Shown here: one piece after another, positions 1 through 54,740 of the stretch
Layout: the number at the start of each line of letters is the position of its first letter
How positions within the stretch are numbered: the first letter of the stretch is position 1
Source: Candidatus Onthocola stercorigallinarum
GTDB taxonomy: Bacteria; Bacillota_I; Bacilli_A; RF39; UBA660
Direction: 5' to 3'
NCBI GenBank assembly: GCA_018715145.1
Contig: DVMD01000095.1
Span: 1-54,740, forward strand
DNA length: 54,740 nt
The notes under the pieces: generated by a model
The model's database searches: none
What the model was told of the DNA's origin: nothing
The model's input: only the letters and a program-made list of their open reading frames with translations
Translations under genes and position numbers: made by a program

Positions 1-1992
1 AGTAATAACCTGTTTTCTTAACATGTTATAAGCATTTTCCATATCAGCTGTTGCTTGATAATATTCTCTTTGAACCTTTGATATAGCATCTTGATAACCA
101 GCACTGTCAAATACTTTTTGAGCAGTTAGCAAATCTGTTTTTTCAAATTTGTTTTTATCTACCAAACTAGCAAAATCAGTAAAGGAAGATCGACCTTGAA
201 TTTCTTTTTGCCATGCACCTAGACTTTGACCCTTCATATTGTTATAAACATCCATAAGTTTTTGATTATTTTTAAATGTCTTTTCAGCACTAACATTTTG
301 TATAATACCACTATCGTTAATATTTTTATCAACTAGTTTTTCAGCCTCATTAAGAACAGCATCATTTCCTTTTTTCAATGCCATAGCACTTTCGATAGCC
401 TTAGAATATTGATCTGCTCCACCAGTAGCCCATTGTTTTAAACCAGCAACAGCCCCTAAACCAACACCAGCTACACCTGCCACATATTTTGGAACTTTTA
501 CATTATGTTTCAATTCAAAATCTTCAACAGCAGCTTGTCTAGAATCTCTTTTATTCGCCCTCTGTTGCTTAGCTAATAATGCGGCAGTTATTCCAGAATT
601 AGTTGCACCAACTGCATCTTTAATATTTTTTGCTTTTAATCCAGATTTACCACTTCTTACAGCTCCAGAAGCAGCTCCAGCAAGTGTAGATGCCGCAGTA
701 CCTGCTACACCACCAGCCAAAGCTTTAAATTTTCCAAAACCGCCATTTGCTTTCTTCATATTAGCTCGAGTCGCACTAAATCCGGATGTCAAATTTCTTG
801 CTCCAGTAGTCAATCCACCACCAACAAAGGCACCACCAGCAAGAATACCTCCCATAGCAAGTTTGTCCATTATACCAAGTTTCATGCCACCCGTATCTAA
901 ATGGAACATGTCTCCAATCAACTTTGGAGCTTGTTTAATAAATATAATTACACCAATAATTAACAAACCAACAACTATTGCTTGTTTATGCCATGACAAA
1001 CCATTAACAGCTAATGAAGTTGTGCCAATTGCATCAACTACAATTTTAATTAAATATACTCCCAAATACATAATAGCGACTCGAATGAACACCTCTATAT
1101 AAACGCTAATAATTTGTTTTACCCATTTACTAAAGACATCCTTCATATTTCCGCCAGGCAATATCCTACAAATAATTGGTATTGGTGCTATTAATTCATA
1201 AAAAGCCAACTTAATTACTCGAATAGCCATATCAAAACAAAAAGATGCCAATACATAAACCAAAAATCCTCCAGCAATTGTTGTAATCAACATATAATAT
1301 GTAAGTCTACCATCAGCAGTAGATTCTCCATAATCACTATATGCAAAAAACGACGCTTCACCATTTAATACATTTTGATCAACTTCATAAAAAGCATCAC
1401 CATTGGTAAGTCCCCACCAGCCATTACCTTTAATCTTTTCAGTACAACTACCATCATCACCAGTTCCATAAGCACTTGCATAACCATGATTTTTTTCGCT
1501 ACACCAATCAGGATTAGGATAAAAAAACGATCTAAAAACATAATAAGACATCATTCTACCAGCATCATTCGTAACAGATTCATCGGCAGTTGCTGTACCT
1601 TCATAATCAACTTCAGTACTATCTCCCAAAATGAATTTTGGAATGGTATTATTATCTAAAATTGCCATTTGAAAATCCGTAGCAAATTCAAATATAGCTG
1701 GCATTACTACAATTAAAGCTAAAGATATTATTATATTTTTAATTAAATTAGGAAAAGACTTTTCACCTTTAGCAAAATCATCAGGATTCATTACTGCTCG
1801 TAATAATGAATACGATAAAACAAACATCATTATCAAGCCTAAAATAATATAAATTTTGCCAGTTATTTCTCCATATTGTTCAGAGTCAAAAATATTTAAT
1901 TTAGCTAAAAAATCAAATATATCATAAACATAGTCAACTAAAGAATATACTACCCCATCAAGAAATAACAAAAAATTGTAAATTACTTGCAT
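1..1992 (-). CDS. Polytopic membrane protein whose C-terminus runs off the left window edge; TrbL/VirB6-like conjugative channel component (tentative)
   Basis: Hand translation gives an uninterrupted reverse frame from ATG at 1992-1990 to base 1 (664 codons). It is missing from the ORF track because no stop lies in the window. The N-terminal ~330 aa hold several hydrophobic helices (IYIILGLIMMFVLSYSLL, IIISLALIVVMPAIF, LITTIAGGFLVYVLASF, VVGLLIIGVIIFI). A Gly/Ala-rich helical extension follows. The gene lies 1 nt from the upstream pilin-like ORF. Confidence 0.5.
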   Translation of the reverse strand, partial: MQVIYNFLLFLDGVVYSLVDYVYDIFDFLAKLNIFDSEQYGEITGKIYIILGLIMMFVLSYSLLRAVMNPDDFAKGEKSFPNLIKNIIISLALIVVMPAIFEFATDFQMAILDNNTIPKFILGDSTEVDYEGTATADESVTNDAGRMMSYYVFRSFFYPNPDWCSEKNHGYASAYGTGDDGSCTEKIKGNGWWGLTNGDAFYEVDQNVLNGEASFFAYSDYGESTADGRLTYYMLITTIAGGFLVYVLASFCFDMAIRVIKLAFYELIAPIPIICRILPGGNMKDVFSKWVKQIISVYIEVFIRVAIMYLGVYLIKIVVDAIGTTSLAVNGLSWHKQAIVVGLLIIGVIIFIKQAPKLIGDMFHLDTGGMKLGIMDKLAMGGILAGGAFVGGGLTTGARNLTSGFSATRANMKKANGGFGKFKALAGGVAGTAASTLAGAASGAVRSGKSGLKAKNIKDAVGATNSGITAALLAKQQRANKRDSRQAAVEDFELKHNVKVPKYVAGVAGVGLGAVAGLKQWATGGADQYSKAIESAMALKKGNDAVLNEAEKLVDKNINDSGIIQNVSAEKTFKNNQKLMDVYNNMKGQSLGAWQKEIQGRSSFTDFASLVDKNKFEKTDLLTAQKVFDSAGYQDAISKVQREYYQATADMENAYNMLRKQVIT

Positions 1993-1993
1993 A

Positions 1994-2413
1994 CTACCTT
2001 ATCACCCCAATCATACCTGTTAATTGGAATAAATCCAATAAGAAATTAATAACTATTGGCAAGAAAAATATCATTACACAATAAATAAATCTTTTCATAG
2101 TTGTAGTTCCAGCTTTTTTCAAAGCATCTTTATCTTCTGAAACTATAGCTTTAACAAAATCTGCAATACTAAAACCTAACAAACATATTATTGCTGCATA
2201 TTTTATAACATCCAAAATAATATTAATATAATATAATGGTTCACCAGGTGTATCACTACCAAGTACACTATTATAATCATCAAAAGAATGAATTACAGCT
2301 GAAAAAATATCTGTATCTGGCATTAAAACATTTGCACTTACATTTAATTTAAATGAAAAAAGAGCCAGAAAGATAGTGCTAAACATTAAAACGAATTTAT
2401 ACTTATTAAACAT
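1994..2413 (-). CDS. Small secreted/membrane protein with VirB2/TrbC-pilin-like topology (tentative)
   Basis: 139 aa. It has an N-terminal signal-like segment (FVLMFSTIFLALFSFKLNVSA) and two C-terminal hydrophobic helices. It sits directly upstream of the VirB6-like ORF. Confidence 0.4.
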   Translation of the reverse strand: MFNKYKFVLMFSTIFLALFSFKLNVSANVLMPDTDIFSAVIHSFDDYNSVLGSDTPGEPLYYINIILDVIKYAAIICLLGFSIADFVKAIVSEDKDALKKAGTTTMKRFIYCVMIFFLPIVINFLLDLFQLTGMIGVIR

Positions 2414-2454
2414 TTACTATCACTCCTGAACTCATATTTAGTTCATAATAAAAA

Positions 2455-2528
2455 TGGCAGGGGCGGAGAGAATCGAACTCCCATCAAAAGTTTTGGAGAC
2501 TCCTATGCTACCATTATACCACGCCCCT
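2455..2528 (-). tRNA. trnW: tRNA-Trp (anticodon CCA)
   Basis: The reverse complement reads AGGGGCG..GGAGT-CTCCAAA-ACTTT..GGGAG-TTCGATT-CTCTC-CGCCCCT-G-CCA. That gives a 7-bp acceptor stem, a CUCCAAA anticodon loop, a canonical T-arm and an encoded CCA. It closely resembles Bacillus tRNA-Trp. Confidence 0.85.
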
Positions 2529-2620
2529 ATATATGAACTAGCAATAAAATTATAACATATTTACTAATGATTTTACAATAAATTTTAACAAACTTTTAAA
2601 ATGAAAATATAAATTTTATA

Positions 2621-2974
2621 TTATTTAACTAATAAATTTGATTTTATACCAGTTTTAGGTAAACTTTTTTGTTTTTCTTTTTCAATTTCTTTTCTAGAAT
2701 CTGCATTTTGTACTATTAAATAACAAGCATATCTAGATAACTTATAATCTATAATATTTCCTAAAGTTTTAGAACCAATATCTACCATTTTATCCACTTG
2801 GGTAAAATGGTAGTTAACCATAAAATTACTTTGCTCACAAGCTGTTTTTGCATTATTTATTACATTTATAAACTTTTGCCATTTTTTATAATCTAAGGCC
2901 ATTTGCAATTCACGAGCAAAATAAAATTCATTTTCATCAATATATTTAATATCTTCAAAGCTTTCACAATACAT
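2621..2974 (-). CDS. DinD-like (DNA-damage-inducible protein D / BRO-N type) N-terminal domain protein, apparently C-terminally truncated
   Basis: 117 aa. The pattern FYFARELQMALDYKKWQKFINVINNAKTACEQS...HF..V.KMV.IGS...IIDYKLSRYACYLIVQNADSRKEI follows the DinD N-terminal pattern. The reading frame then ends early in a Lys-rich tail. Confidence 0.5.
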   Translation of the reverse strand: MYCESFEDIKYIDENEFYFARELQMALDYKKWQKFINVINNAKTACEQSNFMVNYHFTQVDKMVDIGSKTLGNIIDYKLSRYACYLIVQNADSRKEIEKEKQKSLPKTGIKSNLLVK

Positions 2975-3086
2975 TAATTGAAAGCTTTATCGATATATTA
3001 ACAGATTATACATTTTTTTCAATACTAAATGATATAATATTAAATTAAATTTTTGGCTAAATCACCAAAATGGTATTTTATTTAAA

Positions 3087-3671
3087 TCAATCAACTTTAT
3101 TTCTTATCCTTCTTTTAATATGTTCATCTAATTCTTCTCTTTGTTTGCTACATACAAATGATATAAATGCCGATATAACCGCTTCACTATCAACATACTC
3201 TCTATTATATAGACCATTAGTTAAATATCCCATTATTCCTAAATGTTGTTTATTATTACTATTACCTAAAATTTCTTCAATAACTTTATTTAAGGAACCA
3301 CCATTCTTTATATAATCAAACATTGTTTTAGACAGTCTAATTCCAAGAGACTTACCAGTTGATTTTTTACCAAGCTTATCTTCTGATACACAGTAGGTTA
3401 CTACAAAAGGGAGACCATTTTCATCAATAGAATACCCTCCCTCAATAGAACATAAGTAATCATAATCTATTTTATTTTCTAAAGCATATTCTTTTAAAGC
3501 TAAATTTCTATTTTCAGCTCCTCTTATTATTTCATAACCAATTGGTTTGCTACTTGTATTTGATGGTACATCTACAGAAATTATATTGTAATCTTGTATA
3601 CCTAATTTTGTTAAAGCCATATCAACTGCATTCTTTTTTGCGGGATTTTTACTTCCTAATAATATTTTCAT
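3087..3671 (-). CDS. Inosine/xanthosine triphosphatase (YjjX/DUF84 family non-canonical NTPase)
   Basis: MKILLGSKNPAKKNAV..., GAENR, SIEGG and MGYLTNGLYNR follow the YjjX pattern. The start is moved to the ATG at 3671, which has a GGAGG 5 nt upstream. The track start at 3683 lies within that RBS. Confidence 0.6.
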   Translation of the reverse strand: MKILLGSKNPAKKNAVDMALTKLGIQDYNIISVDVPSNTSSKPIGYEIIRGAENRNLALKEYALENKIDYDYLCSIEGGYSIDENGLPFVVTYCVSEDKLGKKSTGKSLGIRLSKTMFDYIKNGGSLNKVIEEILGNSNNKQHLGIMGYLTNGLYNREYVDSEAVISAFISFVCSKQREELDEHIKRRIRNKVD

Positions 3672-3757
3672 TACAACCTCCAAAGTTATATTTTATTATA
3701 TATAATCCTTAAAACATTTTCAAGTATTCATGCATAAAATACCATAGGTGATTTTTC

Positions 3758-3841
3758 ATGATTATTAGTTATACTGATACCGAAAGAGATTTACTAGCTA
3801 GAATAATGCGAGCTGAGGCTTTATCAGAAGGAAAGTCATAG
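3758..3841 (+). pseudogene. cwlJ: 5' fragment of a cwlJ/sleB-type spore cortex-lytic hydrolase gene, interrupted by the prophage
   Basis: AGGTG RBS, then ATG at 3758. It encodes MIISYTDTERDLLARIMRAEALSEG, then two phage-derived codons (KS) and TAG. DLLARIMRAEA..EG is the conserved N-terminal motif of Hydrolase_2 (CwlJ/SleB catalytic domain) proteins. Confidence 0.8.
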
Positions 3842-3849
3842 TTAGTATG
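3818..3849. other. attL of the prophage (core CAGAAGG at 3825-3831 plus the phage-side half-site CATAGTTAGTATG at 3837-3849)
   Basis: GCTTTATCAGAAGG (3818-3831) matches GCTTTACCAGAAGG (42573-42586) at 13 of 14 positions. Host cwlJ coding sequence lies on the left and phage DNA on the right. Confidence 0.8.
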
Positions 3850-3872
3850 TTTATAAAGATTCTGTTATTAAT

Positions 3873-4199
3873 ATGAAAAGTAAAAGAACTAAAGCAACTG
3901 ATATACCAATGTCAGTAAAAAAGAAAGTATTTGAGCGGGATCATGGTAGATGTGTAGTATGTGGTAATAGTTATAATGTTATGCCCAATGCACATGTGCT
4001 TTCACGAGCACATTCAGGCAAAGGAATAGAAACTAATGTAGTTACCTTATGTACCAATCTAACGCCAAATAAATGCCATTACAAATTTGACAACGGTACT
4101 AAAGAAGAAAGACAATTTATATTAGATAAGATTACTAAATATATGAAATCTATTTATGGGGATGATTGGAATATTGAAGACCAGAAATATAAAAAATAG
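3873..4199 (+). CDS. Small HNH/zinc-finger nuclease-like protein at the extreme left end of the prophage
   Basis: 108 aa with ERDHGRCVVCG ... NAHVLSRAH ... NVVTLC...NKCH (HNH-type beta-beta-alpha-metal signature with Cys pairs). It is the only plus-strand gene at this end, co-directional with the truncated cwlJ fragment and 31 nt downstream of it. Confidence 0.6.
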   Translation: MKSKRTKATDIPMSVKKKVFERDHGRCVVCGNSYNVMPNAHVLSRAHSGKGIETNVVTLCTNLTPNKCHYKFDNGTKEERQFILDKITKYMKSIYGDDWNIEDQKYKK

Positions 4200-4202
4200 C
4201 AT

Positions 4203-4237
4203 AAAAAAAGAACCTAGCCAAAATGACTAGGTTTTTA
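4203..4237. terminator. Bidirectional intrinsic terminator between convergent genes
   Basis: AAAAAAAG-AACCTAG-ccaaaatga-CTAGGTT-TTTTATT: a 7-bp stem flanked by an A-run and a T-run. Confidence 0.6.
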
Positions 4238-5095
4238 TTATTCTTGAAATCCGTACTTCTTAAGAGATTCTAAAGTAATAGGTCCAAAATATCCATCAAC
4301 AGTAGAATCATAGTTGCCTTCGAGTTTTGCTCTTCTTTGAAACTCTTTAATACTAGATTTTATATAAGGGCCATAAAATGGACCTAAAGCCTTTTCACTA
4401 GTGTATTTAGGAAAAGTTTTTAACATAAATTCAGCTATTCTATTTATGTTTGGATGTTCATCGCCATCTTTAAAATAGCCTAAGCCACCAAAGAAATCTT
4501 CTGTTGGTTCTTCGCTAATTTCTTCAGTTGGCATTTCCTTGAAATTGATTCCAGCATTATCTACGATTTCGGTTACAGACTTATCTACATAGAATACATC
4601 TTCAGGTTTTTGTGTGCCTTCTTTAGTTGTAAGAACCCAAAATTCATTACCTCCGACAACTTGCTTAGCCCAACCAGTTCCGCTAAGTTCGCCAAATCCA
4701 GCACAAACATGGTTATGATGTCCTGTAGAATTTGCATCTACCGCTTCGCTAACAACTTTTTGTCCTTGTTTGAAAGCATCTCCGACTTTAAGAACATTAA
4801 ATTCGCTAGCAGATATATGAGCGATTAAGATACTAACAATTTTATCCCCGCTAGGAGTCCTTACTTTATCTGTAGAAGTAATCCAAATATAATTAGAAAC
4901 AGCATCATATTTCCTTACTATTTTACAATCAAATGGTGCTATGAAGTATCCACCACTTCCTGCAGCACCATAAGTTTCGTCTACTGGATAATCTTTTTGA
5001 ATACTTGTAGTATGTCTTTTATGATTTCCTTCATTATAGCCTTGGCTTATTCTCATTTTATTTGCAAAATATTTTGAATATTGCATATTATTCAC
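4238..5095 (-). CDS. Endolysin: N-terminal peptidase-like catalytic domain (M23/LytM-like, tentative) plus C-terminal PG_binding_1 domain
   Basis: 285 aa. The C-terminus (IKEFQRRAKLEGNYDSTVDGYFGPITLESLKKYG) fits the peptidoglycan-binding repeat pattern. The N-terminal part has a His-rich motif, STGHHNHVCAG. The gene lies next to the holin at the prophage end. Confidence 0.7.
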   Translation of the reverse strand: MNNMQYSKYFANKMRISQGYNEGNHKRHTTSIQKDYPVDETYGAAGSGGYFIAPFDCKIVRKYDAVSNYIWITSTDKVRTPSGDKIVSILIAHISASEFNVLKVGDAFKQGQKVVSEAVDANSTGHHNHVCAGFGELSGTGWAKQVVGGNEFWVLTTKEGTQKPEDVFYVDKSVTEIVDNAGINFKEMPTEEISEEPTEDFFGGLGYFKDGDEHPNINRIAEFMLKTFPKYTSEKALGPFYGPYIKSSIKEFQRRAKLEGNYDSTVDGYFGPITLESLKKYGFQE

Positions 5096-5104
5096 TCTCC
5101 TTTA

Positions 5105-5275
5105 TTAACATGTTACTTTATATGGATATTCTGGTATTTTTTCTTTAGTTTCTTTTAATAAAATTGTATTAGGTAAACCTTGATTACCTTGTTTGCTTTT
5201 AAGTTCCTCATATTTACCTTTAATTATTAAAAGCTCTTTGTACTCTTCTAAAGAAATTGTTATTGTTTCTTGCAT
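5105..5275 (-). CDS. Small coiled-coil protein between holin and endolysin (below the ORF-track size cut-off)
   Basis: Hand translation: MQETITISLEEYKELLIIKGKYEELKSKQGNQGLPNTILLKETKEKIPEYPYKVTC (56 aa). The ATG directly abuts the holin stop (TAAATG), and a GGAG lies upstream. Confidence 0.4.
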   Translation of the reverse strand: MQETITISLEEYKELLIIKGKYEELKSKQGNQGLPNTILLKETKEKIPEYPYKVTC

Positions 5276-5539
5276 TTAATTCTCCTTTTTTACTATTTTT
5301 TCTAAATTATGGAATATGTCATAAGCTCCACCAGCCAATATACCACTTAAAGCAATTGCTGTACTAAAGTCTTTAGTTATAATCCATTCTATTATTGCGA
5401 TAATTAAGCCTATAGCGATGTTTTGTAGTGGGATAAGGTTAGTACTTATCCAACTGAATTTCTTTGCTAGAGCTCCCAAAATCCATGTTACAACGATTGT
5501 TACAATTGTTAGAATTTCTGTTAGTTCCATTTCTCTCAC
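5276..5539 (-). CDS. Holin
   Basis: 87 aa with three hydrophobic helices (ILTIVTIVVTWILGAL, LIPLQNIAIGLIIAIIEWII, AIALSGILAGGAY) and a charged C-terminus. It lies in the lysis-cassette position. Confidence 0.7.
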   Translation of the reverse strand: MREMELTEILTIVTIVVTWILGALAKKFSWISTNLIPLQNIAIGLIIAIIEWIITKDFSTAIALSGILAGGAYDIFHNLEKIVKKEN

Positions 5540-6168
5540 CTACCTTTCTCATTTATCATATCTTCGAGTTGTTCTTCAATAAAGAATTTTAAACGAAGTA
5601 TTTCTTGCTTTCCGTGTTCATCTATTGAGTATTTGTTTTTAACAAATTGTACTGCTAAAAATCCAATAGGTTCATTGCTTTTATTATTTAAAACAATATC
5701 ATAAAATGAATTAATGTTTTGACTCTTTTTTAATTGATATGTACTAGGCATAATTTCCTTTATTGAATCTAATTCTTTCACTTCCAAATATCCATCGTTT
5801 AACAATTGAGAAATAAATTTCGATAAACAACTTAATGGAATAGATTGTAATTGATTTTGTTTTGGAGCAATGCTATTTCTAATAACTTCATAAGAGCAAC
5901 TCGTTTTTAAAGCGCTTCTTCCATTTGCATAGTGACCACCATTATGAAAGTCATAAACCTGTACACGATCAGCATTTAAATATTCTTTTAATGAATCCAT
6001 TTTTTCGATTATAATATTATCATAAATTGCTTGTTTCCTAATTTTATTAGGTAATGTTTCAACCTCTTTTCTTGTATTTTTATAAACCTTTATAACAGCT
6101 ACCGTAACAGCTCCTATTGCGGTAATAAGGAGCGCTAGTCCAGTTATAAAATTCGCTATATTTTCTAT
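5536..6168 (-). CDS. Membrane-anchored GAF-like domain protein; probable non-AUG (ATA) start
   Basis: The track ORF 5536-6000 has a GAF-like pattern (ADRVQVYDFHNGG..., IPLS, EPIGFLAVQF). The frame stays open 56 codons further upstream and encodes a clear TM helix, FITGLALLITAIGAVTVAVI. An AGGAGG at 6177-6182 lies 8 nt upstream of an ATA codon at 6168. There is no in-frame ATG, GTG or TTG in this extension. Confidence 0.45.
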   Translation of the reverse strand: MENIANFITGLALLITAIGAVTVAVIKVYKNTRKEVETLPNKIRKQAIYDNIIIEKMDSLKEYLNADRVQVYDFHNGGHYANGRSALKTSCSYEVIRNSIAPKQNQLQSIPLSCLSKFISQLLNDGYLEVKELDSIKEIMPSTYQLKKSQNINSFYDIVLNNKSNEPIGFLAVQFVKNKYSIDEHGKQEILRLKFFIEEQLEDMINEKGR

Positions 6169-6183
6169 TTTGATTACCTCCTA

Positions 6184-6624
6184 TTATTTGAAACCGTAGA
6201 CTCTAATAACACTAAAGCAATCGTAGAAACCACCAGTTGCATCAACCAAATTAAATTGAAAACTATTACTAATAGTAATTTGATTGCTTGACAATACCAA
6301 TTTTGCTACTGCCATCCAATAAGCATTACTAGCGGTATTTACCATAGCACTTATTGAATAATCTTGCCCTTCTATATAAGGTACTAAAACACTAGATGGT
6401 GTATTTCCCCACCATCCTCCAACAATAAGAAGATATTTATAGTTTGCAAAATTATCCCCACTTGGCGTTGGTATATTTGTAGTAGAACTGCCACTATAAA
6501 GCAACTTACCTCGTAAATTTTGTAATACTTGATTTAATTTAGTTTCATTTTCTACTATTCCAGTTGAATCTATATAAGTTTCATTTTTGAATTTTATTGA
6601 TTTAGACATATTATTTTTTTGCAA
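6184..6624 (-). CDS. Distal tail/receptor-binding candidate, paralogue of 6630-7052
   Basis: 146 aa. The N-terminus SIKFKNETYIDSTGIV parallels KAVKFKNNYYIDSDSV of the neighbouring gene. It lies at the end of the tail-fibre module. Confidence 0.4.
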   Translation of the reverse strand: MQKNNMSKSIKFKNETYIDSTGIVENETKLNQVLQNLRGKLLYSGSSTTNIPTPSGDNFANYKYLLIVGGWWGNTPSSVLVPYIEGQDYSISAMVNTASNAYWMAVAKLVLSSNQITISNSFQFNLVDATGGFYDCFSVIRVYGFK

Positions 6625-6629
6625 TTATT

Positions 6630-7052
6630 TTAAAAAGCAATTCCATAAATTCTATGCGGAACTAATTTGTTAGGATATGTTGAAAAAGCAGAATATCCAT
6701 TAATACCGTAAGAATAACAATTTGTAAAATGAATATCATTGCCAGCAAACCAAACGCTTCTTCTAAAAAGCCTATCCGCATTATCTGCCCAGTCTTCAGC
6801 AAATAAATACCCTGTTCCTGCAGTATTGGCTACCATCAAAATACATACATTTTCTATTGTTTTAATAATTACAAATTGGTATCCATCACAATTTACTCCT
6901 ATATTACCTTCTTCGAATGAAGAATAATTCAGTTCTTTAATTAGTTGTATTCTCACCCGACTATTTAAAATATTTTTTAAACTTTCGCGATTATGGATTA
7001 CGGAATCGCTATCAATATAATAATTATTTTTAAATTTAACTGCTTTAGCCAT
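6630..7052 (-). CDS. Distal tail/receptor-binding candidate, paralogue of 6184-6624
   Basis: 140 aa. It shares the N-terminal KFKN.YIDS motif with the downstream gene. Confidence 0.4.
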   Translation of the reverse strand: MAKAVKFKNNYYIDSDSVIHNRESLKNILNSRVRIQLIKELNYSSFEEGNIGVNCDGYQFVIIKTIENVCILMVANTAGTGYLFAEDWADNADRLFRRSVWFAGNDIHFTNCYSYGINGYSAFSTYPNKLVPHRIYGIAF

Positions 7053-7067
7053 TTAAGTTGTGTTTAA

Positions 7068-7547
7068 TTATGCTGTTCTTAACCATACATAACAAGTTAT
7101 AAAAGGTTGTAAATTGTTATGAGGTCGATTTCCACCAGAATTTTGTACTCCCCAACCTGTAAATTCTCCAGTAGTAGGATTATTAGCATCTTTAACCGGG
7201 TATCTTTGTCCAGAATAATAATCAATACCATAACCTGCTCTAAGTCCGCCGGCTCCAGCATTGGCTGCAATATTAGGGATATGATTATGGCTTGGCATTT
7301 CATTGACATTCAATGTATGTTTCTTTTCTCCACCAGTTTTTTTTACAGCGTTAAATTCACTTTGAGATGTATCAACACACACTATTGTTCTGCCAGGTCC
7401 AAACAACGACCAAGTTCCATAGCCTAATCTTATTTTAGGATTTTCTGAATTGGTTGTTAAATATAAATCTCCAACAGCATAATACGGGATTGGATAAAAT
7501 GGTTCATTTAGTATCTTAAGATTACCACCACGCCCCATAATATCCAC
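7068..7547 (-). CDS. Phage tail-collar domain protein
   Basis: 159 aa. The motif LNVNEMPSHNH and the overall Gly-rich pattern match the tail-collar (MdpB-like) family. The RBS is GAGGTGG. Confidence 0.65.
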   Translation of the reverse strand: MDIMGRGGNLKILNEPFYPIPYYAVGDLYLTTNSENPKIRLGYGTWSLFGPGRTIVCVDTSQSEFNAVKKTGGEKKHTLNVNEMPSHNHIPNIAANAGAGGLRAGYGIDYYSGQRYPVKDANNPTTGEFTGWGVQNSGGNRPHNNLQPFITCYVWLRTA

Positions 7548-7556
7548 CTCGTATGT

Positions 7557-7742
7557 TTAAACACATACACCCCCTATCGTAAGGGTTTGGAGAGCAATTA
7601 AACCAATGATTGCCCTCCTTTCGCATATTTTTTTGAACGCGCAAGTATGTTCGTTTCGTTTCGTTTCGTTTCGTTTCGTTTCGTTTAAGGATAAAACAAA
7701 TCGAAACATCGTGTCAATACTTTTCTTAATTTTTTTCAACAT
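7557..7742 (-). CDS. Small ORF containing a pentanucleotide repeat (NETKRNETKRNE)
   Basis: 61 aa. A strong RBS (GGAGGAATAAAAATG) follows immediately after the stop of the upstream tail gene. The C-terminal half overlaps GC-rich hairpins, so coding status is uncertain. Confidence 0.4.
   Translation of the reverse strand: MLKKIKKSIDTMFRFVLSLNETKRNETKRNEHTCAFKKICERRAIIGLIALQTLTIGGVCV
7651..7686. repeat. Tandem pentanucleotide repeat (TCGTT/CGTTT) x7
   Basis: Read directly: tcgtt tcgtt tcgtt tcgtt tcgtt tcgtt tcgtt t. On the coding strand this is (AAACG)7. Confidence 0.95.
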
Positions 7743-7754
7743 TTTTATTCCTCC

Positions 7755-9197
7755 TTACCATTCGTCAATTATTTCGTAATCTAATATTGGGTTTCCGCTA
7801 GGCAACAAAACTACATCTTTGAATATTACAAAGTTTGGTTGACCTTTTGGTCTTGAATCCGAAGATACTACATTCATCAACTTATCAGTTGCCGTAAATT
7901 CAAATTCGTATATTTTTTGATAATCCCAAGTACCATCATCGGAAATAGGATTTATTAGTTCAACAGATAAACTGTATTTGTTTTCAGTTTCAGAGATAGT
8001 TGGAGTAAGTGTTGTCGCACCATTTGTCCATTCTCCATTTCTTTCCCTAACTCTCCATGATAGTGATAAAGTATTTGAAACGGTATCACTGAAATTTCCT
8101 TTAAAGTAATTACCACTAATATTAACAAACATATCATCAGCGATTTGTGTTGATCTTTTAGTTGTAGCTGAAACAGTTAAATATGTATATGGTATTCTTT
8201 TGAAATATCCACTTTGTGAGCTACTATTTGACTGAAAGCTTTCTGTAGCAGAATATCCTCTACTATCAACAACCGTAAAACTAAAAGCATCATATATATC
8301 AAGTTTTTGCATAATTGTAGTAGCATCGGGATTATGGCTATAAGTTCCAGTGCTAGAACTTATATATAATTGGGATTTTGTGGCACTATTTTTAACTGTA
8401 GAACTTATATTAAACATCGGTTCAGAAAAGTAATCCACTAATACCGGATTTTGTGCAGTTGAGCCAGTTAATTCTACTGTAGTATCGTTATTATCATAGA
8501 AGCTCACATTGATACTTGGTTTACAATCATTATCGTTACACTTAGCGGTAAATGAACATGAACTAGTGCCTATTAATGTACCTCCGCTATATGTTTGACA
8601 AGTTATTGTTCCTTGCCCAGATTTTGAGTTTGGAATTTGTGCATAAAAACTTGTAGGTAACGCCCAACTATAGCTTGTCCCAACTCCCGTTGCTATTTGA
8701 CCACTTAAAATTCCAAAAGAATATGAAAGTGTATGTGTAAACGAGTCAGATGCTTTATTTATTGATATTAGTAAATTACTACCAATTGTTCCTTCTCCTG
8801 CAGTTACACCAGAAGCTCTTGCTATTCGTGATAATTCAGCTTGACCAGTTTGTTCACTCATTATCGTTGTAGTAATTTGACCTCTAACTGAAATATTAAT
8901 TGTTTTAGTACCATCGCTATTATGTGGGACTTTAACTGTTCCAGAAACTAACAATGTATTTGAATTTAATTTTAAAGGTCTATCATTAGAATTTTGTTGA
9001 TAAAATTCTGTTCCATTGATTTTAATATAAAATCTATGTTGATAATCCGTTGTTGTGTAATTGTTAGTTCTCCATCCTCGAAGTTCGGCATATACCATAG
9101 AATAATTTTCGGCGGTATTAACTTCTGTTTCTCGCCAATTCACTTGCCCAACAATATATTGGTTACTTGTTGTTACTTCAAAATATCCATTTTTCAT
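7755..9197 (-). CDS. Tail/host-specificity structural protein (DUF859-like N-terminus, tentative)
   Basis: 480 aa, Ser/Thr/Asn-rich and beta-type in composition. The N-terminus (VGQVNWRETEVNTAENYSMVYAELRGWRTNNY) resembles the DUF859 phage family. It lies within the tail-fibre cluster. Confidence 0.45.
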   Translation of the reverse strand: MKNGYFEVTTSNQYIVGQVNWRETEVNTAENYSMVYAELRGWRTNNYTTTDYQHRFYIKINGTEFYQQNSNDRPLKLNSNTLLVSGTVKVPHNSDGTKTINISVRGQITTTIMSEQTGQAELSRIARASGVTAGEGTIGSNLLISINKASDSFTHTLSYSFGILSGQIATGVGTSYSWALPTSFYAQIPNSKSGQGTITCQTYSGGTLIGTSSCSFTAKCNDNDCKPSINVSFYDNNDTTVELTGSTAQNPVLVDYFSEPMFNISSTVKNSATKSQLYISSSTGTYSHNPDATTIMQKLDIYDAFSFTVVDSRGYSATESFQSNSSSQSGYFKRIPYTYLTVSATTKRSTQIADDMFVNISGNYFKGNFSDTVSNTLSLSWRVRERNGEWTNGATTLTPTISETENKYSLSVELINPISDDGTWDYQKIYEFEFTATDKLMNVVSSDSRPKGQPNFVIFKDVVLLPSGNPILDYEIIDEW

Positions 9198-9199
9198 TT

Positions 9200-11101
9200 T
9201 TAATCATCTCCCATGTAAAAGAAGCCAATTCCTATTCCGTAATTTGGATCATCCGTTATCTCTATACGCCAGTCTCCACCAACATGATTATTTCCAATCA
9301 TTAAATATGTTCTAACTAGCAAATTGGCGGTTCTAACTATTGATTGTAATAAAGTCGAATCATACCCAGCATATAACAATTCAGAATCAACATTCCCAGT
9401 TTTATCCGTTACTGTAATTCCGTCTGTATCTGCATTGAATTTTGTTGGTGAATTTGTTTCGTCAATGTCCAAACCATCATCGCTAAATGTGAAACCTTTA
9501 TCAGTTTTTAAAATCGGTACACCATTTGCTAATGTTTCCTCAATTACATTTATTGATAATTCCGTAGAATTTTGAAGAGTTTGTACAGTATTAGTTAATT
9601 GAGTTACACTTTCGGCGGTAGCTAATCCATTCATTTTATCCAATGTATCTTGATAGTTGTTATTTGCCATTGCTGCATTGTTGTCTATTTGATTTTGTAA
9701 ATCATTAAGAGTCGGGTCAATGTCTTCGGTAAATTTGTACCAATTATAATCATCAAAATTGGTACTATCTGCTTCTGTAAAATCCACATATTGTCCTATA
9801 TAAGCACTAGGTTTTTCACCTTCCGAATAAGAATCATCAGCTGGAGTAAATGTTTGTCCATCTTCAGAATACTTAATATGAAGATATGATGTTTGTCCAT
9901 TTTCACCAGCTACTCCCGGACTTCCGTTTTGTCCATCAGTACCTTTTATTAAGCTCCAAGTATAATCAGTGTTTGATGTTGGTGCAGTAGAACTTGTTGT
10001 ACTTACTACACCCATGTATTTACTATTTTCATTAGGAGTTGTAGTCATTGGATTACCATCAGAATTTATTGAATATCTTATATAGAAATATGAAGATGTT
10101 CCTGCTTCTCCAGGTGGTCCTTGTATACCTTGCTCCCCAGGTTCACCTTGAGGACCTTGTGGTCCAGTATCTCCTGGATCACCAGTAATTTCTTCTTCTG
10201 CAGAATATGTGACAGTTCCATCCACATAAGTTGTCTTATTTCGTCTTAATACAATTTGACCTTCTTGCCTATTCGGAAATGTTGTAGACCACTCATCGGA
10301 AGATCCTTGTATTTTATATTCTGAAGTTATGCTAGCGACTGTATCATCAACTTTACCTTCCAAAGTTTCAACTTTAGTGGTAACTGAACTAACACTTCCT
10401 CTTATGCTTTCTGCAGTTGTTTCCAATGCCACTTTAGTTGCATAATCTGTTTCAACTGTTTTTTTAAATTGATCTAAAACCGCTTTAACATTCATTGCGT
10501 AGGTATCATCGGTATATTTAGTAGCGATTATCCAATCCACTTCATTATATTCGCCACTTGAGCGACTAGCTCGACATCTGTATAAGTCAGCATTATCTTT
10601 AAACCAAATATCCCCGACATCATAAGGCGGTGTTGGAGTAGTAACAAAAACTCTTCTTTTACTATCCGCAGTATCTTGTGCTGCATTTGCCAACGCTAAT
10701 GCTTCTGTTACATCTGAATCAGTCAATTTTAGCCAACTATATATATTGTTTTCTAAAGAAAATCGATAAGCATATCCTGTATCCTTATCGTAGTATAAAT
10801 CTCCTAAATGATTTGCTTTATCTTCTTCTGTTATCCAGTCAATAGCAGGACTATTTTCTAATGTAGGAATACCAGAAAAAAACCAAGTAGAAATGTTTCC
10901 ATCTACCTGGTCTTGTAAATTACTGATATCTTCTAAAACCTCTTTCACATAATTTTCTAAATTAGTATTGGTTTTAGTTAAATTGTCATTAAGAGTAGCT
11001 ATTGCTTTTTTGCTTCGGTTTATCTCTTCTAAATTATATCTTCTTATTAAGTCTTCAGCAGTAACTGCTTTAGTTTTATCATTATAACTTACCATTACCA
11101 A
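9200..11101 (-). CDS. Tail fibre with a collagen-like Gly-X-Y segment
   Basis: 633 aa. It contains GDPGDTGPQGPQGEPGEQGIQGPPGEAG (nt ~10100-10190), followed by two repeats of a YxxI(R/K)YS...DY.W module. Confidence 0.7.
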   Translation of the reverse strand: MVMVSYNDKTKAVTAEDLIRRYNLEEINRSKKAIATLNDNLTKTNTNLENYVKEVLEDISNLQDQVDGNISTWFFSGIPTLENSPAIDWITEEDKANHLGDLYYDKDTGYAYRFSLENNIYSWLKLTDSDVTEALALANAAQDTADSKRRVFVTTPTPPYDVGDIWFKDNADLYRCRASRSSGEYNEVDWIIATKYTDDTYAMNVKAVLDQFKKTVETDYATKVALETTAESIRGSVSSVTTKVETLEGKVDDTVASITSEYKIQGSSDEWSTTFPNRQEGQIVLRRNKTTYVDGTVTYSAEEEITGDPGDTGPQGPQGEPGEQGIQGPPGEAGTSSYFYIRYSINSDGNPMTTTPNENSKYMGVVSTTSSTAPTSNTDYTWSLIKGTDGQNGSPGVAGENGQTSYLHIKYSEDGQTFTPADDSYSEGEKPSAYIGQYVDFTEADSTNFDDYNWYKFTEDIDPTLNDLQNQIDNNAAMANNNYQDTLDKMNGLATAESVTQLTNTVQTLQNSTELSINVIEETLANGVPILKTDKGFTFSDDGLDIDETNSPTKFNADTDGITVTDKTGNVDSELLYAGYDSTLLQSIVRTANLLVRTYLMIGNNHVGGDWRIEITDDPNYGIGIGFFYMGDD

Positions 11102-14100
11102 TACACTCTCCCATCTTTAATAGTAAAACCTAATTCCGTTAAAATTAAAGTTTTCTCATCCGCCGAACTTACATTTTGATTAATGTAATTTATTATTTGC
11201 TCATTATAGTCATCAAAAGAACTATAATAAAGTTTTATGAATATTGCTTTTTGAGGTATAGATAATTTTAAAGAATTAATATAACTGATAGTTGCATCTT
11301 TCTTGTTGTCATTTTTATCTCTTATTTCATCAATTTTATCTTTGTATTCTAGATAATTATCATAATCAGTTATTTGAAGAATAGTTGTATATTTTGCAGG
11401 ATTATCTAATGCATAGTTTATTTCTTCTTTATGTAAGTAATAATCTGATACATTTCCGCCTTGTTCGGTATATTTATTAACTTTATTATAAGTTGAAGAC
11501 ATTTCTAACCCTAAAACCTCTTCTCTCGCTTTATTATAAGAATAATCAACAATAGATTTTATAATGCTAGATTTATCTTCATCACTTAACTTTTCATAAT
11601 CAGAATTATCTAATAAATTCTCAACATTTTCTTCTATTATATTTCCGGATATTTTTTGATATTCTGCTCTTTGTGAACTATCCATAGTTATTTTCTCTCC
11701 ATCACTGTTAATATAATACGGAGCAACTCTTGGCATGATTGTCGCATCACCAGTTTCTTGATACAATCTATATATTTCTTCAGCACTTTCACTAATATTT
11801 TCTGTTGATACATTAGCAGGATTCAAAAACACATTAAATATATTGTTCTTGCCGCCATATTTTTGTATTTCTCTACCCATACTATCAACACTAGGAGATA
11901 ATGTTTTACTTAAGAAAGGTATTTTAGCTTTAACACTATTTATTGAACTTTCCAAAGGTTTTCCATATTCAAAACTTGTTCTTTGAGTTCCATCAATCAT
12001 ATCAGCTATTTGTTTCATAAATGTTGGAATAGCTCGTGCTGGCAAATCAAATATTGCTTCTTGAACACCACTAGCAAGGCCATCGTTATTATTTAAAGCA
12101 GTATTAATACTTTCCATAAAGGATTGTTCTAATAATATGTTACCAGCAGTGTCTAAAGAACTTAATATCGTTTCCAAAGCACTAGCATCTTCATCTTCTT
12201 TTTGAACTATATTAGCCATAATGGAAAGCGGTGCTGCAATAGGTTGAGCCCAGTCATAAGTAAAGGATTTATTACCTATTTTTATTGAATACGAATTAAC
12301 CCCTAAAGTGTTTTTCATAAAATTTTGAACATCTTTATCATCATCACTCTCGCCACTTACTATACCTGCTTTAGCTAGTGCATATCCAGCAACATAAAGC
12401 ATAGTACCAGCAACTGCTTTACCGAGTGACTGAACAAAATCATGTTGCATTTGGGGAGTAAATTGACCAGTTTTAATAGCATTTGAAAGTCTTTTACCTT
12501 TAACTAATGTATTTACTAATCCAGCCGGCGAATAATCGACTATTGCTTTAGTTAAATTGGCAGGAGTTTTGGCAAATGGGATAAGTACATCTCCTAATCC
12601 ATATCCTCTAACATTAACATTGTTTAGCATTTTTCTTACATTTAATACAAATCTAGTATAATTATTGTTGTCTTGCCATGTTCTTGACAATGCTTCTTGA
12701 GTAGCAATATCAATCATATCTTGAGTTACTTCAGTAGTATTATTCAAGACTAATTGATTGTTAATAGAATTGGTAAATGTTGCTTCATAGAAAGTTCTAT
12801 CTCCAGCATCTAGCATAAACGACAATAAACTATCCACTCTATTTAATGCCTTTCCAATAGTAGTATTATTATTAAATGATTTGCCTTCTCCAATTTCAAA
12901 TCTATTTCCTTGAATGTTTCTTGTATTTATTCCTTGCTTAAAATCATTATAACTTTGATAAAAGCCTTCTTTAAATCCTTTAACATAGCTTTGAACATTA
13001 GTTACACCGGTTGTACGATATCCCGTTTTAGATCCTACAACTTTATCTACCATACTAGCAAATAGATCACTAAATGAATTTACTGGTGCAATAATAGCAT
13101 TACCAGCAACATTTCTAACTTGTGTTTTGGGATTGAATAACATAGATATACGCATCCAAGATTTAATACTAGCCCCTCTTTCAGGCGGTAATTTATCAGT
13201 CATAATTTTTTGGATTTTAGCCAGTTCTACTCTTTTATCATAGCCATCAGGCATAGTAGATACTTTTTGCATGATATCCATAATCGCTTCAGTTTCTTGT
13301 GGAGTTAAATCAAAATCTTTTTGATATTTATCTATCCATTTTTTAGTTTTATTTTTAACCATTCTATCATATGCTTCAGATAATTCTGATTGAGCATATT
13401 TAACCATACCTTCAGGTGTCATTCTAGCCATTATATTAAATGCTTGTACTGTTTGACCAGCTTTTGTACCCATATCACGAAGCTTTTTAGCAACAGCCAC
13501 CATACCATCAGAATCACTATTATCTGCATATTGTTTCAATAATATCCAACCTTCAGCAACATCTACTGCTGTTGCTTTTTCCGAATCCTTACTAAACCAA
13601 TTTAGAGTTTCTAATTCACCATTTTCATTTAATCTTGAAAATGCTTCATTTAAACTATCTTCATTTGTAATTTTATCGTAGTAATTAACCTCTTCATTTG
13701 CTAATATAGTATTCTTTTGTGTTTCATTTAACATGTTAGTTTTATTTCTAATATTAGAAGCAAATCTACTTTCTCCATCATTTGCTCTATTTCTATTAAC
13801 ATTAGGTAAGATTGGCGTTGTATTAGCATCTTCTGGTGTTAATTGTGATATTTCTAATGGATTTAGTATATTGTTTTGATTATTATGCATATTATTTAAT
13901 GGTAATGGTGCAATTTGACTTTGAGAAGAATTTGTGCTATTATTGTTATATGAAACAGGTTGTTCTACAAACCGACTCGCTGATTGATTTTCATTCAGAA
14001 GACCGGTCGGAACAACCTGTTTTTGTATGACTTCATCTAACGAATAAATTCTTTCTAGTCTAAAATGTTTTTCTCCATCTTGTCTTAAAACAGTATCAAA

Positions 14101-15867
14101 TTCTATTATACAATTTTTACCGTCTATGGTTACTGGAGTGGCATAATAATCCCAATTTTTATATTTAACCCTATTTTTGTTTTCTGTACTTGAAGCAATT
14201 TTTGTGCCATTTTCAATTATTTTATCTAATTTACTAAACACCTCTATATGTTCTGTTATCAATTTTTTTTGTTCTGTATTTCTAACAGTTTTAGCAACAC
14301 TTTCTTTTATATCTTCATTTGTTACTACAATGTCATCATTATTATTTTTAAATACTTTTTTGCCAATCTTACTAAACGATTCTTTTGCTTTATTAAAAAT
14401 TGTGGTTTGACTTTGAGTGCTATAGTCAACTGGAACATTAGATTTATTTGTTTGGATATTAATGTTGGTTCTAAAATCATCTTTTATAGTATTAACATAG
14501 TCATATATAGCATCATTTATATTTTGATAAGTATTAATAATGTTGTTTTGATTACTATTTATTGTTACATTACCTACATTATTTTGTAATATATTTTGGT
14601 TAACTCTATTATTAACTGCATCATTTACTATGCTATTTCCTATATTTTGATTATATGTTGGTAATATTGGACTATCATTTTGCTGCATTTGATTAATACT
14701 TTGATTTATTCTTGTATTTGACGAAAAAGCTCCACTAACACCACCAGTTAACATACCAACTAAAGCAGAATACATTGCATTTTCAAAATTTTCTTGAGTC
14801 AATAATTCGTTATTTTCTCCTAAAGTTAGATTACGGGTTAGCACATCTGCATATTCTTGAATAAATTCTTCTCCACCTTCAGAAATAGCATTCGATATCA
14901 CACTAACCAATCTAGGATTATTTTTTATAATTTTAGATAATCCTTGACCAATGCTTTGACTTAATTCAGAAGTACCAGTTCCAAATATTGCATTAGTGGT
15001 ACCACCTAACAATTTACTTGTAATAGCTTCTGTTGCGGTAGATAATGTTGCATATGTAAGTGCTTCTTCTTTAGAGTAACCTTCAGCTACCGCATTATTC
15101 CATTGATTAAAATATATATTACCAAAATATTGTACCGTTCCACTTCCTGGAATAAGTGCATTTAATGCAGCTGACATTGCTAATTTTCCACCCTCATATA
15201 AAGCACTACTACCTATTTTACCAACGGTGCCCCAAAATCCATCTCCATAACTATCCAAAACTTTTTGTTGCTTTAAATCCTCATAAGTTGGCATACTATA
15301 AGTATCGCCATTTTCATTTTTCATAATATATCTTCTGCTAGTGAAAGGGCTTATTATAGGTGCCACTACTCTACCTATCGTTTTGTCATACCAACCAATA
15401 TCATCTTCTTCTAATTTTTTATTAAGGTAATTATAATATGCCTCCCCTTCTTCATAATAAGAGTTTTCTACTTTTTCTCTTTGTTTTGCAATTTCCTTTT
15501 GTTGGTTAGCAGCATTAAACTTATCAAGATTTTCTTGTTCTTCTTTAGCACTCTCGACAACTAATGATTTCCCACCAGATATTCTATCCAGTTGATTTTG
15601 AATATTATAATCTTTATTGTTAACCCGATTTAAAACAACGGATCCCGCAGTAGGTAAAATCCCACTTTTTTGAATAACTATGCCTTGGTTATTATATTTT
15701 TTTATTAAATCATTTGTTTGTGTTTGTCTAATGTTAGATTTTTTTTGGTATTCGGCTTTAGCTTCTTCAGCGGTTTGATTGTTAATTTTATTTAATTGAT
15801 TATATTGTCTAGCAATTTTAAAACTTTGTTGATATTTCTTTTTATAATCATCATATGATACTGCCAT
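11095..15867 (-). CDS. Very large multidomain virion protein (ejection / internal / polyvalent-type protein; function not resolved)
   Basis: 1590 aa. Segments include Gly/Ala/Ser hydrophobic stretches (GSSALYEGGKLAMSAALNALIPGSG), an Asn/Gln-rich low-complexity region, and a central segment (NWDYYATPVTIDGKNCIIEFDTVLRQDGEKHFRLERIY) reminiscent of domains found in phage polyvalent proteins. It sits between the head and tail-fibre genes. Confidence 0.45.
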   Translation of the reverse strand: MAVSYDDYKKKYQQSFKIARQYNQLNKINNQTAEEAKAEYQKKSNIRQTQTNDLIKKYNNQGIVIQKSGILPTAGSVVLNRVNNKDYNIQNQLDRISGGKSLVVESAKEEQENLDKFNAANQQKEIAKQREKVENSYYEEGEAYYNYLNKKLEEDDIGWYDKTIGRVVAPIISPFTSRRYIMKNENGDTYSMPTYEDLKQQKVLDSYGDGFWGTVGKIGSSALYEGGKLAMSAALNALIPGSGTVQYFGNIYFNQWNNAVAEGYSKEEALTYATLSTATEAITSKLLGGTTNAIFGTGTSELSQSIGQGLSKIIKNNPRLVSVISNAISEGGEEFIQEYADVLTRNLTLGENNELLTQENFENAMYSALVGMLTGGVSGAFSSNTRINQSINQMQQNDSPILPTYNQNIGNSIVNDAVNNRVNQNILQNNVGNVTINSNQNNIINTYQNINDAIYDYVNTIKDDFRTNINIQTNKSNVPVDYSTQSQTTIFNKAKESFSKIGKKVFKNNNDDIVVTNEDIKESVAKTVRNTEQKKLITEHIEVFSKLDKIIENGTKIASSTENKNRVKYKNWDYYATPVTIDGKNCIIEFDTVLRQDGEKHFRLERIYSLDEVIQKQVVPTGLLNENQSASRFVEQPVSYNNNSTNSSQSQIAPLPLNNMHNNQNNILNPLEISQLTPEDANTTPILPNVNRNRANDGESRFASNIRNKTNMLNETQKNTILANEEVNYYDKITNEDSLNEAFSRLNENGELETLNWFSKDSEKATAVDVAEGWILLKQYADNSDSDGMVAVAKKLRDMGTKAGQTVQAFNIMARMTPEGMVKYAQSELSEAYDRMVKNKTKKWIDKYQKDFDLTPQETEAIMDIMQKVSTMPDGYDKRVELAKIQKIMTDKLPPERGASIKSWMRISMLFNPKTQVRNVAGNAIIAPVNSFSDLFASMVDKVVGSKTGYRTTGVTNVQSYVKGFKEGFYQSYNDFKQGINTRNIQGNRFEIGEGKSFNNNTTIGKALNRVDSLLSFMLDAGDRTFYEATFTNSINNQLVLNNTTEVTQDMIDIATQEALSRTWQDNNNYTRFVLNVRKMLNNVNVRGYGLGDVLIPFAKTPANLTKAIVDYSPAGLVNTLVKGKRLSNAIKTGQFTPQMQHDFVQSLGKAVAGTMLYVAGYALAKAGIVSGESDDDKDVQNFMKNTLGVNSYSIKIGNKSFTYDWAQPIAAPLSIMANIVQKEDEDASALETILSSLDTAGNILLEQSFMESINTALNNNDGLASGVQEAIFDLPARAIPTFMKQIADMIDGTQRTSFEYGKPLESSINSVKAKIPFLSKTLSPSVDSMGREIQKYGGKNNIFNVFLNPANVSTENISESAEEIYRLYQETGDATIMPRVAPYYINSDGEKITMDSSQRAEYQKISGNIIEENVENLLDNSDYEKLSDEDKSSIIKSIVDYSYNKAREEVLGLEMSSTYNKVNKYTEQGGNVSDYYLHKEEINYALDNPAKYTTILQITDYDNYLEYKDKIDEIRDKNDNKKDATISYINSLKLSIPQKAIFIKLYYSSFDDYNEQIINYINQNVSSADEKTLILTELGFTIKDGRVYW

Positions 15868-15868
15868 T

Positions 15869-17032
15869 TTATGAACCCCATAATATATTAGTACCAGTCT
15901 TTATTGATTTTTTTACATCACTTGTTACATCAATATAATCGTTTATGCTACCGTCCCAAACATAGTATTTTCCATTAGTTTGCCAAATAGATTGATTAGA
16001 TAAATTTGCACCAGTACTACCAACTGCTTGTCCAAAAATATCGCCTACTTTGTATCCTGAATTTGATAATTTAGATCCGCCAACATTATCTGGTTGATAT
16101 CTAACTCCATTTTTATCCTTTACATTTGGAAATGTTCCGTATTGAGCATCTGGATTTATAGAGCCGTTATAATAATTTGTGGATATCGTTGAATTATTTC
16201 CAGAACTTAAAGAGCTATTATTTAAACTATATCCCCCACTTGATCCAGAGCTCGAACCTGACGATTTAGCAGCGTTTCTTGATAGTTCGTATTCTCTTTC
16301 CCAGTTTTGTTGAGCTAAAGCATCTTGTTGTTTTTGATATTCAAATTGTTCTCTTTGGAAAGCCAATTGTTCTTCATATTGCCTTATAGCTTCTTCTCTT
16401 TCTCTTTCAGCTTGAATATTATTATATTCAGTTTGATAACGATTGTAATATTCACTATCTAATGCTTGATTGTTACTCAATTGATTTTGAGATATTGTAG
16501 ACTTATTACTATAAAAATTTTGTGATGCTTCTAATTGCATTTGAAGTTTAGTCAATGCATTTTGGGCTTTTTGAACATCATTATTCAGTCTTGCTTCGTT
16601 TATTGCGTTATCGTATTCAGTAAAAGCATCTTGCATTGCTTTATTTGCGGTTGCAAGTCTATTTTGATATGTATTAAAGCCTCCTAATTTAGAAGTTTCT
16701 GATACACCACTATTAAGTAATCCTGAACTTGCCATTGATTCTGCTTGCGTTCCATATGGATTTATAAAAGCCATGTAATCGTTTTGAGCTCGTTTTTGTT
16801 CTGCTTCCATATTTTTCTGTGCTTCATCTTTTTGTTGGTTAATTAAATCTTCTTGAAAAGCCAATTGTTGATCTAGGGCATTGTTTTGAGTTTGTTCATA
16901 TTGTTCAGCATATTGATTTGACTGATTATATATATTTTGATTATCATTCAATAACCCTTCATACATACTATTACTTTGATTAATTGCTTCTTGTTTTTGT
17001 TGATTAATTGCCGCTAATCTTTCATCTTCCAT
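15869..17032 (-). CDS. Gln/Asn-rich coiled-coil virion protein with a poly-Ser linker and a C-terminal globular domain
   Basis: 387 aa. It has a long Q/N/E-rich helical region, then SSGSSSGSSGG, then a beta-rich C-terminus. It lies in the structural operon. Confidence 0.35.
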   Translation of the reverse strand: MEDERLAAINQQKQEAINQSNSMYEGLLNDNQNIYNQSNQYAEQYEQTQNNALDQQLAFQEDLINQQKDEAQKNMEAEQKRAQNDYMAFINPYGTQAESMASSGLLNSGVSETSKLGGFNTYQNRLATANKAMQDAFTEYDNAINEARLNNDVQKAQNALTKLQMQLEASQNFYSNKSTISQNQLSNNQALDSEYYNRYQTEYNNIQAEREREEAIRQYEEQLAFQREQFEYQKQQDALAQQNWEREYELSRNAAKSSGSSSGSSGGYSLNNSSLSSGNNSTISTNYYNGSINPDAQYGTFPNVKDKNGVRYQPDNVGGSKLSNSGYKVGDIFGQAVGSTGANLSNQSIWQTNGKYYVWDGSINDYIDVTSDVKKSIKTGTNILWGS

Positions 17033-17041
17033 TATTTACAC

Positions 17042-18796
17042 CTACCTTTTTATATATCCAGCAACAAAACCTTGTAATGTTGCTTGGTATAGCCCGAACG
17101 GTTTATTCGAACTAAACTTTAATTGTATATCCTTAAATTTTTTGTCTTTTATTCTATAAGTTATATAACCTTTTTCATCACTCAATGTCATTTTTTCTTT
17201 CTCAACTCCATCAACTATAGTACTTACTTTTATAGCATCGTTTTCCATTGGCTTTAAATCCGCTACATTACCTCTTTTATTAGTAGTTTTAGTATAACTA
17301 GGATAACCGAAGTCATCTTTATATGTAGTCCAATAACTTTGAATATCTACTCCATTATCATTAGTTCCTGCTAACTTAAACAATTGTCCTGTAGCATTAC
17401 TTAAATATAATTCCCCACGATATTCTTTAATGAAAGTTATATTATTTGGTAATTCCCAATAAAACCACTCATACTGAGGCGAACCACTACTATCTTGATA
17501 TCTTGCCCTACCATCAGCTAAAAACACTTTAGAGCCCACCAAACACATTAAATAGCCATTGTATTCGCAGAGTTTAATATTATTATAATCTTCTTCATGT
17601 ATCATTTTGGTATCTACTAACGAACTTCTATGTTGGAGTATTTGCTCACTATACATAGAAGTACTAGATATTGCTTCTAATCCATTTTTGGAAAAATAAA
17701 CTATGTCATCATTAAAATTAATGCCACAAGAAACACATCCTAATGCAACACTACCATTTACACTAGGATAAATCTTCCCATAAGTACTATCTAATGTCGG
17801 AGACATATAATAAACACTACTACTATTTTGATTTATTTCCTTAATTACCCATAATACATTATTGCCAGGTATTATTGCTTTAATATTCGCTAAATCAAGA
17901 CCACACTCATAATAAGCAGTATCTCTAATATATCTTGGATCATTTAATTCACAATGAAATACTGCATTAGGGTAATCAGGATTACCACTAAAGAAAATTC
18001 TATTATCAAACTCACAACTTAAATTACAATTCAATATCCTTTCTTTATATCCTTGTGTAGTTTTACTGAATGTAATTATTACTTCACTATCTTTTTCTGG
18101 AACAGTGTTAAATGTAATAATTCCTTTTTCTCTATCAACAGTAAAATCTATATTTTCTACTTTAGTTGTACCATCTATAGTAGCTTGCACTAAAGAAATG
18201 GTAGCAGAATCCAATTCCACAGTATCCAACTGATAATTAGTACTTTCTCCATCTCCAATAAACATATTTTTTCTAAAATTACTTAAAACATTAACTGATT
18301 GATAAACTAAATCAGTATCTGTATCGGAATCTATTGTAGTAGAACCATCAGGATTTTTCTTATATGAAGTTATAGGAATAGTTCCTTCAACTTTTTTCAT
18401 AGTAGTCCCATCATATTCAAGATAATTTATTCCATCCATAAAAAAGAATATATTATCATATACAAAGCTTCTACTTTGTTTAGGATTTAAACCACTAAAT
18501 AATTCTTTGGTTACTTTAGGAGTTGTTGGGTAATTAGTCCACTCTAACATCTTAGTCCCACAATGAATTAAGACATGTGTATAATCGTTAATTGTATAAA
18601 AAAAGAGACCAAATATTTCATTATCAAAAGTCTCTAATAATGTCATACCTGGTCTAGTCTCAATACATTCGCTATCCTTATAAGTTTTCCACATATTTAA
18701 GGCATCAGGACTTCTATAATAATTAGTATCATTTTTAGAAAAATCTACACCACGAAAGTTAGTGTATTTTCTAGTAATTAAGTCATCTAATGCCAT
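17042..18796 (-). CDS. Tail structural protein (tail hub/tubular candidate)
   Basis: 584 aa with beta-rich composition. Its position follows the adaptor-sized genes downstream of the capsid gene. Confidence 0.35.
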   Translation of the reverse strand: MALDDLITRKYTNFRGVDFSKNDTNYYRSPDALNMWKTYKDSECIETRPGMTLLETFDNEIFGLFFYTINDYTHVLIHCGTKMLEWTNYPTTPKVTKELFSGLNPKQSRSFVYDNIFFFMDGINYLEYDGTTMKKVEGTIPITSYKKNPDGSTTIDSDTDTDLVYQSVNVLSNFRKNMFIGDGESTNYQLDTVELDSATISLVQATIDGTTKVENIDFTVDREKGIITFNTVPEKDSEVIITFSKTTQGYKERILNCNLSCEFDNRIFFSGNPDYPNAVFHCELNDPRYIRDTAYYECGLDLANIKAIIPGNNVLWVIKEINQNSSSVYYMSPTLDSTYGKIYPSVNGSVALGCVSCGINFNDDIVYFSKNGLEAISSTSMYSEQILQHRSSLVDTKMIHEEDYNNIKLCEYNGYLMCLVGSKVFLADGRARYQDSSGSPQYEWFYWELPNNITFIKEYRGELYLSNATGQLFKLAGTNDNGVDIQSYWTTYKDDFGYPSYTKTTNKRGNVADLKPMENDAIKVSTIVDGVEKEKMTLSDEKGYITYRIKDKKFKDIQLKFSSNKPFGLYQATLQGFVAGYIKR

Positions 18797-19401
18797 TATA
18801 AATCAATCCCTCCTGTGATAATTGCCATACTTTGAGTTTTACGAGAATCAATTAATCCTTTTAACTCACTATATCTTTCATAAAAGTATCTACCATAACC
18901 GCTAATCATATCATTTTTAAGCAAATCTGATGCTATTCCATAAGGCATTATTTCTTGCAAATCTAAATCTAGTTCAATTTCAAACGATTCATCATATTCT
19001 GCACTTACTTCTTCTTTAGTTTGAGTTGATGTAGCCTCAAATGTTAAATCCATTAGACTAGGGTATTTATAATAATAAATGGTTATTTCCTTTGGTAATT
19101 CTAAATCTTCTGTATTAAATATAATTTCAATATTACCAACAACATTATATTCAATATCAGGTATGGTATTTAATTGATAAAAATCAGGTATAGAAGACAA
19201 TGCTAAGGTTTTATTGTTCTCATTTAATGTATAAGAATACTTAGCAGGTATTTTTCTATACTTCATTAAATCCAGCATTATAGAGTTAATAACGCCATTT
19301 ATTTTATAAATTACATCTTGATCATCAGCAAGTTCTGTTCTTTCAGGGTAGTACTCTTCTATAAGAGAAAAAGTCTTAATTTTCATTTCCTTGGCTGTCA
19401 T
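18796..19401 (-). CDS. Head-tail adaptor candidate
   Basis: 201 aa. Called from position only. Confidence 0.3.
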   Translation of the reverse strand: MTAKEMKIKTFSLIEEYYPERTELADDQDVIYKINGVINSIMLDLMKYRKIPAKYSYTLNENNKTLALSSIPDFYQLNTIPDIEYNVVGNIEIIFNTEDLELPKEITIYYYKYPSLMDLTFEATSTQTKEEVSAEYDESFEIELDLDLQEIMPYGIASDLLKNDMISGYGRYFYERYSELKGLIDSRKTQSMAIITGGIDL

Positions 19402-19750
19402 TATATACCTCTTTCATAGCAAGTAATTCCGCTTCGATTTCATCAAGTGTAGACATTTGATATTGTGGAATAATATATCCTTGTTCTTCATCCCATATAA
19501 GAATTACTCCTGTCGGAATTTCTTGAACAATTTTGCTCTCTTCTTTAGAAATAACTTTTTCTTCTTTACCATTTCCTAGAATAGTTATTGTCCTTTCTTC
19601 ATTAATATAAGTTGTAAGAACTCCATTTTCCATAACTTGATGAACCTTTTTATTTTCTGTCCATTCATCAAATTTTAAAGACTTATTTACTTTTCTTCCA
19701 AAATATTGTCTTAAACTTGGTTTTAATGTGTAATATTCTATTTTTTCCAT
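19376..19750 (-). CDS. Small head-associated protein (hypothetical)
   Basis: The start is moved to the ATG at 19750 (AAAGGA RBS 8 nt upstream) from the track start at 19756. It follows the capsid gene terminator. Confidence 0.3.
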   Translation of the reverse strand: MEKIEYYTLKPSLRQYFGRKVNKSLKFDEWTENKKVHQVMENGVLTTYINEERTITILGNGKEEKVISKEESKIVQEIPTGVILIWDEEQGYIIPQYQMSTLDEIEAELLAMKEVYNDSQGNEN

Positions 19751-19810
19751 AATCATTATCCTTTCTTGGTCGTGTTTGTTAGAATTGCACTAACCACTGC
19801 TTTTAACACG

Positions 19811-19830
19811 AAAAAAGGAGCCGAAGCTCC
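19811..19830 (-). terminator. Intrinsic terminator downstream of the major capsid gene
   Basis: The minus-strand RNA reads GGAGC-UUCG-GCUCC-UUUUUU: a GC stem, a UUCG tetraloop and a U-tract. Confidence 0.7.
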
Positions 19831-19835
19831 AATTA

Positions 19836-20801
19836 CTAAATGCTAGTCTTTAAACAAACAATTTCTTTAGGTCTAACTAATAAACCACCATATACATATA
19901 AACCTTTTTGAGCAGTTTCAAAACCATCTTGAACTTCGTAATTTACTACTTTTTCAATTTGTTCTGCAAATGCAACTGCCTTTCCAGTTCTTAAGAAGTT
20001 TAAAACTTGACCATAACCAGTTATTTCATAATAAGTTGAAATAGATTCTTTACTTGGAGTTGCAACTTCTGAATAAGTATAACTTCCAGCAGAACCACTT
20101 TGCGTATAATATGTCTTACCTTCAACTATATCAGTGTCTTCAGTTAAAGCATAAGTCGGGTTTAATTTAGGTAATAAGTTTTCGATAGAAATTAAAGCAT
20201 TTCCATATTTACCTAAAAATCCTTTCTTAGCCATTTCAACATTGTTAGTATATAGTTCAGTTAAGTTTTGTCTTATCTTAGTGAAGAAGCCAGGATCAGT
20301 TTCAAGGTAAAGTTCAGTTTTTTGCTTAACATTATTTCTATAAAGTTTAGCAAATCCATCTTCAACCTTTTCAATAGCATTAGTTTTAGTTGCTGAAGTT
20401 GCATCAATAACTTCAACATCACCTGCATCAACACCGTCATTAACCAACTTAGCTACATATTTGTCGCCTTCTTCAGTTAATGCGATTGCTCCTTCTTCAC
20501 AAATTGCTTCTAGTGCTCCAGGAACACTTTGAGCCTTATACACATGGTCAATTCCAACATTGAAATAATACATTTGGTCTAGTTCAAATTCTTGTTTAGT
20601 TACACTAGCAGCATCTCTTTTAATAGGTACTCCTGGTGTATATTTTCTTACTAATGGTCTATCAGCATTTAAAATTATGACTTTTCTAGCATTTTTTGTA
20701 TCACGCTCATATTTAAAATCGCTGTGATTTCTTAATGAAGTGATAGTTCTTAGGGCGCGTTCATACCCTTGATGCCATATTGTTTGAAGTGCATCATTCA
20801 C
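19836..20801 (-). CDS. Major capsid protein
   Basis: 321 aa. It lies directly after the scaffold gene and is followed by a strong terminator. Size and position are typical for this role. Confidence 0.6.
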   Translation of the reverse strand: MNDALQTIWHQGYERALRTITSLRNHSDFKYERDTKNARKVIILNADRPLVRKYTPGVPIKRDAASVTKQEFELDQMYYFNVGIDHVYKAQSVPGALEAICEEGAIALTEEGDKYVAKLVNDGVDAGDVEVIDATSATKTNAIEKVEDGFAKLYRNNVKQKTELYLETDPGFFTKIRQNLTELYTNNVEMAKKGFLGKYGNALISIENLLPKLNPTYALTEDTDIVEGKTYYTQSGSAGSYTYSEVATPSKESISTYYEITGYGQVLNFLRTGKAVAFAEQIEKVVNYEVQDGFETAQKGLYVYGGLLVRPKEIVCLKTSI

Positions 20802-20823
20802 TTAAAATCATTCCTTTCTTTTT

Positions 20824-21681
20824 TTATTCTTTCCATTTCTTCATTGATGCTAAAGCTCTTTCCCATACTCCTGGCTTATTCCAGTCATCATCAGATAGAT
20901 TTTTAACATCTGTAGGCGAATAGAAGTCCTTCGTTTCTTTTTGAGCTACAGTATCCTTCATACTTCCCATTGCAACAGGTTTAGTTTTGCTATCCCTAGT
21001 CTTTAAATAAAGATTATAAATATCTCCAATAGGAGTTTTAGAATTAAATTGATTTTTAAAGTCTATAAAGTCTTTATCATTCAAAATATCCTCTGTAGCA
21101 CCAAGTTTCAAAAGATTACGCTTATTATCTTCTTGCGTTAGTCTTTCAGCTAAAGTATTAAAGACAATTCGTTCTCTTTCATTCAAGTTCTTATATTCTT
21201 TAGCAGCAAGTCTGTTGGCTTCATTAAGCATAGACTCATATCCATCATCGATAAAGTCTTGTGCATCTGCTTTAGCAAGAACTTCAACTTCCCTAGATGT
21301 TAATCCAGGTTTATAAACATCAGGCAATTTAACACCTTCGGCAGTGTAATATTCACGAAGTTTTTTATTGGCTTCATCAATATTGTTAGCTCCTAAAGCA
21401 CTTTTAAGAACATTCTCAGTATCCTTATATACTGACAATTCTTTTTCTTTTTGAGCTTCAAGCTTTGCCATTCGGCGATTGACTTTCTTCATTACAAGAT
21501 TGTCAATTTCCTCATCAGTCATAAATCGCCCTTTTGGTTGTTCTTCTTTTGTTTCTTCAACAGTTTCTTTTTCTGTTTCAGCGGTATCAGTTAACTCTAT
21601 ACCTTCCCCAAATTCTTCTACTGCTTGGGCATCAGTATTTTCAGTAACTTCTTCAGTGACTTTTCCGATTTCTTCTTCCAT
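20824..21681 (-). CDS. Scaffolding protein
   Basis: Highly acidic, helical N-terminus (EEVTENTDAQAVEEFGEGIELTDTAETEKETVEETKEEQ). It lies between the portal and capsid genes. The start is moved to the ATG at 21681 (AGGAAAGGAAAG RBS). The track start at 21726 is a GTG without an RBS. Confidence 0.6.
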   Translation of the reverse strand: MEEEIGKVTEEVTENTDAQAVEEFGEGIELTDTAETEKETVEETKEEQPKGRFMTDEEIDNLVMKKVNRRMAKLEAQKEKELSVYKDTENVLKSALGANNIDEANKKLREYYTAEGVKLPDVYKPGLTSREVEVLAKADAQDFIDDGYESMLNEANRLAAKEYKNLNERERIVFNTLAERLTQEDNKRNLLKLGATEDILNDKDFIDFKNQFNSKTPIGDIYNLYLKTRDSKTKPVAMGSMKDTVAQKETKDFYSPTDVKNLSDDDWNKPGVWERALASMKKWKE

Positions 21682-21775
21682 AAAAAATCTTTCCTTTCCT
21701 ATTTTTTTGGCAAGTGTTTGCTTCACTCACACCATGGCTTTTAGTGTCATCAATGCTCGGACAATAAAAAAGCAA

Positions 21776-23488
21776 CTACATTTGAGTCGCTTGATTAATC
21801 ATTTGATTACCCATTTGTGATATCGCTTCAATATCTTGTTGATTAGCAATATTTTGTTGGGCTTGGGCTTTTAACTGTTGGGCTTGAAGTTCCATTTGTT
21901 CAATGGCTTTACTTCTTTCTTTTCTTCTTTTTAATAGATCTAGCAATTTACTTTTAGGCATTGTTGAATCATCATCCAAAAGACTAACATAATCCTCTAA
22001 TAACTGTTGATTTTGTGGCAAAAACAATTGTGATTGAGTTAGATTTTCAATAGATGATTCTTGCGCATACTTGTCAAAAGCACTCTTTGGAGTAACATCT
22101 ATTTTAATATTAAGTTTTAATGTTTCCAAAATTTGTTTTGGAATGATTACTAAATTTTCTACTACTTCTCCAGTTACAGCATCAGTTGATTCATCCACTA
22201 CCATTAAATCATCAGAATATGTCTTTAACATATCAAAGATTATAAGACCAATATCCTCTATGAATTGCAATACATTAGCACTTTGTTCATTAAGTGGTTG
22301 TTCACTCGCTCTTTGAACTGCTAAAATTGCTTTTCCACTTGCTTCATCTGGTTGAATTTGACCTGTCGCCATATCTCCAGCACCAGCAAGTTCTCTTGAT
22401 ACTGAAATAAGTTCGTTTTGTAAATTAGCTATATCTGGGCTAATAGTACCAGGATTAGTAATTCTAAAATATTTACTAATATCTTCTACACTGCCATCTT
22501 TAATTCGAATAGTTGATCCAACTTTGTTTAAAGCTTCAGGATTTTGAATTTTATCCTCATTAACTACTTTATATGGATACGCTATACTTTTAGCAATAAA
22601 AGCTCTTCTTGTAGCAGTTTTATTAACCTCAATTTGATTATCAATGTGTTGTTCTACTTCGCCTATACCACGAGCATTTCCTTCGCAATCTTCCCAATTC
22701 AAATGCGCAACTGGATAATATGTAAGCCCTGTATCTTGGTCTTTAGTAATCGTCACATATTTAACAGATTCTGAAAAATGAATTGTACCATCTTTTTTAT
22801 ATAAAAATGTAACAATCGTAGTCATGTCATCAACTTCATCTTTGGAACTATCCCCAGACTCATCTTGAGTAAAGTTATCACCATGAATATTTAATATTTC
22901 TTCTTCTTTAACACCTTTACTTCTAGCATATTCTCGTGCATTAATAACATTAGAACGCCTTTTAATTAAAATATATGGTTGATTTTGTATATCATCATCG
23001 TTTTCATTGCCATACATAACATCAACTTTAGATTTTAATTCTGTTTTAGGCATTTGAATCTCTTCATCCCAATACCAATAAGATATTATTTCCCCATTAA
23101 TTGCAGCTTTTCTAACAGCCTTTTTTAATTTATAATCTAACTTATTTTTTTCCCATATTTTTGAAGCTTCTTTAGTTAACAATTCGCTAGCCCGTTTTGC
23201 TTCTGTTCTAAATTCTTGAGGCTCAAAATTATCAGAATTATAAATAATAGCATAATTAGTGCTTGTTACTACACCAACTTTGTATTTAACTATCGGTTTA
23301 ATGTAATTGATTTGAATTAATTCTACATTTTTACCTACAATGGCATTATCCCATTGGTTACCATTAAAGAATCTAAAATTCCTATCAGTAGCAGAGTAAT
23401 AGCCTTTATTACGCATATACATAGCGTGTTTTTCATATAACTGCCATATATCTGTTTCAACTAGTGTTTTTAAATCATCTATGTCCAT
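21776..23488 (-). CDS. Portal protein
   Basis: 570 aa. It lies downstream of the large terminase. The N-terminal pattern (RNFRFFNGNQWD) and acidic C-terminal coiled coil are typical of SPP1-type portals. Confidence 0.7.
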   Translation of the reverse strand: MDIDDLKTLVETDIWQLYEKHAMYMRNKGYYSATDRNFRFFNGNQWDNAIVGKNVELIQINYIKPIVKYKVGVVTSTNYAIIYNSDNFEPQEFRTEAKRASELLTKEASKIWEKNKLDYKLKKAVRKAAINGEIISYWYWDEEIQMPKTELKSKVDVMYGNENDDDIQNQPYILIKRRSNVINAREYARSKGVKEEEILNIHGDNFTQDESGDSSKDEVDDMTTIVTFLYKKDGTIHFSESVKYVTITKDQDTGLTYYPVAHLNWEDCEGNARGIGEVEQHIDNQIEVNKTATRRAFIAKSIAYPYKVVNEDKIQNPEALNKVGSTIRIKDGSVEDISKYFRITNPGTISPDIANLQNELISVSRELAGAGDMATGQIQPDEASGKAILAVQRASEQPLNEQSANVLQFIEDIGLIIFDMLKTYSDDLMVVDESTDAVTGEVVENLVIIPKQILETLKLNIKIDVTPKSAFDKYAQESSIENLTQSQLFLPQNQQLLEDYVSLLDDDSTMPKSKLLDLLKRRKERSKAIEQMELQAQQLKAQAQQNIANQQDIEAISQMGNQMINQATQM

Positions 23489-23503
23489 TGGCTATACCTC
23501 CTT

Positions 23504-23743
23504 CTAAATATGTTTTTGACTTTCAATAGTGCCATCGTAATTGTTTATATTGTCCCAACTTATTCTATCTTCTTCTGATAGTCCATCATCACTAATTTTA
23601 TTGTTTATAACTTTATTTATTGGTTCGCTTAATGGCATCTCTATTTTTTCTTCATTCTTAAGTTTTTGACCATTTTTAAGCCCTAACGTATAAGCTATTA
23701 TTACGAATAAACCAAATAAAGCACATAATACTATTGTTTCCAT
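23504..23743 (-). CDS. Small membrane protein
   Basis: 79 aa with an N-terminal TM helix (IVLCALFGLFVIIAYTLGL). Confidence 0.4.
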   Translation of the reverse strand: METIVLCALFGLFVIIAYTLGLKNGQKLKNEEKIEMPLSEPINKVINNKISDDGLSEEDRISWDNINNYDGTIESQKHI

Positions 23744-23883
23744 TGTTTATCACTCTTTTTCTTTTTAACTTTAGTTTTTTTTAACATATTTTTACATTCT
23801 TTTTTAATTATTCGATAAGCCTCTGCTCCATCTGAAATTACATTAGGCGTTGCTCTTAACTTACGCAGCATTGCTTTCTTCAT
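23731..23883 (-). CDS. Small Lys-rich protein
   Basis: The start is moved to the ATG at 23883 (AAAGGAG RBS 7 nt upstream). It encodes MKKAMLRKLRATPNVISDGAEAYRIIKKECKNMLKKTKVKKKKSDKQWKQ. Confidence 0.35.
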   Translation of the reverse strand: MKKAMLRKLRATPNVISDGAEAYRIIKKECKNMLKKTKVKKKKSDKQWKQ

Positions 23884-24124
23884 TTTCTTTCTCCTTTCCA
23901 AAATATTTTTTTTCAAGCTCCTCTATTTTCTTTTTTAACGCTAAGGAAAACATTTCTTTCGCTTCCTTCTCAAAAACAGAATATTCTTTTTCCATCTCTT
24001 CGTACTTTGGTCGACATTCTTTACATAAATCAACCAAACTATTAAGTTCTAAATTAACACAGTTAAACCTTTCTTCTGTTTCCATTAGTATTTTCTTACA
24101 TTTATCACATTGAATAACTTTCAT
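23861..24124 (-). CDS. Small zinc-ribbon/coiled-coil protein
   Basis: 87 aa with CDKC...CKEC Cys pairs. Confidence 0.4.
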   Translation of the reverse strand: MKVIQCDKCKKILMETEERFNCVNLELNSLVDLCKECRPKYEEMEKEYSVFEKEAKEMFSLALKKKIEELEKKYFGKEKENEESNAA

Positions 24125-25491
24125 ATAATCACTATTTCCTCTCCCCAGTCTCTTTGAGCTGGTTTTTCAAAATCAAAATTAAATGTTATTTCTTTATTTA
24201 TTACTTCTTTAGTAGGTGCTGTTCTGCTTACACAGAAATACCTTAACGCATCTGTTATATGTGTAGGTTCATGCGGTTCAGTTGCTACATCATTAGGTTC
24301 TTTTTCATCATGTTGTAACTGTGGTAGATACTTAATAAGATTTAAACAATTACTAAATATCTTTAAATCGCTATCTTCATACAACTCTCCGGTTTGTTCA
24401 TGCCTAACTTTTTTTATTCTCAACCACTCTTTAACATTTAACCAACCTGCTATTCTATTGTTGCTGGCTTTAGTTAAATCAATTCCACCTTCCCAAAACA
24501 ATTCTGCAGTGCTCTTACCAGTATCTCTATTACGATTCCACAAATCAGGTGGTGCATAGATATACTTGTATTTATTCTGTCTCATATAACTTTTTAATGT
24601 TTGAACCGCCTCACTAACTATCAGATTTGTTTTATGTATCTCATTATACACATAAGCCTTTCCTTTAGTGTCTATTGCAATAAAAAGAACTGCAAACATA
24701 TCCAATCCGTAATCCATTGCAATATATCTATTCCAATTATCGGGTATTTTAAATGGTTCTATTATATGAATGCTTCTTTTAAATTCAGGAAAGAACATGC
24801 CATCGTATATGTCCCAATCGCCATATTTTAATGCTTTTCTTTCTTTTTCTGGTAAAGCATCCAATCTTTTAATATAATCCGGATCATATTCCAGCATAAA
24901 TTTATTATCAGTAACTAAACTAGGAATAAATATCCGTGTTACCTCTTCTCCAGTTTCTAATTTACAATTATGAATTACATTAGGTTCACCTATATCAATG
25001 AACCTTTCCTTTACCCAAGCGTGACCTACACCTCCTGGATTAGTAGAACTTTTTATTCTTTTAGGATATGTATTAGCACCACGACACCTTGATATCATGT
25101 ATGTATACATAAATTCAGTAAAATGAGTTAATTCATCAAATCTAATAACATCGTATTCAGCAGATTGATACTGATATACATCTTTTTCATATTGAATATA
25201 TCCAAAATCAATAATACTTCCGTTATTAAACTTCCAGGTATGTTTGGAACTATTATAGTCTGCTATTGATAAAGGATATAAATCTAAACTAACACGAATA
25301 AGTGATTTTTCTAAATCAGCAAATGTGCTTCTAAATATTATTTGTTTGCTTTTGGGATATTTCAATGCATATAATAATGCATCTATCAATTGACCATAAG
25401 ATTTACCTCCACCAGCAGCACCACCAAATAAAGTTTCAAATGCATCAGATTTAAGAAATTTTTCTTGCTTCTTTGTTATCGATATTTTCAT
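24121..25491 (-). CDS. terL: Terminase large subunit
   Basis: 456 aa with a Walker A-like motif (FGGAAGGGKSYG), a Walker B-like motif (YDVIRFDELTHF) and a C-terminal nuclease-type acidic pattern. It lies immediately after the small subunit. Confidence 0.85.
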   Translation of the reverse strand: MKISITKKQEKFLKSDAFETLFGGAAGGGKSYGQLIDALLYALKYPKSKQIIFRSTFADLEKSLIRVSLDLYPLSIADYNSSKHTWKFNNGSIIDFGYIQYEKDVYQYQSAEYDVIRFDELTHFTEFMYTYMISRCRGANTYPKRIKSSTNPGGVGHAWVKERFIDIGEPNVIHNCKLETGEEVTRIFIPSLVTDNKFMLEYDPDYIKRLDALPEKERKALKYGDWDIYDGMFFPEFKRSIHIIEPFKIPDNWNRYIAMDYGLDMFAVLFIAIDTKGKAYVYNEIHKTNLIVSEAVQTLKSYMRQNKYKYIYAPPDLWNRNRDTGKSTAELFWEGGIDLTKASNNRIAGWLNVKEWLRIKKVRHEQTGELYEDSDLKIFSNCLNLIKYLPQLQHDEKEPNDVATEPHEPTHITDALRYFCVSRTAPTKEVINKEITFNFDFEKPAQRDWGEEIVII

Positions 25492-25865
25492 TACTCAACA
25501 ACTCTTATTTCTACTTCAAATTTATTGTTTTCGGTACTTTCTCCATTGGCAAGTCGCATTTTATCGTATAATGTACCAATAACAGTCGTTAGATTATTAA
25601 TCGGTATATCTTCTTTATCTAATTCTTTATCCAATTTACCTAAAGCCTTATAAATTAATCTATTGCAGTAATCTGAAAAAACTTCTTTTTTCTTTTCGTA
25701 CTCTTTCGGATTACTTTCAATTATTTTTTTTACTGTCTTATCAGAAATACCACATTGTTTAGCAGTAGCATTATAGCTATTAGTAAGTGCATAACTTGCA
25801 ATTACTTCCGCTTCCTTTTTACTATCTATTTTTACTCCGCTAGCCATACACTCACTTCCTCTCAT
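25491..25865 (-). CDS. terS: Terminase small subunit (HTH type)
   Basis: N-terminal HTH (SYNATAKQCGISDKTVKKII). It lies upstream of terL with overlapping stop and start codons. The start is either the ATG at 25865 (ATGA overlap with the upstream small ORF) or the ATG at 25847 (GAGGAAG RBS). Confidence 0.65.
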   Translation of the reverse strand: MRGSECMASGVKIDSKKEAEVIASYALTNSYNATAKQCGISDKTVKKIIESNPKEYEKKKEVFSDYCNRLIYKALGKLDKELDKEDIPINNLTTVIGTLYDKMRLANGESTENNKFEVEIRVVE

Positions 25866-26029
25866 TCATAATACTCATCAATGTCATCATCTATTTCGTC
25901 AAAATATTCATAATCGTCTTCGAACACAATACAACTCCATATTTCTTCTTTAAAAGCACTAGCTATACATATAATAATTGTGAATAACAATAAAGTTATC
26001 AACAATATTATTTCAACTATAATATTCAC
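25862..26029 (-). CDS. Small TM protein with an acidic tail
   Basis: Hand translation from a GTG that overlaps the upstream TGA (GTGA): VNIIVEIILLITLLLFTIIICIASAFKEEIWSCIVFEDDYEYFDEIDDDIDEYYE. It ends in an ATGA overlap with terS. Confidence 0.35.
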   Translation of the reverse strand: MNIIVEIILLITLLLFTIIICIASAFKEEIWSCIVFEDDYEYFDEIDDDIDEYYE

Positions 26030-26454
26030 TTTCTTCTCACTCTCTTCATAGGTTCTTCTAATGCTGGACGATATAAGTATTCATCTTTAATTAAATAATT
26101 GCCTTTCTTTCCACGATCTGAACAATGCTCTCTTTCAAAACAATGCAAAACATCTAGGATATATCTTAAATTGTCCATGTCCAGATAGCCTTTGATATTT
26201 TCGTCTATCATCTCACTTGTTATAGCACTAAACATATCATAATCTTTAGCTTCAATTAAATGAAGATATTGATGGCTTGTTTTTCCGCATAATATAGCTC
26301 CATTACTAATCGTTTCAGGACCACCATTTCTACGGGCAATAATATTATGATGATATGTATATATATCACCTTTTTGTAATGAATACCCACAAAAATCAAA
26401 ACCTAATTTATCAATTTTATATATTTTTATCATATCTTTAACAATTTGTTTCAT
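26026..26454 (-). CDS. HNH endonuclease (terminase-associated type)
   Basis: YTYHHNIIARRNGGPETISNGAILCGKTSHQYLH is an HNH signature. The start is moved to the ATG at 26454 (GGAG RBS). It lies directly upstream of terS, as in cos-type phages. Confidence 0.7.
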   Translation of the reverse strand: MKQIVKDMIKIYKIDKLGFDFCGYSLQKGDIYTYHHNIIARRNGGPETISNGAILCGKTSHQYLHLIEAKDYDMFSAITSEMIDENIKGYLDMDNLRYILDVLHCFEREHCSDRGKKGNYLIKDEYLYRPALEEPMKRVRRK

Positions 26455-26971
26455 TATATCTCCAAATATAACCACCACTGGATTTGATTTTTCCCTTGCA
26501 ACATTCAACTATATGTCGACTTTTGGTTTCTTTTGTTGCTGATCTTATTCCATCCCAAATTTTAATAATATTCATATTCATATCGTACTGAACAACTGAT
26601 TTTTTTAATCTGGTTTTAGATATTTTCAAATTATGATTACCATAATTGTTGTTGTATTTGTATGTACACCATTCCAAATTATTGACATTATTATTTGTTT
26701 TATCTTCATTCTTGTGATTAATACAAGAATAATTGTTTGGATTCTCAATAAAGGCTTGTGCAACTAGCCGATGAATATATTTAACATTTCTTTTCCTATC
26801 TTTCATCAAATACACTATATAATATCCATTACCATTATTACACGGCATTAATATTTTATTTCGCCTTATATATTTTCCACCAGCATACATTTGTAATGAT
26901 TTTACTCTACCATAATTACTAATTTGATATAAGCCTTCAAAACCTTTAATATCTTTCCAAATCTCTCTCAT
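26438..26971 (-). CDS. Free-standing homing endonuclease (NUMOD4 + HNH_3 type)
   Basis: IWKDIKGFEGLYQISNYGRVKS (NUMOD4 motif), HRLVAQAF and INHKNEDKTNNNVNNLEW (HNH). It is a paralogue of 32581-33105. Confidence 0.8.
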   Translation of the reverse strand: MREIWKDIKGFEGLYQISNYGRVKSLQMYAGGKYIRRNKILMPCNNGNGYYIVYLMKDRKRNVKYIHRLVAQAFIENPNNYSCINHKNEDKTNNNVNNLEWCTYKYNNNYGNHNLKISKTRLKKSVVQYDMNMNIIKIWDGIRSATKETKSRHIVECCKGKIKSSGGYIWRYNETNC

Positions 26972-26984
26972 TTATTTCTCCTAT

Positions 26985-27058
26985 TGGAGTATCCAGTAGG
27001 ATTCGAACCTACGGTTAAGGATTTGCAATCCTGTGCCTTTCCACTTGGCTATGGATAC
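26985..27058 (-). tRNA. trnC: Phage-encoded tRNA-Cys (anticodon GCA)
   Basis: The reverse complement reads GTATCCA-TA-GCC-AAGTGGAAA-GGC-A-CAGGA-TTGCAAA-TCCTT-AACC-GTAGG-TTCGAAT-CCTAC-TGGATAC-T-CCA. That is a full cloverleaf with the U73 discriminator typical of tRNA-Cys. Confidence 0.85.
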
Positions 27059-27061
27059 ATT

Positions 27062-27087
27062 AAAAAAAGAACTATTTCTAGTTCTCG
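27062..27087 (-). terminator. Intrinsic terminator ending the structured spacer transcript
   Basis: The minus-strand RNA reads AGAACUA-GAAA-UAGUUCU-UUUUUU. Confidence 0.5.
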
Positions 27088-27300
27088 TTTGGGGGTTATT
27101 CGTATCTTTAATAGATACTGTACTAATGATACCTACGGATTTGAACCGTAATCCCACAGGGGTCGCTGTGCCTCTATACCGTTTAGGGGACTGTTTACCA
27201 AAACAGTTGAAACTTTCAAGGAATTGAACCTATTAATATCACCAGTACACTATCCATTAAAGGATAGCAACAGTTATCGGTTTCCCGATACTAGGACATA
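27088..27300 (-). ncRNA. Candidate structured RNA with a tRNA-like T-arm/acceptor module (alternative reading: cos/packaging site)
   Basis: Elements seen on the minus strand: hairpins UAUCGG-GAAA-CCGAUA, CUAUCC-UUUAAU-GGAUAG, ACUGUUU-UGGU-AAACAGU and CACAG-CGACCC-CUGUG. There is a perfect T-arm, UACGG-UUCAAAU-CCGUA (27134-27150). An acceptor-like pairing joins UGAUAUU (27235-27241) to GGUAUCA (27127-27133). The segment is locally GC-rich in a very AT-rich genome. Confidence 0.3.
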
Positions 27301-27379
27301 TACTACTCTAGGCAGCTATGTATGTGGTTTTATGCATGGACTTATAATTATCCACAATACCATTGTACACCAAATTAAT

Positions 27380-27409
27380 AGGACATTGTGAGACATTATG
27401 AGACATTTC
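27380..27409. repeat. Three direct repeats (A/G)G(G/A)ACATT spaced exactly 10 bp apart
   Basis: AGGACATT at 27380, GAGACATT at 27390 and GAGACATT at 27400 (plus strand). They straddle the stop codon of the regulator gene at 27396-27815. Confidence 0.8.
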
Positions 27410-27815
27410 TGCGTTTTTCTTTATTATAAAGTCTATGACACTGTTTAATACTGTAATTAAATAATTTTGATATGTCATTCCACTTCCAACGAAGATTATC
27501 TCTGAAATATACAATGCAATATTCTACAGAGTTATTTCTCATCATCTCTCGGATTTCATTTATAGCCATTTCCTTATAATCTTTGTAAGTCTCCATAACT
27601 ACATCAAATTCGTTTTCTAAATTCTCTTTTTTTATAACCCTATTTAGCATTATATCTCCTTTCATACCACCTTTGGTTACTACATCTTTCCAGGTAACTG
27701 CTGATATATTTATTAGTGTTCTATTATATTTATGAGATAATTCTATCAATCTGGATCTTATTACTTTCATTTCGTCGAATATCTCTTTTATGGATAATTT
27801 CTTTTCTAGTATCAT
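27396..27815 (-). CDS. Late-gene transcriptional regulator candidate (ArpU/RinA-like, sigma region-4-like C-terminus)
   Basis: 139 aa. It is the last gene before the packaging module. The C-terminal HTH-like segment is WNDISKLFNYSIKQCHRLYNK. Confidence 0.4.
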   Translation of the reverse strand: MILEKKLSIKEIFDEMKVIRSRLIELSHKYNRTLINISAVTWKDVVTKGGMKGDIMLNRVIKKENLENEFDVVMETYKDYKEMAINEIREMMRNNSVEYCIVYFRDNLRWKWNDISKLFNYSIKQCHRLYNKEKRRNVS

Positions 27816-28196
27816 TTATGCCTCCAGTTTTTCTTTTATATCATTTTCAGAAAGTATTCTGTATTTATATTCCGACTTTAATCGTTTTTGAGCTTTTCCT
27901 AGCTCTGATAACAACATCTTTCTGTTTTCTTTTTGTAGCAACTTATTTTGATGTTGCTTTAGCACTCTTAATAGCTCATATTCTTCCTTGTATTCTCTTC
28001 GTATTAATAGATTTTCTCTTAATCTCTTAATCATTCTATAGCTGGCTTTTGCGTCTAATTTATTATGTTCTATGTAATGATATAAATCACTTATAATTAA
28101 ATCATTATTAGATTGCAAACTAGGTAAATTATCGAAGTAAGCATCAATTTCATCTAACATTTTAGTTACTTCTGCTACTTTAGTTATTATATCCAT
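27816..28196 (-). CDS. Hypothetical helical protein
   Basis: 126 aa ORF with tight gene packing. Confidence 0.3.
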   Translation of the reverse strand: MDIITKVAEVTKMLDEIDAYFDNLPSLQSNNDLIISDLYHYIEHNKLDAKASYRMIKRLRENLLIRREYKEEYELLRVLKQHQNKLLQKENRKMLLSELGKAQKRLKSEYKYRILSENDIKEKLEA

Positions 28197-28273
28197 TTCT
28201 CTCCTAATCGCTGTCTATTTTGCTATTAAAATTATATAAAATAATATCATCTAACCTATTGATTATTTCTTCT

Positions 28274-28726
28274 TTAGTCATCGGTTACCTCACTTTCGTA
28301 AATATTTCCTATTACTTCACAATAACTAGAAGTAAGCCACAAATAACTATCAAAATCATTAACTTTAAATCTATTTCTTCCAAACATAAAAGCGCCATCT
28401 TTAAAACCAACTACACAATCTCTTCTACACAATTCTTCTTCAATTTTCGCATCTGTAGAACTTATTAATTTCCTATGCTCATAATCAAGTCTTATAATAT
28501 CTCCCTCATATATTTCTACACCATTTTTATCTTTTAAACCAGTCCACTGACACGGAATAAATCTATCTGGCATAATCATCATACTAGTTAAAAATCTAAA
28601 TCTAGGACTTAATGTCAATGCTCCGTCATTTTCCACTTCTATTGCTCCCAACTCTTGATAATCTTTTAAAGTAATAAATTTCTTTTCTGCATTATCCCAT
28701 ATTCTAAATTTTATTTTTCTATTCAT
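28274..28726 (-). CDS. YopX-family protein
   Basis: KIKFRIWDNAEKKFI ... QWTGLKDKNGVEIYEGDII ... VIGNIYE matches the characteristic YopX pattern. Confidence 0.75.
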   Translation of the reverse strand: MNRKIKFRIWDNAEKKFITLKDYQELGAIEVENDGALTLSPRFRFLTSMMIMPDRFIPCQWTGLKDKNGVEIYEGDIIRLDYEHRKLISSTDAKIEEELCRRDCVVGFKDGAFMFGRNRFKVNDFDSYLWLTSSYCEVIGNIYESEVTDD

Positions 28727-29075
28727 CTTTAGCTCCTATTATTTCTTTATATTCCCGCAAAATACCTAAACAAGCACCTGAATTTATAGCGTCTCCCATC
28801 ATATCAAATTCTTTTTCTTTATTTTTCAAATATTCTATAAACTCTTTTTGTTGTTCTAATAATGTTTCTACTTGAACCCTATTACAATGGCATTTAAACA
28901 TATTGTTATATAATGTTTGTAGCTCATCAAGTTGTTTCTTTAATTCTTGGTTTTTTTGTTGTAAATTAATAATTAAATAAAATAATATCAATGAATAGTG
29001 TAATTCTTCGCCACTTAAACTGTAGTTTTTAGTATTTTTTTCTAACCATTTAATTGCTTTTTCTTCTTCACTCAT
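28719..29075 (-). CDS. Small coiled-coil protein
   Basis: 118 aa, heptad-rich (QQKNQELKKQLDELQTLYN). Confidence 0.3.
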   Translation of the reverse strand: MSEEEKAIKWLEKNTKNYSLSGEELHYSLILFYLIINLQQKNQELKKQLDELQTLYNNMFKCHCNRVQVETLLEQQKEFIEYLKNKEKEFDMMGDAINSGACLGILREYKEIIGAKDE

Positions 29076-29420
29076 TTATTCCACCTCTTTTAATAATTTG
29101 TCAATATCGTTTCTCATATTGGTTATGTCATCATAAAAATCGTATTCATAATTTATAATATCTGATATTTTATTTATTACTTCTTTATATTTTTTACATA
29201 GTTTTTCTAACTCCCCATAAGGTAATAATATATCAGAGTTAGACACTTCATTTATTTTAATAGGACATACTTCTTTTAAAATCTCAATTTCTTTTCTTAA
29301 ATTATTATTTTCTAATCTGTATTGTTCTAAAAAATAACTTAAATTTCTATTATCATTTAATATCTCATCATATTTTTTTAAAACAATTTCTAATTCAAGT
29401 TCTTTTAAATTTCTATCCAT
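29076..29420 (-). CDS. Small coiled-coil protein, member of a tandem paralogue set (C-terminal ...LLKEVE)
   Basis: 114 aa. It shares the C-terminal L(L/I)KEV(E/G) motif with the next two genes. Confidence 0.35.
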   Translation of the reverse strand: MDRNLKELELEIVLKKYDEILNDNRNLSYFLEQYRLENNNLRKEIEILKEVCPIKINEVSNSDILLPYGELEKLCKKYKEVINKISDIINYEYDFYDDITNMRNDIDKLLKEVE

Positions 29421-29761
29421 TATCCTACCTCTTTTAATATAGCTAAAAGTTCTCTATATTCTTTGTATTCATTAATGCGACAATACATATCAGCATCAGG
29501 TTCAATTTCCCATTTTTTAAGATATTCTATTGCTTTATCTATTGTTTCTTTATATTTTTGATTTTCTTCTTTAATTATTTTATTTTTGAATTTTAAACTA
29601 TTGTAATCAATATAAGTTGTTATTAAATCCACAAGAGGTGTTTTTGCTAAATCAATATCACATGCTTTCGCTACATTCCTTGCCATTTGATTATAAATTT
29701 CATTATCTAAAACATCTTTTGTTATATCATCTTTAAATAATCGTTCATTATCTTTTTTCAT
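29420..29761 (-). CDS. Small coiled-coil protein, tandem paralogue (ENQKYKETIDKAIEY ... ILKEVG)
   Basis: 113 aa. A 15-aa block is nearly identical to one in 29763-30128. Confidence 0.35.
   Translation of the reverse strand: MKKDNERLFKDDITKDVLDNEIYNQMARNVAKACDIDLAKTPLVDLITTYIDYNSLKFKNKIIKEENQKYKETIDKAIEYLKKWEIEPDADMYCRINEYKEYRELLAILKEVG
29531..29569. repeat. 39-nt DNA repeat copy A shared by tandem paralogues
   Basis: tgctttatctattgtttctttatatttttgattttcttc differs from copy B (29895-29933) at 3 positions. Confidence 0.85.
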
Positions 29762-29762
29762 T

Positions 29763-30128
29763 TTATTCCACCTCTTTTAAAATATCTAACATTTTTTTAG
29801 AACATTGTGCAGGAAGATAATATTCTTTAATAAGTTTCTCATCTTTATTTCTTCCAATTACACATTCTTGTTGATTTGATTCATAGTATTTAATTGCTTT
29901 ATCAATTAATTCTTTATATTTTTGATTTTCTTCTAATATTTCTTTATACTTTTGAACCGCTAACTCTAACATCTGTCTATCAAATTTACCTTGCTCTAAA
30001 CCATTTATATAAGCCTCTGATAGCGTTTCTCTTATAATTGGTACTATCTTATCTAAATATATACAATCTTGACATATGCCTTGTATATGATCTTTTATGT
30101 ATTGTTCATTTAATTTTTCTTCACTCAT
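29763..30128 (-). CDS. Small coiled-coil protein, tandem paralogue (ENQKYKELIDKAIKY ... ILKEVE)
   Basis: 121 aa. See the paralogue motif above. Confidence 0.35.
   Translation of the reverse strand: MSEEKLNEQYIKDHIQGICQDCIYLDKIVPIIRETLSEAYINGLEQGKFDRQMLELAVQKYKEILEENQKYKELIDKAIKYYESNQQECVIGRNKDEKLIKEYYLPAQCSKKMLDILKEVE
29895..29933. repeat. 39-nt DNA repeat copy B shared by tandem paralogues
   Basis: tgctttatcaattaattctttatatttttgattttcttc. Confidence 0.85.
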
Positions 30129-30361
30129 TTACACCACCTACTAAGTATTTTTAAACAAGATTCCATTTCACTTCTAGTTCTTTCGTCAGTTGACATTTCA
30201 GCTTCTTGTTCAATTGAATGTAAACAAAAAGCTATGTCTTCTTTCATTTCTTCAATTTGTCTTTCTAAAGTAAAACATCTAATATCTCTTTCTCTGTATT
30301 GCCGAGATAATTTTCTGTTGCGTTCTTTTAAGTCTTTGATTATTTTATTATCTTTAGTCAT
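30125..30361 (-). CDS. Small helical protein
   Basis: 78 aa ORF whose stop and start codons overlap the neighbouring genes. Confidence 0.3.
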   Translation of the reverse strand: MTKDNKIIKDLKERNRKLSRQYRERDIRCFTLERQIEEMKEDIAFCLHSIEQEAEMSTDERTRSEMESCLKILSRWCK

Positions 30362-30722
30362 TTATTTCCCCTACCACATATTTTTGAGAATTAAATTGTT
30401 CTTTTGTTACTACATCCTCAATTTCAGATTCCGAAAAACAACATTCATTGTTCTTACTATCTGTATATATCCAGATGCGATTATTTTCGTCTTCGCTTAT
30501 ATCTAATACTTTACTACCGTTAACATAGTCACCAACTTCTATTAAATCTGTTAGAGTATGGCTTGCTTTAACAACATCGTTTCGTAATATTACTTGACTA
30601 TTCTTATCAATCTTTATTAATTCATTATCTGAACAATCTATTATTTTAGCTATTTTTGGTAGTACATATCCGTTAATTGCGCCACGAACATACCTTACAT
30701 ACATTCCTTCTTCTAATTTCAT
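30354..30722 (-). CDS. Hypothetical protein
   Basis: 122 aa ORF. Confidence 0.3.
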   Translation of the reverse strand: MKLEEGMYVRYVRGAINGYVLPKIAKIIDCSDNELIKIDKNSQVILRNDVVKASHTLTDLIEVGDYVNGSKVLDISEDENNRIWIYTDSKNNECCFSESEIEDVVTKEQFNSQKYVVGEIND

Positions 30723-30728
30723 ACAAAA

Positions 30729-30908
30729 TCACTCCTCAACTTTTATTACAATCCAACCACTATATTTAGTTCTTTTTTTGTATGCTGGCGTCATATAATG
30801 TTCTATTGTCTCTTTGCTTACACCGATTAAGTTTGCTAAATATTCCTTGGTTCCCATGTCAACAAATTTATCACCATGATACAAAGCATATATTGCATTA
30901 TTTTTCAT
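30729..30908 (-). CDS. Small HTH-like protein (59 aa, below the track cut-off)
   Basis: Hand translation: MKNNAIYALYHGDKFVDMGTKEYLANLIGVSKETIEHYMTPAYKKRTKYSGWIVIKVEE. The segment LANLIGVSKETIEHY is HTH-like. Confidence 0.35.
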   Translation of the reverse strand: MKNNAIYALYHGDKFVDMGTKEYLANLIGVSKETIEHYMTPAYKKRTKYSGWIVIKVEE

Positions 30909-31086
30909 TATTACCTCTATTTACTTTAGCAATTATTGTTTTTAACGATTTATTCTCTTTAGCTAATTTTTCATATTGTATTTTTAGCATATCATATTCG
31001 TTTTTCCAATAATTTCTTTGTTCGAAAATTTTATCATAATTTGCTAGTTTTTCTGCATCTTCTAAAGTTAAATATTTTCCGTTCAT
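30898..31086 (-). CDS. Small coiled-coil protein
   Basis: 62 aa ORF. Confidence 0.3.
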   Translation of the reverse strand: MNGKYLTLEDAEKLANYDKIFEQRNYWKNEYDMLKIQYEKLAKENKSLKTIIAKVNRGNNEK

Positions 31087-31889
31087 GATTCATCTCCATC
31101 AAATAAACTTGTCTGAACAGTTATATTTGATAACATCTTTTCTTTTGCTTCTTTATAAAAGTTTTTCTTTATTTCAAATCCATAACAATTTCTATTAAGT
31201 TCCGCACACGCTCTTAAAGTTGAACCACTACCAGCAACAGGGTCAATAACTACATCTCCCTCATCAGTAAATATTTCTATCAGTCTTTTTAATAATGATA
31301 TCGGCTTTTGAGTCGGGTGTATTTTAGGATATTCTTTAGAACTATCTCTTTTCCATTCAAACCAATTGAATATCATTTTTCCATTGTTATTAAATTTTGG
31401 CAATTTATCGCGATATAACACCACTGCATATTCTGCAGCACCAACTATTTTCATATTTGCTTTTAATACTTGAGCAGAATAATTCTTAATAAATACTAAA
31501 GGATAACTTTTCATAAGGCCATGTTTTTTCCCTTGTTCAATCACCATTGGAATTTGCTCAAATGCACAAAATATTATCATTGCTGGAGCATTACTACTTT
31601 TTCCTCTTTCTCCACTAACTTTAGGTTCTTTTTTTAGGTATCTAGTACAAAAATCAAAAAAATTATTTATCTTGAAATCATTATCTGTATCAAAAAAACT
31701 TTTACCAGCTAATTTAGATTCGCCATTTTTGTTATCGCCGTCCACATACCATTGTGGATTACTCGCATAAGCGTTATTTCCTAGATTATAAGGTATGTCT
31801 GCAATAATCAATTGTGCATGAGGTATACCATATCTTTTAGCATTTTCAAAATGATCATTATATAATTCTATTTTTAACTTTCCTTTCAT
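31083..31889 (-). CDS. DNA methyltransferase (N6-adenine/N4-cytosine family, beta-class motif order), orphan
   Basis: Motif IV-like IIADIPYNLG lies near the N-terminus and motif I VIDPVAGSGSTLRA near the C-terminus. No adjacent restriction gene is present. Confidence 0.8.
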   Translation of the reverse strand: MKGKLKIELYNDHFENAKRYGIPHAQLIIADIPYNLGNNAYASNPQWYVDGDNKNGESKLAGKSFFDTDNDFKINNFFDFCTRYLKKEPKVSGERGKSSNAPAMIIFCAFEQIPMVIEQGKKHGLMKSYPLVFIKNYSAQVLKANMKIVGAAEYAVVLYRDKLPKFNNNGKMIFNWFEWKRDSSKEYPKIHPTQKPISLLKRLIEIFTDEGDVVIDPVAGSGSTLRACAELNRNCYGFEIKKNFYKEAKEKMLSNITVQTSLFDGDES

Positions 31890-32107
31890 TTCTTCAACCT
31901 CGACTTCATTTCATGTTTAAATTTTTCTTTTTCATTTTTAAATATCCAGTGACCACACCAATCACAGATAGTTTTCACTTGGCTATGAAATAAATATTGT
32001 TTTCTGCCACAATGTTCACATTGTCTTTGATATTTTTCTCTAAAATCCATTTCATCATTGTAATCCCGTATTTTCATAAACCTTATCTTTTTCTCTCTCG
32101 TGTTCAT
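31886..32107 (-). CDS. Small zinc-ribbon protein
   Basis: 73 aa with CEHCGRK...CDWCGH. Confidence 0.4.
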   Translation of the reverse strand: MNTREKKIRFMKIRDYNDEMDFREKYQRQCEHCGRKQYLFHSQVKTICDWCGHWIFKNEKEKFKHEMKSRLKK

Positions 32108-32606
32108 ATTCCCTCATCATTCTTTCAAATTCGATATCATCTAAAGTAGGTATTCCGGCGTCTTTGCATTCTTGTTCTAGCCCTCGGATTAATTGAGTAA
32201 ACTCTTTAGTATTTAACTCGCGAGTTCTTTTATAAAACAAATAGTAGTCTCTATCAGCATCAGTTCTATACAACTTAGCATATGGATAATAACTACTTAT
32301 ATCTAACCCTTTAGGAACTATAGCACCAGCAAGTTTGCCATTATCATCTGTTGCTAAAGTTCCGTAAGAGGTATTAATATGAATTTTCATTTCTTCGTCT
32401 GAAATAGCATATCCACTATTTCGATTATATCTAGCAAGTTCATTGATTAATTTATGGAAATATTTGTTTGCTTGTAATCCTCGAACTGTTTTATATTCAT
32501 TTATAACATACACTTTAGATTGGTCTAGGTTAAATAAATACATAGCCAATTCTTTTGGTGTGCCAGATAAAGTTTTATTTCTACTCATATTTCCAAATAT
32601 ATCCAT
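32055..32606 (-). CDS. Recombination-associated protein (NinB/Orf-like, tentative)
   Basis: KTVRGLQANKYFHKLINELARY resembles the NinB-type RSL.QN..YW motif. The start may instead be the ATG at 32588 (MSRNK...). It lies in the recombination module. Confidence 0.3.
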   Translation of the reverse strand: MDIFGNMSRNKTLSGTPKELAMYLFNLDQSKVYVINEYKTVRGLQANKYFHKLINELARYNRNSGYAISDEEMKIHINTSYGTLATDDNGKLAGAIVPKGLDISSYYPYAKLYRTDADRDYYLFYKRTRELNTKEFTQLIRGLEQECKDAGIPTLDDIEFERMMREYEHEREKDKVYENTGLQ

Positions 32607-33105
32607 ATGATTTTTTATATTTTCCTAAACAGCAATATGAAATATCAGCTTTTTTATATCCTAAAGCTCTTTCTATTTCGCTAAGGCTATTCCATCTTTT
32701 AATAAAATTTCTATTTAAATCATATTGGATTACTGGTTTGCAGCCATTCTGTCTTAATTTACATACCGATCTATCTGTTCTTGTACCGTAATTTGAATTA
32801 TACTTTGCATCACACCATTCTAAATTACTTGCATTATTATTACATTTATTTTCGTCTATATGATTTACTTGCAAAAAGTTATATGGATTACAAACAAAGG
32901 CACTTGCTACTAGTCTATGAACTGTCTTCGTCTTTTTTTTATTATTCTTACACAAAGAAACAATAGGATATCCATAATTATCTAAACTTTGCTTAAGAAT
33001 TATTTCGCTAATATGACTTGTTTTTCTTTTTAAACTTTTAATTCTACCAAAATTGCTAACTTGATATAACCCTTCATATCCTTCTACCTCTTTCCAAATT
33101 TCCAT
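32581..33105 (-). CDS. Free-standing homing endonuclease (NUMOD4 + HNH_3 type)
   Basis: IWKEVEGYEGLYQVSNFGRIKS, HRLVASAF and VNHIDENKCNNNASNLEW. It is a paralogue of 26438-26971. Confidence 0.8.
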   Translation of the reverse strand: MEIWKEVEGYEGLYQVSNFGRIKSLKRKTSHISEIILKQSLDNYGYPIVSLCKNNKKKTKTVHRLVASAFVCNPYNFLQVNHIDENKCNNNASNLEWCDAKYNSNYGTRTDRSVCKLRQNGCKPVIQYDLNRNFIKRWNSLSEIERALGYKKADISYCCLGKYKKSYGYIWKYE

Positions 33106-33113
33106 ACGCTCTC

Positions 33114-33587
33114 CTAAAATGGTAATTCATCTTCCGTTAGTTGAAACTCCTCACCAAAAGCCTCATATGGGTCTGCAGTTGTTTGTAGAGAATTTGCAGA
33201 GGCTTCTGCAGAGTTTTCTTCAGAATTTTGATTTTTTATGTAATCTGGTTCAGTGGGTAGTGGTGCTTTATTTGGCTCTTTTAAATATATAACTCTACTT
33301 GCTAACACATAAGTTCTATATTTTTTGTTTCCGTCTTTATCTTCGTAATTGTCATTTTTTATTCTACCTTCAACGCAAATCAGCCAACCTTTTCCAGTGT
33401 ATTTTTTCATATTTTCTGCTTGAGTTTCCCATATTACACAATTAATAAAGTCTGCGGGTCTGTCATTTCCTTGGTCATCTTTACCATTATCAATAGCTAT
33501 ACTAAATTGTCCTACTGGTGTATTTGATTGTGTATATCTTACTTCAATGTCTCTGGTCATTCGACCTATTAATATTACTTTATTCAT
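33114..33587 (-). CDS. ssb: Single-stranded DNA-binding protein
   Basis: OB-fold N-terminus MNKVILIGRMTRDIEVRYTQSNTPVGQFSIAI..., and an acidic C-terminal tail ending DELPF. Confidence 0.9.
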   Translation of the reverse strand: MNKVILIGRMTRDIEVRYTQSNTPVGQFSIAIDNGKDDQGNDRPADFINCVIWETQAENMKKYTGKGWLICVEGRIKNDNYEDKDGNKKYRTYVLASRVIYLKEPNKAPLPTEPDYIKNQNSEENSAEASANSLQTTADPYEAFGEEFQLTEDELPF

Positions 33588-33599
33588 TATCTATCCTTT

Positions 33600-33998
33600 C
33601 TATTTTGCTTCCAATATTGGTAACCCTGCTTCAGTTGGAATGTAAATAGTTGTTGCTTGATTACCAGTCATACTTCGTACCCATAAATATTTAATGTATG
33701 TATCAGTAAGTTTTCCGCCTTCTATTTCCATTGCTTCGGCCATACCTTTTGCTCTTTCTACTTCTGCTTGAGCATTAAGTTTTTCTGCTTCTAAATTTGC
33801 TTTTGCCTCCTCAATCAAAACTTGTTTAGAATACTCTGCTTCTCTCAACTGAGCCTCGCCTTTTAATCCTTTACTCCAAACACTATATTGTGGAATAATC
33901 CACATTAGTAATCCTACAATTATGCATATAAAAGTTACAATCATAATGCCTATAACTGTATATCCTAATCCATTTAAATATCCATCATTATCTTTCAT
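33600..33998 (-). CDS. Membrane protein with a coiled, SPFH-like C-terminal region
   Basis: 132 aa with a TM helix (VIGIMIVTFICIIVGLLMWII) followed by an Ala/Glu-rich helix. Confidence 0.35.
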   Translation of the reverse strand: MKDNDGYLNGLGYTVIGIMIVTFICIIVGLLMWIIPQYSVWSKGLKGEAQLREAEYSKQVLIEEAKANLEAEKLNAQAEVERAKGMAEAMEIEGGKLTDTYIKYLWVRSMTGNQATTIYIPTEAGLPILEAK

Positions 33999-34323
33999 TT
34001 TTTTCCATCCTTTCTAATTGTCTTTCAATTTTATATCGCATTATTTTTTCTAAATCTTTATTAGATATTTCATAATATTGTCTGAATTGTTCTAGCATTA
34101 CATAACAGTCTGCGATTTCTTCGGCTATGTGAGAAATATTCTCATCAACTAATTGCATATATTCATCATAGCTATATTCATTAGCTGTAGCCACATCGTA
34201 TTTAAATTGTTCAAATCTTATAATTGCTTCATTGAGTTCAAATATTTCACTTTGAAAATATTTGAGTTGTTTTAATAAACCATAATGTGCAATTATTTTT
34301 AATAAATTATCCTTCATTGCCAT
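33988..34323 (-). CDS. MazG-like nucleotide pyrophosphohydrolase
   Basis: 111 aa. ELNEAI ... HIAEEIADCYVMLEQ follows the EExxE/D metal-binding helix pattern of MazG-type proteins. Confidence 0.55.
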   Translation of the reverse strand: MAMKDNLLKIIAHYGLLKQLKYFQSEIFELNEAIIRFEQFKYDVATANEYSYDEYMQLVDENISHIAEEIADCYVMLEQFRQYYEISNKDLEKIMRYKIERQLERMEKNER

Positions 34324-34329
34324 TTTTCA

Positions 34330-34461
34330 TCACCTTCCTATATCATAATCTTCAATACATTGTTCGCAGACTTCGCCAATTCCACCATTAATCATACCTT
34401 CAGTATCGTACAACTCATCTGTTTCTTCGCCACATAGTGGACATATTATTGTTTCTTCCAT
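34330..34461 (-). CDS. Small zinc-ribbon protein (43 aa, below the track cut-off)
   Basis: Hand translation: MEETIICPLCGEETDELYDTEGMINGGIGEVCEQCIEDYDIGR, with CPLC...CEQC pairs. Confidence 0.35.
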   Translation of the reverse strand: MEETIICPLCGEETDELYDTEGMINGGIGEVCEQCIEDYDIGR

Positions 34462-34464
34462 AAC

Positions 34465-35061
34465 TTACTCCTTTACTGGAAATCCAATAGGAACGCCAGA
34501 GTCAGTATATCCAGCCACTTCTAACATTTCCTCAAATTCTTCTGTTAAATCATATATTCTTCCTGGCTTACCATGAGGTAAATGTACCAAATATAATTTT
34601 TGAGGTCTATCATTAATCAAGTATTCTACTGCATCGGCATACATACTTGTCTGTTTATAACATTTTTCTCTGTTCTTTGGAGTAGCTACCGCATATGTTT
34701 TAAAGTCAAATATAGCCTTTTCTTCAAATAATTCTTTATTTTGATTAAATAGTCTTACAAATTCATAAAATTCTTCTGTGAAGCCTTCTATTCCATCTTC
34801 TAGCCACTCTTGTATTTCTTTATGAATTAATGTACCTTTATCTCTTGCATAATCTAAAGTATCTTTTGAAATATTCGGATTATCATAGGTACCATCATCG
34901 AGTATTTGTGTAACACTAGGAACAATTTTGTTATCCACTCGATATGTATGCCAATCAGAATCAAAAGAAATATCTGTCATAAAATCATCATAACCAGTTA
35001 ATAAATCTATTGTTCCAGCATACTTGTCTGTATTAACTGCTTTTTCACATAATATTTTCAT
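34465..35061 (-). CDS. PD-(D/E)XK-type recombination exonuclease
   Basis: SVTQIL ... KGTLIHKEIQ ... AIFDFKT matches the PD-(D/E)XK pattern. It is paired with an annealing-protein gene. Confidence 0.55.
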   Translation of the reverse strand: MKILCEKAVNTDKYAGTIDLLTGYDDFMTDISFDSDWHTYRVDNKIVPSVTQILDDGTYDNPNISKDTLDYARDKGTLIHKEIQEWLEDGIEGFTEEFYEFVRLFNQNKELFEEKAIFDFKTYAVATPKNREKCYKQTSMYADAVEYLINDRPQKLYLVHLPHGKPGRIYDLTEEFEEMLEVAGYTDSGVPIGFPVKE

Positions 35062-35618
35062 TTATGACTTTTCCTTGCAATTACTTCTTCAGCTGTTGCA
35101 TAAGACATATCCTCAAGTTTTTTTAACTTATAATACATTAACATATCTGGGATTTTATCTTCACTTACTAGTTCTTTAATCTTTTTTATTTGTTCCGGTT
35201 CAATTAACTTTTTTGCTTCTTCTTCTGGTAAGTCTTCACCCGCATAAATGTATAATCCTAAACCATGTCTTGCCACTGCTTTTGTAAGGCTTCTTTGAAT
35301 TGTTTTATTTACATCAAAACTAGTTATATTTTCTAATAAAATGGATTTGTTTTTATAATCCATAACTGGCAGTTCTTCGATATGTTCAATACCATTTACA
35401 ATAACCCCAGTCTTTACCCAACAAGTCTTTCCATCAGTAAAATAATTTACCGGTCCTTTTTCAGTCTCTCTTTCGTAAATAACATAATTAGCATCTGGAA
35501 ATTTCTTTTTTATTTCTCCCCAAGCCCAAGCCCACGAAAGATAACTAAGATTATTTTTCTTTTCTACTTTATCTTGAACATTGATATTATTTAGTTCAAC
35601 AAAATAATTTTCTGCCAT
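35058..35618 (-). CDS. Rad52-like single-strand annealing protein (Sak/DUF1071 family)
   Basis: NNLSYLSWAWAWGEIKKKFPDANY ... RSLTKAVARHGLGLYIYAGEDLP is the characteristic Sak/DUF1071 pattern. Confidence 0.7.
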   Translation of the reverse strand: MAENYFVELNNINVQDKVEKKNNLSYLSWAWAWGEIKKKFPDANYVIYERETEKGPVNYFTDGKTCWVKTGVIVNGIEHIEELPVMDYKNKSILLENITSFDVNKTIQRSLTKAVARHGLGLYIYAGEDLPEEEAKKLIEPEQIKKIKELVSEDKIPDMLMYYKLKKLEDMSYATAEEVIARKSHK

Positions 35619-36161
35619 TTATTCTTTCTCCTTTACGATTTTCACTTTGCAGCCAAAATGTTCACATAGTTCTGTCATAGTCATTTCTATAACTTCAGGT
35701 TCTTTTCTTTCGAATACTGTTTCTAATTTAATTGGTCTTTCTACTTTGACAATGTCATTGTCAGATTTGCCCTCTTTGTCTTTTAAATCATCGGTTAGAC
35801 CATATATGCTTAAAGTTCTTCCTCGCAATGCACCATTATGAAACAGCGATTTACATCCTTCCCTATCAGTTACAATATCACCTTCTTGTAAGTCTGATTT
35901 TGTGAATTTGGATGTGTCTACTAATTCAATCATATCCATTGAAAAGAACCAATATGGTCCGTCACTATCACCAGACCAATCTTTTAATTTAATATTATAG
36001 TTACAAATTTCATCTATTGTTGCAGTTTTGCCACATAAATGCTTCATGTCTTCTATAAAGCGAGGTATACAATTAATACTTTCAAAACAATCTTTTCCAA
36101 ATTCTTTTTCCATTTGTTCCCAACTTTTTATTCTTACTCTGTCTCCAACTTTAAATATCAT
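35619..36161 (-). CDS. Hypothetical protein
   Basis: 180 aa ORF in the early operon. Confidence 0.3.
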   Translation of the reverse strand: MIFKVGDRVRIKSWEQMEKEFGKDCFESINCIPRFIEDMKHLCGKTATIDEICNYNIKLKDWSGDSDGPYWFFSMDMIELVDTSKFTKSDLQEGDIVTDREGCKSLFHNGALRGRTLSIYGLTDDLKDKEGKSDNDIVKVERPIKLETVFERKEPEVIEMTMTELCEHFGCKVKIVKEKE

Positions 36162-36164
36162 AAT

Positions 36165-36596
36165 CTAATTCTCCTTCACTTTCTTTATTATTTTACTAGT
36201 AACAACACTACTCTTTGACCCTACTTTTTGTTTTCCCGGAGTCTTGCCCTCGGGTACTTTAACTTTTACATAATGATCAGATTTTAAATCAGCAATTTCA
36301 TCTAATAATTTTTGATTGTCCGATTGAACTATCGTTGCTAATTTATAAGCATAATCGTATAGCTTTTGATATTTTTCATCTAATTTAATTAATTGTTCTT
36401 CTTTAAATCTGTTTTCCGTTTCTAATTCCTTGATAGTCAAATTTAAATTGTGAATATCGTTATGCAGATTATCAATTTCACACAAGTGTTCAAAACCACT
36501 CCCGATTTTTTCCTGTACCATTAATGCGATGTTATTTGCTTCAATCTCAAATATGTCTTTCATGTGTTGTATTTTTTTCTCTTTCAACTTAAACAT
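36165..36596 (-). CDS. Coiled-coil protein
   Basis: 143 aa with heptad repeats. Confidence 0.3.
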   Translation of the reverse strand: MFKLKEKKIQHMKDIFEIEANNIALMVQEKIGSGFEHLCEIDNLHNDIHNLNLTIKELETENRFKEEQLIKLDEKYQKLYDYAYKLATIVQSDNQKLLDEIADLKSDHYVKVKVPEGKTPGKQKVGSKSSVVTSKIIKKVKEN

Positions 36597-36927
36597 TTTC
36601 TTCTTCTCTCCTTAAAACAAATTGTGATACCATCTTTCCCGAATACGAACATCTCACTTTTGTTTTAGAACAATCAATAACCCCTTTTTTTAATAACTCA
36701 GTTAGTCTTGGAGCTGCTATGTTTCTTTCATCGGTATAAGCATAACCCCGTTTGTACATTTCAACTGCAATCTCTTTTGCCGTTAGAGGCTTGTCCAATT
36801 CTTTCATAATCTTAAGGATTTGCCTATATCTCTTTTGCTTATCTACTGTTTCATAAGACTCTCGTCTTGTTTCATATGTAGGTATTACACCAGGCCTAAT
36901 TTCTTCAAACATCGATAGTTGCATCAT
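36589..36927 (-). CDS. Winged-helix DNA-binding protein
   Basis: RYRQILKIMKELDKPLTAKEIAVEMYKRGY...RLTELLKKGVI is a wHTH-like pattern. Confidence 0.4.
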   Translation of the reverse strand: MMQLSMFEEIRPGVIPTYETRRESYETVDKQKRYRQILKIMKELDKPLTAKEIAVEMYKRGYAYTDERNIAAPRLTELLKKGVIDCSKTKVRCSYSGKMVSQFVLRREEENV

Positions 36928-37466
36928 ATACCCTCGGCTATAAACGATTTTGCTTTTTCTTTCGATGGTGGATTAAATATAAATTCAATTCTAGTCTTTT
37001 CTCTTTCGTCTTCCGTATGATCGTGTATCCACCAAAGTAATTTTTTATATCTTTCCTGAAACTCCTCGTCTGGCATCGCAAACAATTCTTTTCTAGTTAG
37101 CTCTTTTTTAAACCACTTTCTTGTTTCTCGAATAACATAATCAACCCTGCTACATTTTCCAAAATGTTCATCTTCTTCTTCATGTGAATTAAATCCCTTG
37201 TGACATCTTGGACAAAATATTACTGATTTAGTAAAATCTAATTTTTCATTTTTTGGTGTTAAACCTCGGATAATTCTTGATAACAAAGGTGGCGTCTTCG
37301 AGTATAAATCTTCAGCCATTAATTCTTTAAGATTTCTTTTTACATCTTCTAAATCATATACTTGTAATTCATTAAACCAAGCATTTATAACATTACTATC
37401 TACCTCAAAATGTGGATAATTAAGATTAATATAATTTAGTAGCTCAGTTACTTCATCTCTATTCAC
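36924..37466 (-). CDS. Replicative helicase loader (G39P-like, tentative)
   Basis: The N-terminus (VTELLNYINLNYPHFEVDSNVINAWFNELQVYDLEDVKRNLKEL) resembles the loader/inhibitor family of phage SPP1 G40P helicase. It lies downstream of the replication organiser. Confidence 0.45.
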   Translation of the reverse strand: MNRDEVTELLNYINLNYPHFEVDSNVINAWFNELQVYDLEDVKRNLKELMAEDLYSKTPPLLSRIIRGLTPKNEKLDFTKSVIFCPRCHKGFNSHEEEDEHFGKCSRVDYVIRETRKWFKKELTRKELFAMPDEEFQERYKKLLWWIHDHTEDEREKTRIEFIFNPPSKEKAKSFIAEGI

Positions 37467-38163
37467 TTTTACTTCTTATCCTTTCCATTTCTTTATCAAG
37501 AAATTCTCTAGTTTTATCTTTTTTACTTTGATTTTTTTTAAACCAATTTTCTCTGAATGATTTTCTAAGCACTAAATTAAAATTAGTATATTTGTTTTTA
37601 TTGTTATTACTTTCTACATATTCATCTAATAATTTAATTTGTTCATCTAACCTTTCTTTGCCATAATCTTCACAAAGTTTCTGATATTCTTTATCAGTTA
37701 ATTTTATTCTCTTATAATCTCCATAATTTTTTTTGGATTCTTTTTTTTGCGTACTAAAAATATTATTTATATTATCCTTATTCTCAGTATTTATTATATT
37801 AGTATTTATATATGTGTCATTTACTGACGCGTCACTAGATGACTCAGAGTTATTTATTGACTCGTCACTAGGTGACTCACACTTTTCTTTTAACACATAT
37901 ATATAATCTGTTTCTTTATTGTTTGTCGCTTTTATTAATTCTAAATATCCAGCATCTTTTAATCTCTTTATTTTGGAATTAATATTTCTTCTGTTACAAC
38001 CTAATTCTGTTCCTAAATAAGACTGATTAATTTTCCAACCATCAGGGAGTGAATATAGATAAATTAATAATCTATAATCTCCGTCACTTATATCATTTGC
38101 TCTAATAACCGAATTGGGTATTTGCGAATATTTATTTCTAATTTCACTTTTTAATATTGCCAT
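37459..38163 (-). CDS. Replication initiator / replisome organiser with an N-terminal wHTH domain
   Basis: YSQIPNSVIRANDISDGDYRLLIYLYSLPDGWKINQSYLGTELGCNRRNINSKIKRLKDAGYLE is a DnaD/phage-Rep type N-terminal domain. It is the first large gene of the early leftward operon. Confidence 0.55.
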   Translation of the reverse strand: MAILKSEIRNKYSQIPNSVIRANDISDGDYRLLIYLYSLPDGWKINQSYLGTELGCNRRNINSKIKRLKDAGYLELIKATNNKETDYIYVLKEKCESPSDESINNSESSSDASVNDTYINTNIINTENKDNINNIFSTQKKESKKNYGDYKRIKLTDKEYQKLCEDYGKERLDEQIKLLDEYVESNNNKNKYTNFNLVLRKSFRENWFKKNQSKKDKTREFLDKEMERIRSKSE

Positions 38164-38254
38164 ATCAAATTATATCCCTTTCTTCCATATTGCCCCCCGA
38201 TTTGATTTTTATTGTATTTTCTGATATAATCATTAAGTAAATAATTTTGATAAA

Positions 38255-38395
38255 TTATTTTGTTTGTGCTATTTGAACTGCAGATTCAGTAGCACTTTTT
38301 GTTTGTTCTAAACCATTAGCAAAAGCTAATACTAGAAATACAATACTCGCATAGAAAAATACCAATGGTAAATATTTATTTACTACTTTTTTCAT
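38255..38395 (-). CDS. Small hydrophobic peptide (46 aa)
   Basis: Hand translation: MKKVVNKYLPLVFFYASIVFLVLAFANGLEQTKSATESAVQIAQTK. The RBS is GGAAAGGAGAAG. Confidence 0.35.
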   Translation of the reverse strand: MKKVVNKYLPLVFFYASIVFLVLAFANGLEQTKSATESAVQIAQTK

Positions 38396-38510
38396 TTTCT
38401 TCTCCTTTCCGTGTTATTTCGATTTCAACACCTAATTTTTCAGCATACATCGTATATAAAAGTCTTATTATATGATCTATCTGCTCTTCCGTAGGTTTTG
38501 TTTTATCCAT
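38376..38510 (-). CDS. Small ORF (44 aa)
   Basis: Hand translation: MDKTKPTEEQIDHIIRLLYTMYAEKLGVEIEITRKGEENEKSSK. A GGAG lies upstream. Confidence 0.25.
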   Translation of the reverse strand: MDKTKPTEEQIDHIIRLLYTMYAEKLGVEIEITRKGEENEKSSK

Positions 38511-38582
38511 AAAAGTTCATCTCCTTATTTAAATTTTATGTTTCATTTTGTCGAAACTTGTGGTTGATTGTTTTTTTTCTTA

Positions 38583-38682
38583 TTCAGATGCTTAAGTGAG
38601 AGCTAAATGTGATAATTGAAAAAATTATTAACAGTTATACTTTTTTTTAGAAAGGAGTTTAGCTCTCGCGTAAGCATCTGAA
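38583..38682. repeat. Long imperfect inverted repeat (25-nt arms, ~50-nt spacer)
   Basis: TTCAGATGCTTAAGTGAGAGCTAAA (38583-38607) pairs with TTTAGCTCTCGCGTAAGCATCTGAA (38658-38682). There is one mismatch and one G:T pair in 25 positions. Confidence 0.85.
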
Positions 38683-38730
38683 TTTGAATACCGACAAATT
38701 GCGCGACTTTTGGCGGTGTTTTAGTTATGC

Positions 38731-38750
38731 ATGACAACTTGTCATATAAT
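38731..38750 (+). promoter_or_regulatory. Palindromic operator ATGACAAcTTGTCAT overlapping a TATAAT -10 box upstream of ORF 38804
   Basis: Read directly: a 7-1-7 perfect palindrome at 38731-38745 and TATAAT at 38745-38750. The -35 element is weak. Confidence 0.4.
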
Positions 38751-38803
38751 TTCTTGATTTTTACTTATTACTCCTTTACAATATTTGAAAAGGAGGGATA
38801 ACA

Positions 38804-39142
38804 TTGGATGGTACATCTAAGAAAATATTAAAATTTATTAATAAAAACAGTTCTGTTAAAAATCATTGCAATATATTTTATATTTGTGAAAAATTAGACC
38901 TAGATTATGATGTCGCAAAGTATTATCTAAATTTTTTATTGTCTCAAAACCTTATAGAATACTTTGACACATCGCTAGACTATAAAGACTGGTACTACCG
39001 CTCTACTCCTATAGGAATTGTCTATTTTAAAAATAAAATTGAACAAAGACTTTTAGCAATATGTAACAGTATTATTTTCCCTATCGTAGTATCATTAGCA
39101 ACAAACTTAATACTTGTGTTAATAAAATTAATATCAAAATAG
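38804..39142 (+). CDS. Small protein with an N-terminal wHTH-like region and a C-terminal TM helix (TTG start)
   Basis: 112 aa with an AGGAGGG RBS. The C-terminus is IIFPIVVSLATNLILVLIKLI. It is plus-strand, opposite to the early operon, so it is likely expressed in the lysogen. Confidence 0.45.
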   Translation: MDGTSKKILKFINKNSSVKNHCNIFYICEKLDLDYDVAKYYLNFLLSQNLIEYFDTSLDYKDWYYRSTPIGIVYFKNKIEQRLLAICNSIIFPIVVSLATNLILVLIKLISK

Positions 39143-39235
39143 TAATTTTATATATTGCTATTTTTTTATTTTGTTTTTTTATACTCAGTAATCTTGAGTC
39201 AATTAATTTTAATATTTCTGTATCCATATACTCTC

Positions 39236-39493
39236 CTATTCTTCTTTTATTTCTAAATTGTTTATGTTGCTATTAGTTACATTGATTTCCACAAAAAAAT
39301 CTGCTAATTTACAATTTAATATATCAGCAATTTGTTGTAAAGTTTCAACTTTTACTTTTTGCGGATTAACTTCATAGTCGCAATAAGTTGCACGTGAAAC
39401 TCTTAATATTTCTGCTAATTGTTCTTGCGAATATCCTGCCCTTGCTCGATAAGAACGCAAGTTATTAGAAACATATTTTAACTTATCTTTCAT
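39236..39493 (-). CDS. Cro-like XRE-family HTH regulator
   Basis: LRSYRARAGYSQEQLAEILRVSRATYCDYE is an XRE-type HTH. It is the first gene of the leftward early operon, divergent from the repressor. Confidence 0.8.
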   Translation of the reverse strand: MKDKLKYVSNNLRSYRARAGYSQEQLAEILRVSRATYCDYEVNPQKVKVETLQQIADILNCKLADFFVEINVTNSNINNLEIKEE

Positions 39494-39514
39494 AATTACC
39501 TCCTAACTACCTAC

Positions 39515-39543
39515 ATTATAGTTGCTATAAGCAACGTTGTCAA
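39515..39543 (-). promoter_or_regulatory. Leftward early promoter with an operator palindrome in its spacer
   Basis: The minus strand reads TTGACA (39543-39538), a 17-nt spacer, then TATAAT (39520-39515). The spacer contains the palindrome GTTGCTATAAGCAAC (39521-39535). Confidence 0.7.
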
Positions 39544-39572
39544 GTATCTTTTTGCTAAAAGTTACTTTTTAC

Positions 39573-39601
39573 TTTACATTTTGCAACTTTTGAATTATAA
39601 T
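39573..39601 (+). promoter_or_regulatory. Rightward (repressor-side) promoter
   Basis: TTTACA (39573-39578), a 17-nt spacer, then TATAAT (39596-39601), followed by an AGGAGG RBS. Confidence 0.6.
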
Positions 39602-39627
39602 TTTTAAAAAGGAGGAAATAATGTTTT

Positions 39628-39978
39628 ATGAATTTTTTATCTACAAATATTAAATTTTTAAGGCAAAATTCTGGACTAACACAAGAGGATTTAGCAAAAA
39701 TAGTTGGAAAATCGAGAGTGCTTGTAAGTCAATGGGAATCCGATGATAGAGAAATCACTACTGAAGATATTGTAAAATTATCAGATTATTTTAATCTGCC
39801 TATGGATGCACTTGTTGGAAAAGATTTAAGAATTGAAAAAAACAACTTTGATGAGTTGGATATACTATTTGACAAAAACAAAGATATTTTAACAGAATCA
39901 GATAAAAATATAATGAAAGCTATTATAACAGAAAGAAGAAAACAAATAGACAAAGAATTAGGTGAAGAAAATGAGTAG
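39628..39978 (+). CDS. CI/ImmR-like XRE-family repressor
   Basis: LRQNSGLTQEDLAKIVGKSRVLVSQWES is an XRE-type HTH. It is divergent from the Cro-like gene and followed by an ImmA-like protease. Confidence 0.8.
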   Translation: MNFLSTNIKFLRQNSGLTQEDLAKIVGKSRVLVSQWESDDREITTEDIVKLSDYFNLPMDALVGKDLRIEKNNFDELDILFDKNKDILTESDKNIMKAIITERRKQIDKELGEENE

Positions 39979-40294
39979 GATTAAAAGTTTTGCTACACAA
40001 TTAGGATGTGTTATAGCAACTCTATTAATGCTTTCCCCGCTGGCAATTATAATAAGAAGTGAATTTTATAGCACAAAAGAAATTATAATATTACTAATTG
40101 TTTCTATTTCATATGATGTATATATGTTTCAAACATTATTGACAGATGATGCTATAAAAAAAGAAAAAGAACATTACTATAATTTTGTAAAAAATGCTGA
40201 TAAAAAGCTTAATTTAAAATTAACTGACAAAGAGAAATATGAGCATTTACAAAATTATATTGAGAATTTCTTTGAAAAAAATACAAAAAAATAA
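39971..40294 (+). CDS. Small membrane protein in the lysogeny operon
   Basis: The start is moved to the ATG at 39971 (AGGTGA RBS). There are two TM helices (LGCVIATLLMLSPLAIII, IIILLIVSISYDVYMF). Confidence 0.45.
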   Translation: MSRIKSFATQLGCVIATLLMLSPLAIIIRSEFYSTKEIIILLIVSISYDVYMFQTLLTDDAIKKEKEHYYNFVKNADKKLNLKLTDKEKYEHLQNYIENFFEKNTKK

Positions 40295-40312
40295 AAGAAA
40301 GGATATGAGTTA

Positions 40313-40621
40313 ATGATTGAGCAATTACTTAAAGGGGGAATTGGTCAACAAGATATTTTAAATTATTATAATGCAACAATAACTTATATTGAAATGCCTT
40401 TAAATATTAGAGGATGTGTCCATTATTATAAAGGAATATATGATATATTGATAAATAAAAGTTTAAGTTATTATAAACGGAAAAAAACATTATTACACGA
40501 ATTGGCTCATATTGAATTAAACCAATTGTGTCAATACGATAAAGACTTATTTGCCTTTCATATTAACAAATATGAGGATGAAGCAAGTTTATATATTAAG
40601 AAAATTTTGGAGGAACTATGA
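40313..40621 (+). CDS. ImmA/IrrE-family zinc metalloprotease (short form)
   Basis: The HEXXH motif sits in LLHELAHIELNQ. It lies downstream of the XRE repressor, as in ImmR/ImmA modules. Confidence 0.65.
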   Translation: MIEQLLKGGIGQQDILNYYNATITYIEMPLNIRGCVHYYKGIYDILINKSLSYYKRKKTLLHELAHIELNQLCQYDKDLFAFHINKYEDEASLYIKKILEEL

Positions 40622-41034
40622 GAAAAAATAATAGAGCTATAATTATACTAACAATTATAATGATTATTATTTTGGTTATAAATATAATGGATGCTCAAAA
40701 TATATGTAACTATTACATTAAAGATTCATCATTTAATTGCATTATAAAGAATGCGTTAGGCTTAACAGATATATTTTATTTTATTGGTAAAAATTTATAC
40801 ATAATAATTTATATAATAATATTGTTATTTATTTTTAAGAAAAACAAAAATAAAATAAAACATAGGAAAGTACAGCACAAGGAAAAAGCAACTATCGCAA
40901 ATTATAAAAGTCAAAATTCATTAAAAAAAGAATACATAGATTCTAACTATTCGATAAAAGAAATTGGATTATTTATTTTTATAATCTGTATGATAATAGC
41001 ATTTATTTTGCTGATATTTCTATTCAGCAAATAA
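40618..41034 (+). CDS. Membrane protein in the lysogeny operon
   Basis: 138 aa with three hydrophobic helices and a GGAGGA RBS. Its start overlaps the ImmA stop (ATGA). Confidence 0.45.
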   Translation: MRKNNRAIIILTIIMIIILVINIMDAQNICNYYIKDSSFNCIIKNALGLTDIFYFIGKNLYIIIYIIILLFIFKKNKNKIKHRKVQHKEKATIANYKSQNSLKKEYIDSNYSIKEIGLFIFIICMIIAFILLIFLFSK

Positions 41035-41169
41035 AAAAGAGCCAGTACTGCGAATACTGACTCAAATGGATCTTATACAATCAACCACGATTAAATAAGG
41101 AATCCTCTTTAATTTTAACATAAAAGGGCTTCCTTATCAATAAATTTTTAAAGAAAAGGAAGTGTAAAA

Positions 41170-42552
41170 ATGAATAAAGAAATATATGTGGCAATTTATA
41201 TAAGAGTATCAACTACACATCAAGTTGAGGAAGGTTTTTCTCTTGATGCTCAAGAAAATAAATTAAGACAAATATGTGAATTAAATGGATACAAGATATA
41301 TAAAATATATGCTGACAAAGGAATAAGCGGTAAGGACACTATTCATAGACCAGCATTCCAACAAATGATGGAAGATATGGAGACAGGATTATTTTCTAAA
41401 ATACTAGTCATGAAATTAGATAGAATATCTAGGTCAGTTGCAGATTTAGAAAATATTATTAAGCAATTACAAAAGCATAACTGCGGATTTGAAAGCGCTT
41501 CTGAAAAAATTGATACAACTTCTTCAATGGGATTAATGTTTATACGACTGTTGGGTGTATTTGCTCAATTCGAAAGAGAAAGAATTGCCGAAAGAATTAG
41601 AGATGCATTTGATGAAAAAATCAAACAAGGTGGTGCAGTAACCAGATCATTACCTATGGGATATAAAATTGGAACAGATGATAAAGGCAAGAAAATCGTA
41701 ATCAAAGACATTGAGAAAGAAGAAATAGTTAAAGATATGTTTGATACTTATGAACGGACTAATTCGTTACAAAAAACCGCGGATTATTTAAATGAAAAGT
41801 ATCCTGATAAATTAAATAAATATATGGCTACCGGACAAGGAATAAGTAGAGCATTAGATAGCAAAATGTATTATGGATATTATCGTGGTAACGACAGTTA
41901 CTGCGAACCGTATGTCAGTAAAGAAAGATGGGAACGATTAAACGAAATTAAAAAATCTAAAAATATTAAAGGTTATAAACACACATTCATTTTTAGTGGT
42001 ATACTAAAATCATCTTGTGGACATTATTTAGTAGGTCATTTCTGCCACGGAGAAAATGCTTATCGATGTAAAATTTATTCAACTAACAAAAAATGTTCAT
42101 GCAACTCTGTGCGTGAAAAATATGTTGAAAAGCAGTTCCTAGATAAACTTAACGATTCATTAATAGAATATATTGATAAATACACTATCAAGATATCAAA
42201 TTCTAAATATATTGATAATACCAAAAAAATTAAATCTTTAGAAGAAAAAAAGCAAAAAATAATTAGTTCATTTATTAACGGGTGGATTAATGAAGATGCC
42301 GCAAAATCAGAAATTAATCAAATAGAAGTTTCTATAAAAGAACTTAAAAAAGACAATAAAATAGAAGATATAGAGGCATTAAAAAAGATTATAAATTCAA
42401 ATTGGAGAGAAAAATATAATCACTTTACAAAAGAAGAAAAACAAGCTTTTATAAGAAACTTAAATATAGACTATATCTATATAGATCATGAAAAATATAA
42501 TCAAGGATGGAGGGATAGAAAACCAGAATTTTTAACTATTTATTTCAAATAG
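41170..42552 (+). CDS. Large serine recombinase (phage integrase)
   Basis: 460 aa. It has a resolvase-type N-terminus with the catalytic Ser context AIYIRVSTTHQ and LDRISRS, a recombinase domain, a Cys-rich zinc-ribbon region (SCGHYLVGHFCHGENAYRCKIYSTNKKCSC) and a C-terminal coiled coil. It ends 28 nt before the att core. Confidence 0.95.
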   Translation: MNKEIYVAIYIRVSTTHQVEEGFSLDAQENKLRQICELNGYKIYKIYADKGISGKDTIHRPAFQQMMEDMETGLFSKILVMKLDRISRSVADLENIIKQLQKHNCGFESASEKIDTTSSMGLMFIRLLGVFAQFERERIAERIRDAFDEKIKQGGAVTRSLPMGYKIGTDDKGKKIVIKDIEKEEIVKDMFDTYERTNSLQKTADYLNEKYPDKLNKYMATGQGISRALDSKMYYGYYRGNDSYCEPYVSKERWERLNEIKKSKNIKGYKHTFIFSGILKSSCGHYLVGHFCHGENAYRCKIYSTNKKCSCNSVREKYVEKQFLDKLNDSLIEYIDKYTIKISNSKYIDNTKKIKSLEEKKQKIISSFINGWINEDAAKSEINQIEVSIKELKKDNKIEDIEALKKIINSNWREKYNHFTKEEKQAFIRNLNIDYIYIDHEKYNQGWRDRKPEFLTIYFK

Positions 42553-42560
42553 TTTATTAG

Positions 42561-42586
42561 CATATTAAATATGCTTTACCAGAAGG
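42561..42586. other. attR of the prophage (phage-side half-site CATATTAAATATG at 42561-42573 plus core CAGAAGG at 42580-42586)
   Basis: See attL. Phage DNA lies on the left, and host cwlJ coding sequence resumes at 42587. Confidence 0.8.
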
Positions 42587-42935
42587 CGATCTTGGAATGC
42601 TTATGGTTGGTAATGTTGTTGTAAATAGAGTTTTGGCAGATTGTCTAACTTTTAAAAATATTGATAGTGTCTATGATGCCATTTATCAACCAAATCAATT
42701 TGTAGGAACTAATTCTTCATTATTTAATGCATCTCCAACAACTACAGAAAGAAGGCTAGCTGAACGAATTTTAAGAGGAGAATATTATTATCCTGCAACA
42801 AATGCTTTATGGTTTTATGCCCCATCTGGTAACAGTAGTTGCAAAACAACATGGTATGATCAAGTTCTCGCAGGTAGATATAAAAGTCATTGTTTTTATA
42901 ATCCCGATCCAGGAGTATGTCAAAAAATACATTAA
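42587..42935 (+). pseudogene. cwlJ: 3' fragment of the cwlJ/sleB-type spore cortex-lytic hydrolase gene
   Basis: The in-frame sequence (G)DLGMLMVGNVVVNRVLADCLTFKNIDSVYDAIYQPNQFVGT...ALWFYAP...YYNPDPG follows the Hydrolase_2 catalytic-domain pattern (VG.VV.NRV ... IYQP.QF). It has no RBS or start codon of its own at the junction. Confidence 0.8.
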
Positions 42936-42987
42936 ACTTTTAATTTTTAAATATTTGGGGTATAATAATACAGAAAGGATTATTAAT

Positions 42988-43569
42988 ATGCTAAATATTT
43001 ATATTTTATTATTTTTTATATATTCTTTTGTTGGTTGGATATTAGAAGAAATATATGCTTTTTATATTCACAAAAAATTTATCAATAGAGGATTTTTAAT
43101 GGGCCCATTATGTCCTTTATATGGAGTAGGTTGTCTTGCTTTAACTTTTGTTTTGCATAGATTTAGTAATAATATACTTTTATTATTTATTTTATCTATG
43201 CTTATTTGTTCTGTAATTGAATATTTAATTAGTTATTTACTTGAAAAATTATTTAGTTTAAGATGGTGGGATTATTCTAATATGAAATTTAATATTAATG
43301 GCCGAATATGTTTAGAAACAACTATTCTTTTTGGCATTATTGGTATTTTAGTTGTTAAATTTATTAATCCCTTTTTAATTAATATACTTACAAATATAAA
43401 TATAAAAACAGTAAATATAATAACTTTAATATTAGTTATTATATTTACTGCTGATCTAATAATATCTTCTTATTTAACTTTAAACATTAAAGATAAAAAT
43501 CCTAAAGTTGATGCAACAGAATATATTAAAAAGTATATTCATGAAAATATAAAGAATATATTTTCATGA
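42988..43569 (+). CDS. Polytopic membrane protein (putative ABC-transporter type IV / CmpB-like family)
   Basis: The start is moved to the ATG at 42988, because the track start at 42802 overlaps the cwlJ fragment. FFIYSFVGWILEEIY ... GFLMGPLCPLYGVG ... RWWDYS is characteristic of this family. Confidence 0.55.
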   Translation: MLNIYILLFFIYSFVGWILEEIYAFYIHKKFINRGFLMGPLCPLYGVGCLALTFVLHRFSNNILLLFILSMLICSVIEYLISYLLEKLFSLRWWDYSNMKFNINGRICLETTILFGIIGILVVKFINPFLINILTNINIKTVNIITLILVIIFTADLIISSYLTLNIKDKNPKVDATEYIKKYIHENIKNIFS

Positions 43570-43674
43570 AATATTTTTTTAGATCTATTTATCACAATGT
43601 TTAGTTATTTCATATATTTTTATCTTTTTTATAACACAGAGATTTCAGTACAATTATCTGCAGAATTTAAACGC

Positions 43675-43698
43675 AAAAAACTATAGCCTAAGCTATAG
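43675..43698 (-). terminator. Intrinsic terminator downstream of the VirD4-like gene
   Basis: The minus-strand RNA reads CUAUAGC-UUAG-GCUAUAG-UUUUUU. Confidence 0.6.
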
Positions 43699-43700
43699 CA

Positions 43701-45023
43701 TTATTCACTATATATTTTTGTTTCATGGGTCTTTCTTAGAGGTAAATTAACTTTATTATATTCACCCCAATTATATTTATAATCTGGATATAATTTAGTT
43801 CTAATTGGATATTCTCTAGGCATTAATATTAATGCTTCAAAATGATTTAATACTTTTAATTCTTCAACTGTAATTAATGGTTGTATTTTTTTATCAGCTA
43901 AAGTATTACCACAAATTTTAGATATTTCTGTTAAAGTATCATAATCATTAGAAAGTAAATAAATTGTATTTGTAAAACACATTCTAAGTATTTCTGAATT
44001 TTCTTTACCATAAGTATTTTCTAGATCTTTAAAACTTCTGATAATAGCAGTAATACATACCTTATTTCTTCTAATGTTATTTATCAATTTAGAAAAATCT
44101 TTAATAGGAAGTAAATTATCAAAATCATCTAATAAAATATTTAATCTCTTTTTATTATTATCTTCAATTGAATCAATTATTTGATTAATAAATAGAGGAA
44201 TTATATCATTATAGTTTGATGTATTACCACTTAAAATAAAGATTGCTGTTTTTTCTTTTTGAATATCTCTTAAATCAAAATCACTATAATTTAACATATT
44301 AGCTAAATTAACTCTAGTTATATATTTATGCATTCTTAAATTAAATGTAGCAATTATTCCCCCTTTTGTTTCTGCTGGGGCTTTTAAAATAGCTGATAAA
44401 TAATAACTAATAGTTGCTTTGTCTTTTATTTTATCAATAAACTTATCATCTATTTTATTAGCTAAATTATAAATGCTTTCTAAGTTTATTTCATCAGATT
44501 TAGCATTTTCAAATAAATACAAAGCTAAACCAACAAAATAATCTATTGCAGAATTATTCCAAAAACTACTAGCTTCATCACTATCACTAAACAAGTAGTA
44601 TGCGATATTTTCAAGTTCTGTAATAACTTCATCCAAATTATTATTCTTATATAAACTATATGGTAATGTTAAAGGATTCCAATTATTACCATATTTTGCT
44701 TCTTTAAAATCAATAGCAATAACTTTATAACCATTATCATCTAGCATACCACTTAAAGCATTATAAGCTTCCCCACTAATATCATGAATTACAAATGATT
44801 CTCCAGCTTTAATAGAAAGTCTAGCCATTGGTAATATAACCGTTTGACTTTTACCAGAGCCAGTTGAACCAATTACTAAATTATGGCCATCATGCGTATT
44901 AATATAAAAATTATTATTATCATATATCATAGGAAAACCTGATTCATCTAACACCTCCGTTCCATCATAGTTAACTAATTTTTCTTTGAACTTATTATTA
45001 TTTGTCCAATGTGCATATTGCAT
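43701..45023 (-). CDS. VirD4/TraG-family type IV coupling-protein-like ATPase lacking the N-terminal TM region (orphan)
   Basis: 440 aa with Walker A (VIGSTGSGKSQTVILP) and Walker B-like (LNILLDDFDNL) motifs. It has no N-terminal hydrophobic segment and no neighbouring T4SS genes. Confidence 0.65.
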   Translation of the reverse strand: MQYAHWTNNNKFKEKLVNYDGTEVLDESGFPMIYDNNNFYINTHDGHNLVIGSTGSGKSQTVILPMARLSIKAGESFVIHDISGEAYNALSGMLDDNGYKVIAIDFKEAKYGNNWNPLTLPYSLYKNNNLDEVITELENIAYYLFSDSDEASSFWNNSAIDYFVGLALYLFENAKSDEINLESIYNLANKIDDKFIDKIKDKATISYYLSAILKAPAETKGGIIATFNLRMHKYITRVNLANMLNYSDFDLRDIQKEKTAIFILSGNTSNYNDIIPLFINQIIDSIEDNNKKRLNILLDDFDNLLPIKDFSKLINNIRRNKVCITAIIRSFKDLENTYGKENSEILRMCFTNTIYLLSNDYDTLTEISKICGNTLADKKIQPLITVEELKVLNHFEALILMPREYPIRTKLYPDYKYNWGEYNKVNLPLRKTHETKIYSE

Positions 45024-45105
45024 TTTTTCTCACCTCGCATATATTAAATCACATATTTTATATTATCTTTTAAACAATAGTGGCTTTTTATGATATAATG
45101 TACTT

Positions 45106-45561
45106 ATGAAAGAAGTAATATATAAAATATTAAAATTTATAGATTCTAATATTAATCAAAAAATAGATATAGATCATTTATCTAAACATTTTTATATTAA
45201 TAGATATTATTTAATGAAACTATTTAAAAGAGAAATGGGTTTAACTATTAATAACTATATTAATAGTCTAAGAATATATAATAGTCTAAAAGATATTAAA
45301 GATAAAAGCATTTTAAATGTTGCTTTAAAAAACGGATTTTATTCTCAAGAATATTATTCTGAGACATTTAAAAAGATTATGGGTGTTAAACCAATTACTT
45401 ATAAAAAGTATATTAATTATGATAGATCTGTATCCTATAAAGAAATAGATATAATATTAAATAGTTTAATTAATTTAAAAGATATAGTAAATAAAAAAGA
45501 AAATTATTTACATAACTTTCTTTCTCAAGATCATGAACAAGTATTATCTATATTTAGATAA
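45106..45561 (+). CDS. AraC-family HTH transcriptional regulator (DNA-binding domain only)
   Basis: IDHLSKHFYINRYYLMKLFKREMGLTINNYINSLRI ... VALKNGFYSQEYYSETFKKIMGVKPITYKK gives two HTH units. Confidence 0.75.
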   Translation: MKEVIYKILKFIDSNINQKIDIDHLSKHFYINRYYLMKLFKREMGLTINNYINSLRIYNSLKDIKDKSILNVALKNGFYSQEYYSETFKKIMGVKPITYKKYINYDRSVSYKEIDIILNSLINLKDIVNKKENYLHNFLSQDHEQVLSIFR

Positions 45562-45562
45562 A

Positions 45563-46912
45563 TTAAGGCAATAATAATTTTTGACCTATTGATAATGTAG
45601 TTGTTGATAGATTATTTAATTTAGTAATTGCTGATACGGTGGTACCAAATTCTTCTGCTATACCATATAAGGTATCTCCTGATTTTACGGTATAAACTAC
45701 ATTATCACTACTGCTACTTGGTATTTTTAGAGTCTGACCAATACTTAAAGTATTACTCGTTAAATTATTTAACGATTTTAAAGCATCAACTGTAGTATTA
45801 TATTTATTAGCTATTGCATATAATGTATCTCCTGCTTTTACAGTATAAGTATTAGTACTTGTACTATTACTACCTGGTAATTTTAAAACTTGACCTATTG
45901 ATAATGTATTACTTGTTAAATTATTTAGTGATTTTAATGTATCAACTGTTGTGTTATATTTATTAGCTATTCCATAAAGGGTATCTCCTGATTTTACAGT
46001 ATAGGTATTAGTACTAGCTGTAGTACTTGGTAATTTTAAAACTTGACCAATAGACAAGGAATCAGTGGTTAAATTGTTGATAGATTTCAAGTTATCAACA
46101 GTTGTATTAAATTTATTGGCTATACCATATAATGTATCACCTTTTTGAACTATATATTCATCAGTAGTAGTCTCAGATTCTTTAGTTGGAATAAGTAAAT
46201 TTTGACCAATACTTAGTAAATTACTTGTTAAATTATTAGCTTGTTTTAATTCATCCACTGTAATACCGTACTTTTTAGAAATACTCCATAGGGAATCTCC
46301 ACTTTTAACTGTATAGTAATTAGAACCAGTCGGAGCAATATAAGTACCACCAGCATATTCCACAATTGCTTTAGTTACCGCTTCAGCGAGGTCTTCCCAA
46401 TTATTTTTAATTTGAGAAACATCATCTCCAGTAGAATCTGCAAAGCCATATTCAACAATTACTGTTTCGTTATTGGGGGTATCACGCATTATGTAATAAT
46501 AATCTTTCGCGGGATTGCTAGGCAATCTTCTTTGATAATACTTTCTCACATTTTGGCCAGCGGTTTCTAACTCTTTAGCTATTTTAGCTGAAAATGTATC
46601 ATCATTGCGAAGGGCATAAATAACCTCAGCACCATCACCACCCCCAGCATTAATGTGATTAGATACAACTATTACATCTTCGCCATTACCATAAAAACTT
46701 TGAATACGCCCAGGCCTTGAATTACTATCAAGTGTTTCATCACTAGTCCTAGACATTTCATTAGGCATTCCTAACTCATCTAATCTGTTATGAATATAAT
46801 CACTAATTTTTAAAGTATATTCTTTTTCAGTTATTCCATTTGCAATAGTCCCAGGATCATCCCCACCATGTCCAGCATCAATTACCACCTTTTTTAAAGC
46901 TCTATTATCCAT
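45563..46912 (-). CDS. N-acetylmuramoyl-L-alanine amidase (Amidase_3) with five LysM repeats
   Basis: The N-terminus KVVIDAGHGGDDPG is followed by 5 copies of YTVKSGDTLYGIANKYNTTVD.LKSLNNLTS..LSIGQ.LK.P. The start is moved to the ATG at 46912 (AGGTGA RBS). Confidence 0.85.
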   Translation of the reverse strand: MDNRALKKVVIDAGHGGDDPGTIANGITEKEYTLKISDYIHNRLDELGMPNEMSRTSDETLDSNSRPGRIQSFYGNGEDVIVVSNHINAGGGDGAEVIYALRNDDTFSAKIAKELETAGQNVRKYYQRRLPSNPAKDYYYIMRDTPNNETVIVEYGFADSTGDDVSQIKNNWEDLAEAVTKAIVEYAGGTYIAPTGSNYYTVKSGDSLWSISKKYGITVDELKQANNLTSNLLSIGQNLLIPTKESETTTDEYIVQKGDTLYGIANKFNTTVDNLKSINNLTTDSLSIGQVLKLPSTTASTNTYTVKSGDTLYGIANKYNTTVDTLKSLNNLTSNTLSIGQVLKLPGSNSTSTNTYTVKAGDTLYAIANKYNTTVDALKSLNNLTSNTLSIGQTLKIPSSSSDNVVYTVKSGDTLYGIAEEFGTTVSAITKLNNLSTTTLSIGQKLLLP

Positions 46913-47021
46913 GTATATCACCTAGAATATTATATGAATATTTTAAATATTGGTTATATCGTGGTTTAATTACAATTCAAAAACATCTAACAATAATCAT
47001 CAATAAAAAAGTTTTACTAAA

Positions 47022-47501
47022 TCAAACTTCTATTGGTTTATAATCTATTACTTCTACTGAAACACATTTATGTAACTCTTTACTAAATCCCTCATCTTCT
47101 AATGGTTTATTATGAATATGTCCATGAACATTAATAAAACCAACAGGTATATCTCTATCAGGAATAGGCCGATGAGATAAAATTATCTTTTTATCTTCAA
47201 TTAAAGTTCTAGTTGGAATAACTTCCAAGCCATGAGTATTGTAATAATTAATAGATTTACCATCATGATTACCACGAATTAAATATATTTTGCCATTCAA
47301 TTTACTAACTAAATTAGTAATATCACTATTTTTAAAAGCAAAATCTCCAAGATGATAAACTATATCATTTTCGTTTACTACACTGTTCCAATACTTTATT
47401 AATTCTTCATTCATTTCTTCTACATTACTAAAGGGACGATTACAATACTTTATAATATTGGTATGACCAAAATGAGTATCAGCAATAAAATATGTTTTCA
47501 T
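47022..47501 (-). CDS. Calcineurin-like metallophosphoesterase
   Basis: Motifs IADTHFGH, HLGDF, RGNHDG and VHGHIH are present in canonical order. Confidence 0.8.
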   Translation of the reverse strand: MKTYFIADTHFGHTNIIKYCNRPFSNVEEMNEELIKYWNSVVNENDIVYHLGDFAFKNSDITNLVSKLNGKIYLIRGNHDGKSINYYNTHGLEVIPTRTLIEDKKIILSHRPIPDRDIPVGFINVHGHIHNKPLEDEGFSKELHKCVSVEVIDYKPIEV

Positions 47502-47560
47502 TATTCCTCCAGTTTACTATCACCCATAGCATAATCAATAGTAATCCCAGGGCGTACATT
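47501..47560 (-). pseudogene. Relic of the 3' end of a nuclease gene paralogous to 50095-50826
   Basis: 47499-47560 matches 50093-50154 at 52 of 62 nt. It encodes NVRPGITIDYAMGDSKLEE*, compared with NVQPGIIIDYETGDSKLEE* in the intact gene. Both share the same TAATG junction with the downstream gene. The frame is closed upstream of 47560. Confidence 0.7.
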
Positions 47561-47589
47561 TTTTAATTAAAAAACTATATTTAAAAAAC

Positions 47590-49434
47590 TTATATTTTTC
47601 TTACAGAATCATACACAATTGCTATTTTTTCAAACACACTATCCGTTTCATCAATTAATATTTTTTTTACTTTGTCTATATTTTTAATAAAGTTAAATAA
47701 CGAATATGTATTTTTTTCTGAATCTCTATACACATCTATATAATCAATATAAAAAGAAATGGTGTCATTTACAATATCATACAAAAAACCAGTTGTTGTT
47801 TCCATTTGTAAATTTTTATTTCCATGAAATTGCTTATTTCTTAGATAATAAGCATCCATTAATAATTCTTTTGCCTCTTTATGAAACATTTGAAAATACA
47901 CCTCATATTGAAGTACCATATTCTTTACTCGACAATATTTCCATGTCAAGAAATCACAATTATCAGGATTTCTCCCATCAAAATTCAAAAAAATATTCTC
48001 TACGAAATTATTACTCAATTTATTAAAACCTTTATACATTTTCTTAATTTGTACCGCTGTTAAATATATATATCCCGATAACATTCTATCCGCCACCAAA
48101 TAACTAGCATAATCTTCAAAAGACTTAGAAATATTATCTCCAGCATTTCTAAACAAAGTCTCCAAAGCAAACCATGTATTTGTAAATTTAGTTAATGTCG
48201 ATTCAGAATTTTTGTAGTATGGCAATAATTGTACAGCTTCATCTATAATTCTATTTATATCACTATCACTATTGTCTATAACATATCTTTTAAACACATC
48301 AGAATAATCAATTCTATCTTGCGTTAATGGTTTAAAAACATCATCATAAAAATTATAATAATTTATAAAATTTTTGTGTTCTTTGTTCTCTATTAAAAGA
48401 TAATCGCCTATAGTATTTACTTTTATTCCAGAATAAAGCATTGAACCAATAAATGGCTGAAGTACTTTCTGCTTAAATTTGCGAATTGCTTGCCAAATGT
48501 CTTTACTATATATTTCAGATGATAAATAATAATTATTATCTCTTTTAATTTTAATATCACTAATTATTTCTGATAAGTGTTTTTTATTATTAATCATAGA
48601 TTCTTCCAAAAATTTAATCAATCCGGACTTGCTATATATAATATAATTATTATTCCCAGATTGTTTTAATACACTTAATAATTTTTCATCAAATTCTTTA
48701 TCCATTTTTATAAAAATTATATATTTATTTTCAGAATCATATTGCTCTGCAAATTTAATAAACATATCACTAAAAGAAGAAAATGATTTCTTTTCAAAAA
48801 AATTTCTATATGCATCACGCACAATTTTTTTTATTTCAAAAATACTTATCCCTATATAATCTATAAGTAATGCGAAATACTCATTAGATAATTCAGCTAT
48901 TTCATCAAAATTATCATAATTAAATTCTTCACTTACTACTAAATCAAACAAACTATCTGATATATTGTCAAAATATTTATTATCAATTAAACTTATATAA
49001 ATCAATTTCAAGTTTTCTATTAAGTTTAAGTCATCATTTTCATTAATAAACTGAATATATCTTTTTTTGTGATCAGCTTTTATAAATTTATTGTTTTTTA
49101 TTGCATCTCTTATATAATCAATTTTATGCTTAGGAATTTTAGCTATTTTTTCTTTAGCCTCAAATTGCTTGTTTATATCTTCATAATAGCTTATTATTTT
49201 CTTTATTTTTCCTAACAGTGAATTATTTAAATTTCTACTTCCAAGCATAGAAATACTACTTAAATTTTCTATAATATAATTTAAAAAAAACATCATATTT
49301 CTATTTTTTAAGCCAATTCTATTAAAATCATCATTACTAACAATATTTTTGCTTGAAAAAAGTAGCTGTTTAATAAACTTTTCTTCGTCATCTAAAACCC
49401 TACTATATAATAATAATTTTTCTGTTACCTTCAT
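47590..49434 (-). CDS. Large orphan protein with a C-terminal HEPN-like Rx4H motif (candidate defence/abortive-infection nuclease)
   Basis: 614 aa, extremely AT-rich. WFALETLF ... YYLRNKQFHG places the R-N-K-Q-F-H motif at nt 47824-47841. No other recognisable domains were found. Confidence 0.4.
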   Translation of the reverse strand: MKVTEKLLLYSRVLDDEEKFIKQLLFSSKNIVSNDDFNRIGLKNRNMMFFLNYIIENLSSISMLGSRNLNNSLLGKIKKIISYYEDINKQFEAKEKIAKIPKHKIDYIRDAIKNNKFIKADHKKRYIQFINENDDLNLIENLKLIYISLIDNKYFDNISDSLFDLVVSEEFNYDNFDEIAELSNEYFALLIDYIGISIFEIKKIVRDAYRNFFEKKSFSSFSDMFIKFAEQYDSENKYIIFIKMDKEFDEKLLSVLKQSGNNNYIIYSKSGLIKFLEESMINNKKHLSEIISDIKIKRDNNYYLSSEIYSKDIWQAIRKFKQKVLQPFIGSMLYSGIKVNTIGDYLLIENKEHKNFINYYNFYDDVFKPLTQDRIDYSDVFKRYVIDNSDSDINRIIDEAVQLLPYYKNSESTLTKFTNTWFALETLFRNAGDNISKSFEDYASYLVADRMLSGYIYLTAVQIKKMYKGFNKLSNNFVENIFLNFDGRNPDNCDFLTWKYCRVKNMVLQYEVYFQMFHKEAKELLMDAYYLRNKQFHGNKNLQMETTTGFLYDIVNDTISFYIDYIDVYRDSEKNTYSLFNFIKNIDKVKKILIDETDSVFEKIAIVYDSVRKI

Positions 49435-49615
49435 ACTACCATCCTTAAATATAAAATAATATTATTTAATACTATTATACCATAAAAAAATTATTATTAC
49501 ATATTTTTATTAATGTTTAAGAATAACTAGAAACATTATTTCTAGCATTAGTGAATAACTAATTTCTAAAGTTCCCTCATCTATCTAATTCACCTACAAT
49601 ATCATTTTATCATAT

Positions 49616-50095
49616 TTATTCATTTGCAATATATTTCAAATAAATATTTCTTACTCCTCTTTTAAATTCCTTATTCCTTTTTAACTCAAATCCATCTAAC
49701 AATAAATTTTTGATTGAATACTTATTATCTGGATGCACAGTGCATATTGCATATTTATATCCTAACTTCAATGAATATTCATCAAGTTCTTTAAGCATTT
49801 GATATTGTAATTGATTTCCAATATATTTCGGATTTACAAACATAGGGCCATAATCAGCTACATCTCTATATTTTATTTTTATACTCAAATCAAAACTATT
49901 TAAAGCATTTTCATCACATGGTATTAACATCATTGAGCAAACTGGCTCATCAGCATCATAATAAATCCAATCTTCTTTTGAAAAATCTCCTAGCCAATCA
50001 GGATGTTCCATATTATCTTTTACTTGTTTTCTAAATTCAATATATTCATCTAAATTTATATTATCACTATTACATTTTAATTCATTTAATCTCAT
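49616..50095 (-). CDS. GNAT-family acetyltransferase (tentative)
   Basis: 159 aa. Its size and beta-alpha pattern fit, and there is an acetyl-CoA-site-like segment (FVNPKYIGNQLQYQMLKEL). Its start overlaps the nuclease stop (TAATG). Confidence 0.4.
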   Translation of the reverse strand: MRLNELKCNSDNINLDEYIEFRKQVKDNMEHPDWLGDFSKEDWIYYDADEPVCSMMLIPCDENALNSFDLSIKIKYRDVADYGPMFVNPKYIGNQLQYQMLKELDEYSLKLGYKYAICTVHPDNKYSIKNLLLDGFELKRNKEFKRGVRNIYLKYIANE

Positions 50096-50826
50096 TATTC
50101 CTCCAATTTACTATCTCCAGTTTCATAATCAATAATAATTCCAGGTTGTACATTATAAACAAATACATTAAATGATATTCCTTCACCATTATCTTCAATA
50201 GAATATGCTTCCATTTCAACACCAGTTGCAACTAAGTTATCCCCTTCAAAGTATGGAGTAACTTTATATAACACATGATTGCCGGTTTCCTCAATATATG
50301 CCGCAACTTCATTTTCAAATTGAAGCATAGTTGTTGCATTCATATATCTTGTACAAGTAATTAAATTTTCCGCATTAGCATTTTCTCCAGTTAATTGATA
50401 ACCTATTAAATGACAACGATTATATAAGTATTTTCCACTCACAATATCATATCTAACCGTATGCCAACCACTAGGTTCTATACTACCAATACTGCCTCTT
50501 TCTTCTGTGGGCATAGTATCCTTACTAACACTTGCAAAAGCTACACCACATCTACCTAAATTATCTAAAGGACTATAATATTCAAATGATTCTAATGCTT
50601 TTTCTTCATCAGAAAAATTTGGAACATTATCATTTATATAAACATAAGCTTCTCCACTATATTCAGAAATGTTTTCTAAATTAGTATAATTTTCTTTAAC
50701 TTCATTTTCTTCTATTAATGTAACATATTCTTCATGAACATAATAAATAAAATATCCCAGCAAAAAACAAAAGACAACACCTAATAATTTATTTAAATTT
50801 TTCTTTCTTTTTCTTCTTCTAGCCAT
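50095..50826 (-). CDS. Membrane-anchored DNA/RNA non-specific endonuclease (DNA-entry nuclease / EndA-NucA type)
   Basis: It has an N-terminal anchor (LLGVVFCFLLGYFIYYV). PLDNLGRCGVAFA ... WHTVRYD ... YNRCHLIGYQLTGENANAENL matches the family pattern. Confidence 0.7.
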   Translation of the reverse strand: MARRRKRKKNLNKLLGVVFCFLLGYFIYYVHEEYVTLIEENEVKENYTNLENISEYSGEAYVYINDNVPNFSDEEKALESFEYYSPLDNLGRCGVAFASVSKDTMPTEERGSIGSIEPSGWHTVRYDIVSGKYLYNRCHLIGYQLTGENANAENLITCTRYMNATTMLQFENEVAAYIEETGNHVLYKVTPYFEGDNLVATGVEMEAYSIEDNGEGISFNVFVYNVQPGIIIDYETGDSKLEE

Positions 50827-50910
50827 AATACTACCCCTTTCATTATATCAAATTTGACTAAAATAAACAATTATGTTAAAATATTATTCAATCTGAAAGG
50901 GGGAAAACTT

Positions 50911-51561
50911 ATGTCTCAAGATTTGTATAAAGGCCAATGTGGTTCTTGCAAAAATTATCAAATCAATGATTTGAGAGGAGCAGAAAGAGACGGATACGGT
51001 TGTAGCTATCAAGGAAGAGTATTTGGATCCCCATATTATAAAAGATTCCCATTTGATTACTCCTGCGGAGGCTACAAAAAAGATTCATATCGTACCGATA
51101 AAGATATTCAAAAAGCTTATGAAGCTCTTGACCGTAGATATGGATATCGTCCTGGCAAATCCACATGGTATTACATTGCAACATTTGTTACCGAAACACT
51201 AGGAACTGAAGCATGTGAAAATTATTTCACAACTATTGCCCAATTTCGTGAACAAGTATTAGAAAAAAAGATCATAAAATATGCATCATTCTTAGTAGAA
51301 TATGATATGTATGGTAGATTAATTGCTAATTCTTTATACCAAGATGAGCAAAAAGAATTAATAGCTAAAGAATTATTATTTAATTATATAATTCCAACTT
51401 GTTTATTAATTAATCAAAAAAAATATGATGAAGCATTAAATATATACATAGAAATGTTTGAAAAACTAAAAGAAATGTATAATATAACTACAATTAAAGA
51501 TTATGATTTTGCAAATACTTCAAGTTTAGATGAAGACCAAATTAGTAAATTAACAAGATAA
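50911..51561 (+). CDS. Hypothetical protein with a Cys-rich N-terminus
   Basis: The start is moved to the ATG at 50911 (GAAAGGGGGA RBS). The N-terminus contains CGSC...GC...SCGG. The remainder is helical. Confidence 0.35.
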   Translation: MSQDLYKGQCGSCKNYQINDLRGAERDGYGCSYQGRVFGSPYYKRFPFDYSCGGYKKDSYRTDKDIQKAYEALDRRYGYRPGKSTWYYIATFVTETLGTEACENYFTTIAQFREQVLEKKIIKYASFLVEYDMYGRLIANSLYQDEQKELIAKELLFNYIIPTCLLINQKKYDEALNIYIEMFEKLKEMYNITTIKDYDFANTSSLDEDQISKLTR

Positions 51562-51573
51562 AAGAAGGCCAAA

Positions 51574-52047
51574 TTAGTCTTCTTTTAGTTTGCCAACATC
51601 TATCCATTCTTTAAAATTTGAATATTCTCCTAATTCTGGAATAGTTAGTTTAATTGCACTACTTGCACTCCCACAAGCGGGATATACATATTCAAATCTC
51701 TTTAAAGATTCATCTAAATAAACAGTAATTCCTTCATTTATAGCAAAAGGACAAACTCCTCCAGCGGCATGACCAATAACACACTCTAACTCATCAGCTT
51801 GAATCATTTTTGCTTTACAACCAAATTTTTGCTTATATTTTGGATTATCAACTTTAGTATCTCCCGCCAAAACTATAAGTATGGGCTTATCATCTACCCA
51901 AAAAGACATTGTTTTAGCAATATGAGCCTCATCGCATCCTATTGCTAATGCCGCATCATGAACAGTTGCACTGGATTCATTAAATTCAAGTACATCTTCC
52001 TCACGACCAAATTTTTTAAAATATTCTTTTACTTTATCAATTGCCAT
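51574..52047 (-). CDS. YbaK/EbsC-type aminoacyl-tRNA deacylase (editing domain protein)
   Basis: HIAKTMSFWVDDKPILIVLAGDTKVD..K ... IGHAAGGVCPF is the YbaK-family pattern. The start is moved to MAIDKV at 52047. Confidence 0.7.
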   Translation of the reverse strand: MAIDKVKEYFKKFGREEDVLEFNESSATVHDAALAIGCDEAHIAKTMSFWVDDKPILIVLAGDTKVDNPKYKQKFGCKAKMIQADELECVIGHAAGGVCPFAINEGITVYLDESLKRFEYVYPACGSASSAIKLTIPELGEYSNFKEWIDVGKLKED

Positions 52048-52642
52048 TATTAACCACATCCTTAACTTCTGTTTTACATATTAAATCATGAATTCCTAAA
52101 TGCTTTTTACTAAATATCACAATTCCACCATTAATATAAAAGAAAATACCTACTATAAATGTTAAAGCCATATCAACATATAAATATACATTTGCATCAA
52201 ATATCCACAAAGCAAGTAAACTTAATACTTCAAATATAATATTATATATAATCAAAGTCCTAAGTAACATTTGCCAAATACTTACTTTTTTATTTTTACT
52301 TGTAACACTAATATTGAAAGCTTTTTTACCCAATGTTTGATTATGATTCCATTTTTGAAATCCGACAAAATATAATAAATAGATAACTATTGTACTAATA
52401 GATACTGACACACTATATTTATCTAAATTATAATAAATATTTTTAAATTCAGCACTATTAACAGCATCAAAATTGCCATCCACGACTTCATCATACATTA
52501 CAGCATAATCATTATAAGCACTTACATATTCATCATAACTAGGATTTAAAAATCTAATTTGACTAACCATAGTAGTAAGTAAAATTATAAAAATATAATC
52601 AAGAGCATACGCACAAATTCTTCTAAATGTTAAACTATCCAT
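52037..52642 (-). CDS. RDD-family membrane protein
   Basis: The N-terminal RRICAYALDYIFI motif is followed by several TM helices. Confidence 0.6.
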   Translation of the reverse strand: MDSLTFRRICAYALDYIFIILLTTMVSQIRFLNPSYDEYVSAYNDYAVMYDEVVDGNFDAVNSAEFKNIYYNLDKYSVSVSISTIVIYLLYFVGFQKWNHNQTLGKKAFNISVTSKNKKVSIWQMLLRTLIIYNIIFEVLSLLALWIFDANVYLYVDMALTFIVGIFFYINGGIVIFSKKHLGIHDLICKTEVKDVVNNGN

Positions 52643-52691
52643 AAATCACCACATAAATATTGTACACTCATTCCAAGAAAAAAGCAAACTT

Positions 52692-53831
52692 TTATGTAGT
52701 TTGCCGATTTGTTCCAAGAGTTACTTCTATATCTCTAGTATCTCCATTACGATAAACTGTAAATGTTACTGTATCTCCAACATTATGTTGATATAGATAA
52801 TATCTTAAATAAGCAACACTAGGTACTTCTTCGCCATCCATAGCAGTAATTATATCATTTGCTCTAATTCCTCCATTAGCTGCTGGAGAATCTTCTACAA
52901 CATCAGTAACTATTACTCCACCATCTAAATTAGATTGTCTAATTAAACTATAATATTGAGAAAAATAAGCATCAGCAAAGTCTAACATAGATACTCCTAA
53001 ATATGGATAATCAGTTACTTCACCATTAATAATATCTTCAGCTTTATCAATTGCATCTTCAATTGGAATAGCAAATCCCATACCTTCAATACCATCATTT
53101 ACTAATTTCAAGGAAGTAATACCTATAACTTCTCCATTAGCATTACATAAAGGTCCACCACTATTACCAGAATTTATAGCAGCATCTGTTTGTAATGTTC
53201 TCATTATATAATTACCATTATCAATTTCTACTTCAACCATTCTATCTTTTCCAGAAATAATACCACGAGTTACAGTCCAAGAATAAGCACTATCAAGTGG
53301 AGCTCCAACAGCAAAAGTAGTATCGCCAATTCTTGTTTCATCATTATTACCTATTTCAGCAACTGTATATTCTTCATTACTTTCAATTGCTAAAACAGCT
53401 ATATCTTGATATTCATCAAAACCTATAATTTCTGTTTCAACAATAGAACCATCAGTAAATGTAACTGTTACATGATTACCATCCTCAATTACATGATAAT
53501 TAGTAAGTAGATAATAAGTATCTCCATCATGACGATATACAAAACCAGTACCTGATGCTACATAAGTATCATCACTATAAGTTGAAACAACTACAACTGC
53601 ATCATAAACTTTAGCTACCGCTTCAGCTATTCCTGTATCATTAATTGTAACATTTCTCTCTTCTCTAGTTACTGACTCAGTTAAAGTAACAGGGAAAAAG
53701 TAAATAATAGCATACATTATAATACAACCTACAAAAAATACCACAATATAAGATATTATCTTTTTAGACCAATTATTTTTATTATTATGTTCATTATTAA
53801 CTGGTTCAACATTATTTAAATTTTCTTCCAT
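52692..53831 (-). CDS. htrA: HtrA/DegP-family serine protease with a PDZ domain
   Basis: It has an N-terminal TM anchor. The catalytic contexts are TNYHVIE, DIAVL and GNSGGPL. The C-terminus is PDZ-like (GGVIVTDVVEDSPAANGGIRANDIITAMDG). Confidence 0.9.
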   Translation of the reverse strand: MEENLNNVEPVNNEHNNKNNWSKKIISYIVVFFVGCIIMYAIIYFFPVTLTESVTREERNVTINDTGIAEAVAKVYDAVVVVSTYSDDTYVASGTGFVYRHDGDTYYLLTNYHVIEDGNHVTVTFTDGSIVETEIIGFDEYQDIAVLAIESNEEYTVAEIGNNDETRIGDTTFAVGAPLDSAYSWTVTRGIISGKDRMVEVEIDNGNYIMRTLQTDAAINSGNSGGPLCNANGEVIGITSLKLVNDGIEGMGFAIPIEDAIDKAEDIINGEVTDYPYLGVSMLDFADAYFSQYYSLIRQSNLDGGVIVTDVVEDSPAANGGIRANDIITAMDGEEVPSVAYLRYYLYQHNVGDTVTFTVYRNGDTRDIEVTLGTNRQTT

Positions 53832-53832
53832 T

Positions 53833-54740
53833 TTAATCCATCCTCACAATCTCTTTATAATTATTAGGAAATCCCATCGCATATAACACTTTATCAATTC
53901 GTATAACTTCTAGTTTTCCCGCCAAACGATCTATTTCATAGCTTATTTCATTCATAAATAAAGTAAAATCATCTTTATCTAATATAAATTTTAAAATAAT
54001 AACTAAAGCAAATAGATCATTTTTACCATAAATATACTCACCATCAGCTTTAGTAATATAAAGCATACGATGATACTTAGTATCTTCAATTGCTTTTTGA
54101 GTTTTATTGTTATAACAAATATCTTCATGAGCACACAAATTACGATAATTTGCTAAGAGCGGTAAATACTCAATCATACTATAAACATCAACTCCAAAAG
54201 CTTCAGCTATTTCTAATTGGTCTTGATATTGCAGTATTGTATATAATTCACCTACAATTCCAAATGACAACACTTTGACAACAACCCATAAGGGAATATA
54301 GCCATAATTTATTAAATAGTGAGCAGTAGCAGAATGTTGTTTACCATTAACACTAATTTGTCTTTTCATCTTTCTAATTAGATCATTAATTTGTTTTTTC
54401 TTTTTAGAATCTTTGACAAAATTATTAGGGTTTAAATAGTTATTTTCTTTAAAACCATGATTTTTACTCATAACATAAGCTAATATACTTTTTAAATTAT
54501 TTTCAACAATTAATATATTCTTAAAAATAATATTGCGTATTTGCCTATCAAAAGTAAACATAGCATAAAGCTCTCTAAATGTGGTACCACTTAAGAATCT
54601 TTTACTGTCACTTTCTAAAAAAAGATGCCTATACCCACTTAAAAAGAAATAGTTTTCTCGAAGCAATATTTTTCTTGTCTCATCAATATCTTCGATAACT
54701 AAGCCTTTATTCTTAAGTATGTCAATTTGTTCATCTAATG
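53833..54740 (-). CDS. AbiD/AbiF (Abi_2) family abortive-infection protein; N-terminus runs off the right window edge
   Basis: The frame is open to the window edge (hand translation ...LDEQIDILKNKGLVIEDIDETRKILLRENYFFLSGYRHLF). The family-typical YRNLCAHED (RNxxAH HEPN motif) is present. The track start at 54666 is an internal TTG. Confidence 0.75.
   Translation of the reverse strand, partial: LDEQIDILKNKGLVIEDIDETRKILLRENYFFLSGYRHLFLESDSKRFLSGTTFRELYAMFTFDRQIRNIIFKNILIVENNLKSILAYVMSKNHGFKENNYLNPNNFVKDSKKKKQINDLIRKMKRQISVNGKQHSATAHYLINYGYIPLWVVVKVLSFGIVGELYTILQYQDQLEIAEAFGVDVYSMIEYLPLLANYRNLCAHEDICYNNKTQKAIEDTKYHRMLYITKADGEYIYGKNDLFALVIILKFILDKDDFTLFMNEISYEIDRLAGKLEVIRIDKVLYAMGFPNNYKEIVRMD

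Follow-up and report, generated by a model that had tools for sequence, protein, structure and literature searches.

A mobile single-gene module with an HEPN-like motif as a candidate one-protein abortive-infection system in small-genome gut Bacillota

Does a long, AT-rich reading frame that lies upstream of a metallophosphoesterase gene belong to an uncharacterised defence system, and if so, to a system of what kind? The window, by which we mean the whole 54,740-nt stretch of DNA analysed here, carries at 47590..49434 on the minus strand an open frame of 614 codons, the 614-aa protein gene (P0001), which we describe as a single-gene cassette. On the same strand and 88 nt downstream of its stop lies an ORF at 47022..47501 (-) encoding a calcineurin-type metallophosphoesterase, with matches to Pfam Metallophos (1.6e-9) and to the phosphoesterase family PHROG 547 (1.2e-46). 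A first-pass annotation, made from the sequence alone, had placed the frame, its RNKQFH motif and the 88-nt gap at these positions and had called the neighbour a canonical calcineurin-type phosphoesterase transcribed in the same direction; both descriptions hold. Its remark on extreme AT-richness agrees with the local composition, GC being 0.23-0.25 across 47-50 kb compared to 0.27-0.34 in most 1-kb windows. An AAGGA ribosome-binding site was read at 49442-49446 (-), preceded at 49474..49482 (-) by an extended -10 element, TGGTATAAT, a candidate promoter by consensus match. Since homology with the G028/L088 copy reaches 49505, this candidate promoter is included in the homologous segment. Around the gene we looked for an RNA antitoxin of the type III style and for known RNA families, and obtained only trivial AT repeats and no Rfam match.

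A frame of this length in very AT-rich DNA, and without database annotation, could be read as a chance ORF, a gene without function. Against that reading stand a dN/dS of 0.09 (0.088 and 0.089 in comparisons with the L001 and L021 copies), 46 full-length homologues with identities down to 47%, about 90 invariant columns in the family alignment, and a confident AF2 model (pTM 0.85). Thus, the chance-ORF reading is refuted and keeps practically no probability: the gene is a real one, shaped by purifying selection. The protein had been called an orphan, a label that no longer applies, since at least 46 relatives of full length, 47-100% identical, occur in uncultured gut Bacillota. The family is strongly conserved yet very rare, being carried by 3 of 399 sampled species of the host's taxonomic family, by none of 21 in its genus, and at 8 loci in 185,579 GTDB species representatives. 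An exhaustive phmmer search of 1.84 billion representative proteins returned only this family and fragments of it, and when the C-terminal domain was used by itself as a profile, only such fragments were matched. No homologue was found in 50,697 GenBank phages, 72,556 plasmids (PLSDB) or IMG/VR contigs. Two copies are inactivated, one by a W323* nonsense mutation (L008) and the other by a 1-nt deletion in an A7 run (L088), which we take as signs of cost or dispensability. One carrier, L090, is labelled 'Muribaculaceae', and cross-phylum transfer was considered and rejected: its ORF layout is that of L004, where genes of Bacillota type were called, among them those for YutH spore-coat protein, PgpA and an LtaS-type sulfatase, and a binning error probably explains the label.

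The AF2 model divides the protein into three domains. Residues 1-232 (48739..49434, -) form an all-helical domain with pLDDT mostly 84-97, a putative sensor or regulatory part and the least conserved of the three (mean pairwise identity, 51%). The middle alpha/beta domain, residues 233-387 (48274..48738, -; mean pairwise identity, 58%), has strands at 236-247, 301-310, 341-351 and 354-360 with helices between them, and residues 361-391 are modelled as a low-confidence linker. Its invariant polar residues include D249, D312, D364 and D365. A PD-(D/E)xK nuclease motif, E349-x-K351, was considered for this domain and dropped because K351 is not conserved. The C-terminal helical domain, residues 388-614 (47593..48273, -), is HEPN-like and the putative effector; conserved blocks at 396-470 (76% identity) and 510-570 (70%) enclose a variable insert at 471-509 (48%). 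Neither of the first two domains had a fold match in Foldseek, and residues 1-232 had no family match in Pfam, PADLOC, NCBIfam or PHROGs. The whole protein gave nothing significant in these four collections or among PDB sequences, which bears out the claim that no N-terminal domain is recognisable. Telomerase_RBD (0.019) and ParB (0.004) appeared as sub-threshold noise. A check against PADLOC-DB v2.0.0, which the first-pass annotation had called for, matched the protein to none of its families at E values up to 1.

HEPN proteins are characterised by Rx4-6H in which the arginine is directly followed by N, D or H, a polar residue, and by another conserved residue, acidic and further upstream, that usually forms part of Ex3[KR] (PMC3710099). 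The C-terminal domain has both. R532-N-K-Q-F-H537 (47824..47841, -), an R[N]x3H motif read from the translation, is conserved in 40 sequences, and E425-T-L-F-R429 (48148..48162, -) lies in the WFALETLFR helix, where WFALETLF spans residues 421-428, and fits the Ex3[KR] definition (PMC3710099). No substitution occurs at R532, Q535, F536, H537 or G538 in any of the 40 sequences, and N533 is kept in at least 90% of them. Of the six histidines only H537 is conserved (100% versus at most 17% for the others), and R532 is one of only two invariant arginines among 20. E425 is likewise invariant, R429 is 97% conserved with K in P0047, and together they make the only Ex3[KR] in the C-terminal half. When the 614-aa protein was shuffled, strict R[NDH]xxxH arose in 3.6% of shuffles and loose Rx4-6H in 45%, so that a bare motif is weak evidence, as had been cautioned of a single short motif at the outset; it is the conservation of H537 and R532 that raises this one above chance. 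The R-N-x3-H originally noticed near the C terminus therefore stands, with invariant R and H and a second HEPN signature beside it. In the AF2 model the motif sits at the C-terminal end of helix 510-537, followed by a loop (538-543) and a further helix (544-569), which together with the insert between conserved blocks is the arrangement expected of HEPN; pLDDT is 50-71 over residues 531-570, and the placement of the motif is thus insecure.

We compared the family with known HEPN proteins by profile and by fold. Pfam searches of 40 members found no HEPN family except DUF4145 in 1 of 40 (E = 0.028), and 10 C-terminal pieces, including the consensus, gave nothing relevant at E up to 10. DUF5392, in 7 of 40 members (best 5e-5), and NP1-WLL, in 5 of 40, were taken as compositional noise. 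Both phmmer and profile searches of PDB sequences were without a match. Aligned by hhalign to a self-built 30-sequence Abi_2 alignment, the C-terminal profile, from a shallow family (Neff 2.2), scored a probability of 0.1%, and the N-terminal, middle and full-length profiles scored at most 0.1%. Homology to HEPN at the profile level is therefore not seen, the DUF4145 and Abi_2 values being the relevant ones; other comparison sets drawn from the genomes were too small (HEPN_Apea in 1 of 201 genomes, HEPN_RiboL-PSP with 1 over the cut-off, DUF4145 with 7). In Foldseek, neither the full model (pLDDT 83) against PDB and BFVD nor the C-terminal model (pLDDT 71) against PDB gave a match at E < 0.1, and the top 50 contained no HEPN chain. 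The fold search that had been recommended for this protein thus returned neither an HEPN match nor any other at that threshold. Because model confidence is low exactly around the motif, this null result is not a refutation of an HEPN fold.

The gene and the phosphoesterase had been taken together as one locus, and a two-gene defence operon would be in keeping with their shared strand, the 88-nt gap and the lack of a terminator-like hairpin in between, all of which make read-through transcription possible in the window's genome. The flanking DNA argues otherwise. A 2,540-bp block at 47552..50091 (no strand assigned), comprising a GNAT gene, the promoter region and the 614-aa gene, is absent from the same-genus genomes G706 and G698 and is flanked by 62-nt direct repeats (47499-47560 and 50093-50154). 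The copy at 50093..50154 (-) is the intact 3' end of an Endonuclea_NS_2 gene (PF13930, 3e-23); the other, at 47499..47560 (-), is a relic of the nuclease 3' end (84% identity alignment) that lies within the 88-nt spacer and retains GGAGGAATAATG, the original stop/start junction to the phosphoesterase. In G706 and G698 the two flanks, 46641-47551 and 50092-54740, are contiguous at 86-92% identity (blastn of L075 and L076 versus the window), and at this empty site the nuclease gene abuts the phosphoesterase; the same adjacency without the 614-aa gene is seen in G701. Moreover, a phosphoesterase adjoins the gene in 0 of 12 other contexts, and its homologue is missing altogether from G028 and G237 and represented by a weak, unlinked match in G339. 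These data refute the two-gene operon as a conserved system, and we give it very little credence: the phosphoesterase is a neighbour through recombination and stands outside the 614-aa system.

Homology of the DNA to other carriers stops within 8 nt of the gene on its 3' side and 12-71 nt from it on the 5' side, and in the most distant carriers it ends inside the gene. Between the window and L001 the 614-aa protein is 86% identical, and the syntenic flanking proteins are 46-62% identical. No conserved neighbour was found across 13 contexts, and no adjacent antitoxin-like partner was seen. The gene moves singly, without a conserved partner.

In 11 of the 13 contexts a restriction-modification, Abi or toxin-antitoxin gene is found no more than 8 kb away, a count set against a rough background check. 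By Pfam, the restriction neighbours comprise an EcoRI-type methylase with GmrSD/HNH, two Dcm methylases with NgoFVII, HsdR, HsdM and McrBC, and the others are Abi_alpha, AIPR, RnlA/RnlB, DarT/NADAR, Fic and an SF1 helicase with DUF2726; PADLOC matches of neighbours include REase_II (4e-139), PDC-S72, MzaE, PDC-S53 (3e-289) and DarT. In G028, a 1.2-Mb genome, the sole Dcm methylase is about 430 nt from the gene. In three species (L001, L086, L088) the gene is cargo inside a serine-recombinase insert, at its edge, and the insert splits an amidase-LysM gene; at six further loci the gene stands in chromosomal restriction-modification/Abi clusters without a recombinase (L006, L009, L011, L018, L021, L089). 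Its neighbours at L004/L090 are housekeeping genes, with no recombinase at L004, and no restriction-modification gene lies near it in the window. Recurrent defence neighbours in unrelated contexts, together with the patchy distribution, are those of a defence-island resident. The neighbourhood analysis of homologues that the first-pass annotation proposed thus favours its suggestion of a candidate gene for defence or abortive infection that is so far uncharacterised. The gene occupies slots of at least three types: one lies between the genes for a nuclease and a phosphoesterase, another at the edge of an element that has a serine recombinase and splits an amidase gene, and a third immediately after a MazG-like gene. 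For one gene with its own candidate promoter, this is a clean example of defence-cargo exchange. The AbiD/AbiF gene in the right part of the window (Abi_2, PF07751; 53833-54738) had been read as a sign of a variable defence region, but Abi_2 was found in all 9 genera sampled from the window's family, and L001, a distant relative, has the Abi_2-HtrA pair in synteny, so this gene looks lineage-conserved, at least here. The R-N-x3-H form that it was said to share with the 614-aa protein is indeed present in both.

The explanation that we favour, at a probability of about 45%, is an autonomous, laterally mobile single-gene module, most likely a one-protein abortive-infection system working through a proposed HEPN-type RNase. 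We propose that, in gut Bacillota with small genomes, the module is carried as cargo in defence islands and in small integrative elements. For its protein we infer an HEPN fold, RNase activity, a sensing step and an anti-phage phenotype; we read it as a new single-protein abortive-infection candidate whose effector is probably an HEPN-like RNase. The protein would be made from its own promoter and kept inactive until the variable N-terminal helical and middle alpha/beta domains detected an infection cue. The conserved C-terminal helical domain would then work as a metal-independent HEPN-type RNase in which H537 may act as the general base; R532, N533 and E425 would make up the rest of the active site, which probably spans a dimer interface. 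Cleavage of tRNA or another cellular RNA would stop growth before the phage cycle could be completed. A broader claim, which we hold tentatively, is that this is an anti-phage system not described before, made of a single protein with three domains and restricted to uncultured gut Bacillota with small genomes. Its effector would be either a new, highly divergent HEPN family or a new RNase fold sharing R, H and E, and its N-terminal pair of domains, without a relative in PDB or BFVD, would be a new kind of infection sensor.

Two other accounts draw on much of the same evidence. The gene might serve defence or conflict with a C-terminal domain that is not HEPN, the invariant Arg and His having another catalytic or binding role without a solved relative, for example in a different nuclease, an NTP-dependent switch or an effector-recruiting scaffold. 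The context and mobility data suit such a protein equally, every profile and fold search for HEPN was negative, and the invariant D249, D312, D364 and D365 of the middle domain could form a second active site. HEPN families, however, are known to escape mutual detection except through the very motifs described above. Four features also agree jointly with the published HEPN description (PMC3710099), namely the strict R-N-x3-H, a single conserved histidine, Ex3R further upstream, and a motif position at a helix end together with a variable insert; we consider a non-HEPN domain less likely.

The gene might instead be a non-defensive accessory of mobile elements, travelling with defence genes as fellow cargo and acting in element maintenance or addiction, exclusion of competitor elements, or counter-defence. 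Its place at the edge of the serine-recombinase element in L001, L086 and L088, its patchy distribution with occasional inactivation, and the fact that the family has no known phenotype would fit such a role. Yet the six clusters (L006, L009, L011, L018, L021, L089) and the housekeeping context of L004 are recombinase-free, the phage, plasmid and IMG/VR collections hold 0 homologues, and neither an adjoining antitoxin-like partner nor an RNA repeat accompanies the gene, which makes an accessory role unlikely. The one-protein abortive-infection module remains our preferred explanation. The family is currently annotated 'hypothetical protein' and has no entry in PADLOC-DB v2.0.0, and a positive phage assay, if obtained, would provide a new model for defence-finding tools. 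Its hosts are poorly studied uncultured gut Bacillota with 1.0-1.3 Mb genomes and a small, mostly unexplored defence repertoire.

Among known systems, ApeA (Apea-like HEPN, PF18739) is a single-protein abortive-infection tRNA anticodon nuclease (bioRxiv 10.64898/2026.01.26.701840). Like it, the 614-aa protein is one polypeptide without a partner gene, is located in defence islands, and has a large non-catalytic N-terminal region followed by a C-terminal HEPN-type motif; activation of the RNase by a sensor pocket is, for the 614-aa protein, a proposed logic. On the other hand, neither HEPN_Apea nor the N-terminal domains of Apea match it in sequence or profile, and the N-terminal domain of ApeA consists mostly of beta strands (PMC3710099), compared to the helical and alpha/beta domains seen here. 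DARNA (PD-T7-3), an HEPN RNase, becomes active on ssDNA that phage SSB presents, and causes abortive infection through tRNA cleavage (bioRxiv 10.64898/2026.02.22.705581). It too is an all-in-one protein that combines an Rx4H RNase domain, putative in our case, with a helical non-catalytic domain. Its HEPN domain, however, is N-terminal (residues 1-159 of 456), whereas the motif of the 614-aa protein is C-terminal, and the latter matches nothing in PADLOC-DB.

RnlA/LsoA and PrrC/RloC are HEPN-type RNase toxins restrained by a partner (PMC8266594; PMC3710099), and resemble the 614-aa protein in being multi-domain with a C-terminal HEPN-type RNase, putative here, directed against phage. They share no sequence match with it, and they depend on a partner, either the antitoxin RnlB or the restriction enzyme EcoprrI, whereas the 614-aa gene has no conserved neighbour in its 13 contexts. 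With AbiD/AbiF the protein shares R-N-x3-H and, about 105-120 residues before it, a helix with Ex3K/R; each is a proposed abortive-infection RNase. The two differ in that the hhalign probability is 0.1% and the 614-aa protein has no Pfam match, in size, the 614-aa protein being twice as large with two additional domains, and in distribution, Abi_2 occurring in 9 of 9 sampled genera and the 614-aa family in 3 of 399 species. If confirmed, the 614-aa protein would bring sensor domains without known structural relatives and would add a new family and a new architecture to the single-protein HEPN abortive-infection systems, beside ApeA, DARNA and AbiD/F.

All 614 codons of the 614-aa gene (window 47590..49434, minus strand) are open by ORF calling and translation, and GC content across the stretch is 0.23 to 0.25, versus 0.27 to 0.34 in most 1-kb windows. 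Comparison with the two closest loci gave dN/dS values of 0.088 and 0.089, and an AlphaFold2 model built from a 40-sequence alignment reached a pLDDT of 83 and a pTM of 0.85. Thus, the gene product is a real, constrained protein. It had no significant match in Pfam, PADLOC, NCBIfam, PHROGs, or PDB sequences. The features described in the first-pass annotation (the ORF, its motif, the phosphoesterase neighbor, AT-richness, and the lack of recognizable N-terminal domains) are therefore all present. Nonetheless, the label "orphan" was wrong: a word-indexed search of 5.8 billion proteins returned at least 46 matches at 47 to 100% identity, nearly all full length (608 to 627 residues), each unnamed or "hypothetical" and derived from Bacillota or Erysipelotrichales MAGs. 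An exhaustive phmmer search of 1.84 billion cluster representatives yielded only this family and its fragments, as did a profile of the C-terminal domain alone; at the sequence level, the family appears to have no distant relatives.

The family is sparsely distributed. Its profile matched 3 of 399 other species of the same GTDB family and none of 21 of the same genus, and a pattern scan of 185,579 species representatives recovered eight loci, all in gut MAGs labeled Bacilli, Bacillota, Candidatus Coprosoma, Erysipelotrichales, "Mycoplasma," and, in one case, Muribaculaceae. The last label, on locus L090 (CAYNHT010000002.1, "uncultured Muribaculaceae"), is probably a binning or labeling error, since its ORF layout is identical to that of L004, whose called genes are of Bacillota type (YutH spore-coat protein, PgpA, and LtaS-type sulfatase). 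No homologue was found in 50,697 GenBank phage records, 72,556 plasmids, or IMG/VR viral contigs. Two copies are inactivated. That in L008, from one metagenome sample, carries a W323* nonsense change (TGG to TGA) at an invariant Trp, and that in L088 (8001-8400, genome G028) carries a 1-nt deletion within an A7 run, which may reflect genuine slippage at the homopolymer or a mistake in the assembly.

HEPN domains form a four-helix up-down bundle of two helical hairpins with a poorly conserved insert between them; their hallmark is an Rx4-6H motif with a polar residue after the R, and a second acidic residue typically lies in Ex3[KR] (PMC3710099). The proposed HEPN motif, RNKQFH, occupies residues 532 to 537 (translation of window 47824-47841, minus strand). 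As the first-pass annotation conceded, the motif alone is weak evidence: shuffles of the protein contain a strict R[NDH]xxxH in 3.6% of cases and a loose Rx4-6H in 45%. Across 40 sequences, however, R532 and H537 are invariant, and N533 is conserved in at least 90%. Of the six His residues, H537 alone is conserved (the other five reach at most 17%), and R532 is one of two invariant Arg among twenty. E425-x3-R429, within WFALETLFR, is invariant or nearly so, and no other Ex3[KR] occurs in the C-terminal half. Nowhere in the protein is conservation higher than in blocks 396-470 (76% pairwise identity) and 510-570 (70%); the residues between them, 471-509, are variable, with 48% identity and a single invariant column among 39. 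The model places the motif at the end of a helix (510-537), followed by a loop (538-543) and a second helix (544-569), with a pLDDT of 50 to 71 at 531-570.

Profile and structure searches did not extend this agreement. Among Pfam HEPN models, searched with the 40 members and their C-terminal pieces at E values up to 10, the only match was DUF4145, a HEPN family, in one member (E = 0.028). Alignment by hhalign to a 30-sequence Abi_2 alignment gave a probability of 0.1%, with a shallow query profile (Neff 2.2). Foldseek found nothing below E = 0.1 with the full model against PDB and BFVD or with a separate C-terminal model (pLDDT 71) against PDB, and no HEPN chain ranked in the top 50, with the second hairpin modeled at the low confidence noted. 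The HEPN assignment thus holds for the motif and layout and not at the profile level, and for the fold, the model is weak at the motif. We therefore call the domain "HEPN-like" rather than a proven HEPN member. The family is unannotated, absent from PADLOC-DB v2.0.0, and has no detectable sequence or structural relative.

The proposed locus also included the calcineurin-type metallophosphoesterase (47022..47501, minus strand; Pfam Metallophos, 1.6e-9; PHROG 547 "phosphoesterase," 1.2e-46), which begins 88 nt past the stop codon of the 614-aa gene. No terminator-like hairpin was found between the two, so read-through is possible in this genome. Nevertheless, the ancestral upstream neighbor of the phosphoesterase is a nuclease gene, and in none of 12 other contexts does a phosphoesterase adjoin the 614-aa gene; an unrelated 267-aa Metallophos gene lies ~3.5 kb from the homologue in L018. 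With one genome sampled for each of 100 other genera of the family, phosphoesterase homologues turned up in 6. Of three other carrier genomes, G028 and G237 have none, and G339 has only a 32%-identical fragment on a different contig. By gene order and distribution, the phosphoesterase is not a partner, and the read-through arrangement is a local accident of recombination.

The history of the site can be read from two same-genus genomes, G706 and G698, in which the site is empty: by blastn, the sequence matching window 46641-47551 (amidase 5' end and phosphoesterase) runs directly into that matching 50092-54740 (nuclease to Abi_2), at 86 to 92% identity. Compared with these genomes, the window thus has 2,540 additional bp (47552-50091), comprising a GNAT gene, a 181-nt intergenic region with a putative extended -10 element (TGGTATAAT) and AAGGA ribosome-binding site read by consensus, and the 614-aa gene. 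A 62-nt direct repeat with 84% identity (47499-47560 and 50093-50154) flanks the block and corresponds to the nuclease gene 3' end, with a GGAGGAATAATG stop/start overlap. Within one genus, the slot behind this membrane nuclease gene occurs in three configurations (the window and loci L075, L076, and L077): nuclease-phosphoesterase in G706, G698, and G701; nuclease-GNAT followed by a different 327-aa orphan, where the 614-aa gene stands in the window, in G689; and nuclease-GNAT, 614-aa gene, nuclease relic, and phosphoesterase in the window. These arrangements suggest that downstream cargo is exchanged by recombination at the conserved 3' end of the nuclease gene.

When the window is aligned with other carriers, DNA similarity stops within 8 nt past the stop codon and 12 to 71 nt before the start, and for the most distant carriers, it stops inside the gene; the moving unit is the single 614-aa gene. 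The L001 homologue shares 86% identity with the window protein, whereas the syntenic flanking proteins share 46% (HtrA), 56% (Abi_2), and 62% (amidase N terminus). This difference suggests that the gene was transferred after the two genomes diverged; constraint on the 614-aa gene far stronger than that on HtrA is a less likely explanation. By blastn coordinates, the amidase-LysM gene, intact in the window (45563-46921), is split in L001, L086, and L088 by an insert that has the 614-aa gene at one end. This serine-recombinase element (L001 7632-17538, L086 7583-13330, and L088 7603-15695; insert length, ~8.7 kb in L001) retains the serine recombinase and a Fic gene or its remnant, while its restriction-modification cargo varies, being an EcoRI-type methylase and GmrSD/HNH in L001 and a Dcm methylase and a 379-aa ORF in L086 and L088.

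Elsewhere, homologues lie near UvrD, Eco57I-like, and DarT-NADAR genes (L006 and L007); Abi_alpha, two Dcm methylases with NgoFVII, a TPR-CSD protein, and RnlA-RnlB (L008 and L009); a recombinase, an N6 methylase, and a helicase matching PDC-S53 (L010); an SF1 helicase with DUF2726, and Dcm with NOV_C (L011 and L012); M78-Fic, a Mokosh-like helicase, DUF2726, and HsdM (L018 and L019); HsdR and McrBC (the contig of protein P0018); DUF4420, AIPR (matching MzaE), and Dcm (L021 and L022); HsdR directly upstream (L089); and an SLFN-type helicase two genes off (L092). L002 and L003 share the L001 gene set. L004 and L090 show housekeeping genes only, and the window is without a restriction-modification gene. 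PADLOC matches back several of these neighbors. The carrier genomes are poor in restriction-modification, with 0 to 2 C5 and 0 to 3 N6 methylases each, and the sole C5 methylase of G028 lies ~430 nt from the homologue. Across contexts, no neighbor is conserved beside the gene, and no tandem-repeat RNA or Rfam family was found there; the gene thus looks self-contained. A 104-aa MazG-like gene (PF12643; L006 7678-7992 and L011 7677-7991) lies 9 nt upstream of the homologue in two distant lineages (proteins P0047 and P0023), and in L021 (5021-5335), it lies instead 9 nt upstream of the SLFN-type helicase; it represents an occasional partner or else the conserved border of a cargo slot. In L001, the closest relative, a diversity-generating retroelement (456-2384; bAvd and RVT_1) sits beside pilin-like genes (T4SS_pilin and N_methyl) ~6 kb from the homologue.

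At the window edge, the AbiD/F gene had been taken as a sign of a variable island; it is no evidence of one, since Abi_2 was found in all 9 genera sampled from the family and the Abi_2-HtrA pair (52692-54738) is syntenic in the distant relative L001. Such a near-core distribution is unusually conserved for an "abortive infection" gene in 0.8- to 1.3-Mb genomes. Judged on ORF layout alone, most of the window (1-42935) looks prophage-like, with a 1590-aa tape-measure-sized ORF (11095-15867) and a 460-aa ORF resembling a serine recombinase (41170-42552). The bordering ORF (42597-42935) matches the L001 Hydrolase_2 (SleB-type) gene at 73% DNA identity and may be a disrupted integration target.

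Altogether, we put at about 0.7 the probability that the 614-aa gene is some kind of defense or conflict gene. Defense-island orphans of comparable kind are numerous, and the gene is therefore a solid, not an exceptional, candidate; its carriers are uncultured, so testing needs heterologous expression. Conservation peaks in the C-terminal core; the helical domain at the N terminus (1-232) and the alpha/beta domain (233-387) vary more, with 51% and 58% pairwise identity, respectively. Such a gradient is usual where a variable sensor is joined to a conserved effector. On the model of ApeA and DARNA, single-protein HEPN RNase abortive-infection systems, the protein would be auto-inhibited until an infection cue is sensed by its N-terminal domains, and detection would release a HEPN-type RNase that cleaves cellular RNA, leading to abortive infection. 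This mechanism as a whole is tentative, at slightly less than even odds: the analysis shows the architecture, conservation, mobility, and context, and we infer activity, trigger, and phenotype. If the protein does belong to HEPN, it would add a new family, with an architecture of its own, to a familiar type of system.
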